From the NCBI GenBank assembly GCA_046563655.1, contig CM102286.1, forward strand, positions 11,222,001-11,286,000: a stretch of 64,000 bases of DNA. Direction: 5' to 3'. The notes beneath the pieces are model-generated. The model saw only the letters and a program-made list of their open reading frames with translations. It did no database searches and was not told the DNA's origin. Below are positions 1 through 64,000 of this stretch, piece after piece; the first letter of the stretch is position 1; each line of letters begins with the position of its first letter. The stretch is from Yuukianura sp. NJ FZ-2021. Its lineage: Eukaryota. Made by a program: the position numbers and the translations under genes.

Positions 1-891
1 TTGTTTCAATCAATCCTAAAAAGTTGGACTTTTGCTCAAAATCAAATGACTTCCTGCTCATCTTCAGCCAAGAAAAAATTGAAGCAGGTTATCATCAAAG
101 CTAAGCAAAATAATCTAAGCAAACCAAAATCTAAGCCAAACCACAACTAAAAACTATTTTTAAGCTAAAAAGTTAACCCAAAACTATAAACAATTTTTGT
201 GGCTAAGATTAGCATTTTAAAGTTTAGTTAAAGTTAAAATTTAAAGTTAAAGGTCAAGTTTAATTTAATACAACTAATCTTAATTGTAATTACTTAATTA
301 TTTTTAGATTTTGTTTTCCCAGAATGTTGATGCTTATGGCAGGAAACCATCAACATTGTTGCTAAAAGTTTAGCAATCTCTGAAAAGTCGGCGAACACTT
401 TACAGTTTCCATTGAATTGAAAGCTTTTGCGAAATTTGATATCTCTGCCCCGCGGGCATCAGTCGAGCAAACCACTCTCTGTTCCATTGCCCAAGACTTT
501 AGAAACAGAACTTTGAAAAGCGAAGTAATCCTTATTCACTGTTCCCATAGTTTTGTTGTGGAAGTCCCTTGGCACTGGAAGATGAGACTTCTCCTAAATT
601 AAATTCCATAGTTGATTAATTACTGCCATTGACTTAAGCCTAAGTCCCTCGTCTTTCAAAGTCCCCTTGGACTTGTTCAAACTGAAGTCTCTTAAGCCTC
701 ATCTTACTAAACTCTCTTCTGGATCATAATCACTCGCAAGATGAGCCCTCACTTTCCCCAATACTTTAAAATTCTCCTTGTTTGAACTCCCAAGTTTACT
801 TCACATGCTCAATTTGATGAATAACTCAAAAAGCAGAATTGAAACTATCGTAACAAAGTTTTGAGCTTGGTTTTATTCTTTGATGTTGCAG

Positions 892-3800
892 GTCGCCTGG
901 GTTCATATCGACCGCAGAATGATTCTTACGATACACAAACACATTGTTACCAAAATCCCAAGGTTCACTGTTTCCTATGACTCGCATAAAACTTGGTTAC
1001 TTCATGTCAACTCAATTCAGCCAGAGGACAAAGGTTACTACATGTGTCAGGTACGAAACTTACATTGGTTAAATTTCTTTTACATAACATGTAATAAAAA
1101 ACGCATGTCAAGGAACAAAAGAGTTTCACCTAAAAATTACATGTTACAAAAAGAAAAAAAAAGGAAAACAAGCTAATTTGAGTGAAAGCATAAGAAAATG
1201 GTTAATTTAGGCCAATTTTATTATTTGTAGGTTTTAGACCTATTGTTGCTTCCGTGTCAAAATGCACAAAAATGTTAACGAAGCGTGGCATAATTTGCGT
1301 AATTTGTTTTTAGGTCAACACGGAACCAATGATTTCACAAGTGGGATATTTGCAAGTGGTGGGTAAGTTGGAATCACTTTCTGCTCCAAACAAAAGTTGC
1401 GTCTGACGAATCCACTGAAGCCTGAATTATTGAGACATGGAATGTGCCAGGACCCCGACCTTGGAATTCCCTTAGCTCCGAACTGTAAACTTGCGTTGGG
1501 CGTGAAGTGGAATGGAAATGAGGATTGATTATTGATCGAATTGTAGTTTGTAGCCCCTCCAACTGACTTCCACTTCCCAATTCGCCTCCTGTTGTTTTGT
1601 TGATTTAACTTTGTTTTCTCCAGTTCCTCCGAATATTCTGGATGACGACAGTTCAGAGTCCCATGTGGCAGTGCGTGAACATCAAAATATCACACTGAGC
1701 TGCAAAGCTGAAGGATTCCCTGAACCACGCATCACTTGGAGACGGGAAGATGGCAAGGAATTTGCGGTGGATCGAAGGAAGAAAGGTAAAGTCAACAATA
1801 GGAACAAGACTTAACTTCCACCCTTGTCGCAGTCACCCCTTTCGTATGTCACAAAATCCGTACAAGGCCAACAGATTCATACAACAATTGCATGCTCATT
1901 TTTACGCTAACAAAATCGCATCAATTTTTTGAAACCCATCCACCAAGGAATTTGCATTGCCTTACTTTATATTGCAACAGCAAGGGTGTTTAAATCCAAA
2001 TTTTGTTTCATTTTTCTTAACAGGTTATACCATAACTCCTTTTTTTTTATATTTTCAAATTTTTTGAACCACACGTCTAACGCGGTTCCGTTGCATTGGA
2101 AATTTTAAGTTAGAACTGTGGCTCTCAGCAGCGTGAAAATTTAAAAAAATTCAAAAGATTATTGTGAAAATCGACAGAATTGGTACAAAAGATGTTTTTT
2201 CGTGTTTTTACAAAATTGGAGTTATGGCATAACCTGTTAGCGCATTTGTATGAATGAGCGCTATAGCAACCTTGCAAACCCGTCATTCAAGGGAGATAAT
2301 CACGTGACAACAAATTTTGCATCTGTTGTAGTCCTTAACCATGTTCTTGGCGTAGGCTGTACTTAAAATTAAGTGCCGCCGAGGGAAGTTCGGGGTTAAG
2401 GAAATGTGTAATCAAGGATTTGACAAGGTGCAATACACGGATTACTGCTAAAGTGTTTCTGACAAAGAAACCACAAGATTTGGCTGGTGAAAGTTCAAGA
2501 GCTGGGGGAAAGTTAGAGATAGGAAGTTGACAGTTTGTTTAGAGAGTGGAGATGATCCAAGTTTTTAAAAAGTTTGTAAAAAAGAATGGAAGTAGCACAG
2601 AGTCAAATCCCTCTTAGGTTGAAGTAGATTACATTTTATATAATGGACTCTCGTAAAAAGATCCCACTCAAGCCCCCTACGATACGAAGTCTATGGAACT
2701 GTAATTTCCCTCGGTGAAAGTAACACGGCGCTCACAGGAAATAAAAGGAAACAAAACAAGAATGAGGTTGACGGGGACATGGGCACACCATAAGCGATTT
2801 CTCTACGACAAACAGAGCCGCTTCTTTTTGTGGGCGTTTTTAACGTAGAAAATTTCCAGAAGCTTTGTTTCATAACAGCCTTTCAACAAAAGTTGCACTT
2901 GGCGTTTACCAATTTTGGTTTTTACAGATTTATTAAAATTTAACATGTTTTGTGAAAATCGGCAGTTTTGCTCCTTTTGCAACTCAAATTTAAAATTCTC
3001 AATTCTGTCTACTTCGCCATTTCGAAAGTTTTCGAAACGCTTTACTTTTTCAACTATTAGTTTTTGTAAAGGTAAAAAATCACAGTGACAGTTAATTCTG
3101 AGGATAGTTTTGACTTTCACATTCTTAACACAATATTTAAATAAAATCTTTTCTTTTGTTAGTTTTAGCACAATAAGGCATAAAAATGCAAATCAATTAA
3201 CCCTAGAAGATCAATTTGCTTTTGACTTTGGCTGAATGTCTTTCAGTTCACTCGTATTAATTACACATGACAAAATGGAAGCAGATTAAACTAACCTAAT
3301 TTACATCAAACACCGGTAATGGTATCATACATGTAAAAGCGCTCAAGTGTGCTAAAGATTTGCAACTTTTTCGCCCGTATTTTCCATTCGTTGTTTTATT
3401 TAAGACTGTTCAAATGATAACTTGGTTTTAATGGGAATAAAGTCCAATGAATCCTCCTGTGCTGCGTTGAGGACTCTCGTGTGTGCTGTTACGGAAACGC
3501 TCTAATCGTGGCCTGTCCCACTTAAACTCATGTTCACTCCAGTGCTTGCGTGGGATTCAGGGCTGTAGTGGAGCAGAGGGCCCTTAGCACAGGATCATGA
3601 ATCCTGGCCCAATGGGTCGTTGGAGGTTAATAACAATTATGAATGTCTTCTACATCATCCCATTCAATCTAAAATTAAGCGATTGGATCATTCCTCTACA
3701 CTCTCAAGTGCTCTCTTCAAATAATGGAACAGTGTCACCCTAGAACTTTCTCCTTGTACTACTTTCTACACTGCTAACTGTAGAAGAAGATCAAGTGAAA

Positions 3801-6800
3801 GAGGAAACGCCTTGAAAGGATATTCAGACGTAGGCTTTTGCATTTATCTGATGAAGGGATGAGTCAGATTATGTCTCCCGTCTCTGTCCTACACCAGCAT
3901 GCAGTATTCCGGGTGTCCATTTCCATCAAGTGTGTCTTGGCTATTAAATCAGAATGATTTATTAACTCTGCTGCCAAGTTACGCGTACCCGGACTCACAG
4001 GAAATTCGAATCGAGTAGTTAGAGGACATGCTTTAAAGCGGAATCCACTTGAACATTGGGTTGTGCAGAGGCAGAAGTATCCCAGACTGGGACATGGAAA
4101 AACAGTTTGGAAGCGAGACAAGCCGAATTTCCATTTTCAGTGTTCTGGCTTTAAGCCTTGTATGTCGTTTTTGGATAAGGTTAGATTAGATGTAGCAGTA
4201 AGAACATTTATTGTCATCCTTCCGCTTGGTTTGCTAGAAATTGTAGGGAAGCAGAGGGGGAAAGCATGGGTGACAGTGACTCACGAATTCTGAATTGAAA
4301 CAAGACTGTGAAGGGAGGAAAAGTCTCATTAAAACCCTCTTTTTAGCAAAAAAAAAAAATATTCACCCCCATATTTATTCAGTTCATCTTCTCGTTTACT
4401 AGTGAATAGTACATAGAGTTTGTAGCTTCCCGCCCTTAAAAAGGCCCATTTCGAATGCAAATAAGTGTTAATTACTCTCCTTTAGAGTTCAAAATGCGTT
4501 TCACACGATGCACGGGTCATGGGCTATTCGTGGTCCTTAGTGTAAGACTTCCTTCGCCTCAATTACACCAAAATTGCTCTAAACACAGACAGGTTGAACC
4601 AGAAGCGGTGAAAATGAGTTTTCACTGCCATTTTCCGGTAACCTGTTGACCAAAATACGCCGTAATGAGCAAACCGTTTAAAATTTTGCATACTTATGTA
4701 AAAGACCGAAGCCAAAAAATTTTCGAAGCACGTAGCAAGGATTTGTATTGGTACACACTAGGTAAGTTAGAATCTAAAATATGGATGCGTTTCTGGATTT
4801 TTGTCCTGTCTTATGAAACTCCACGGAATGAAATTCTCCCTCGGTCCAATTCCCCTTGCAACAGAAATCGAGACTATCCTGGCAAGGGAACAAGAATAGT
4901 ATCTAACTGGTGGCGGAATGAAATTAAATGGAGCAAGGCTGACACCCCGTGTGATGAACTTGGTGATGCATAAGTGGATAATAGCTGTAACATGAGGCGA
5001 AGTGATAAAGTCCAACAGCAAGTGTGGTTGAGTCGTAACGCACTGGAGGGTTTCCAGCATAATGGGACCGGAATGGCGGTGGCTGTTTATGGGGAAAGGA
5101 CATGGGGGAGCTACTTTCTCCCTAACCTAACCTAAGCCAAAAAGTTAGTCATTCTGTTTTATCAAACCTAATCGGTTCAGTGGATGTTGGTATCGGAGGG
5201 TCCCTTCAAAGCCAATTAAAACCCAAAGGGCCAAAGCGGGAATCATAAAGGGCTCTTTTCAAAGGGTCCCCACTTCCACTCATTCGAATCTTTGTGAAAG
5301 ATTGTGATCCAAAAAGAAGCATTTTTAGTTGAACAATGGGAGAAAGTGTATGAATGTAATGCGATGACTTTACTTTTGAATTTGCATAATGGGATCATAC
5401 ATGCACTTAACCAGTGAAAGCATAGTACATTGAACAATGTCGATAGGTTGGTAAAAATGCATGGCAATCAAACTTTTATGAAATCCATGCGCGTTTGGTG
5501 TTGCACCAATATGAAACTGCGATCTTACTCGCGATTGTTTGGTTTGCAGTAAATCAGTCAGATGGAGAACGACTTCACTTGTATCGCATCAGCCGAACGG
5601 AAATGGGCCCATATCTATGCATAGGTCTGGAAACTCACTTTCATCTTTTTTTCGATTTACTTTTGCTGTACCATCATGCTCAAATTCGTTTTTGAATCTC
5701 CACGCCAAACCCGCTTATTTCTTTTACATGTTTTTACTTAATCTGGCTAATTTTGATTTAATATAGCACAGCAATTGCCGTTGAATTCCAATTCCAATGT
5801 ACATTCTAATGTGAATCATTGTCGTTTTACAGCTTCAAATGGGGTTCCACCGTCAGTGAGCAAGAGAATAATAGTCGACGTTGAATGTAAGTACTTTTTG
5901 AATTGCAATTTGGGGTTGAGCATACTGAGCAGTTTGAGTAATAAACAGAACTTGCCTGGCTACCGCTAATGCATACGTGCAAGTTTTATTGAAAAGTTGA
6001 TTTTCTTTAACAGGTTGAGTACTACCTCGCTCGTTGACAAAAACAATTAAACAAAAACAAAACAAAAAGGTAGTACCAATGCAAAACTTAAAAGATTCGG
6101 CTTAAAAGACATTTTTTCTTGTAAAATCGGAAGAAGTTGAGGTAGTACCCAACCTGTTAAAAAAAAAGTAAAATTTGAAAAACCTTGCATGCGCGTGTTG
6201 TCCACTACCAATGCGTTGTCAACAAAATGTTGAAATTGGTGTTACATATTATTTAGAAAAATTAAAAAAATTTTCTAAAATGCGACTTTGGACATGTAAT
6301 AAGAAAAGTTATAACAGGCACACAGAAACTGGCACACAGTTTAAGGTTACCTTTGGATTTAGGATTTGTACTATCAAAGAGGAAAGATAAGAGGAACATG
6401 CTGTTAGTTTATTGCAACAATTGCGAGAGCGAGAAGTGGATTAGGTTCCAGGAATCTCAATTATTCATGGTGTTGGGGTGGGTTTTGGTGATTGAATTAA
6501 AAAGAGAAAGGTAAGGTGGATTTTAGTGTTTGGGGAATTAAGATGGACAAGTGAAGTAAGTAACTTTCTTCTCAAGTCCACTTCCAGCCAATCTTAGGTA
6601 AGGCAGGAGAGAGAAAGTGAACGTTGTTTCTTTTCCCAGTGGCTGGAGAAAGTGAAATAAGCCCAACAACCTTGCCTAGGGTGAACCCAAGGTGTTTTTG
6701 GTGAATGGGTGGATGAATGAGGTAGTGAATGAGGGGGAGGGTGAGGGATGTCTAATTTGTCTTGATCAGCCCCTACTTTCCCCCACCTCCGCCTCACATT

Positions 6801-9800
6801 CTCACACTCTGCCAAGCACTTTCACTGCCACCCAAAGTGAACTTGGCTTAAGGAGATTTAGGACGTACATGGACGTACATGCACAGCATGACATCCTATG
6901 GCTCCCATGTCATTTTCCCACTGAATCCACGTAGGACCAGACTAAGGATGAAGGGACTTACACTTCCCTGCACAGGACTTTCTCAGTCACTTAGTCATGT
7001 CAGTCTCTCTACAAGGTCCAAGGAATAATGGGTCCATGAGTGATGATGAGCTTTCTGCATGACATGTCTTCCTCAAGACGCAACAAGACTTGTCGTTTCC
7101 CCCGTCTCTGTTGTCGAACAAGGCTCCACTAAAGATCAAATTTATCTTAACACGACCACAGCTCTATTTAATCAGCTATCCACTTCGCATTTTTTCTTAG
7201 CTGCAGATTGATTGGTCAAGTTTCGAAATTTTCATATCACTCCATATTTTTCTTAATATCTATAATGCAAATGGGTACATCAGTATTAACCAAGGTTCGT
7301 TGACAACCGTAAATGTAATTCCTACGACAGGTTGGTACAGTTGTCCAATAACTCAAGGTTTCCAAAAATTTTAGTTCAAACAAATTTCTGTACCAATTCC
7401 GCTCCAACTCTATTTACCTTACATGCAAAAAATTACCATACAAAGACAGATTTGATATTTTCGAGCAAATTTTTAAATTTCCAGTTATTGGACAACCTTG
7501 GTGTAGGAAAAGTTTTTTTTTGTTTACGAGCCTTGAGCATTAACCGACCTACAAAAATTATTAAGACTAGCACGAAGATACTAAATTATTCTTTTAGATA
7601 TAAAATTATTCATCTTTTTAAAAAATTACAAAAAAGGATTTTTTTTTGCGGCGTCTTGTGCAAGGGAATTTATTAACTTTCGCTTCTTTGTTTTTGTTGC
7701 AGTTTCCCCAATGATTTGGGTGCCGAATCAATTAGTAGGGGCGCCGAGTGGGACGAACGTGACACTGGAAGTAGGTTATGAAATATCAACAAATTGAGTA
7801 GAAGAGTAATCCATTACTTTTTTTTATTAGTGTCATACAGAGGCCTTTCCGAGGGCAATTAGCTACTGGGTTTATGACAACGTCATGATCCTCACCACCG
7901 GAAAGCACTACACAGAAACACTGGAGACAAACTACAAAACACACATGCGACTCACCATTCGCAACCTCAGAGACAAGGACTTTGGCAAATACAGGTAACA
8001 ATGTTGTTCATGAGTAACTGATCACCCTTCCACATGTCACCATCATAGTTATGACACTTCCTATACTTAATGTCACTTAGCACGAAACATCTACTTTCTG
8101 TTGAACCAGTTTCATCATGATAACTGTATCCAAACATTTCTTTTAGGTGTCTCTCAAAAAATTCCTTGGGAGAAACAGAGGGTTCCATCCGATTGTATGG
8201 TAAGTCCCACAAAAGCTTAATGTTTGAATATAATGTGTATGAAATTAAACTACGAAACAATGTCGGGTTACAATTTAACAATATTTATAAAAACGAAGTA
8301 GCAGCAGTGTGACAATAATTTCGGATCGAGAATTTTATTGTTCAAAGGGATTAGGAAATCAAAGTCCATTTTCCGTGCTTCTGATTTGAAAAATGAAAAC
8401 CTTCCATTTGAAGAAAAATTTGGGATTTTGGCTCTGATTCAAAAGAAAATTCAATGCCTAGTTTAAAAGATATTTCAAAGTATGAGTACGGGGAGGTTTG
8501 ATTAAAATAACTTTTTCAAAAAAAAATCTACCAGCACCATTAACCAAAAGAATGTGAACTGGTAGCGTCACGAGTATCTTGCGACTTAATATTCCATTTG
8601 CAGGATTTAATACGTTTGAAGAGTCCCGTTTTCTCTCTCTCTATGTTCACTAGCGCTGCATTTCAATTAAAGCATATCCTTTTACAGACTCATCCATTTT
8701 GCATTATTGAGGTTGCTCTTTGATCATGAGGATTTTGTAACTTTCTCCCACCCCGAATACAAAAAGATACATTATTTCCATCATTCCATCTGATTAAATT
8801 CGCACTCCAGAATTTTCTTTGGGGTTTTTACACACTTTACAACGCAAGCTAGCAAACGATGCAGTTTTTCGTAGAAACCTTAAGAGAATGCAGACCTAAT
8901 TTCTGTGAGATATCTTGTTTCTTCTAGAAATACCATTGCCATCACCACCGCCAAAAGCAACCGAAAAGCGAGGCATGAAAGACAGTAAGTGCAACATAAC
9001 TTCAAGTATATTCAATAATACTTGGCTTCCGAACTGACAAGTGAAGGACACAAGCGATTTTTTGGGTATATTTTTTCCGTTTTCATTCAAGCAATTTTTT
9101 GAAATTACATTCGATAAAAAAAAACTACCAAGGTCCAAAGGCGGTTTTCAAACGGCCGATAATTTGGAACAGTTTAAGGGATAAAGGAATCATGTCGCAA
9201 ATTCAATAGGGCAATCTGGGCATGCTGACATGCCGATACTTTTCAAACAGATTGGACCATTTTCCAGTTCACCCAATTTCCGGGACTAATATTTTCTACA
9301 GAATACAGAATATCATAGTTACAGTACTACAATTACTCATTCTGCCTACACTTCACATATTTTGTCATTTCACATCACGCTTGTACTTTTGTGGAGACAG
9401 TTGAAATTGGTATGGTTTAGTTGCATTTGTAACGTGGGAGGTTCAACGTTCAACACTTTCAATAAAGTAAAATTCTTTGAACTTTTAGTTATTTTAAACA
9501 GAATTTAAGTTTAGTTTGGTTTGTTTTGTTTATGCTTAATGCTATAAACTAATTTTCTTTTACTAAGTGAGCGTTAAAAATTGAACAAAATAGTATTAAT
9601 AAACCTTTCTGCACTAAATAGATCCTACCGGAGGTGGTGGAAGTGTTTTAAAGTTGAATCCAATTTCCAAACCAGAAGAAAAGCGAAACCGCGGAGGGAA
9701 CCGGGGCAGAACCAAGGCTGATTCTTCAGTTCCAATTGACTCATCCGGAAACGGACAGCAAACGGGCCAATCCCAGGAGAATACCTATGGAGACATCCCT

Positions 9801-10010
9801 TCAATAGAATCTGCGTCGGCTTCAGAAAATTCCGGTTTGATTTTTAACTAACTTTGACAATCCTGCTGACAATTCCGGTTTTCATTGAAAAAAAAATTCT
9901 GGTTTAATTTTGCAGGAAATTCCTTGAGGAATCGTTTTCCAAGCATTCAACTATTCCTGATTACTGGCATGGCCTTCTGCCCGATATTCGCCCAGTTTGT
10001 AATGGTATAA
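892..10010 (+). CDS. DIP-delta: Dpr-interacting protein (DIP)/Lachesin-family triple-Ig cell adhesion protein, closest recalled match DIP-delta; 5' exons lie upstream of the window
   Basis: Phase-consistent GT-AG exons: 892-1050, 1314-1362, 1624-1785, 5550-5624, 5833-5886, 7703-7770, 7831-7994, 8147-8199, 8928-8984, 9622-9834, 9916-10010 (TAA). Spliced protein: VAWVHIDRRMILTIH..DKGYYMCQVNTEPMISQVGYLQVVVPPNI..LSCKAEGFPEPRITWRREDG..MGPYLCIASNGVPPSVSKRIIVDVEFSPMIWVPNQLVGAPSGTNVTLECHTEAFP..DFGKYRCLSKNSLGETEGSIRLYEIPLP. It ends in a hydrophobic GPI-like tail (IQLFLITGMAFCPIFAQFVMV*). The subfamily call is from recalled similarity. Confidence 0.92.
1981..2274. mobile_element. P-element-like MITE copy (CAAGG...CCTTG ends, inner inverted repeat)
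   Basis: Begins caagg (1981) and ends ccttg (2274). Inner inverted repeat taacaggttataccataactcc (2018-2039) / ggagttatggcataacctgtta (2218-2239). No clear TSD. Confidence 0.55.
5980..6187. mobile_element. P-element-like MITE copy
   Basis: Ends caag.../aaccttg. Inner IR ttaacaggttgagtactacctc / gaggtagtacccaacctgttaa. Degenerate 8-bp TSD catacgtg/catgcgcg. Homologous to 19093-19392. Confidence 0.65.
7291..7535. mobile_element. P-element-like MITE copy
   Basis: TIR caaggttcgt / acgagccttg. Flanks agtattaac / agcattaac. Inner IR gttgtccaataact / agttattggacaac. Confidence 0.6.
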
Positions 10011-11459
10011 TACGTGTTACATTAATAACATTGTGCACACTGTATCGAACCACAAATTGACAAAGCGCTCATAAAATTATTACTAAACTTACGGTATATT
10101 TATACCAACTAATTTTTAAGGTGCTGAAAACGTAACTTGCTGCTATAAGTTCTACTTTTTAGGATATGTCAGGTTTAGGATTATTTCTAAAAACAACAAT
10201 GATTCGGCTTAATGTTAGGAGTGATCCATGCATGGCTAAGGAAAAGACATGCGAGTTAATGGATTACAATTTGTGCAAAGGCTCAACAGTTTAGAAAATC
10301 AGTGTTAAGATTTATCAGTGCCAAATATTTTTTGTTACATAGATTAACCATCCTACTAGGCTAATGACATTAACCACCCAAACGACATGCACCAATTCGT
10401 ATTTTGGTTTTGGTTTTACTAAAGCTAGGTCTAAAACAACACTAATAGTTATGGTAGATGTAGAGTGAATGACACCAATATTGTTTACTTGAAACAAAAA
10501 ATTAGATAAGGAAAGTTGTGAAAAGTAAGTTTTGTTAAATGTAGCGACTTGTAAGGAGGGGAAAGTTAAGTTTAGAATTTTTCTTTTCCTAAGTTTTTTC
10601 TTAGAATAAGGATCCAATAGGATTGTGAGTATTAAATCCAAGGGGAATAAACGTATCCGATTTGTATTCTTCTGCTCAACATAACCTTCCCTTATTCCCC
10701 GGATGGTGATCCAACTCCAGCAGTATGCGTGTGTGTTGTATATAATTTTGTGATATGATAAAAACTGAATCTAACTTGTAAGCCCAAGACGTTCTTGGAC
10801 AACTTGCAGCATAAACACATTAACTTTTATTCGGAACCTACACTTGTATAAGCGTAACCCTAACTTTCCAAAACTTACTGCACTACAAAATTCCAAAATG
10901 TCAACGGTGCAAACTTCCAAAAAAAAGTAACGATATTTACAGAAAAACCACCCCATATTGACACAAAAACAAATTTTAGTTGAATTCTTCTTTCATCGGA
11001 TGTATAAGTCAGTAAGGAATAAACTGTAAAATTTGGAGTCGTGTTGAGTAGTCATCTAGGAAGACTATAAACTGCATGAATAATAAAACGTTTTCAACTA
11101 AGATCCGGTTTTAAAAACATGCTCGCACTAAAAACTAAGTATACTGTACTATATAGCGTAGGATGATGAGAACATCGAGTCAACAAGCCTTTCACTTTTG
11201 CTTTCTCTGTAAACATTGAATAATCAAGTGGTTTTAATTCCAGCCGCTTAACCTCATTACGTTCACATCTTCAACCAAAGTCAACAAAAATCAGTTTGGT
11301 ATAAGAAAGCTCAAAGAACCCTCATAAAACCTGTTGCAGGCCATAGATGATGAGGGAAAACCAACATAAGGAAAACGACGCTTGATGAAGATATGAAATC
11401 AAGGAAAATGAGTGGAACATCATCGACATCTCCACAAGTTTCCTTTCTTGGATCCGGCC

Positions 11460-11717
11460 TAAGGTTTCTTGACTGATTTTCTTTAAGAGGTTGAGTCATA
11501 CCTCATGTTTTTTCGATTTTGAAAAAAAAGTGCTTTTTTATTTCCGGACACCCTAGTCATAACAATGCAGGCGAATTTTCCAAATTTTACCTATAAACGA
11601 ATTGGTGTATATTTTTTTGGTTGGTACCAAACTTGATACCAGTTATTTTTTAATTCTTTGTCGAGGTAGTGCTCAACCTGTTAAAGAAAATTAACTTTTC
11701 GTCGTCAAGGAACCTTA
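11460..11717 (-). mobile_element. P-element-like MITE copy, reverse orientation relative to 19093-19392
   Basis: The reverse complement of the right end (aaggttccttgacgacgaaaagttaattttctttaacaggttgagcactacctcg) matches the sequence from 19094 on. Flanks gatccggc/gattcggc. Confidence 0.65.
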
Positions 11718-14700
11718 GATTCGGCATCCATGACCCATTGGCGTGTTAAAAATGGATTTTAATTCTTGAATCTGAGGAGGTGTTGGAATACAGGGGTGGA
11801 ACGGGGGTGGAATCACCCTATTGTTTATTAAGTATTCGCTTCCGCAGAAGGCTAAAGTAGCTCCCTTGCCCTTATGCCTTGTGCTGAATAAATGTTTAAG
11901 TGAGAGTCATGTGGGGGTTAATTTCAGAAGTCCCAAGGAAGAGCGGCAAGAAAGTGGGAAGGGAGAGAGAGAAAGTCGAAGAAAATCTCATCAGAGTTGA
12001 AAGGAACTCTGAATTCGCCTCACGTTCAGGGCAATAAGCAACGAAAGTACTGGGGAAGATCTTCCACGAAAACCAACACGGAATGAATATTGCAGAGGAA
12101 CGTCCAAAGCCTTAATGTACTTTCTACAACATTTCTTCCTTTCTCCTGCCCACCAAAAAGTACTGGCAGTACCACTGGCAATGGCACAACAGCATAAAAC
12201 CTCCATTTTGGATTCTGTGACTTTACACTTATGACTCCGTCCACTTTCTTCATTTTCTTTCTCCCCCCGTTTCTACTCTGTATTCCCATGTATAATCAGA
12301 GAAGCAGTTTACAAAATCCCATTGACGAAAATCCAAAAGCCCAAAAGCATCGGTGTGAATCCCCTGCTTCACGAATTCATCCAAGTCTAATAAGGCTTTG
12401 GAAAGTGATGGGTGGGCACACATAGCCTCCAGTCCATGGTCAACAACGATTCTATGGATTTTCACTCCTTTGGAATCACAAGTCTATTGGAAATAAAAGA
12501 TTGAGAAAACGGAGTCGAAGGCGCTAGAATTTTGTGCCAAAGGAAACTCCTACAGAAATTGCGGACTAAATAAGTAAGTGAGTTTGGAAATATTTGAAGG
12601 GGGCGATGATAGCTCTTCTGGAAGAGGTTCTAGGGATTTTACGGCATAAGAATAACGGAGCAAAGTAGAGCAAGGAAATTCATGTCTCAGGGTTCAGGAA
12701 TTGAGCTATTGAAGCTTTAGAAGAGAAAACTCCATGTTGCTGTCTGAGTTTATGAGAAGACAAAGTAAAAGTGGAGGGATGGTCTTGGGATGCGGATGGT
12801 TTTAGTACAGTGTGCTAATGAATCATTAATGAGGATGTACAGTCATCTGAAATGACTTCCCCGTCTGTCTTTCCTTCTAGACTCCAGTTTAAGTCCTCCT
12901 CCTTTCTTAAGTGGAAGGTGAAGAAAGTGCGAGGGAAATTTCAATTTCTCCTTCATCTTCCTTCCATTTGAGTCTGTGGCGATTTCCCTTTTCTCCGTTC
13001 CACTGGGAGGAGACCTAATCCAATTTTCCTTGGAGAGTTCTTCCTTTGCTCACTTTATCTAACCCCACAACCAGCAGACTGATAGTCCCACTTTCTGCCC
13101 TCAAATTTCGATTTCTGACGCGGCTTTTGGTGCCCATTTTAAATCTAACAAGGTCTTCCTTCATCCAGGTTTTAAGTGCTAGGTTAGGTAGAAGTCTAAG
13201 CAATTTTCCAACTATTATGTTTAAACAAATTTTCATACTTTCACCGCTAAATGCCCTCTAATGCACTAGCCAATGATCTGCGATTGCTTGATTTACTTTC
13301 ACATCTCATTTTACTTTTGAATTCAGGATTTGATACATTTGGATTCACAAGCCTGGAAATCACTATAATCGGGTGTAAAGCAGACAGAGTATTGCATACT
13401 GAATACTGTGAGGACCAGCTAAAAGAATACACCCATATTTTGTTTCCATTGGAACGAGTTAAAGCTCATGCAAACATGAGGGGAAAACTAACTCAAAATT
13501 TGTAACTTTAGTGAACTTGACTTTGAATTGGATTTTTGCAAATCGTGTTACTTCACTGGTTTTCCCTTCACAGCTTCAGAATTAAACAAAGTTACTGATT
13601 TTTGAGTTACTGTTTTCGCTTTCGCTCATTGTATACTATATTAAGAAATTGGGCATATTTTGGTTACAACTTACAAACATAGGATAAGTCAAGTTAGGTT
13701 AGGTATGGAAACGACACAAAACACTTACTTTTGAGAAAAGCAAATATGGACTATAAACAACGCAATAATTTAGGCCCCACTTCACATTGGCATTACAGCG
13801 GATATTGTGCCGTTTAAATCTTTTTCCACTCTACGCCCTCAGACCGTTATGTTTCGATTCTTCGTTTATTCATTGGAGAAACTCAAGGGGTTTTCATGTT
13901 TGTAAGCTAAAATTATGTGAAACTGATCCTGGAAGAGATGGGTAGAGACGGCATAAGCCGACAAACGGAAATTAAACCTATTTACTCACGTTTTAATCGA
14001 GTTGTCTCCCTCTTCTCTGCTTGCTTAAGAGACTTCATAATTTATAATCCATTTATCAACAAACTAATTCTCACTTCTACTCTACTCTTCTTCTTCCCAG
14101 CACCAAATTCTTTGTAGGCCGTCAACTTTCTCTTCTAGGCGTCTTCCTTCATCCTGGGAGGTACGAAGTGTCAAGATGGTGTTTGTTTGTGTGTTACTGG
14201 GCTAATTGCTCACTTTCTTCTGAGGTCTTCTCCTTCATCCTCTATTTCCATAAGTCCCTCATAATTACAAGTCCAAGGAAAACTTCTCTTGATCTCAAGC
14301 TCATTTCCCTCGTTTTTGATTTTCTTAAACTCCAAACTTAGCACTTTCCTTTTGATCAGGAAATTGAAATTTCTAATTCAATTAATTTTCTCCAGTTACA
14401 TTAGAATTTCCATTTTTAGCAAAGGTTCCATGCAGTTGGATTTTGCTTTCTATGATTCAAATCTATAGGTTTGAACGTATAGTTCAAAGTTTTAAAATGG
14501 GTCAGGAGAAAGCACCGTGTACAGACACGAGTTGGGCAGTTTAAGTTCAGGATTGAGGTTGAGGTTGGGTTGTTCACCGTCATGAAAAAATCTCTAGGGA
14601 ATGAAAGCGTATGACCGTTTGGATTTTGGAGTTTGAACAAAGTAAAAGGAGTAAATCCTATTGGCACTGCCGTATCTGATTTGATTAAGAACAAACTGTG

Positions 14701-17700
14701 TAGAAGAAACAGTCGCCATTAATCTCAATTTCTACTTTCTGGCCACAAAACTTTTTACAAAAATCAATGACGGCGGTGTAAAAGTGTTGACCCAAAACTC
14801 GAACTTTGTCAGGTTTACAGGCGTTCCTTTCCTTTGTCATTTAAAGTTTCCAGCGTACAGCAGTACCTACGCTATACCTCCTCTACGGTTATGCAAAGCG
14901 CAAATGTAATTAAACAGTATATAAACATAATAAACATTGCAATAATAAAAACAGTACGTAGTTTTATGCTTCATGAACGTTTTTTTCTGGAATTTTGTTG
15001 CTTAAAAACTTGATTCTCTTAACAACCCTCATATTTTCTAATTTTTTACCTATATATTTTGGCCATATTTTGTTTCGACTCTACCACTTAGAATTACCAA
15101 CTAGATCATGTTTTGTTACGCTTTCCCAGAAGAAAATATTGTTGTTGGTCGGAGAGCAAAGTAATTGGTGGTCGTAATGCTTAATATTTCATTTCAATTC
15201 AGCTTCCCAAAAAAGTGTAATGGGAACGGAGGAAGTTATTATTGGAACTAATATAGCACCGCTTACATTTGACAGTGGCAGGAAACCATAATAGCAGCAC
15301 CCCATGTCATTCCAATCACATCTTCACATCTCACTTACCAAAATGGATTTCTCCACACTTGTACCTTCAGTGGAGGCAAAGAATTCAAAAAAGTGCAAAG
15401 GTTTCGGAGGAGAAAACAGAGAAAGTGGAGGGATCCATTACATTCATTTTGTAGGAAAGTAACGGATGGTCAGAATGTCTCACTTTGTCTTCCCTTCCAG
15501 AACCAACTAATGTAGCCAACAAAGAAATCAGAAATGAAAGGAGCTCTGTTGGTGAACATATCTCTATGTCCAACGCGGGATTGTTTATGAAGATGTTTTT
15601 ATTGGTCCAATGGCCAATTTCAGTTGGAAATATTTTTCTCCACTTTTTCTGGAACAGTGAGTGTTCTGTTGGCTACTCTCCAGTGGAAAATATTTCTAAG
15701 GGTGCTAAATGCTCCAGCAGCACCTCAGTGGTAACACTTGGTTGTTAGTTTAAAATGGTGGGCAGTAAGTGCAAAAGCCAAAGTGGACAATGCAATAAGA
15801 GCCATAACCAATGAACCCAATTTTATAAAAAATGGGACAAATAAACTACACAGTACGTTGCGGTATAACATTTCTTGGCCTAAGTTAAGTTGGGTAAAGT
15901 GGCAGACAACAAATTGTGTATTTTTTCTCCAGCTTCCGTAATTTGACTCCACAAAATCACTTTTGCTACTCTAGTTGTCCTTCTTTTGGATTGGCGCGTT
16001 TAGCACAATCCTAACTTGTTTTGGCTCCTACGACATGAAACCGTTAAGATGACATTAGTTAAAGGAGCAAAATGGTCAGCTTGGTTTCTGAACCAGGACT
16101 CGAATAAAGTCACTCTTGGTATCCATTAATGTTTTGTTTTATTGGACAGTTGGGCCACACCACAATGTCATTTCAATAACACAGCCTCCCCTCTCACCCT
16201 AAACCAATCTCTTTACGTTTAATGGCCCTAACGTTTTTGTTCAAGTTAACTGCTAAACAACTAAATTGTCGAATAACCTCCAAATAAAAGTTTTACAGAG
16301 TTGTATTATTTTGTAGGCGACAGATGATTTCAACAGCGTTGCACCATCCAGGCCTAAAATGACCATCATCACCATTTTTTTTAAAACTGCCGAGAGGGAA
16401 AGTTCAACTTTTCGAACTGTTTCTTTATTAGATTTTTACTTTTTGTAATAAAAAAATATTATAATTTCTATGATAAGAATTCAAACAAAAATGAATTTGG
16501 GAATTCCCTTGTTCAGAGAAAGGCTTGATGCTTCTAAAGACAAACATCGAAAGAAGGCGCGTAAAAAGAAGAAATGAGTGGATTGGCCATTTTGCTCATT
16601 CAGTGAACCAAAAGATCTGTGCGCTGTTTTTGTCTTGTAAACTGGGGATTTGCGTTGAAGTGAAAATATGTGGTTGAGAATCACATTTAGGCGATGGGCC
16701 TAGTCGAAAACAAGTGGTGGTGTAGAGAGGGTTTAGTTGACAGAAAGTGTCGTTGGTGTGTGGAGGAAGCATATGATTTACACCCGAGAGAAAGCAAGGG
16801 AAGGAGAAAATAGTGATCTCCCTCCTCCTGCTCCCTCTGATCCCACCTTCACTTCCCAAAACATTTCTCTTGATTAACTTTCCATTCAACGTGACACTCC
16901 CTATCTCCTAGTATGTTATTCCTTACATCCTCACAATCACACTGTAAGCCTCAAACAAAACTACACTTTCTTACAAAACACAAAGAAATCCTTTTCAACA
17001 TTCCTTCTCATCCCTCCGGATTTGTAATTAAAACATAATTGCCAAAGCAAGCAAGATTTCCACAAGTTAAGCTTCAATTTCAATCTGTAAGAAGCCAAGA
17101 ATTTTACAACAACGGCGACTTATGGTCTGCAATGCCTTTGGTTAAACATAATTTTTTTTTTTTTTACATTTTATAAAATGTAAAATTACAAATTGGATGT
17201 GCTCAGCTCGAGATCGTTTAGAAAGTAATGGGATGAACTCTAAGACAGTTGGATGTTATGATTTCGTTCTTATTTCTTTGTGGGTTTTGTTCGTTTTGTT
17301 GTGCTTCAGAAGAAAGTTAAGTTTCTGCGGGTGTAGCTAGGACCAATTTCGAGGGTTGAAATGGAAGTAAAAGTAGCACTATATATTCCTTACGGTAAAA
17401 GGCATTATTGGCTCAAAAATGAAGAGTTATGATAATTGAAGGGCTACACCACATTGTACTTGGAGTAATACGATAAAAGACATAACATTATCGTTACATT
17501 TTACAATATACTCTCAAGGCTGCTGACTGCAGATATAGTACATGTACAATTTCACCGAGTATTCCTCCCACCCGCGACCTAACATGTAGGTGGCGCAAAA
17601 CTTTCTTGTCACTGCGGCTAACTATTGCACTACTAACTTTCCTTCATTTTTTTCCGCTGCGAATATTCTATTCAGCGCGAAACTCTGCAATGGTCGTATG

Positions 17701-17761
17701 TGCCTTAGATATGGTTCACTCGCAACTTTGACTACAAATTGTTTTCAAAGTCTCCCGCCAC

Positions 17762-18922
17762 TAGGGGTCGCAAATCCGGATTTTGCATCCGGATTAATGC
17801 GCGGATTTTTACGGATTCGGATAATCCGAAATCCGGATTTTAGGCTACTGAATCCGGATTTTGAGAGTAAAATTGGGGCAAATTGGAGGGCCGGTAAAAC
17901 TAGAATTTTACTTGCGTTTAAGATTAGGATGGACAGATTCACTTATACGTTACTTGGTGCATTTATTTCCTGATTTTAGTCGCTCTGAGCATTAGCATAC
18001 GCTGCTCCATCCCGAGAGTTTGCTTTCGGACCAAAACAGGACCCTTCCTCCAGAAAACATAGGTTTTCTGGAAGACAAGTTAACTTTGACGGCAACACGG
18101 TTATTTTCGTCAAGGTAATTGTTCAAAAAAGTGTGGTCGAGCGTGAAATTAGAATATTACGTGGTGAGAATCCGGTATAAGAAATGTCTCACCCACTATT
18201 TATCAAATTTGAATCGCAGTGATTCGCGAGTTAGGTTTTTTAAGCATCGGAATTCTGAGGATTAGACACTTGGTACTCAATTCTCAGTCGTTGCCATGTC
18301 TACAAAACGTTATTTGGGGTTATTTTTATTGACCTGCTGTCTCTCCTTAAAAAGAGTGTTACTTGGTTCTTTTTTTCTGAGGGATCTCTGTGGTAGTGCA
18401 AGTTAACTTTGAGATTATTTAAGGTAATTGTTCAAACGAGCGTGAAATTAGAATGTGGTGAGAATCCGGTATAGGTTGGAGTGACTATTTATCAGAATCC
18501 TAGGTTAGGTTTTCCAAGCATCGGAATTCTGAGGATTAGACACTTTCTGACCAAATCACATGGAACCGAATTCACGGGCATTTAACTTATTTCATCAGAG
18601 TAAAAAACGAATAAAGGTCATTGTTTCCAGGATGAGTATTCCAGAAGTACTCATAACTGGAGCTTCCACCAGCTCACACAATAGGGTCAAAGGACCACAA
18701 GACAGAAATTTTGTTTGGAATTATTTTATAACGAATGACACTAAAAAATCTGCAATAAATTCCCCTGAAAATAAAATTGTTGTGAACAGCAGTAAGCGTT
18801 GTTTCTATTCGATTCAATAATATATTCTTGAAATCCGAATCCGGTGCCGGATTTGGAGCTGAGAAATCCGAAAAAATCCGAAATCCGGATTTTAGCAAGA
18901 ACCTCCGGATTTGCGACCCCTA
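17762..18922. mobile_element. Non-autonomous hAT-superfamily DNA transposon
   Basis: Perfect 19-bp TIR TAGGGGTCGCAAATCCGGA / TCCGGATTTGCGACCCCTA. Perfect 8-bp TSD CCCGCCAC (17754-17761 and 18923-18930). Clustered subterminal AATCCG(G) repeats at both ends. No transposase ORF. Confidence 0.92.
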
Positions 18923-19092
18923 CCCGCCACATTTGACCTGCAGAAGATTTTTCTTGTTATTCGATTTAACTGAAAGTAGCATTATCATGCAAAACGTCTA
19001 GCCTAAAAATGAAGCAACTTTAGTCTCGTGTGAGAACGAAGCCGTACTTCCTGACCTTAGATTCAAACGAATTCGACGATTACTATTGTAAG

Positions 19093-19392
19093 CAAGGCTC
19101 CTTGACAACGAAAAGTTAATTTTCTTTAACAGGTTGGATACTACCTCGCTTGTTGACAAAAACAAAAACAAAACAACCAAAAATTTAATTTAGTACCAAT
19201 CCAAAAAATTGGTAACAATTCGTATACAAAATTTAAAATCAGTAAATCAGTAATCAGTATCATAAAATCAGCTGTATTTGTTATGAATAGGATACCCCGA
19301 AATGAAAAGAGACACTTTTTTTTCGCAAAATCAAAAAAAAAAACATGAGGTATTACCCAACCTGTTGAAGAAAATTAAGCCAACAAACCTAG
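19093..19392 (+). mobile_element. P-element-like MITE copy
   Basis: Ends caagg / cctag. 8-bp TSD attgtaag/attttaag (1 mismatch). Inner IR aacaggttggatactacctc / gaggtattacccaacctgtt. Confidence 0.7.
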
Positions 19393-20167
19393 ATTTTAAG
19401 GCTGTTACCGTGTTTAATATTTCTAATCGACTAACGATAAGAGCTGTGTACGCATTGTAGCGCAGAAAATTGTCTACGTAAAGCTTGCTAAAATAATAGT
19501 TATGAAATGATTTCCGATGAACATAGTTTCGGTACACTATTATTCTATAATTCAGTCTATAAAAAATAGGTTTTGTTCATGTGGAGCAACGATACTAACA
19601 AATTCGAGACGGCGATCGAGCAAGGATTGAGAAGAGAAATGGGATGCGATTTGCCAGTTGGTGAAGACGTGGATTCCGTGGTTCTCATCTTTACCCCTGG
19701 ATTTAACCCTGTCTCCAGCCAGGGAAAGGAGCTTCTTCCATCTTCTATCCGTCGTTTTGTCACATGAAATATTGAAGGGACACCAGGGGATGGATGTGGA
19801 GCTCATGAATAATTCGATACACCTTGTCGATTCCTCAGTTCAATTCTTCCTCCGCAAAATATTCTAAGGTATTGATTACAGTAGACCTTCTCAAATTACA
19901 ATAACATTTTTTTCCTACGCGGAACACTGTATAACCATTTTTTAAAGAAAGGTCAACTTTAATTGAATCAATTATTGGCGTTGTTGATGCAATACCTCCG
20001 ACGCCATGTAATCAGAATGCTGCGGTAGTCGATAGCAAATTCGAAAAATCAGCGTTACAATATAAGTGTTTAACGCACATAATGCTTCCTTAGAGTTGGC
20101 AGTCGTTCTAACAGTGATTGAATCTACGAAGCGATACACTGATCAGTACACATAACTTAAGAAAAAC

Positions 20168-20423
20168 CAAGGTGGGTAAACAAAAAAAAACAAATTGTTT
20201 ATTCTACATCAGGTTATCCAGTAGGTCGATGTTTTTAATTTTCTCAAATAATTTGCAAAACTTGCGTCGCCGTGCCTTTCTATGGTAATGATTTGTATGT
20301 AATTTAATAGGAATTGGGGGAAAATTGGGGGAAAAAATTGTTTGAAGGAAGATTTTTTCAAACCCCGAACTACTGGATAACCTCTTGTAGACTATTTGTA
20401 GATTGGTTGCTATAGTAACCTTG
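20168..20423. mobile_element. P-element-like MITE copy
   Basis: Ends caagg / ccttg. Perfect 8-bp TSD AGAAAAAC (20160-20167, 20424-20431). Inner IR aggttatccagtag / ctactggataacct. Confidence 0.75.
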
Positions 20424-20479
20424 AGAAAAACATTCGTGAATTGTATCAGGATTGAGTTGTTTATTCATTTTTCATGACG

Positions 20480-21171
20480 CTGCATCGACTCCAGAGACCA
20501 AAAATTAATTTCGAAGAAGAAAAACAAAGAAAAAGTTTCAGAGAATGTGTACGACATCCTCGTTGAGCCAACAAAATACGTTACTTTCACCAGTGAGTTC
20601 TTAGAATTTGTGTGCGGCTTTATCAAATCCAAATCCTTCTTCAAATTTCACCTATTTTGTAGTCTTCACAGGTCTGAACATCAGTTACGCTAGATACAAT
20701 TCTAATGTTTTGGACAATGACACGAACTGGTGCTTTGAAATTTTAGATAGAGATGATGCCGGTTGCATCATGCAGGTAGGGCCTCAAAATACCCTGAAAT
20801 GACCTCCGATTTTTTTCTTGATTCAATGTCAAATGGAGAGAACGCGCAAAAAGTTGAAAAATTTCACAAGTTTTTTTTAAAAATACTAATGACATGCTTC
20901 CGATCCAAGATTTGTGCAAAAAATTTCAAGAATGAGCTGTTGAATGTTTGGTGTCGCCTTAAAATAACATCACTCTGTGTTTCTTCGTTTTGTTCCTAAA
21001 TGACTCTTTTTCTAGAACAAATTTTCAGCAAAATTGTTCATACCGAGAAGGATTGATTTGAAGGATAGCAGAGGCGTTCAAAAATTTTTTATGGGTTCCA
21101 CTTTCATTCAGTTGTTGAAATGGGCTGCGCAGCCTAGTCAAGCATACCGACTCCACCTTTCTATGCCCTGA
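20480..21171 (+). pseudogene. Possible spliced gene fragment or pseudogene of unknown family
   Basis: Three phase-compatible exon-like segments (..20592, 20663-20775, 21016-21171) with gtgagt/gtaggg donors and ttgtag/ttctag acceptors give ..ENVYDILVEPTKYVTFTIFTGLNISYARYNSNVLDNDTNWCFEILDRDDAGCIMQNKFSAKLFIPRRIDLKDSRGVQKFFMGSTFIQLLKWAAQPSQAYRLHLSMP*. No start codon or domain recognised. Confidence 0.3.
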
Positions 21172-21899
21172 TGCATTAGATTCTTGTAGTACACAGCTTT
21201 TAGATAGAGCCCGTTGCAAAAGTATTTGTGAACCTTTGCTTCATGAAGTTTCAAATTGAAACTTTCAATTCAATTGGCTGATGGATTCAATCTGGTGAAA
21301 TTAAACATGGGCATCATTTTACGCTTGGTTGTATCAAAGCAAAGCAATTGAGCCAATTTTAGCACTAATTCTTAATTCTTAGTACAAAATTCATGAGTTG
21401 ATTTTAAGCTTTGCCTCGATCAAAAAGTGTTAATTAAAATGTAGGAACTATATGCTTAAACGCAATCTACAATAAACCTGCCTTCGGAATTGATGTTTTT
21501 CAAACTGGACAGTAAGTAAGTTTTAGTGGACTCCAGTAAGTTTTAAATGAAGTTTTGAAAATCCAGTCCTGGTGAAAGTTGGACCCAATATGAGAGGATG
21601 TTATTGTTAATTTTTTTTTAAATATTAGAGGTGATATTCGAGCATTTAGGGAGAAGTGGTCATCATTTGGTTAGATAGGTGTGAACTTTGTCCTCATCAG
21701 CGCCGCCACAGGGCCAACAGTGGAAGCAGCTACAGTTGAACTGTTGCCAAAACTAAACCCAACTGAAATCAAGGGAGGGCAGCATTTGCGAAAAACTTGC
21801 TCTCAAAATCCGAACGAAAGAGACGTTCTCAAAGCGTGTTCCTTCGGATTCTTTCGAAAATGAATGCTCAAAGACATTCAAGTGCATCTTATTCCTAGT

Positions 21900-22200
21900 G
21901 TATGGAGGGGCAATAACGACTTTCACTAATAATTATTTTTATCTTATAATTAAAAATTTTTTCCTTAAAACAAAAAAAAAGCTTACAAAAAGAAAAAAAA
22001 AGTTTTGAAAAAAATTTTTTTTTGTATTTAAATTTTTTTTTTCATATGAAGATCTTTTGTTTTATTTTATTTGTGAACCTTAATTTAAAATATTTAAAAT
22101 ATAAAATATTTAAAATATTTAAGAAATAGTTTTTGTACTTATATTTTTCTAAATTAGAAATATTTTTTATATGTAAAAAAAAGTTCTTTAAAAAAATACT
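21900..22200 (+). repeat. Left long terminal inverted repeat (AT-rich)
   Basis: Inverted match to 44520-44730, with roughly 90 bp of extra AT-rich sequence in the left copy. Confidence 0.85.
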
Positions 22201-22481
22201 TTCTAGTTTTTTCGTATGAAAAAAATACTTCATTTTTGGCGGAAGAAATATAAACGTAGAAATATATAACGAAGAAATATAAACACAGTGAAAAAACTTT
22301 TCAAAGGAAAAAAAGGGAAAAAAAATCTTTTGGATTGTGTCGTCATAAGCCAGGATTCCGTGGTCACTTGTGTTCTACCAATTGCATACCACGCGGGTCC
22401 ACTGTTGCCGGTTTTGGAATTCATAGAGGACCACGCCGTCGACAAGGCAGTTTTTTCTCGTGCCTGGGAGCAGGGGGTAAG

Positions 22482-25400
22482 ATTGTAGAAGGAATACAAT
22501 ACCTTGACCCGGATCTGAAAGAGCGTCCTCCATACCGCTGAGATCCAGCATATTCATGTTCGCATTATTAAGTTAAAACTACACAACTATGTCTAGATAT
22601 GACCACAATGGCCATGAAAAGTTACCTCTCAGTTGTAGATGGAATACATTACCTTGACCCGGATCTGAAAGAGCGTCCTCCATACCGCTGAGATCCAGCA
22701 TATTCATGTTCGCATTATTAAGTTAAAACTACACAACTATGTCTAGATATGACCACAATGGCCCTGAAAACTTACGTCTCAGTTGCAGCTGAAATACATT
22801 ACCTTGACCTGGATCTGGAAGAGCGTCCTCCATGCCGCTGAGATCCAGCATATTCATGTTGGCATTATTAAGTTAAAACTACACAACTATGTCTAGATAT
22901 GACCACAATGGCCCTGAAAAGTTACGTCTCAGATGTAGCTGAAATTCATTACCATGACCTGGATCTGGAAGTACGTCCTCCATGCCGCTGAGATCCAGCA
23001 TATTCATGTTCGCGTTATTAAGTTAAAACTACACAACTATGTCTACATATGACCACAATGGCCCTGAAAAGTTACGTCTCAGGTGTGGCTGAAATACATT
23101 ACCTTGACCTGGATCTGGAAGAGCGTCCTCCATGCCGCTTAGATCCAGCATATTCATGTTCGCATTATTAAGTTAAAACTACACAACTATTTATAGATAT
23201 GACCACAATGGCCCTGAAAAGTTACGTCTCAGTTGCAGCTGAAATACATTACCTTGACCTGGATCTGAAAGAGCGTCCTCCATGCCGCTTAGATCCAGCA
23301 TATTCATGTTCGCATTTTTAAGTTACACCTGCACAACTATTTATAGATATGACAACAGTGGCCCTGAAAAGTTACGTCTCAGTTGTGGCTGAATTACATT
23401 ACCTTGACCTGGATCTGGAAGAGCGTCCTCCATGCCGCTTAGATCCAGCATATTCGTGTTCGCATTATTAAGTTAAAACTACACAACTATGTCTAGATAT
23501 GACCACAATGGCCCTGAAAAGTTACGTCTCAGATGCAGCTGAAATTCATTACCTTGACCTGGATCTGGAAGTACGTCCTCCATGCCGCTGAGATCCAGCA
23601 TATTCATGTTCGCATTATTAAGTTAAAACTACACAACTATTTATAGATATGACCACAATGGCCCTGAAAAGTTACGTCTCAGTTGCAGGTGAAATACATT
23701 ACCTTGACCTGGATCTGGAAGAGCGTCCTCCATGCCGCTTAGATCCAGCATATTCAAGTTCGCATTATTAAGTTAAAACTACACAACTATGTCTACATAT
23801 GACCACAATGGCCCTGAAAAGTTACGTCTCAGTTGTGGCTGAAATACATTACCTTGACCTGGATCTGGAAGAGCGTCCTCCATGCCGCTGAGATCCAGCA
23901 TATTCATGTTGGCATTATTAAGTTAAAACTACACAACTATGTCTAGATATGACCACAATGGCCCTGAAAAGTTACGTCTCAGATGTAGCTGAAATTCATT
24001 ACCTTGACCTGGATCTGGAAGTACGTCCTCCATGCCGCTGAGATCCAGCATATTCATGTTCGCGTTATTAAGTTAAAACTACACAACTATGTCTACATAT
24101 GACCACAATGGCCCTGAAAAGTTACGTCTCAGGTGTGGCTGAAATACATTACCTTGACCTGGATCTGGAAGAGCGTCCTCCATGCCGCTTAGATCCAGCA
24201 TATTCATGTTCGCATTATTAAGTTAAAACTACACAACTATTTATAGATATGACCACAATGGCCCTGAAAAGTTACGTCTCAGTTGCAGCTGAAATACATT
24301 ACCTTGACCTGGATCTGAAAGAGCGTCCTCCATGCCGCTTAGATCCAGCATATTCATGTTCGCATTTTTAAGTTACACCTGCACAACTATTTATAGATAT
24401 GACAACAGTGGCCCTGAAAAGTTACGTCTCAGTTGTGGCTGAATTACATTACCTTGACCTGGATCTGGAAGAGCGTCCTCCATGCCGCTTAGATCCAGCA
24501 TATTCGTGTTCGCATTATTAAGTTAAAACTACACAACTATGTCTAGATATGACCACAATGGCCCTGAAAAGTTACGTCTCAGATGCAGCTGAAATTCATT
24601 ACCTTGACCTGGATCTGGAAGTACGTCCTCCATGCCGCTGAGATCCAGCATATTCATGTTCGCATTATTAAGTTAAAACTACACAACTATTTATAGATAT
24701 GACCACAATGGCCCTGAAAAGTTACGTCTCAGTTGCAGGTGAAATACATTACCTTGACCTGGATCTGGAAGAGCGTCCTCCATGCCGCTTAGATCCAGCA
24801 TATTCAAGTTCGCATTATTAAGTTAAAACTACACAACTATGTCTACATATGACCACAATGGCCCTGAAAAGTTACGTCTCAGTTGTGGCTGAAATACATT
24901 ACCTTGACCTGGATCTGGAAGAGCGTCCTCCATGCCGCTTAGTTCCAGCATATTCATGTTCGCATTATTAAGTTAAAACTACACAACTATGTCTAGATAT
25001 GACCACAATGGCCCTGAAAAGTTACGTCTCAGATGTAGCTGAAATTCATTACCTTGACCTGGATCTGGAAGTACGTCCTCCATGCCGCTGAGATCCAGCA
25101 TATTCATGTTCGCATTATTAAGTTAAAACTACACAACTATTTATAGATATGACCACAATGGCCCTGAAAAGTTACGTCTCAGTTGCAGGTGAAATACATT
25201 ACCTTGACCTGGATCTGGAAGAGCGTCCTCCATGCCGCTTAGATCCAGCATATTCAAGTTCGCATTATTAAGTTAAAACTACACAACTATGTCTACATAT
25301 GACCACAATGGCCCTGAAAAGTAACGTCTCAGTTGTGGCTGAAATACATTACCTTGACCTGGATCTGGAAGAGCGTCCTCCATGCCGCTTAGTTCCAGCA

Positions 25401-28400
25401 TATTCATGTTCGCATTATTAAGTTAAAACTACACAACTATGTCTAGATATGACCACAATGGCCCTGAAAAGTTACCTCTCAGATGTAGCTGAAATTCATT
25501 ACCTTGACCTGGATCTGGAAGTACGTCCTCCATGCCGCTGAGATCCAGCATATTCATGTTCGCATTATTAAGTTAAAACTACACAACTATGTCTACATAT
25601 GACCACAATGGCCCTGAAAAGTTACGTCTCAGTTGTGGCTGAAATACATTACCTTGACCTGGATCTGGAAGAGCGTCCTCCATGCCGCTTAGATCCAGCA
25701 TATTCATGTTCGCATTATTAAGTTAAAACTCCATTAACCATGCCCACAATGGCCCTGAAAAGTTACGTCTCAGTTGCAGCTGAAATACATTACCTTGACC
25801 TGGATCTGGAAGAGCGTCCTCCATGCCGCTTAGATCCAGCATATTCATGTTCGCATTTTTAAGTTACACCTGCACAACTATTTATAGATATGACCACAAT
25901 GGCCCTGAAAAGTTACGTCTCAGTTGTAGCTGAAATACATTACCTTGACCTGGATCTGGAAGAGCGTCCTCCATGCCGCTTAGATCCAGCATATTCATGT
26001 TCGCATTATTAAGTTAAAACTACACAACTATTTGTAGATATGACCACAATGGCCCTGAAAAGTTACGTCTCAGTTGTGGCTGAAATACATTACCTTGACC
26101 TGGATCTGGAAGAGCGTCCTCCATGCCGCTTAGATCCAGCATATTCATGTTCGCATTATTAAGTTAAAACTACACAACTATGTCTAGATATGACCACAAT
26201 GGCCCTGAAAAGTTACGTCTCAGATGCAGCTGAAATTCATTACCTTGACCTGGATCTGGAAGTACGTCCTCCATGCCGCTGAGATCCAGCATATTCATGT
26301 TCGCATTATTAAGTTAAAACTACACAACTATGTCTAGATATGACCACAATGGCCCTGAAAAGTTACGTCTCAGATGCAGCTGAAATTCATTACCTTGACC
26401 TGGATCTGGAAGTACGTCCTCCATGCCGCTGAGATCCAGCATATTCATGTTCGCATTATTAAGTTAAAACTACAGAACTATTTATAGATATGACCACAAT
26501 GGCCCTGAAAAGTTACGTCTCAGTTGCAGGTGAAATACATTACCTTGACCTGGATCTGGAAGAGCGTCCTCCATGCCGCTTAGATCCAGCATATTCATGT
26601 TCGCATTATTAAGTTAAAACTACACAACTATGTCTACATATGACCACAATGGCCCTGAAAAGTTACGTCTCAGTTGTGGCTGAAATACATTACCTTGACC
26701 TGGATCTGGAAGAGCGTCCTCCATGCCGCTTAGATCCAGCATATTCATGTTCGCATTATTAAGTTAAAACTCCATTAACCATGCCCACAATGGCCCTGAA
26801 AAGTTACGTCTCAGTTGCAGCTGAAATACATTACCTTGACCTGGATCTGGAAGAGCGTCCTCCATGCCGCTTAGATCCAGCATATTCATGTTCGCATTTT
26901 TAAGTTACACCTGCACAACTATTTATAGATATGACCACAATGGCCCTGAAAAGTTACGTCTCAGTTGTAGCTGAAATACATTACCTTGACCTGGATCTGG
27001 AAGAGCGTCCTCCATGCCGCTTAGATCCAGCATATTCATGTTCGCATTATTAAGTTAAAACTACACAACTATTTGTAGATATGACCACAATGGCCCTGAA
27101 AAGTTACGTCTCAGTTGTGGCTGAAATACATTACCTTGACCTGGATCTGGAAGAGCGTCCTCCATGCCGCTTAGATCCAGCATATTCATGTTCGCATTAT
27201 TAAGTTAAAACTACACAACTATGTCTAGATATGACCACAATGGCCCTGAAAAGTTACGTCTCAGATGCAGCTGAAATTCATTACCTTGACCTGGATCTGG
27301 AAGTACGTCCTCCATGCCGCTGAGATCCAGCATATTCATGTTCGCATTATTAAGTTAAAACTACACAACTATGTCTAGATATGACCACAATGGCCCTGAA
27401 AAGTTACGTCTCAGATGCAGCTGAAATTCATTACCTTGACCTGGATCTGGAAGTACGTCCTCCATGCCGCTGAGATCCAGCATATTCATGTTCGCATTAT
27501 TAAGTTAAAACTACAGAACTATTTATAGATATGACCACAATGGCCCTGAAAAGTTACGTCTCAGTTGCAGGTGAAATACATTACCTTGACCTGGATCTGG
27601 AAGAGCGTCCTCCATGCCGCTTAGATCCAGCATATTCATGTTCGCATTATTAAGTTAAAACTACACAACTATGTCTACATATGACCACAATGGCCCTGAA
27701 AAGTTACGTCTCAGTTGTGGCTGAAATACATTACCTTGACCTGGATCTGGAAGAGCGTCCTCCATGCCGCTTAGATCCAGCATATTCATGTTCGCATTTT
27801 TAAGTTACACCTGCACAACTATTTATAGATATGACCACAATGGCCCTGAAAAGTTACGTCTCAGTTGTAGCTGAAATACATTACCTTGACCTGGATCTGG
27901 AAGAGCGTCCTCCATGCCGCTTAGATCCAGCATATTCATGTTCGCATTATTAAGTTAAAACTCCATTAACCATGTCCACAATGGCCCTGAAAAGTTACGT
28001 CTCAGTTGCAGCTGAAATACATTACCTTGACCTGGATCTGGAAGAGCGTCCTCCATGCCGCTTAGATCCAGCATATTCATGTTCGCATTTTTAAGTTACA
28101 CCTGCACAACTATTTATAATATGACCACAATGGCCCTGAAAAGTTACGTCTCAGTTGCAGCTGAAATACATTACCTTGACCTGGATCTGGAAGAGCGTCC
28201 TCCATGCCGCTTAGATCCAGCATATTCATGTTCGCATTATTAAGTTAAAACTACACAACTATTTGTAGATATGACCACAATGGCCCTGAAAAGTTACGTC
28301 TCAGTTGTGGCTGAAATACATTACCTTGACCTGGATCTGGAAGAGCGTCCTCCATGCCGCTTAGATCCAGCATATTCATGTTCGCATTTTTAAGCTACAC

Positions 28401-31400
28401 GTGCACAACTATTTATAGATATGACAACAGTGGCCCTGAAAAGTTACGTCTCAGTTGTGGCTGAATTACATTACCTTGACCTGGATCTGGAAGAGCGTCC
28501 TCCATGCCGCTTAGATCCAGCATATTCGTGTTCGCATTATTAAGTTAAAACTACACAACTATTCTAGATATGACCACAATGGCCCTGAAATGTTACGTCT
28601 CAGATGCAGCTGAAATTCATTACCTTGACCTGGATCTGGAAGTACGTCCTCCATGCCGCTGAGATCCAGCATATTCATGTTCGCATTATTAAGTTAAAAC
28701 TACAGAACTATTTATAGATATGACCACAATGGCCCTGAAAAGTTACGTCTCAGTTGCAGGTGAAATACATTACCTTGACCTGGATCTGGAAGAGCGTCCT
28801 CCATGCCGCTTAGATCCAGCATATTCATGTTCGCATTATTAAGTTAAAACTACACAACTATGTCTACATATGACCACAATGGCCCTGAAAAGTTACGTCT
28901 CAGTTGTGGCTGAAATACATTACCTTGACCTGGATCTGGAAGAGCGTCCTCCATGCCGCTTAGATCCAGCATATTCATGTTCGCATTATTAAGTTAAAAC
29001 TACACAACTATGTCTACATATGACCACAATGGCCCTGAAAAGTTACGTCTCAGTTGTGGCTGAAATACATTACCTTGACCTGGATCTGGAAGAGCGTCCT
29101 CCATGCCGCTTAGATCCAGCATATTCATGTTCGCATTATTAAGTTAAAACTACACAACTATGTCTAGATATGACCACAATGGCCCTGAAAAGTTACGTCT
29201 CAGATGCAGCTGAAATTCATTACCTTGACCTGGATCTGGAAGTACGTCCTCCATGCCGCTGAGATCCAGCATATTCATGTTCGCATTATTAAGTTAAAAC
29301 TACAGAACTATTTATAGATATGACCACAATGGCCCTGAAAAGTTACCTCTCAGATGTAGCTGAAATTCATTACCTTGACCTGGATCTGGAAGTACGTCCT
29401 CCATGCCGCTGAGATCCAGCATATTCATGTTCGCATTATTAAGTTAAAACTACACAACTATGTCTACATATGACCACAATGGCCCTGAAAAGTTACGTCT
29501 CAGTTGTGGCTGAAATACATTACCTTGACCTGGATCTGGAAGAGCGTCCTCCATGCCGCTTAGATCCAGCATATTCATGTTCGCATTATTAAGTTAAAAC
29601 TCCATTAACATATGACCACAATGGCCCTGAAAAGTTACGTCTCAGTTGCAGCTGAAATACATTACCTTGACCTGGATCTGGAAGAGCGTCCTCCATGCCG
29701 CTTAGATCCAGCATATTCATGTTCGCATTTTTAAGTTACACCTGCACAACTATTTATAGATATGACCACAATAGCCCTGAAAAGTTACGTCTCAGTTGCA
29801 GCTGAAATACATTACCTTGACCTGGATCTGGAAGAGCGTCCTCCATGCCGCTTAGATCCAGCATATTCATGTTCGCATTATTAAGTTAAAACTACACAAC
29901 TATTTGTAGATATGACCACAATGGCCCTGAAAAGTTACGTCTCAGTTGTGGCTGAAATACATTACCTTGACCTGGATCTGGAAGAGCGTCCTCCATGCCG
30001 CTTAGATCCAGCATATTCATGTTCGCATTATTAAGTTAAAACTACACAACTATGTCTAGATATGACCACAATGGCCCTGAAAAGTTACGTCTCAGATGCA
30101 GCTGAAATTCATTACCTTGACCTGGATCTGGAAGTACGTCCTCCATGCCGCTGAGATCCAGCATATTCATGTTCGCATTATTAAGTTAAAACTACACAAC
30201 TATGTCTAGATATGACCACAATGGCCCTGAAAAGTTACGTCTCAGATGCAGCTGAAATTCATTACCTTGACCTGGATCTGGAAGTACGTCCTCCATGCCG
30301 CTGAGATCCAGCATATTCATGTTCGCATTATTAAGTTAAAACTACAGAACTATTTATAGATATGACCACAATGGCCCTGAAAAGTTACGTCTCAGTTGCA
30401 GGTGAAATACATTACCTTGACCTGGATCTGGAAGAGCGTCCTCCATGCCGCTTAGATCCAGCATATTCATGTTCGCATTATTAAGTTAAAACTACACAAC
30501 TATGTCTACATATGACCACAATGGCCCTGAAAAGTTACGTCTCAGTTGTGGCTGAAATACATTACCTTGACCTGGATCTGGAAGAGCGTCCTCCATGCCG
30601 CTTAGATCCAGCATATTCATGTTCGCATTATTAAGTTAAAACTCCATTAACCATGTCCACAATGGCCCTGAAAAGTTACGTCTCAGTTGCAGCTGAAATA
30701 CATTACCTTGACCTGGATCTGGAAGAGCGTCCTCCATGCCGCTTAGATCCAGCATATTCATGTTCGCATTTTTAAGTTACACCTGCACAACTATTTATAA
30801 TATGACCACAATGGCCCTGAAAAGTTACGTCTCAGTTGCAGCTGAAATACATTACCTTGACCTGGATCTGGAAGAGCGTCCTCCATGCCGCTTAGATCCA
30901 GCATATTCATGTTCGCATTATTAAGTTAAAACTACACAACTATTTGTAGATATGACCACAATGGCCCTGAAAAGTTACGTCTCAGTTGTGGCTGAAATAC
31001 ATTACCTTGACCTGGATCTGGAAGAGCGTCCTCCATGCCGCTTAGATCCAGCATATTCATGTTCGCATTTTTAAGCTACACGTGCACAACTATTTATAGA
31101 TATGACAACAGTGGCCCTGAAAAGTTACGTCTCAGTTGTGGCTGAATTACATTACCTTGACCTGGATCTGGAAGAGCGTCCTCCATGCCGCTTAGATCCA
31201 GCATATTCGTGTTCGCATTATTAAGTTAAAACTACACAACTATTCTAGATATGACCACAATGGCCCTGAAAAGTTACGTCTCAGATGCAGCTGAAATTCA
31301 TTACCTTGACCTGGATCTGGAAGTACGTCCTCCATGCCGCTGAGATCCAGCATATTCATGTTCGCATTATTAAGTTAAAACTACAGAACTATTTATAGAT

Positions 31401-34400
31401 ATGACCACAATGGCCCTGAAAAGTTACGTCTCAGTTGCAGGTGAAATACATTACCTTGACCTGGATCTGGAAGAGCGTCCTCCATGCCGCTTAGATCCAG
31501 CATATTCATGTTCGCATTATTAAGTTAAAACTACACAACTATGTCTACATATGACCACAATGGCCCTGAAAAGTTACGTCTCAGTTGTGGCTGAAATACA
31601 TTACCTTGACCTGGATCTGGAAGAGCGTCCTCCATGCCGCTTAGTTCCAGCATATTCATGTTCGCATTATTAAGTTAAAACTACACAACTATGTCTAGAT
31701 ATGACCACAATGGCCCTGAAAAGTTACGTCTCAGATGCAGCTGAAATTCATTACCTTGACCTGGATCTGGAAGTACGTCCTCCATGCCGCTGAGATCCAG
31801 CATATTCATGTTCGCATTATTAAGTTAAAACTACAGAACTATTTATAGATATGACCACAATGGCCCTGAAAAGTTACGTCTCAGTTGCAGGTGAAATACA
31901 TTACCTTGACCTGGATCTGGAAGAGCGTCCTCCATGCCGCTTAGATCCAGCATATTCATGTTCGCATTATTAAGTTAAAACTACACAACTATGTCTACAT
32001 ATGACCACAATGGCCCTGAAAAGTTACGTCTCAGTTGTAGCTGAAATACATTACCTTGACCTGGATCTGGAAGAGCGTCCTCCATGCCGCTTAGTTCCAG
32101 CATATTCATGTTCGCATTATTAAGTTAAAACTACACAACTATGTCTAGATATGACCACAACGGCCCTGAAAAGTTACGTCTCAGATGTAGCTGAAATTCA
32201 TTACCTTGACGTGGATCTGGAAGTACGTCCTCCATGCCGCTGAGATCCAGCATATTCATGTTCGCATTATTAAGTTAAAACTACACAACTATGTCTACAT
32301 ATGACCACAATGGCCCTGAAAAGTTACGTCTCAGTTGTGGCTGAAATACATTACCTTGACCTGGATCTGGAAGAGCGTCCTCCATGCCGCTTAGATCCAG
32401 CATATTCATGTTCGCATTATTAAGTTAAAACTCCATTAACTATGTCATGACCACAATGGCCCTGAAAAGTTACGTCTCAGTTGCAGCTGAAATACATTAC
32501 CTTGACCTGGATCTGGAAGAGCGTCCTCCATGCCGCTTAGATCCAGCATATTCATGTTCGCATTTTTAAGTTACACCTGCACAACTATTTATAATATGAC
32601 CACAATGGCCCTGAAAAGTTACGTCTCAGTTGCAGCTGAAATACATTACCTTGACCTGGATCTGGAAGAGCGTCCTCCATGCCGCTTAGATCCAGCATAT
32701 TCATGTTCGCATTATTAAGTTAAAACTACACAACTATTTGTAGATATGACCACAATGGCCCTGAAAAGTTACGTCTCAGTTGTGGCTGAAATACATTACC
32801 TTGACCTGGATCTGGAAGAGCGTCCTCCATGCCGCTTAGATCCAGCATATTCATGTTCGCATTTTTAAGCTACACGTGCACAACTATTTACAATATGACC
32901 ACAATGGCCTTGAAAAGTTACGTCTCAGTTGCAGCTGAAATACATTACCTTGACCTGGATCTGGAAGAGCGTCCTCCATGCCGCTTAGATCCAGCATATT
33001 CATGTTCGCATTTTGAAGTTACACCTGCACAACTATTTATAGATATGACAACAGTGGCCCTGAAAAGTTACGTCTCAGTTGTGGCTGAATTACATTACCT
33101 TGACCTGGATCTGGAAGAGCGTCCTCCATGCCGCTTAGATCCAGCATATTCGTGTTCGCATTATTAAGTTAAAACTACACAACTATGTCTAGATATGACC
33201 ACAATGGCCCTGAAAAGTTACGTCTCAGATGCAGCTGAAATTCATTACCTTGACCTGGATCTGGAAGTACGTCCTCCATGCCGCTGAGATCCAGCATATT
33301 CATGTTCGCATTATTAAGTTAAAACTACAGAACTATTTATAGATATGACCACAATGGCCCTGAAAAGTTACGTCTCAGTTGCAGGTGAAATACATTACCT
33401 TGACCTGGATCTGGAAGAGCGTCCTCCATGCCGCTTAGATCCAGCATATTCATGTTCGCATTATTAAGTTAAAACTACACAACTATGTCTAGATATGACC
33501 ACAATGGCCCTGAAAAGTTACGTCTCAGATGTAGCTGAAATTCATTACCTTGACCTGGATCTGGAAGTACGTCCTCCATGCCGCTGAGATCCAGCATATT
33601 CATGTTCGCATTATTAAGTTAAAGCTACACAACTATGTCTAGATATGACCACAATGGCCCTGAAAAGTTACGTCTCAGATGCAGCTGAAATTCATTACCT
33701 TGACCTGGATCTGGAAGTACGTCCTCCATGCTGCTGAGATCCAGCATATTCATGTTCGCATTATTAAGTTAAAACTACAGAACTATTTATAGATATGACC
33801 ACAATGGCCCTGAAAAGTTACGTCTCAGTTGCAGCTGAAATACATTACCTTGACCTGGATCTGGAAGAGCGTCCTCCATGCCGCTTAGATCCAGCATATT
33901 CATGTTCGCATTATTAAGTTAAAACTACACAACTATTTGTAGATATGACCACAATGGCCCTGAAAAGTTACGTCTCAGTTGTGGCTGAAATACATTACCT
34001 TGACCTGGATCTGGAAAAGCGTCCTCCATGCCGCTTAGATCCAGCATATTCATGTTCGCATTTTTAAGCTACACGTGCACAACTATTTACAATATGACCA
34101 CAATGGCCTTGAAAAGTTACGTCTCAGTTGTGGCTGAAATACATTACCTTGACCTGGATCTGGAAGAGCGTCCTCCATGCCGCTTAGATCCAGCATATTC
34201 ATGTTCGCATTTTTAAGCTACATGTGCACAACTATTTACAATATGACCACAATGGCCTTGAAAAGTTACGTCTCAGTTGCAGCTGAAATACATTACCTTG
34301 ACCTGGATCTGGAAGAGCGTCCTCCATGCCGCTTAGATCCAGCATATTCATGTTCGCATTTTGAAGTTACACCTGCACAACTATTTATAGATATGACCAC

Positions 34401-37400
34401 AATGGCCCTGAAAAGTTACGTCTCAGTTGTGGCTGAATTACATTACCTTGACCTGGATCTGGAAGAGCGTCCTCCATGCCGCTTAGATCCAGCATATTCG
34501 TGTTCGCATTATTAAGTTAAAACTACACAACTATGTCTAGATATGACCACAATGGCCCTGAAAAGTTACGTCTCAGATGCAGCTGAAATTCATTACCTTG
34601 ACCTGGATCTGGAAGTACGTCCTCCATGCCGCTGAGATCCAGCATATTCATGTTCGCATTATTAAGTTAAAACTACAGAACTATTTATAGATATGACCAC
34701 AATGGCCCTGAAAAGTTACGTCTCAGTTGCAGGTGAAATACATTACCTTGACCTGGATCTGGAAGAGCGTCCTCCATGCCGCTTAGATCCAGCATATTCA
34801 TGTTCGCATTATTAAGTTAAAACTACACAACTATGTCTACATATGACCACAATGGCCCTGAAAAGTTACGTCTCAGTTGTGGCTGAAATACATTACCTTG
34901 ACCTGGATCTGGAAGAGCGTCCTCCATGCTGCTTAGTTCCAGCATATTCATGTTTGCATTATTAAGTTAAAACTACACAACTATGTCTAGATATGACCAC
35001 AATGGCCCTGAAAAGTTACGTCTCAGATGTAGCTGAAATTCATTACCTTGACCTGGATCTGGAAGTACGTCCTCCATGCCGCTGAGATCCAGCATATTCA
35101 TGTTCGCATTATTAAGTTAAAGCTACACAACTATGTCTACATATGACCACAATGGCCCTGAAAAGTTACGTCTCAGTTGTGGCTGAAATTACATTACCTT
35201 GACCTGGATCTGGAAGAGCGTCCTCCATGCCGCTTAGATCCAGCATATTCGTGTTCGCATTATTAAGTTAAAACTACACAACTATGTCTAGATATGACCA
35301 CAATGGCCCTGAAAAGTTACGTCTCAGATGCAGCTGAAATTCATTACCTTGACCTGGATCTGGAAGTACGTCCTCCATGCTGCTGAGATCCAGCATATTC
35401 ATGTTCGCATTATTAAGTTAAAACTACAGAACTATTTATAGATATGACCACAATGGCCCTGAAAAGTTACGTCTCAGTTGCAGCTGAAATACATTACCTT
35501 GACCTGGATCTGGAAGAGCGTCCTCCATGCCGCTTAGATCCAGCATATTCATGTTCGCATTATTAAGTTAAAACTACACAACTATTTGTAGATATGACCA
35601 CAATGGCCCTGAAAAGTTACGTCTCAGTTGTGGCTGAAATACATTACCTTGACCTGGATCTGGAAAAGCGTCCTCCATGCCGCTTAGATCCAGCATATTC
35701 ATGTTCGCATTTTTAAGCTACACGTGCACAACTATTTACAATATGACCACAATGGCCTTGAAAAGTTACGTCTCAGTTGCAGCTGAAATACATTACCTTG
35801 ACCTGGATCTGGAAGAGCGTCCTCCATGCCGCTTAGATCCAGCATATTCATGTTCGCATTTTGAAGTTACACCTGCACAACTATTTATAGATATGACAAC
35901 AATGGCCCTGAAAAGTTACGTCTCAGTTGTGGCTGAAATTACATTACCTTGACCTGGATCTGGAAGAGCGTCCTCCATGCCGCTTAGATCCAGCATATTC
36001 GTGTTCGCATTATTAAGTTAAAACTACACAACTATGTCTAGATATGACCACAATGGCCCTGAAAAGTTACGTCTCAGATGCAGCTGAAATTCATTACCTT
36101 GACCTGGATCTGGAAGTACGTCCTCCATGCCGCTGAGATCCAGCATATTCATGTTCGCATTATTAAGTTAAAACTACAGAACTATTTATAGATATGACCA
36201 CAATGGCCCTGAAAAGTTACGTCTCAGTTGCAGCTGAAATACATTACCTTGACCTGGATCTGGAAGAGCGTCCTCCATGCCGCTTAGATCCAGCATATTC
36301 ATGTTCGCATTATTAAGTTAAAACTACACAACTATGTCTACATATGACCACAATGGCCCTGAAAAGTTACGTCTCAGTTGTGGCTGAAATACATCACCTT
36401 GACCGGGATCTGGAAGAGCGTCCTCCATGCTGCTGAGATCCAGCATATTCATGTTTGCATTATTAAGTTAAAACTACACAACTATGTCTAGATATGACCA
36501 CAATGGCCCTGAAAAGTTACGTCTCAGTTGTAGCTGAAATTCATTACCTTGACCTGGATCTGGAAGTACGTCCTCCATGCCGCTGAGATCCAGCATATTC
36601 ATGTTCGCATTATTAAGTTAAAGCTACACAACTATGTCTACATATGACCACAATGGCCCTGAAAAGTTACGTCTCAGTTGTGGCTGAATTACATTACCTT
36701 GACCTGGATCTGGAAGAGCGTCCTCCATGCCGCTTAGATCCAGCATATTCGTGTTCGCATTATTAAGTTAAAACTACACAACTATGTCTAGATATGACCA
36801 CAATGGCCCTGAAAAGTTACGTCTCAGATGCAGCTGAAATTCATTACCTTGACCTGGATCTGGAAGTACGTCCTCCATGCTGCTGAGATCCAGCATATTC
36901 ATGTTCGCATTATTAAGTTAAAACTACAGAACTATTTATAGATATGACCACAATGGCCCTGAAAAGTTACGTCTCAGTTGCAGCTGAAATACATTACCTT
37001 GACCTGGATCTGGAAGAGCGTCCTCCATGCCGCTTAGATCCAGCATATTCATGTTCGCATTATTAAGTTAAAACTACACAACTATTTGTAGATATGACCA
37101 CAATGGCCCTGAAAAGTTACGTCTCAGTTGTGGCTGAAATACATTACCTTGACCTGGATCTGGAAAAGCGTCCTCCATGCCGCTTAGATCCAGCATATTC
37201 ATGTTCGCATTTTTAAGCTACACGTGCACAACTATTTACAATATGACCACAATGGCCTTGAAAAGTTACGTCTCAGTTGCAGCTGAAATACATTACCTTG
37301 ACCTGGATCTGGAAGAGCGTCCTCCATGCCGCTTTGATCCAGCATATTCATGTTCGCATTATTAAGTTAAAACTACAGAACTATTTATAGATATGACCAC

Positions 37401-40400
37401 AATGGCCCTGAAAAGTTACGTCTCAGTTGCAGGTGAAATACATTACCTTGACCTGGATCTGGAAGAGCGTCCTCCATGCCGCTTAGATCCAGCATATTCA
37501 TGTTCGCATTATTAAGTTAAAACTACACAACTATGTCTACATATGACCACAATGGCCCTGAAAAGTTACGTCTCAGTTGTGGCTGAAATACATTACCTTG
37601 ACCTGGATCTGGAAGAGCGTCCTCCATGCCGCTTAGATCCAGCATATTCATGTTCGCATTATTAAGTTAAAACTACACAACTATGTCTACATATGACCAC
37701 AATGGCCCTGAAAAGTTACGTCTCAGTTGTGGCTGAAATACATTACCTTGACCTGGATCTGGAAGAGCGTCCTCCATGCCGCTTAGATCCAGCATATTCA
37801 TGTTCGCATTATTAAGTTAAAACTACACAACTATTTATAGATATGACCACAATGGCCCTGAAAAGTTACGTCTCAGTTGTAGCTGAAATACATTACCTTG
37901 ACCTGGATCTGGAAGTACGTCCTCCATGCCTCTGAGATCCAGCATATTCATGTTCGCATTATTAAGTCAAAACTACACAACTATTTTTACATATGACCAC
38001 AATGGCCCTGAAAAGTTACGTCTCAGTTGTGGCTGAAATACATCACCTTGACCGGGATCTGGAAGTACGTCCTCCATGCCGCTTAGATCCAGCATATTCA
38101 TGTTCGCATTATTAAGTTAAAACTACACAACTATTTGTAGATATGACCACAATGGCCCTGAAAAGTTACGTCTCAGTTGTGGCTGAAATACATTACCTTG
38201 ACCTGGATCTGGAAAAGCGTCCTCCATGCCGCTTAGATCCAGCATATTCATGTTCGCATTTTTAAGCTACACGTGCACAACTATTTACAATATGACCACA
38301 ATGGCCTTGAAAAGTTACGTCTCAGTTGCAGCTGAAATACATTACCTTGACCTGGATCTGGAAGAGCGTCCTCCATGCCGCTTTGATCCAGCATATTCGT
38401 GTTCGCATTATTAAGTTAAAACTACAGAACTATTTATAGATATGACCACAATGGCCCTGAAAAGTTACGTCTCAGTTGCAGCTGAAATACATTACCTTGA
38501 CCTGGATCTGGAAGAGCGTCCTCCATGCCGCTTAGATCCAGCATATTCATGTTCGCATTATTAAGTTAAAACTACACAACTATTTGTAGATATGACCACA
38601 ATGGCCCTGAAAAGTTACGTCTCAGTTGTGGCTGAAATACATTACCTTGACCTGGATCTGGAAAAGCGTCCTCCATGCCGCTTAGATCCAGCATATTCAT
38701 GTTCGCATTTTTAAGCTACACGTGCACAACTATTTACAATATGACCACAATGGCCTTGAAAAGTTACGTCTCAGTTGCAGCTGAAATACATTACCTTGAC
38801 CTGGATCTGGAAGAGCGTCCTCCATGCCGCTTTGATCCAGCATATTCGTGTTCGCATTATTAAGTTAAAACTACAGAACTATTTATAGATATGACCACAA
38901 TGGCCCTGAAAAGTTACGTCTCAGTTGCAGGTGAAATTCATTACCTTGACCTGGATCTGGAAGTACGTCCTCCATGCCGCTGAGATCCAGCATATTCATG
39001 TTCGCATTATTAAGTTAAAACTACACAACTATGTCTACATATGACCACAATGGCCCTGAAAAGTTACGTCTCAGTTGTGGCTGAAATACATTACCTTGAC
39101 CTGGATCTGGAAGAGCGTCCTCCATGCCGCTTAGATCCAGCATATTCATGTTCGCATTATTAAGTTAAAACTACACAACTATGTCTACATATGACCACAA
39201 TGGCCCTGAAAAGTTACGTCTCAGTTGTGGCTGAAATACATTACCTTGACCTGGATCTGGAAGAGCGTCCTCCATGCCGCTTAGTTCCAGCATATTCATG
39301 TTCGCATTATTAAGTTAAAACTACACAACTATGTCTAGATATGACCACAATGGCCCTGAAAAGTTACGTCTCAGATGTAGCTGAAATTCATTACCTTGAC
39401 CTGGATCTGGAAGTACGTCCTCCATGCCGCTGAGATCCAGCATATTCATGTTCGCATTATTAAGTTAAAACTACACAACTATGTCTACATATGACCACAA
39501 TGGCCCTGAAAAGTTACGTCTCAGTTGTGGCTGAAATTCATTACCTTGACCTGGATCTGGAAGTACGTCCTCCATGCCGCTTAGATCCAGCATATTCATG
39601 TTCGCATTATTAAGTTAAAACTACACAACTATTTGTAGATATGACCACAATGGCCCTGAAAAGTTACGTCTCAGTTGTGGCTGAAATACATTACCTTGAC
39701 CTGGATCTGGAAAAGCGTCCTCCATGCCGCTTAGATCCAGCATATTCATGTTCGCATTTTTAAGCTACACGTGCACAACTATTTACAATATGACCACAAT
39801 GGCCTTGAAAAGTTACGTCTCAGTTGCAGCTGAAATACATTACCTTGACCTGGATCTGGAAGAGCGTCCTCCATGCCGCTTTGATCCAGCATATTCGTGT
39901 TCGCATTATTAAGTTAAAACTACAGAACTATTTATAGATATGACCACAATGGCCCTGAAAAGTTACGTCTCAGTTGCAGGTGAAATACATTACCTTGACC
40001 TGGATCTGGAAGAGCGTCCTCCATGCCGCTTAGATCCAGCATATTCATGTTCGCATTATTAAGTTAAAACTACACAACTATGTCTACATATGACCACAAT
40101 GGCCCTGAAAAGTTACGTCTCAGTTGTGGCTGAAATACATTACCTTGACCTGGATCTGGAAGAGCGTCCTCCATGCCGCTTAGATCCAGCATATTCATGT
40201 TCGCATTATTAAGTTAAAACTACACAACTATGTCTACATATGACCACAATGGCCCTGAAAAGTTACGTCTCAGTTGTGGCTGAAATACATTACCTTGACC
40301 TGGATCTGGAAGAGCGTCCTCCATGCCGCTTAGTTCCAGCATATTCATGTTCGCATTATTAAGTTAAAACTACACAACTATGTCTAGATATGACCACAAT

Positions 40401-42391
40401 GGCCCTGAAAAGTTACGTCTCAGTTGTGGCTGAAATTCATTACCTTGACCTGGATCTGGAAGTACGTCCTCCATGCCGCTGAGATCCAGCATATTCATGT
40501 TCGCATTATTAAGTTAAAACTACACAACTATGTCTACATATGACCACAATGGCCCTGAAAAGTTACGTCTCAGATGTAGCTGAAATTCATTACCTTGACC
40601 TGGATCTGGAAGTACGTCCTCCATGCCGCTGAGATCCAGCATATTCATGTTCGCATTATTAAGTTAAAACTACACAACTATGTCTACATATGACCACAAT
40701 GGCCCTGAAAAGTTACGTCTCAGTTGTGGCTGAAATACATTACCTTGACCTGGATCTGGAAGAGCGTCCTCCATGCCGCTTAGATCCAGCATATTCATGT
40801 TCGCATTATTAAGTTAAAACTACACAACTATGTCTAGATATGACCACAATGGCCCTGAAAAGTTACGTCTCAGTTGTAGCTGAAATACATTACCTTGACC
40901 TGGATCTGGAAGTACGTCCTCCATGCCGCTGAGATCCAGCATATTCATGTTCGCATTATTAAGTCAAAACTACACAACTATTTTTACATATGACCACAAT
41001 GGCCCTGAAAAGTTACGTCTCAGTTGTGGCTGAAATACATCACCTTGACCTGGATCTGGAAGAGCGTCCTCCATGCCGCTTAGATCCAGCATATTCATGT
41101 TCGCATTATTAAGTTAAAACTCCATTAACCATGTCCACAATGGCCCTGAAAAGTTACGTCTCAGTTGCAGCTGAAATACATTACCTTGACCTGGATCTGG
41201 AAGAGCGTCCTCCATGCCGCTTAGATCCAGCATATTCATGTTCGCATTTTTAAGTTACACCTGCACAACTATTTATAATATGACCACAATGGCCCTGAAA
41301 AGTTACGTCTCAGTTGCAGCTGAAATACATTACCTTGACCTGGATCTGGAAGAGCGTCCTCCATGCCGCTTAGATCCAGCATATTCATGTTCGCATTATT
41401 AAGTTAAAACTACACAACTATTTGTAGATATGACCACAATGGCCCTGAAAAGTTACGTCTCAGTTGTGGCTGAAATACATTACCTTGACCTGGATCTGGA
41501 AAAGCGTCCTCCATGCCGCTTAGATCCAGCATATTCATGTTCGCATTTTTAAGCTACACGTGCACAACTATTTACAATATGACCACAATGGCCTTGAAAA
41601 GTTACGTCTCAGTTGCAGCTGAAATACATTACCTTGACCTGGATCTGGAAGAGCGTCCTCCATGCCGCTTAGATCCAGCATATTCATGTTCGCATTATTA
41701 AGTTAAAACTACACAACTATTTATAGATATGACCACAATGGCCCTGAAAAGTTACGTCTCAGTTGCAGGTGAAATACATTACCTTGACCTGGATCTGGAA
41801 GAGCGTCCTCCATGCCGCTTAGATCCAGCATATTCATGTTCGCATTATTAAGTTAAAACTACACAACTATGTCTTCATATGACCACAATGGCCCTGAAAA
41901 GTTACGTCTCAGTTGTGGCTGAAATACATTACCTTGACCTGGATCTGGAAGAGCGTCCTCCATGCCGCTTAGATCCAGCATATTCATGTTCGCATTATTA
42001 AGTTAAAACTACACAACTATGTCTACATATGACCACAATGGCCCTGAAAAGTTACGTCTCAGTTGTGGCTGAAATACATTACCTTGACCTGGATCTGGAA
42101 GAGCGTCCTCCATGCCGCTTAGTTCCAGCATATTCATGTTCGCATTATTAAGTTAAAACTACACAACTATGTCTAGATATGACCACAATGGCCCTGAAAA
42201 GTTACGTCTCAGATGCAGCTGAAATTCATTACCTTGACCTGGATCTGGAAGTACGTCCTCCATGCCGCTGAGATCCAGCATATTCATGTTCGCATTATTA
42301 AGTTAAAACTACACAACTGTGTCTACATATGACCACAATGGCCCTGAAAAGTTACGTCTCAGTTGTAACTGAAATACATTGCCTTGACCTG
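22482..42391. repeat. Tandem satellite DNA array, 150-bp monomer, about 133 copies, highly homogeneous, with 7-mer higher-order repeats
   Basis: Head-to-tail monomer accttgacctggatctggaagagcgtcctccatgccgcttagatccagcatattcatgttcgcattattaagttaaaactacacaactatttatagatatgaccacaatggccctgaaaagttacgtctcagttgcagctgaaatacatt. There are also 141-, 149- and 151-bp variants. The copy number is estimated from length. Confidence 0.99.
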
Positions 42392-42460
42392 AGTTCGAGT
42401 TTAGTCACGAAAACGACAAGACTTACTTTGTTTCACTCTCACACGTTTCACTCTCAGTTA

Positions 42461-43198
42461 TTATAATAGCGAAGCTATTATTATAAAAGTAGTTTGTCTG
42501 TCCGTCCGTCTGTCTGTCCGTCTATCCCGGAAAACATTAGAACGATTTTCTCCGGAACTATTGTACCAATTTCAACCGGGTTTCCACCAGTGACCATGTC
42601 ATGACCCGGACCTAATCACTATTGAATATGACCCCCGTGTGTCAACTCCTTCCGGGTCAAAGGTCAAGGTCAACCGGTTTTCTCCCGGTAACATGAAAAA
42701 TGACCTCTACAAAAGTTGTTCATCTCGTCGAGACCAACAACTTTTGTGTATATCACATGACCCCAAGTGACCTGCTTCCAGGTCAAAGGTCAACTTTTTT
42801 CATATTAACGTCCTGGTAGCTGGTAAGCGGAGAGGAACCCACCCCACAGCCCCGGGTGACCCACACTCACACCACCGGGGGAGCCCACGCCCCTCCCCCG
42901 GGGAACACACCCCAACGCCTCCCGGGGTGCGGAGCTAAATAGTAGGTGGAACCCATCCCCACGCCTACTGGGGTGCGGAGCAAATAAGCGGGGGGAACAC
43001 ACACCAACGCCCCCTGGGGTGCGGAGCAGAAAAGTCGGGGGAAGCCACCCACCACTCCACCGGGAGGGGGCGGGAATGAGGGGGGAACACACCCCCACTC
43101 CCCCTGGGGGGGCGGGAAAGTGGGGGGACACCCCCACCCCCCGGGGGCAACCCCTAATTTCTGAGCTATTATCATTATGGGCGGTTTACAACCGGTTT
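42461..43198 (+). mobile_element. Helentron-associated non-autonomous element (HINE/DINE-1-like)
   Basis: 5' subterminal repeat plus adjacent inverted repeat (tataatagc-gaa-gctatta). (GTCY)n microsatellite at 42496-42523. ggtcaaaggtcaa motifs. GC-rich internal tandem repeats (~42880-43150). 3' sub-TIR gctattat (43165-43172) followed by the hairpin cggtt-tac-aaccg (43182-43194) and a T-run. Confidence 0.7.
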
Positions 43199-43258
43199 AT
43201 TAGAATCCTATTCCAAGCTACAATCAAGCTCAAGTCAATAAGATTTGCTCCAGTTGCA

Positions 43259-44239
43259 ATGGCAATAGCTAACTTTTTCCTCAAAAGTTTAATTTCTATT
43301 TTCCATTCTCGCCAATTTACTGACGAACAACTGAAGAACATCTCTAAGGTCAAAGTGCAGTTTGATCATCAATTCAACAGCCAAGAACAGCTTTTACGTA
43401 GCCCTCCAACATCCTTTGGAAACCAACTTAACATCCTCATTCATGGACTAGAGCTCAGTGTAACTTCTACAAAATCAGTTTCACAGTGGATTCATCAGAA
43501 ACTGGGTATACGAATTCGAGTTAAAGCTGTGAAAGTGTTTGGGAAAATATGCACCACTTTTGTTACGCTGAAAACTTTAAAAGAAAAAGCTATACTTTTT
43601 GGTCGTGGCCACTGGCTCAAAGGCTCAAATATCGGCATTTCTGATAATCTGACTCCAGAACAACGGATTAACGGTAAGCCAACTACTTCGGTATCTAGCT
43701 TCAAGGTTGGTATCATAATCTCAGCTCCCTGCAATATGCCATGTGCTGAATTCGTAAGGAGCGATGACATCATAAGTACCCATACAAAAAATAGTGAAGC
43801 TCCTGAATGCAGATCATTGTCGCCCCACCCCCAAAAGCCGGATTTGGAGGAGGGGCAGGTTCTACTTACTGCTGCAATAACATGGGAGAGTCATCAGACA
43901 TAGCGAAAAAGGAAAAAGAAAGTCAGAAATTCTAGCCAAGCGTCTAGTCAGCAAACTTCTGAATCTGTTTCCCACGACAGAAGTCTCACCCAATCTGCAT
44001 ATACAGACACAACGAAGCCCGACGGAACCAAATCAATCAAGAAACATAACACGGCTATGGATTTGCTTTCATTGAAGGCCGCCGTAGCAGCAAATGGAAA
44101 GATGGGCTTTGTTAAACAAGCAACACGTCTCTACGGTGACGTCACTGATAATACTCTGGATGAAATCAACCGGAGCCTTAACAAAGTAAAAATGAAAGAA
44201 GCTGTTGCACTCCTAAGAGATCGCAGAAAACGATGTTAG
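43259..44239 (+). pseudogene. Decayed TE-derived ORF: LINE ORF1p-like RRM/CTD segment followed by a possible BEN-like C-terminal region
   Basis: NILIHGLE..VSQWIHQKLG..VKVFGK..FVTLKTLKEKAILF..LKGSNIGISDNLTPEQR fits the ORF1p (Transposase_22-like) pattern. ORF 44057-44239 is in the same frame after a single TAG (43901-43903). Confidence 0.5.
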
Positions 44240-44519
44240 ATAATATCTTACTTAACATTATAAATCGACCTTTGCTTCATAGTTTTGTCACAAAGTTCCA
44301 GTCTGTTATAAGTGTCACCAAGGTTAGCTGAATAACTAATTTGAAACACTGATGTTATTTGCACTACTATTTATTTTCCGCCCAAATCTTATGAGTATCA
44401 TGTAAATTAGTAATGGGTACATATAACTAGTTTATTGGCTTCTACTACTGAATTAACTGATTGGCTTCAGTAATTACCTTTCCCACACTAGCTAAAGTCT
44501 ATTTTAATATGTTTAATCA

Positions 44520-44730
44520 AAAAAAAATTTTTAATGATCTTTTTTTAGATATAAAAAAATATTTCTAATTTAGAAAAATACTTTTAAGTACAAAAATTAT
44601 TTTTTAAATACAAATACAATTTTTTTTCAATACTTTTTTTTTTCTTTTTGTAAACTCTTTTTTTATTTTAATGAAAAAATTTTTAATTATAAGATAAAAA
44701 TAATTATTAGTCGTTATTGCCCCTCCATAC
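44520..44730 (-). repeat. Right long terminal inverted repeat
   Basis: Reverse complement of 21900-22200. Confidence 0.85.
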
Positions 44731-45236
44731 TAGTATAAGGAAGTTTGTAGTTTTGTAAACATAGATTCGGGTTTCACCAATCCGCACGGTTCATATTTGT
44801 TCTCTAGTTCCTTTTTTTTAAGCTGGAGTTGTAAATTATTGTAAATGGTGCGATTGAACACATTTTTTATTCGTATTAATAAAACTTTCCAGTATAGTGA
44901 TAAAACGCTCTGGTACCAAAACGAACTTGACCTTGTGGTGCAAGTAAAAAAAAATCTTGAATAGAGTTTTAATCTATTAAGCGTGACTTATAATTATGAG
45001 TTTACGAGCAATTACTTTTGAGCTCCTAAATTAAATGCTGACTGACGCTTTGTAAATTAATGCATATAAATAGCTAATTCGATAATTGAAGGTTATTGTT
45101 TAAAAAACCGACATCACTGACAATAAAAACCAAATACTTGAGTCATTAGACGACTCAAACAAATGGTAACTCAATCCCAAGTCATAGTCTATCTTCCATA
45201 ATTTCTTCATTTCATAAGTGTATCAGCTAAGGAAAA

Positions 45237-45768
45237 ATGGTGTTCAAGGGATTGTGTGCCTTAGTACTTCTGTGCACAATAAGTTGTGCGTTGCGTCCTC
45301 CTCCTGAAAAAGGTGATCTTTAACTAAAATGTTATGAACACTGTAATAATCTGTATTTACTGAAAAAGAATTTTTAGCCTTTCCAAACTTTTATTGTAAC
45401 GTTTAATTTTGCAACCATTAATAAATTTTAAACGAAGTTGATTCACCGAAGAAATTTATTGATTTTTACCATATGACGATGTGTTGCAACGGTTTTATCT
45501 ACCTACAGATCCATGCGATACTATGGAATGTGGATTCGGTTACAGATGTGAAAAATCTGAGAAGTGTTCAAGTCACAGAGGATGTCGACAGGTAGGAAAA
45601 TGCGTCAGTACGGCTAATAAAGATAACCACGGTAAATCATCGTGTCCGTCGAACAAAGGGCGTGGTTCGACCTGTGATTGGACAGACTGCAGAGAAAGTG
45701 GATGCAGAGATGGCTTGTTATGCTGCCCCAAACCGTGCGGGGGTACATGGTGTGTCAATCCAGTTTAA
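45237..45768 (+). CDS. Small secreted cysteine-rich protein with a C-terminal WAP (four-disulfide core) domain, waprin/crustin-like, 111 aa
   Basis: Exon 1 45237-45312 (signal peptide MVFKGLCALVLLCTISCA), exon 2 45509-45768. WAP motif CPSNKGRGSTCDWTDCRESGCRDGLLCCPKPCGGTWCVNP, preceded by the 6-Cys module DPCDTMECGFGYRC..C..C..CV. TATA-like tataaa at ~45066 and AATAAA at 45859. Confidence 0.85.
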
Positions 45769-47283
45769 GTCAACCAAAAATATGGAAAAATTCGTCTTTG
45801 TAGGCTTCGTAAATGACATAGAGTAGAATTCAATGCTAAGCGAAGTCTGTTTTAATTGAATAAAGCGGACATGACACATTATAAGTTAATTATTTTTGTT
45901 TCGGCTCCGAATTTGTTTTGCGGCACACTTAAGATATAGCAACAATTAACAATTAAAATTAGATTTACTACGAATTTTCTCAGTATATACGCTACACGTA
46001 AGCTAACTTAATTCACTTCAATTACGTAACTATATTCCAATTTGAAATATCTAAGACCCTATTGCACATTTCTCTCATTTACTGGATGTTTTTTTTTGAA
46101 TTATGGGTATGCAAATGATTTGTGTCAAAAACGTTAGTATAACGTTTGTTTAAATTGGTTTTCCTGAAAAAGAATGCTAAGCAAACCTCAAACACAAAAA
46201 AAGTATGGAAGGAATAAAACAATCCGAAATTTTTTAGTACTAATCTTGTTCGTAGCATCTTGAGCCCGCGGTGTCTAGGACATGGTTGCTTAGTCATGCA
46301 ATCATTGGACTGCAACTTGCAAATGTTACTCAAAGGCTATTTTGGACACATTGTTCTCATTTTGCTTTGAGCAATAAAATGGCTTCATTGATAGCGTCAA
46401 AACAAGGATTCCTTTGTAAGTGCTTTTGTGGTGTGAAATAAACAAATTAGACAAAACTGTAATTTGGAACATCGTTTCAAATTTCAACGTCTCCTTTATC
46501 TGTTTGGTTACTCGAAATAGTTCAACCGTCTTGCACTTTAGTCAATATTACCAACTTCTGCTGAATTTTTTTTTTCGTGAGTTCAGCTAAAGGTCAACCG
46601 CAGAAGCTACGAAGTGAGACATCTTACATTTTATTACACTTTTACAGACAATGCTCAGAAACGTTAAAACCGCAAAAGCAGTCGAAGCTTATGTTCAACT
46701 TTTCATTAAGAAAGATTTTTTGTTGCTAACTTAATAACAGCCTAATAACAGCGGGAAGAAATCCAATTCTTTTTGCTCTGCACTCTCACTTGCTCTAGCA
46801 AGTTTTAGAGACTAAAAATAACTTAATGCTGATCTGAAACAAAGAACAGATCTTCAACTTTATGTATAACGACGTCCGTGCTCGAAAATCTAGTAATGTA
46901 AGGGTTGTGTTGCGGAACCCGTACTGGATTAGCTTGGCACTTCTATTGAATATCTGACAAATTATTTTAAAACAAGTTTGCATGTTTCTGAAATTTAGTT
47001 GATTCTTTTCTGATTCCCTTGATTTTCAAATAAAAACATCAAGAACGAAGTCCATTTCTTCCACTGGATATACGGCCGTGGATGAAACATCTGAAAAATG
47101 TATATCCAGTGCCACTGTTTGTTAGACTTACGCATTAAAGGAAGTACATATACAGTACGTGCAATTTTTTCTTAACAGGTTCTGGTTCCTAATTTTTTGC
47201 TGCATAAAGACTGTTTTAGAGTGAGACAAAAAAAATCAACTGTGCGACAAATGATCGCAGGGGATGTTCGAAAAGCTTTTCAG

Positions 47284-47290
47284 TATAAAA
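47284..47290 (+). promoter_or_regulatory. Putative TATA box of the Piwi gene
   Basis: TATAAAA about 80 bp upstream of the ATG at 47364. Confidence 0.4.
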
Positions 47291-47363
47291 TCACTTTCCT
47301 TCATTTCCAATACAGACGCGGAGAACAGCACACGTTTAGCCTAAAGCAAATCTACAGTAAGTA

Positions 47364-50300
47364 ATGCAGTCGCAATGCGGTATGGGACGAGGAGCCAGTA
47401 GAGGTAGAGGTCAACCGAGGTCAACGGGACGGAGGGAGCATCCGGATGACCGGAGAAGTGAAAGCGGTAACTTTTTTTATTCACCAAATGCTCAAACGAA
47501 TGTGTTTATGGTTTGCCTACTTTCTTTTCTTTTACACAGAAAGCGCCAAAAGGCAACGAGCTGCAGATGACTCATGCACCCCCTCGGGCGATCCTAAGGA
47601 CGGCCCATCAACGTCATGCGAAGAATCCAATATTTTTGAAGGACGTCCAAAACGAGCACGTCGAGGGCCTGAGGCTGTCCAGAAAGAAAAGAAAGAAAGG
47701 GAAACGCGTTCGGAAAAAGAGCGTCGATGCCTGGATCACGTTCGGACAAAAGTAGTTGGGATTTCGAAAACTGGAGAAATTGGAACGCCAGTACAAAATT
47801 TAATTGCAAACTTTTACCGCGTGAGGACTAGATATAACCCTTGGACTCTGTTCAATTTCAAAGTGGAATTTGACCCACCACAAGAGGTCACGCATGTCAA
47901 GTACTCTTTAGTCCGAGCTCAGGCGCAGAACATTGGTGGTTATGTGTTCAATGGAGAAAATTTATTTTCCCCGACTAATGTTATGGAGGTAAAATTCTAA
48001 AGAAAAAACTTCTTTTAAAAGCTTTCACAAGAATCGATTTTTTTGTACTTTTAGGAACGAGTTTTTGAGTCGAAAACGCCTGGTGGGTCAACGGTGAAGG
48101 TCACACTGAAACCCGTGGGTCAAATTGACCCAGATGACATTCAGTACCTCGTGATCTACAGTTTAATCATCAGAAATGCTTTTCGATTGTTTGGATTAAC
48201 TCAAATGGGGCGCCACTTTTACGATAGCAAAAGCATAACGAGTCTTGAACATCGTCGACTCAACATTTGGCCTGGCTTTACTACTGCCATTCGAAACTTT
48301 GATGGGGGGATTATGCTCAACTTGGACGTACGTCACAGAGTTCTTCGCCGTGAAACTTGCACAGAATTGATGGATGCCTTACGCTGGAACAAAGACTTAA
48401 TACTGAAAGAAATTGGTGGAAGTATTGTTATGACGCAGTACAACCAGCGTACTTATATGGTCCACGACATTGATTGGTCCAAGACACCGGAGAGTACTTT
48501 TGAGCATAAAAATGGCACTGAAACCACTTTTATGGCATACTACCAAGAAAAATTTGGAATTGAAATTCAAAATAGGCGCCAACCGGTGTTGGTTGTCAGG
48601 ATCAGTCGAAAAAATAAGGGGCAAAGTGAGACGATTTGTCTGATTCCGGAACTGTGTCACATGACGGGACTGTCGGAGAATCAGCGCAAAGACTTTGGGT
48701 TGATGCGAGAAGTGGCCAATGTCACTTCCATGGATCCACAACGTCGTGTCCATTTTCTCGATTCGTTTATGCAGCGACTCAATCAAAAGACGGAGGTAAA
48801 TCAAATCGAATGAAACTTCTTTTTCTTTTCTTTTTTTGAAAGTTTGAGGTGTTTTGAATTATGAGAGAATTTTTACTAGGCGACAAACTACTTGCGAAGT
48901 TGGAATATGAAAGTTGCTGATACGATGCTGGATTCTGTTCCTGGACGCCTTCTTTCAGAAAAGCTGACAATGCGTCACGGAAAAACAGACAGTCCGAGAG
49001 AATTTGAAATTCAAGATGCCGACTGGACCAACAAGTTGAAACTAGTGAGGAACAATAACGGGAATGGTAGGAGTAAAACGTATTAAGTTTATTTAAAAGT
49101 TCATAATTAGGTAATGAATATTTGCATTAACTAATTCATTTTCAGATCAAATGCAAATGTACTCTTCTGTAAATTTGCTAAATTGGGCAATTATAACTCC
49201 CAACCACGGTGGAAAAAATGCTGAGGATTTGCTTCGCGCTTTGACCACAGTTTCTAAAGGACTCAAGTTTACGTTTGCACAGCCTTCAATGCAAGCCCAA
49301 ATAAATAAAATTTAAAAAAAAATTCTATTTATTATTATAATGATTTGAAATTCGTATATTTCAGAATATCAGCTCGGCATGATCAGCGAGACATTATCCA
49401 AGGATATTTGAATGCAATACCAGAAGCGCTCGGAAAAGTTCGAAACTGTCAGCTCCTTTTCTTCATTCTTCCAAGTGACGATGCAGAAACGTATGGAAAA
49501 ATTAAGTTTCGATGCAATGTGGAGTATGGCGGTAATTACAATTTATCACGAACTATATAATATAATAATACAAAATATATTATTAGAATACAGTGTAAGA
49601 GAATACTGTTTATATTTCAGTTCGGTCTCAGTGCATGTTGGCAAAACACTTTGGAAAAGGTTCCATTGGCAAATTTTGAAATTCCTCGTATTGAATCTTG
49701 AATTTCACCGTAATTTTTATGCCTGAATTTTTTTTTCGTACAGCATCTCTGATGTCCGTTGTGACCAAGATTACCGTACAAGTCAATGCAAAACTTGGTG
49801 GGGAGCCGTGGGTGGCTAAAAATCCATACGTAGAGATGATGGTCGTGGGGTTTGAGAGCCACCGTGGTGGGAAGAAAAATAGTGTGGCAGCAATCGGGGC
49901 CATGGTGGCTACTACGAATGCTACTTTGTCGCAGTTCTATTCAACAGTCTCTGTACTACCGTCAAAGGATCAACCGACAGTGCTCTCTCAACATATTGGA
50001 CATGAATTCAAAAGTAAGGATCAAGAGAGTGTTTCAAATTTTACGGAAAATTTCATAATTTTATCTACAGTGTTTAACGCCTTGTATGTTGTTGTAGAAT
50101 GCTTGCGTGCATTTCAGACCAAAAATAATAACATCCTACCGTCTCGAATTTTCATGTATCGTGGGAGTGTCGGAGAAGGATCGCTTGAGGTAAAATTTGA
50201 AAGCAAATTCAATAAGGCAATTTTGTCAAAAAATTTCTTTGTTCTGCGTAGTACCTTTTTGGGACGGAGCTAAAGAGTATCCAGGTCAGTGCTCTGCTTC

Positions 50301-50905
50301 TAACAGTGTAACATCAAACAATAAATAAAAAACGATTGTTAACTTAATTACTAATTAATTACAATTTTAATTGATGATTTTGCGGTAGGAGAGCCTTGAT
50401 GAACTTTACGGGCAACAACTTCCAAAACTGACGTTCATCATTGTTACTAAAAAAGGAAATGCGCGTATCATGGTCCGAAACGCATCAGGAATTGAGAATC
50501 CTAAAACTGGGACAATTGTTGACGGTGTCATCACGATTCCTGAAAGGTTCTTATAACTTCAAACAAGTTTTAATTAGGCATTGGTGAAATCGGAGTAATT
50601 GAAATGGAAATTTTAAACAATTGCATAGGTTTGACTTCTTCTTGGTTTCCCAAAATGGAAGACAAGGTCAGACAGTGAGCCCAACTACATACAATGTCAT
50701 CAGTACTGGCAGGACACCAGCTCAAAATATTCAGTTGCTGACCTACAGGTTCTGTCACTTGTACTACAATTGGAGTGGAACTGTTTCCATACCATTCGTG
50801 AGTCAATATGCACATAAACTGGCATACTTGACCGGAACTGCTTACACAGGTCAGTCCCACGTCAACGTTAATGAAAACTTGGCGCATTCCCTCTACTTTC
50901 TCTAA
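47364..50905 (+). CDS. piwi: PIWI-clade Argonaute (Piwi/Aubergine-like), ~886 aa, predicted slicer-inactive
   Basis: 12 exons: 47364-47466, 47540-47988, 48055-48795, 48880-49066, 49146-49290, 49365-49531, 49621-49659, 49744-50013, 50098-50189, 50252-50284, 50389-50546, 50629-50905 (2661 nt, in frame). N-terminal RG motifs (GRGASRGRG), GEIGTPVQNLIANFY, LNIWPGFTTAIR, PAZ (IVMTQYNQRTYMVHDIDW..TFMAYYQEKFG..LIPELCHMTGL), MID (YGKIK..SQC..TKITVQVNAKLGGEPW), PIWI (..DFFLVSQ..QTVSPTTY..CHLYYNWSGTVSIP..YAHKLAYL..LYFL*). AATAAA at 50955. Confidence 0.95.
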
Positions 50906-53900
50906 AGGAAAGCATCAATTAAAAAAAAACTTTGAATTGTAATGACTTTAGTTCAATAAATATTCATCAACTACCTAAATGACATAATTCTTGCATAATG
51001 TGTTCATAAAGTGGTTACAAACATTTGTCTAGTGTTGTAGTTGTCATGAAAACGCAACACTAGATATACCAGCTTTAGCGACATCTCAAGAGCTTCGCTT
51101 CAGTTCCCAAATTTCTCTGGCTTTGCAAAACTGTACTTTTAGAGGGAAAGGTGGGGCAATTGGCATGAAACGGATTTGGAATACCTAGAAACATCCAAAA
51201 ATGAATCAAACTGACCTCCGCGTTAATATGTTAAAAGAAAACTCGGTGAACGAAAAGCTTTTCGATTTCATTTTATAATTTTAAATTTGAATTTTTTTGA
51301 GTTTTGCGCGGAATTCATAATTTCTTCCATCCACTAAAAGTTTCATCTATTTCGGGGGCATTTCTTCCAGTGGATAGCCAGTGGAAGTGGCAATTAAGCC
51401 AGTGGACATGTAAGCGTTCAGCAACACTGCTTGTAAGTTACAGGTTGTATCGCATAGGCCGGGATGGCAGGCAAAGTTAATTTTACGTTTCTGCAGAGTT
51501 ACCATATTCACCTGCTTAATGCTTCGTACGACACCATCTTGCGAAACTAAATCCTGATATTAAGTGTGTGCGCAACGGAAAACGGAACTAAGCAGGAAAA
51601 CTCAGGAAAAGCAGAATTTCAAGGCAAAAATATGTTTTGCAATCTCAAGAAGTTTACACTGTTAAAAAGAAATTAATGAAAATGTCTACAGTTCCTCCAC
51701 GTTTTCAATTCATTTTTGGCGTGCCAAAATTCTAAAAACATGTTAAGTTATTACTTATTCGCGACCTAACCTTAACTTAGCATTTTCAAATTTGAAAAAT
51801 CGCCAAGTTTTTTTTTATAAGTTTTTGATGCTGGCGCGTGGCGTTCTACTGTCTTTCCGTTTCGATCTTTCGCCCAGTGACAGGTTTCTTGTCAGATTGG
51901 CTTATCCTTGGACCATGACGAAAAAGTGTGAAAAGTGACACCTTGAAAAAAACCTTTTGTTATGGAGAGGGACGTGTCATGGGTGAGCGCAGAAACTGTC
52001 TCCAGCGGCACTTCCTTACTTCTTGACGCTTGATATGTGCTTCTTAATCCAAAATGTTGATCATATTACGGGGAGAATGTGCAGACCGAAATCCAGGATG
52101 ACAGGGACACGAATCCATTGTTCCTTGAAAATTCGGAGCTGAACATTGCCCGGTATGTCTCGCACAATGTGCACACAGTGATGAAAACTTTTTATCATCC
52201 GCCATGCTCCACTTCACTGAATTGTTCTTAATAAGATATCAACACTCCCGTGTCATCTTCTACCCGGAATCTCATTTCCAACTGTCCAAGTCATTTCATG
52301 TCACCTCCACTGCGTCACTATGGCCTTCCTTGCGTCGTTCTGCACAGATCCTCGATTTTTGTGTCGGGTTTACTGAATTTGTTGAAAAACTTTTTGGATT
52401 TGGTAAAAAAAAAAGGTTTCCTCCTCACTCTCAGTTTTGAAAATCTTTCAGTAGAAAAATTATTTTGCATTTTTGCATCAAAACACATTCGTTATTTCGA
52501 AATATTGCTTTTATTTTTTTAACAGTTCGAGCTAATTTGTAACGTTATCCCAAATTCCACACTAACAAAGTTCGTTTTGCCATGCGGTTTATGTTCTGTC
52601 GAATGAACCATTTTGGGTTTTAATTTTTTTTTTTACCGATAAACAAGTTTTCAAAAAAGTTTTTTTTATTGGAAATACTAAAAAAAAATGAAATGTGCAG
52701 CGATGTTGGAAATTTTCAAGGAGAGCGAACTTTTTTCTTATTTTTTAAAAATCAATTGATCAGTGAAGCATGATCCTTTCTTCACTTTCAAATCGTTTCC
52801 ATTCTCTTCCTTTTTCCTTTTGCTCCAGTGACTCTTCCAGAATCCGAAATGGTTTCCAGGAATTCTGCGTGCCTGGAAGTGCTAGAAAGTGGGCTATTTC
52901 TCCCCTGCATTTTTATGCTAATGGCACTTAATACCCTCATCATCTTGTTACGCTCCTTTCAACACACAACCATCATCTCGCTTTAGTGCATGTTATTCAG
53001 TAAGTGTCGACGCTAACAAAATTATCGTGTTAACTCTGATTTCTGAATCACGAACGATATCTTTCAAAAGTAACGCTGGTGCTACGACATATTTTGCGTA
53101 TGAAGGGAATGTGTGCGATGCGATTTTGCCACCAAAGGTGAAAGTGCCTATTGATTCTCATTGTGAGAGCAGAAATGATGATGTTAGACGAAAGAGACAG
53201 TGTATGTACATTCCATTCATTCACACTCACTCACACTTCGCGATGGTTTCAACAAAGATTTTGAGGTTTTCACTATTTTTAAATAAAACTTGTCTTTATA
53301 GTTATGCATTTTTGATTTATTATACAGGTATCACAAATAGTTAACGGATAGTGATGTAAATGGAGCCAATCACTGTAGACAAGAATTTCACGGGTACGAT
53401 TTTTTAGATTTTAATTTAAATTTTTAACTTTTAACTTCCAAAGATGTAAATTTTATGTTAATGTGATGATGGTCCTAAGTGGAGCATGATGAGGAAGATG
53501 AAGTTAATCTGCCTGATCCCTGAAATAAACAAAGTTCTGTTTTAATTGTGACTTCTGAGCTGTCAGAAGCAGATGCCTTCAATTCCTGTCTACAACAAAA
53601 GGATTCGGAAGCTCCTTTTACTTTCACAAAAACTTTTTCAGCTTTTCTCTAAATTATAAAGTCAGAGAAACTTTTTCGGGGTACAACCAACTTCTGGAAT
53701 TTTGGAACACAAAACTCAATTCATTTCCCATTTATCACCCCATAGCACAACTAGCTCTTTTTCCTCTAAATGAAGACACAATCCCCAAAAGCTTACCTTA
53801 TGCAATATTTTAAACAATTACATTATTTTTCAAGTTCTGAAATCAGGATGATTGAATTGTCAAACTTGCAGTTTTAAGTAATTGCTAAAGTTGTTCCTGT

Positions 53901-56900
53901 GGCATAAAATTTTTTAACTGTAAACGCTACATTTCACAACTTTTTTGAAACTTGAGATTCACAACTTCCGGATTTTGTCGGAATTTAATTGAGTTTATGA
54001 CAAAAATAGACATAATGCATGAACGTTAACTTTTTCTTTTCTTCCGGAAGTAGCCACTTAAAGTCGTAATTTTTTAGATATTTTTGAAAACCTAAAAAAT
54101 AAAAAGTTGTGAGTTACAAGAAAAGTTTTAAGAAAATCTGTTACATGTCACACTTTTCAAAAAAAAAGAATTGTGAGAACTCTTTTTTTTCATAATATAG
54201 AAGGCGGGGAGAAAAGGTAGCTAACGCTACCATGGAACTTCAATTTTAAATTTTCGGTTGTCTATAAGTTGCCATTTCACGTTTACGCTTGGTCAGGCAC
54301 AAAAACATGTTTTCCGTGTAGAAGGATGTAATTGAGTTCAAGGAGTCTTTAACAAGTCTATCAACGTCAAAGTCCTTAGTTTCCCCACTTTCTTCGAGGC
54401 ATGTACTCTCTCCGAGCTGTGTATTTGCTGCGCATGCGTCTTTTAATCAAACTGATGAACGCACAGAAGTGGAAATGGACAATTTGTTAAGGGTACGAGT
54501 CAAGCGTTTTCAGAAAAAAAAATGTTTATTTTGAAAATACTTTCTCCTGTTCGTTGTTTCCGATTTTCTACACTTCCGAACCGTATGATCGTGTTTTTAG
54601 AACTCGAAAAATAAAACAAAACAAAAATTCCAGAAAAAAATCAAAAAATAACAAAAGGCTGTGGCCAAAACTTCCATCAAAAAAGGCCCAGAAGCAAAGC
54701 TCAACCTGCACTTGTTTATCTTTTTTGCTTGAGCCAGCAGAAAATTGAAATAAGAACCGAAAGAGATGTCTAATTTGGGAGGTCTTTTGGACAACCAACG
54801 GGTTTGTGGACGAAGTAAACACCAGTGCTCTGTAATATAGAAGAAAAACGTTCTTTAAAAAAAACGCAAGATCTTCTTTCTTTTCAATCCTCTTCGTTTT
54901 TTTGTTTTGTTTTTGGCTGAGTGAAGGGCGTGAGAAAAAGTGAAGTTTGAAAAACCTCATTCAAAGACAGAAAAGAACTTTTCCATCAATCTTCTAGACA
55001 CTTTCAGTTATTCCTCTTTTTCCGGAAAAAGAAAAGCGCCGAGAAAATATATTTTAAATTTGACCCCTGCCCCATCGCTAATTAATATGTTTATTCCACT
55101 TCCTCGTTGCTCATAATTTCATTTCAAAATGTGTCCGGTATGACATTCGATGAGAATGTGCTTGATTCTGAGCAATGAATCAACTCAAATGAAGTAAATT
55201 TTTTTAAATTTGTACTCCTTTTTTCAGTATTTTAGGAAAAACGAAGCAGACTTCAATACGAAACCCCTTCAGTTGACTTCCGAGAGGCGAAAAGTAAAGA
55301 AGGAGAAGGCGGTGAAGTTCTTTGGGAAAGCATAAATATTTAATTTTCTCCGCACTTTCACTTTCTTCGAAGCCTCAAGGTCTCATTTGACGAAGAAAGT
55401 TCGAGATTATGAACAAAGTCGAAAGCAGGGCTGAAACCTTACTCGTTCTAGAGTTTTGTTAAGTTTTGAGGTTTAGGGTTCGTTCAATGGCTTGTTGGGT
55501 GCTACTACCAATAATTAGTTTCTAGTTTCCTGAAAAACCTTGTTTGCTACCTCCCCTCCTCTCCTTTATTACTAACCTTTGACCCATAAAGAAAGTCTTT
55601 GAACTTTTTCATCGAAAGTGGAAAAATTAAGAAGCAAATGAGCAAAGCAGAGAATTTCCACCCCTTACTCCACTAATTTTTTCTGAATTTTAAACTGACA
55701 AGCGTTGACACTTATTAAAGTATTAAACCATTTTTGAGATCTGTCACAAATGGACTTTTCTCCAAAAGATGGGAGGCACCTAGTAACAAAAGCTAAAACT
55801 TTACGAGTTGAAAGTTAATTTACTTTCAAAAATTAATAATTCAGAAATATAAAACTTAAGTTTATATTTATGAATTGATGGTTTGCCGATAACAATAGAC
55901 AGAAAAACCGCAACAAGTCCACGGACGATGCTGAGGGAGACAAAGAAGAGAAAGTTTTGACAACTATTTCCTTTCCTAAATTAAGATTTTGAGGTTCCTC
56001 GCTCTTGCTCTCAATCACTGTTTAAGAAATCAAAATTTTGAAAAACACTACAGCAGCAGCAACAAGAAACAGACAGCTGTAAACCAAAATTTGTTCTAAA
56101 TACGAAAAGAGGAAAATATTTAAAATATTCTCAAAAACAAACAACAACAACCACACGGCCGCATAAAGTCTCATGAATAATCAGATTAGAAAGTTTCTTA
56201 ATGGAATCTGAGCAAAACTTACTCCCTTCACCACCATTCTTTGTGGACGATGAATACGAAGGAATCTTTGACACTTTCTCCTTCTACTTCTCGACAGCTT
56301 TTGCTCTAATGTTAATTTCTGCCGCACATGCCACAACCTTCAACCGACATGTTTTCATGCTTGTTCCAAGTATGCAAATGTGACGAGCACCAAATTTCAA
56401 AATTCTTCTGTAGCTTGGATTCTAAAGTTTTCCGAATTCAAATTCCCCTGGGGGAGGAGCCAAAGTGAGTTAGGTCAGAGGTCACAGAGGGTGAAAGAGC
56501 GTGATTTTGAATTAATTAAACCTCCCAAACCGTGTTTTAAGCACCAGATGCGGCGCCGACTTTCACTTTTTCATTTTCATCAAAAAATCTGAACAGTGTC
56601 TTTTCTAACCAAATAGAAATTTCTTTGTAGGTAAAATTTTGAATTTTATGCATCTTCATTGTTAAAAAAATAGGGAGAAAGAAAGTTACAGCAGATTGGG
56701 AGCTTTTCCGTTCACTCTCTCGGAGTTTCATGGAACTCGCTTCTGGGGATTTGCAGTCACTTTAAGCATGTTTAAATGTTTATGTTACTTTTTTCCACCA
56801 CTGCTGTGCTTTCACCAAGCTGCTTCCCATCGTCCATAGTATGGTAAGGCCACATGTTGGGTTAGGTTTTAGGTTACGTTTTCTGGGAATCCCTTGACAG

Positions 56901-57509
56901 TGCTTTGTTCTTTGACGGTGCTTTGTTCTTTGACGTACTTTTACTTTCACCTGACTTCTCTTCCTCTCGTCGCATAATAAGACTCGCCCACCGTGAAAAT
57001 CATTTGAGGTTGCTGCTTTCTTTTCTGGTGAAAGTCACATTATGCTTTCTCCAGATACCTATCCTTTCTACACTGTCTCGCCTAAGTCCAAATGGGCTCA
57101 ATCGCTGACTGTCAAGCTTTTATGGTACCGTGACTTTGGAGAGGTGGAAAGAGCGCGAGAAACGCTAGAAAAGTGACGGAGGCGCTGCTTCTCACAGTTT
57201 CCTCGGTTGGAGTCTCAATGGGCTCTTAACGCTACAAGCGAAAGTCAGGAAGAAAGGAAAGTGAAAATCGAAAAGCCCAGCATCGGAGGGAGCCCTTCCC
57301 CGGGCAGTATGAGTCTGAACGTAGGATTTGGCGGACGCAGAAAGGTTTATAACCGCAGGGTTTAGTCAACAACAGCAACATACGAAAAAGGACTTACAAG
57401 GTTGCTGCATTTTCAAAAAATAACTTTAAAAAAGTACGACGCTGGAAAACCAAACTGCTGCGCATACGTTTTAAATACAAGTCCAGCGCTTAGGTGAATC
57501 AAAAAAACA

Positions 57510-60500
57510 ATGGCTCTATTTGGAAGTAATTTTGTCCTCGTTTCGTTGACTTTTCTTGGAATACTAACTTCCGGTAACTGAAAAATAAAAACAGCTTTTT
57601 TAAAAAAAGGCTTTAAAATTTTGACATTTTTAAATTTTACATGTTTAAAAAAGTTTTAAATTTTTTCGTGACGTTTGACATCTTTGTGTGTTTACAGCTT
57701 TGAAGGATGTTGAGGTCGTGGTTCCATTGTACGTCCGTCAGAGCGAAGACGTTCTGCTGCGATGTAATTACAATTTAGAGATGGACAATTTGTATGCTGT
57801 CAAGTGGTACAAAGATGGAAACGAATTTTATCGTTTCGTTCCAAAGGAAGTTCCACCTCAACAAGTCTTTACAATCAACCGCGAAGAAGTGGACGTAGAC
57901 GTAAGAAAAAAAACTTACCCTCACTAACATAATCTGTATGCACAAGAATCTCTTTAATGTGTCGTAGATGTCAAAGTGTCAAGGACTTTAAAACTAATAA
58001 TTTGTCTAGATTTGCTTTTAGAATATCATTTTTCTGGATGAAGTTCTTTTGTGTCATTTCCAAGGTTTTTGTCCTGTGCCTTTTGATCTGAGTGGATTAG
58101 GTTTTTTGGTTATGGTTTGAGGTTTGGGAGTCAGGTAAAGGCGTTCTTTTTAGAATAATGTCGAAAGAATTCGTTCTAAGGAAACAAGATTTTTTATGAC
58201 AGGAGGCATGTGCGTCAAGGCTGGATTTAATAGACATTCTCCGTTAGGTTGCGCTGGGTTTTGGTTTAGGTTAGTCTGAGGTTAGAGCATGTTAGACTGG
58301 GGATCTTGGTCGTAGTAGATGAAACCGTGTTTTCTGATGAGATGATACACGGGATCTGGGAAATGACTTTCCCTTCCCAACGGAGGGAAGCAGACGGATG
58401 ACAAATCTGATTCTAAAAGAAACATCGGAAATTACATGGAGCTCCTAGTTCATCTTTACTTTACCTGGATGCCATTTCATTTGGCCAATAGGAACCCACT
58501 TTTCACTCAAAATACAAAAGAGTTGCTCAATTCATGAAACACAAAAATCCAATCGCTAAAACAAATTCAAAATTTTTATCAACTTTACAAATCAAGTTAG
58601 ACATTAAACAAATTAAAGTAGTACCTAAACAGAGTACGTTTTCCATAGTTTGTGTCTGATGAGCAGCTTTCTTTTCGTTTTGAAGAATTTGATTTTGTTC
58701 TTGTGGAGTTTATCAGTTAATGTGAAAGTTTTTTCAGTTTTACCATACATGTGTGACTGTGTAATGCAGTGTTTATAGTTGAATGTCCCATGAGCGTTTT
58801 AAAATATACTATGTTGTTTGTTTATCAATTTATTTTTAAAGTTTTTTTTTTCTTCAGATCCGATTTTCGAACGAGTACGAAGTTCTTCTGCGGAACGTGT
58901 CACTGGACCAGAGTGGACTTTTCAAGTGTAGTGTTTCCGCTGAGTCTACTTTTCAAACTGTTGAAAAATCTAAGCACGTCACCATTGTTGGTAAACCCTC
59001 TTTGACTTCAAAACAAACTTTCTCCTTTTCTAAACTCTTTCTAAACTTTGGTCCTCTTGACCCACTAAATCCATTTTAGAACAGACACAAACTTTTTTAA
59101 ATTTTGTCTTTGGTAACTCCTTTGTGTCCATTTTTTTAGCAATTGGATACGAGTCTCCAAAAGTTCAGATGGACCGACCATTCTACAATCCAGGAGAAAC
59201 AGTCAGAGCAAACTGTACTCTGCCACAAGCCTACCCACTCCCCAATATTACATGGTTCATCAACGAACGTAAGGTAAATCGTTTTCAAAAATTAGTTGCT
59301 CAACACATTCGATTTCATTATCTCTCTCTCCCTTCTTCAACGTGGTGCATTTGAGTAACTTGAGAAGAGGAATAATTTTATGCGGTGTCTCTCATTTGTT
59401 CAGTCTCAGTATTTTTGTCCTTCCAAAATCGGCTCGAAATCTGTTGAAAGTCCCTCTGCCCTGTTTCCAAGAAAGTTCCAATGAAGCTCAGATGGGATTT
59501 TGACAAAGTGAAAGTTGGACACTGGGGAGGATCTTACAATCATTGATTCTCTGCAGCCGCTTTTCCCTCAGGAAATCCCACGGTTTTAAGATCTTTTGTT
59601 ACGTAACAAACTACTACGCAATCACTCCCCCATGGGGACGTCCACTCCTTGAATCCTTCACATGCCAAAACCCCCCATCGCGTTGCGTAATTTTTGAACA
59701 GTTCCTTCTCTCCCAAGATCATTTTGTTTAGAGAGACAAGTAGTGAAAAGACTTTCTCCACTTGAAACTGATCCTCCTTGGAATTGTTTGCTCACCGTCT
59801 CCTTCCTCCCGCTTCCTCGCTCAAACCCAACATTTGAAAAACTCCAATTGTCCCGCCTTTCTCCGCTTTATTGTGCTCCAGTTTCTTCCATTTCCTCCTG
59901 TCCCTGTCAACTTAACGGCGTAGAACTATAAGATATTCATGATAGGAAAGCGATCCCGGTCCACTAACAAGCGTCCTGTCACTCAAACTTGACAACTGCC
60001 TTTCCCTCTGACACAGGAAGAAAAGACATCTCCACATTGACGACATAGAAAACTATAATTTCAAATTCTGGTGGTGGGTTGAGTTTGAAATTTAAAATTT
60101 ATAAAGTCATTGTTTCTTAATTGACAGGTCAAGAGCACTGTAGATGTCCACTGGATCACGAGTAAAGTCGATGCGACCTCTGGCGACGAAACTATGTCAA
60201 CAAATGGAGGAAGCGTCATTGGAGCAATAAACTTTACGCTTCCGGAGACATTCGTTCCTACGTCACTCATGTGTCGTATTCAGATGTTTGATTTGTATGA
60301 TGAAGTGACGCTCAAAAGAATTCAACCAATCCCAAGGCGACAGACGCTCAAAGCTGGTGCCAGCAGTGGCGGAACTGCTACGCAACTGAACTTTTCCGCC
60401 ATTGAAATAAATTTCAATAGCGAAAGGGTGGCAGTCAGTAAAGGTCAGTTTGAAATTCGCATTAAATGAAAAAATCGTGTTTTTTCAAAATGAAAATTCA

Positions 60501-60640
60501 ATATTCTGAACTATGTTGCAAAGTGTGAGTTTTCAATTTCAGGTTCGGATATATTCAGATCTAGTTCGGAATTCTTCAATAGCCAAAATTATTTAGCGTT
60601 CCTTGCCACAATGTCAACCAACGCTTTTATATTCCTGTGA
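57510..60640 (+). CDS. beat: Beaten path (Beat)-family two-Ig-domain cell surface protein, ~315 aa
   Basis: Exons 57510-57573 (signal peptide), 57698-57900, 58858-58990, 59140-59273, 60128-60443, 60543-60640 (TGA), all phase-consistent. Beat motifs LRCNYNLEMDNLYAVKWYKDGNEFYRFVPKEVPP, VLLRNVSLDQSGLFKCSVSAESTFQT, YNPGETVRANCT..YPLPNITWFIN. Hydrophobic C-terminus. Confidence 0.9.
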
Positions 60641-63575
60641 AGAAACAAAGAAAACCAATAGAACAAGAATAAACCCTACAGAGTAACATATGAATTGTAT
60701 AAAAGTGGTTTTAACTAAAAAAAATTGTTATAAAAAATTCAATTTCCACCCCAGTTTTACAATTTCAAAACTTGAGCGTTTAATTGTCAAAATGAAAATA
60801 ATTTTGGGAACTTGGTTTCAGTTTCCAGTTGAGTTCTCCAGTTCAACATTCTCGTAAAAGTGTTCTCTCATCAACAAAATTTACCTGATAACTTTCACCA
60901 TAACTCCTTCGTTTAAAAAACTCATTTCTCCACGTTTTCCCCTTCGCTCCGCTTTTTTTCCTGCCTCTTTTGAAAAGTAGAAAAAACGAAAAAGGTTTTC
61001 TTTTTGAAATTTGTAGTTTTGAACAAAAGGAGAAAAATGGAGGGTTGGTGCTTCATGAGCCTCTGGTTGTGCGTATCCGAAGTGAAAGTTTATTCGGTTT
61101 TGAGCCCAACGAACCGGAGAAATTAATTGGAATACTTTATTCCTTTGCGTCTTGTCTCCCTTCCAGCGCCACCATCTTCCTCCTCAGTTCAGTTCATTTC
61201 TAAGTGGGCGCTTCATGAGTTTATTAAAAAATGGGGCCTTCCTCTGCCTAGTTACCGTTTATGTACTTGTACATTAGGATGATTCTTCATCAACTCGGAA
61301 GAGGCGAGCACTTGTAAGCAAAAGTCTCATTTAGAAAAACCAAGGCATCCGTGTCATCAGATGCATGTTGGTTAGAGCACACACAAAATACACCCATTGT
61401 TACCAGTAACAAATGTGCCAATTTTCAGAAATAAAAAAATATGCCCATAGCAACACGGTTACTACCGATGGGCTGACAGCATTGAACCTTACACCAACGA
61501 AAATGTACAAAACGTATACTTACAATGCAACGCTAACTGTAGGCTACATAAAAATTGTTTGAATTATATTCTTCTACAAAAATTTGTTTTATAATGAGTA
61601 TTTTTTAGAACAAGTTTAGTAATGTAACAAAGTGTAAAACTACACGCCTCCTAAGTTCTTGCTGCAATAACAGCGGTATAGTATGTGGTCTCAAACCTCG
61701 AATTGGGTCATTTAACCAGCCATACGGTGGTCACAGAGGTGTGACATAGAAGCGTAAGCTATGTGTAACTATAATGTAACCTTGCCCTGTGGTCGCGCTG
61801 CTGCTACGTTTGGTTGACTTCAACCTCAAGATGTGTTGTAGGTTACGAGATTTTGGAAATAGAGAATAAGAAGAGTACTAATCTGATGATGAGACTCAGC
61901 ACTTTCTGGCTCTCTCTGAAGTGAATCAAAGGAAAAGGCCTCCTTTTGTCTCGGTCCTTAACAAGCCTCGGAGCGCAAATTATTTATCATTAGACTCGAC
62001 TTTTGGAAGAGGACTTTCTCCACTTTCCCTTCGAATATGTCGACTCAGGAGAAAGCCCTAGGCACAACCTCCGTTTTCCCAAAGATCTTTCATCCGACTA
62101 ACTTCTTCTGCTGCAGGAAGAATCCTTTCCCAAATCAAGAAACTCCCGCTCTTTTTGGAACTTCTGTTTAAATCATCCTCGAATTCCTCGGGAGTCGAAA
62201 TTGGAAAGCACGGAAATTCTTTAGCCTATTCATCTCGGAGATTCAAAGGGAAGGAGAGCAGTACTTTCTTTAAATCTTTTCATGAAACACCATGTTTTGT
62301 CAAAGAAAAAACATTTCATTTTAATGATGACTTCAAAAAAGTATTTTTTGAACAAAAATCTTTTTGAAAACGCATTGCCAGAACGTATCGAAACTGTCTT
62401 TAAAAATTCCTCTTTTTTTCATAAGTAAAAGAAAATGATTGTAAAAGCGTAAGTGAAAGTTTATTTAATTCCTCTCATGGCTAAACAAAAGCGGTGAAAT
62501 GCCTTCGTAATTGTTCTTGCTCATATTTTCACAAATTGCCACTCCCTGTCGCATAAATTGGCAGAAATTGCAAAACTACAAAGATTGTCACTTTCACTCT
62601 TTCCGTTTATAGCATGAAATGAATCGTTTTAGCGGAGTGGTCAATTATTAGGTCAACACTCAGCGCCTCCGGGAGAGGAATAATTAAATCCGATTCCCGG
62701 GTGAAACAATTCACTTTTGTGGTTTCGGATCCATTTTCAGTTCCATTCTGCGAGTAGTCTACTACTCCACTGCTCTAATCGTGTGAAATGCCTAAAACTT
62801 TTAATGTAGCCCATTTGGATGAGGAGATAAAGTGATGAGTGTCCATTAAAGCGGGTAGTGTGAAGATATCCTGGAACTGGACTCAATGCTCGAACATAGG
62901 GAAAACAAAGGAGGAAGTGAAACAAAAGCGAAAGTGGAACTCTATTTACCCAATTCCCCTTATTCCTTCACGCCTTCTCTCTAAAGTGACGTCTCCTTTC
63001 CATCTCCATCAGCAGCAGGGAGTTTCTCCACTTTCACCACTTTCTCCTGCAGTCCACTACCAAATAGTCACGTATTGGCCATTTCAAACCTTCCTGCCAA
63101 GAAAAAAAAAAGACTTCCAATTCCATTTTCGATGCTTTAGGACTTTGGACGTAAAGAAAGAGTGAAAGTGGAGATGAGATCTGTGGCGTCCATTCACTTT
63201 TTTCCCAAAAAATATCCACTCTCCTCAAGCCATTTGGGCTTGGCTCAAGGCCGGTAACTTCGACTGCAAAATATTCAAGATTTGTAACACATCTTGGTAA
63301 AAATTTGCAACAACTTTACATTCGAAGGTAGTTATTAATTTGTCATTTGCTCATGTTTTTTTGATTTATTATGTTGAACCAACGAATTAACAACTAACGT
63401 TAGCTTTCTTTTCATTTTTTTTACTTTGTTTGAAATTTTGCGCCGTCAGCTGAGTTTTGACGTTTTCTTTGATTTTTGCCTGCTTTCTTTATCTTTTTGG
63501 CATGTTCATGAGTCGGTTGAGTCGATTGTGTTGCCCCTGGCCGTCCATTTCTGGCGTTCCTAAGTGGACTTGTTG

Positions 63576-63880
63576 TCAGAGTAAAAAAGAAAAAAGAGAA
63601 ATAAAAAACCCGGGTAAAAGTGGACGCCGAGAAAAGGTTAGAAATTGAATTTGAGTTAGATTTTTTTGGCAGTCGTCCCCAGAGTGCAACAGAGTAGTAA
63701 CTTTCATTTTCCCGCTTCTGCTTGGTACTGATGGAGCACCTGATAAATATTTATACTTTTCTTGGTGGCGGTGGGACTGGTGGGGCCTTTGGTGGCTCAA
63801 AAGTTGGTGGTGGCGGGTGGATCGTCGCCTACGAATCATCCTCTCGAGTCCGCCCCCATTCCCCTTCCCCCAAACTTCCA
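63576..63880 (-). CDS. Possible terminal coding exon of a minus-strand gene extending beyond the window (hydrophobic, GPI-like C-terminus)
   Basis: On the minus strand an acceptor gttttag directly precedes an open frame ending LLPGFFISLFSFLL*. No recognisable domain. Confidence 0.3.
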
Positions 63881-64000
63881 CTAAAACATCTTAATCTTCA
63901 TCCTAATCCATTCCCTGTCCTGCCCAGCAATTCGCAATTCATCTCCACTTTCTCCCGCTTCACCAAAAGTGAACCGGACCCTCACTTTCATTTAAATACC

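Follow-up and report, generated by a model that had tools for sequence, protein, structure and literature searches.

Satellite DNA can arise, as has been described, by the growth of tandem arrays inside non-autonomous DNA transposons (PMC12628747, PMC4079207); for the Tetris arrays, unequal crossing over has been proposed, and long arrays are thought to disrupt transposition (PMC4079207). IS3EU elements are defined by TA..TA termini and a 6-bp target-site duplication (TSD; PMC10045372, PMC12730594), with termini TAYGG..CCRTA in rust fungi (IS3EU/GingerRoot literature: PMC10045372, PMC6839031, PMC12730594). Ginger1 and Ginger2 have TG..CA termini, with a 4-bp TSD in Ginger1, and captured fragments are frequent in GingerRoot elements (PMC6839031). 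HSymIS3EUlR of Hydractinia has a 182-bp internal unit and lies at putative centromeres (PMC11934779). HINE/DINE-1 elements are recognized by subterminal inverted repeats, a microsatellite, central repeats, a 3' palindrome, T-rich boundaries and high copy number (PMC4067079).

The window analysed here is a stretch of 64,000 nucleotides from Yuukianura sp. NJ FZ-2021, and the locus within it is probably a single-locus array that grew nested inside a MITE, as in miDNA4 or Tetris, and that is stationary in its transposon shell. The element spans 21901 to 44729, with termini TATGG..CCATA in a register fixed from the comparison of paralogues, and is flanked by a 6-bp TSD, CTAGTG on the left (21895 to 21900, + strand; register from the 12 of 13 paralogues whose 6-bp TSD is perfect) and CTAGTA on the right (44730 to 44735, + strand). 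The two TSD copies are identical at five of six positions, an agreement with a chance of about 0.006 from local base composition. The sequence-only reading had placed a G and a C at the ends of the element, next to a 4-bp TAGT duplication; the G and the C lie outward of the core termini and are target bases, TAGT is the inner four bases of the 6-bp duplication, and only 5 of 13 paralogues had complementary bases next to the core termini. Its alternative of TGT termini with a CTAG TSD, which would be Ginger-like, had to be dropped, as 0 of 13 paralogues began with TGT. A preference for palindromic targets was also rejected, with a palindrome in 1 of 13 TSDs (by eye).

The AT-rich inverted repeats reported on either side of the array were confirmed, with 21900 to 22032 matching 44730 to 44603 in inverted orientation (89%, E 4e-43) and a second inverted match of 22087 to 22194 with 44636 to 44528 (81%). 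The two arms were 93.5% identical over 217 aligned columns, gaps ignored, and unequal in length. The left arm (21901 to 22478, + strand) is that of an IS3EU-type foldback MITE with terminus TATGG, followed the MITE family for 578 bp and had its inner end cut off at 22478, where MITE homology stops. The right arm (44516 to 44729, - strand), delimited by comparison with the left arm and the family, comprised the outer 214 bp only and was without the 6-bp motif at terminal positions 21 to 26 that is kept in 25 of 26 family ends. Junction filler of about 4 bp, neither MITE nor monomer, followed the left arm (22479 to 22482), and filler of about 14 bp at a deletion preceded the right arm (44502 to 44515), both junctions being read by eye.

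Elsewhere in the genome the family is a foldback MITE of about 1.2 kb, of which the locus under study is a cut-down copy. The left arm was about 90% identical to the arms of 11 MITE copies (range 0.84 to 0.92, gaps ignored), and MITE copies diverged from the sequence of the studied element at 22478. The genome held 73 terminal matches, with 21 pairs, including the studied element, and 31 unpaired among the matches listed; the other 20 paired copies measured 507 to 3062 bp. Termini were TATGG..CCATA in 12 of 13 paralogues (the 13th had CCGTA at one end), and the TSD was a perfect 6-bp duplication in 12 of the 13 examined (5 bp in the remaining one). The ends belong to a family with paired copies and TSDs, of 6 rather than 4 bp. 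The monomer was present in 1 of 21 paired copies. Two longer members (2.1 and 3.1 kb), each in single copy, contained extra inserted sequence and had perfect TSDs. Beside unpaired ends, the inward 10 kb was inspected in 20 regions, so that longer cargo copies could have escaped notice; these regions contained 4 further, more diverged end pairs, with a matching 6-mer in 1 of 4.

TATGG..CCATA termini and a 6-bp TSD, as in 12 of 13 paralogues, are the marks of IS3EU/GingerRoot (PMC10045372). The superfamily, which had been left unassigned with a Ginger-like option, is assignable to IS3EU/GingerRoot as judged from its TA..TA ends and 6-bp TSD; terminal inverted repeats were present in the studied element, as IS3EU/GingerRoot requires. 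Ginger1 and Ginger2 were rejected, since TG..CA termini occurred in 0 of 13 paralogues, and Ginger1 also because its 4-bp TSD was absent. A search of the genome for rva_4 gave 5 matches at 3 loci, none inside the studied element, which with no transposase inside it can be filed only as a non-autonomous IS3EU/GingerRoot derivative. Two gene-bearing IS3EU elements of 8.5 kb, with TATGGGGGGAG ends, 6-bp TSDs, rva_4 and open transposase exons, belonged to another family and agreed with the MITE family at only about 8 of their first 11 terminal positions. The proposed autonomous partner with the same termini was looked for by tblastx against a gene-bearing element, with 0 found in the 20 regions beside unpaired ends.

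The array (22483 to 42391, + strand), delimited by repeat detection, genome searches and junction view, contained 133 copies of a 150-bp unit at a single locus, with local higher-order blocks, and made up 87% of the 22.8-kb element. The 150-bp unit and its roughly 133-fold repetition, given in the sequence-only reading, were confirmed; the array was head-to-tail (period 150, 133.1 copies, 22493 to 42391), with no inverted monomer within it. Among 132 units 61 were distinct, and unit variants were restricted to parts of the array. Exact duplications of up to 1217 bp were spaced by about 7, 10, 18-19 and 26 units, and singleton variants numbered only 18 in 19,800 bases. Local blocks of 7, 10 and 19 units suggest that the array grew in place. 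The region is gene-rich, with a PIWI gene 2.6 kb away.

A 20-mer of the monomer (at most 2 mismatches) matched 133 times in the genome, always in forward orientation, and likewise 133 times in the window; a pattern for the divergent end monomer had 2 genome matches, both within the array, and the 20-mer had 0 matches in metagenome contigs. A monomer profile search of 102 non-array sequences (609,750 bases), MITE, HINE and gene-bearing IS3EU copies included, had no match at E ≤ 10. For 18 of 19 targets the alignment scores of the monomer did not leave the range of the shuffles, the exception being a 26-bp AT-rich match. An origin from MITE, HINE, retroposon or gene-bearing IS3EU, or from three other satellites (160, 163 and 165 bp), was rejected, with no signal above shuffles and none by profile. 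The unit had been taken for an internal unit of the element itself, which is not supported, as it is dissimilar to MITE copies and had no match outside the array. A source of the Tetris type, with the unit belonging to or drawn from the TIR and many copies, was likewise rejected from the lack of MITE similarity and the single locus. No monomer donor was present among the fetched loci; diverged donors could exist beyond them.

Descent of the monomer from a gene-bearing parent of the MITE family that has since been lost, as an exon-intron remnant in a copy that is a deletion derivative, is improbable. A 39-nt GT..AG stretch on the minus strand of each unit and at the arm/array junction (by eye) is what this descent would explain, and the searches yielded no gene-bearing parent with such termini for comparison; however, when the left arm, the dimer and the MITE were compared by tblastx with the two gene-bearing elements and with four further targets, nothing matched at E ≤ 0.05, MITE copies continue differently at 22478, and ordinary units had no stop-free frame of at least 80 aa, the three frames listed for the array being at variant units.

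To the right of the array lay the 5' end of a single-ORF non-LTR retroposon (42391 to 42457, + strand), the same 5' end as in copies at G000:C7 and C13, and the retroposon body (43202 to 44501, + strand; 84-85% identity to these copies), with its ORF interrupted and without a 3' end or tail. At C7 and C13 the copies had an open ORF of 332 aa, AATAAA, an AC-rich tail and a 15-bp TSD (read by eye), and with them the features of the class, namely a fixed 5' end, one ORF, a polyadenylation signal with a simple-repeat tail, and a long TSD. Among 2567 candidate proteins of 182-581 aa the ORF had no match at E ≤ 0.001, and no Pfam family exceeded its cut-off. We take the retroposon to be of the ORF1-only non-autonomous non-LTR type, HAL1-like, and its ORF may be akin to the LINE ORF1 protein. 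The earlier figure of about 2.2 kb for the element freed of array and HINE was arithmetically correct, but this separate retroposon accounts for about 1.37 kb, so that about 0.8 kb of transposon is left.

The HINE-like insert that had been noticed was confirmed as a HINE/DINE-1-like non-autonomous Helentron of 744 bp (42458 to 43201, + strand) in the 5' leader of the retroposon: the retroposon copies at C7 and C13 were without it, a 752-base skip occurred at its position in 4 of 4 sequencing runs, and its boundaries were seen in 5 other copies. Subterminal inverted repeats, a GTCT/GTCC microsatellite, central repeats, a 3' hairpin, T-rich boundaries and high copy number were all present, with 527 candidates in the genome, of which 40 were scored. 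DINE-TR1 is reportedly a Helentron-derived element that supplied a tandem unit; unlike DINE-TR1, the nested HINE did not supply the 150-bp unit. A Helentron seed for the array, as had been considered, was rejected, as the HINE has its own repeats of 42-46 bp and sits inside the retroposon, and the array is outside it and not between Helentron ends, as it would be in a Helentron-borne satellite of the DINE-TR1 or oyster type.

Growth of the array at its present site would have begun with the cut-and-paste insertion of an IS3EU/GingerRoot foldback MITE of about 1.2 kb, whose family, termini and 6-bp TSD are visible and whose transposase would have been supplied in trans by a partner. The palindromic centre was lost here and replaced by foreign DNA with the 150-bp unit, possibly by break-and-repair at the hairpin-prone centre, as the filler at the junction suggests. 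A single-ORF retroposon then probably inserted at the right end of the array, and a deletion would later have taken both the 3' end of the retroposon and the inner part of the right arm; both events are read from the intact copies. Insertion of the HINE into the retroposon leader, evident from the nesting, would have come next. The unit presumably multiplied in place by duplication of multi-unit blocks, which are seen in the array, through unequal exchange or a replication-based process. Capture before the jump, in which the MITE acquired a monomer or a few at a donor site, perhaps along with the retroposon piece, and moved as a 2-3-kb cargo element whose array expanded later, would reach the same end state in another order and is rather unlikely: both outer termini are present, the 2.1- and 3.1-kb members carry inserts within perfect TSDs, and GingerRoot elements often hold captured fragments (PMC6839031), yet a donor or sister copy is absent from the assembly and those two members are likewise single copies.

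Comparison with sequencing runs covered the right side of the element. Contigs of S1 bridged the array/retroposon and retroposon/arm joints, and S1 flank contigs stopped aligning exactly at the right-end 6-bp deletion with 6-9 spare letters, which suggests that the S1 right end may be intact. No empty allele was seen on the right side in the runs compared, so that the size and order of insertion were not directly observed. Contig depth was higher over the monomer than over the flank, at 827-1161 and 24 in X3, and 25 and 0-9 (most flank bins) in an X4 record, but depth is no copy number and gives no array length. That two unrelated MITE ends flank an older array, or that the array length is an assembly artefact, is very improbable. 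Such readings would accommodate the unequal arms, the 31 of 73 terminal matches that are unpaired and an array that no read in the runs compared spanned, but not the 5/6 TSD (p about 0.006), arms at least as similar to each other as to other copies, structured variants with so few singletons, and internal joints present in S1.

The sequence-only reading of a non-autonomous TIR DNA transposon with a large array stood as to a single insertion and a paired family with TSDs, and was not supported as to a mobile cassette. Both termini, a near-perfect TSD, an S1 right end that may be intact and gene-bearing IS3EU elements with open transposase exons in the genome are consistent with a 22.8-kb unit that moved or can move as one, but there is one copy, paired copies other than this one do not exceed 3.1 kb, searches gave no monomer elsewhere in the genome, the TSD has one mismatch, the right arm in the assembled haplotype is cut to 214 bp without the family motif, and the 20 regions read held no gene-bearing partner with the same termini; movement of the whole is improbable. 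There is similarly little probability that an IS3EU element carried the seed or the full 20-kb array into this gene-rich region and is still movable in trans by resident IS3EU transposases. Neither a new superfamily nor a mobile satellite is demonstrated by these results.

The array that probably grew inside the MITE adds a fully resolved case in the little-studied IS3EU, in which ends, TSD, unexpanded family and nested insertions are readable and the array is at one locus. It could be used to measure the growth of a young array from block duplications and length differences between individuals, and to ask whether the array affects the neighbouring PIWI gene. If the mobile reading were true, a heterochromatin-forming array could be placed next to genes.

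The element resembles IS3EU/GingerRoot in its TA..TA termini, 6-bp TSD without fixed sequence, long TIRs and integrase-core (rva_4) relatives in the same genome, and differs in being without transposase and in its length of 22.8 kb, mostly array, compared with 3.9-12.9 kb for clubmoss GingerRoot elements. The nested 744-bp insert shares subterminal inverted repeats, microsatellite, central repeats and 3' hairpin with HINE/DINE-1 (PMC4067079). Tandem repeats tied to IS3EU-like sequence are known as HSymIS3EUlR in Hydractinia (PMC11934779) and as CgiSat35 and CgiSat47 in the Pacific oyster (PMC8268682); these are multi-locus or megabase-scale and linked by library similarity, whereas the studied array is a single one of 20 kb among genes, with both ends and a TSD visible. 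In Tetris of Drosophila virilis, too, a kb-scale array grew inside a foldback element that is non-autonomous, but its TIR-220 belongs to the Tetris TIR in many copies, shares 37 bp with that TIR and is found with an 8-10-bp Mutator-like TSD (PMC4079207); the studied unit is unrelated to the TIR, lies between the arms and occurs at one locus with a 6-bp TSD. In miDNA4, a Tc1/mariner MITE of Xenopus, a foreign tandem unit likewise expands inside a MITE shell, although the unit occurs there as monomer or array across miDNA4 copies, as summarised in a review (PMC12628747), and here it occurs in 1 of 21 paired copies, in another superfamily.

Genome searches covered the 98.7-Mb animal assembly (G000, 22 contigs). 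The inverted repeats at both ends of the array-bearing element (21901-44729) were confirmed. The terminal 20-mer matched the genome 73 times with ≤3 mismatches (control: 7), which gave 21 facing pairs and 31 matches without a partner; the left inner arm as query gave 29 matches, mainly in facing pairs. Pairs spanned 507-3062 bp in 20 cases and 22,829 bp for the array-bearing copy. In the 13 of the 20 other pairs with both ends fetched, the conserved core of the termini was TATGG..CCATA, and the 6 flanking bases were perfectly duplicated in 12 and duplicated over 5 bp in one. In the register of these 13 paralogues, the array-bearing copy is flanked by CTAGTG and CTAGTA, with 5/6 bases matching (chance ~0.006). 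The TAGT duplication of the sequence-only reading is the inner part of this 6-bp duplication; its expectation of other duplication-flanked pairs held, but with 6 bp in 12/13 and not 4. More diverged end pairs beside unpaired ends had a matching 6-mer in 1/4, a point against a clean target-site picture.

The typical member of this MITE family is a ~1.2-kb foldback element, nearly all inverted repeat. The left arm of the array-bearing copy matches it over 578 bp and the right arm over 214 bp, each ~90% identical to other copies. In two longer members (L038:5030-7091 and L040:2559-5620) the extra size comes from nested inserts, one of which has inverted ends of its own. A further right arm of the family, also truncated (~137 bp; L077:8829-9656, G000:C8, right end 1624856) and with no left end within 10 kb, lies directly against two tandem arrays, 59 bp x9 and 45 bp x3. 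A foldback MITE of a second family (L033:1468-3274, G000:C7:1116468-1118274) measures 1.8 kb and has TATGGAGGGAT ends, ~600-bp TIRs, a 6-bp TSD and HINE-like pieces inside.

The shell of the array is a non-autonomous IS3EU derivative. In passages of PMC10045372 and PMC6839031, IS3EU/GingerRoot elements are defined by TA..TA ends and a 6-bp TSD, and rust-fungal IS3EU ends are TAYGG..CCRTA in part of PMC12730594. The earlier Ginger-like or unassigned superfamily was not borne out; Ginger, whose ends are TG..CA (a passage of PMC6839031) vs. TATGG..CCATA in the MITE family, was excluded. The Pfam profile rva_4 had 5 matches in the genome search, at 3 loci, and none inside the array-bearing element. 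At two of these loci lie elements of 8.5 kb, ~95% alike (G000:C4:7901407-7909887, L047; G000:C14:125373-133939, L050), whose ~550-bp TIRs start with TATGGGGGGAG and whose 6-bp TSDs are perfect. They encode an integrase-core multi-exon rva_4 transposase, a RING protein and, from a convergent gene, a weakly HECT-like protein. These elements show that the IS3EU superfamily is present in the genome, but their TIRs diverge from those of the MITE beyond the first bases, which leaves them as no more than candidate partners. The palindrome TAGCGCTA recurs in introns of both and at the MITE centre. Satellite arrays of 163 bp and 165/145 bp, with inverting orientation, lie 4 kb from one gene-bearing element (L046:1-7266, G000:C4:7.89 Mb).

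The large 150-bp tandem array was confirmed (Tandem Repeats Finder: period 150, 133.1 copies, 22493-42391); a degenerate partial unit pushes its start to ~22483. A monomer 20-mer (≤2 mismatches) matched 133 times in the genome, all forward (100 of 133 listed), and 133 times in the window, and at that stringency is therefore absent elsewhere. A search pattern taken from the first, divergent unit had 2 genome matches, both in the array. Movement of the whole 22.8-kb cassette as a unit, as in the mobile cassette proposed earlier, would account for the outer ends and their near-duplicate flanks, and is improbable with the monomer 20-mer at one locus.

Against 19 targets (MITE, HINE copies, retroposon, both gene-bearing elements, three other satellites, window flanks), monomer alignment scores were within the shuffle range, except one 26-bp AT-rich match, and a profile of all units had no match in 102 non-array sequences totalling 609,750 bases. 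The unit had been read as the element's own; with no MITE similarity in either search, it is foreign to the MITE. A diverged donor may lie outside the loci that were fetched. Derivation from a lost gene-bearing parent has little probability.

Units differed by 5.7% on average, and 61/132 were distinct. Unit identity had peaks at lags of 7, 10 and 19 units, the longest exact duplications measured up to 1217 bp, and several variants were limited to one part of the array, which together point to block duplication in place. The block pattern and confined variants also argue against an assembly artefact; chance arrangement or artefact is very improbable. By eye, a 39-nt GT..AG stretch recurs on the minus strand in every unit and at the arm/array junction (22463-22501), and on the plus strand this junction resembles a putative splice donor; both are probably due to chance.

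A separate element begins at 42391, with full copies, 84-85% identical, on C7 (G000:C7:1120092-1121640, L033) and C13 (G000:C13:179147-180738, L035/L036). Their 5' end is the same, and each carries a single open frame of 332 aa, AATAAA and an AC-rich tail; a 15-bp duplication around them is visible by eye. Judged by this structure, the element is a single-ORF non-LTR retroposon, putatively ORF1-only or HAL1-like; Pfam and protein searches gave its ORF no name. In the window copy the frame is interrupted; this copy stops at 44501, and ~14 bp of filler joins it to the MITE right arm. The C13 copy sits within a 160-bp satellite, and the window copy adjoins the array of 150-bp units. At 22 loci there is a common 3' hairpin motif of 27 bp; the 1.5 kb upstream, examined at 12 of these, held several different ORFs, none recognised as reverse transcriptase. 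The retroposon leader contains a 744-bp HINE (42458-43201), whose anatomy agrees with the description in part of PMC4067079. The HINE family is large (527 genome candidates, 40 scored); the repeats inside the HINE measure 42-46 bp vs. the 150-bp array unit.

The region 42090-47500 was compared with four contig sets, which came from 2 samples and 2 studies. At fixed positions in the flank, sample S1 and the assembly differ, so S1 is probably another individual. A contig of set X3 (record 17) bridges the array/retroposon joint, and another (record 22) the retroposon/arm joint. Flank contigs (records 4 and 24) enter the right terminus by 21 aligned letters, below the 31-letter bar, and stop where the right end has a 6-bp deletion, with 6-9 letters to spare; these stops suggest that the S1 right end may be intact. 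Record 17 stops at the HINE start, and S1 may be without the HINE. No empty allele was among the rows listed for these sets and this region. A second organism, B, yielded a monomer contig (record 25) of 180 letters with 7 differences; such a length is expected when a tandem loop of 150 bp collapses, and in B too the unit is therefore probably tandem.

What is observed is the parts and their joints; the history that best orders them, repair mechanisms included, is reconstructed and, taken in full, fairly probable. The MITE would have inserted and made the 6-bp TSD, then lost its palindromic centre and taken up foreign DNA. The retroposon would have inserted at the end of the array, a deletion would have cut away the inner part of the right arm along with the retroposon's 3' end, the HINE would have followed, and the array would have grown via multi-unit duplication. 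Capture of the foreign DNA before the MITE's jump would leave an identical end state and is unlikely. Cassette movement, a lost parent and chance or artefact are weaker readings.

The surrounding region is gene-rich, with immunoglobulin-domain exons on both sides of the element. A small cysteine-rich secreted-type gene without a Pfam match (45236-45770) starts ~500 bp to its right, and a PIWI-family gene with PAZ and Piwi domains (~47365-50905) lies ~2.6 kb to its right.

Array expansion within MITEs and foldback elements is known from miDNA4 and Xstir, in part of a review (PMC12628747), and from Tetris, in passages of PMC4079207. Passages of PMC11934779 report IS3EU-linked tandem repeats in Hydractinia, and an IS3EU link is listed for oyster satellites in part of PMC8268682. 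A single-locus 20-kb array in a bounded IS3EU MITE is undescribed in the available portions of the IS3EU, GingerRoot and foldback-satellite literature; supplements or Repbase may hold cases. The array-bearing element works as a miDNA4- or Tetris-type incubator: array growth in MITE and foldback elements is already described, and this is a further case with an IS3EU shell.
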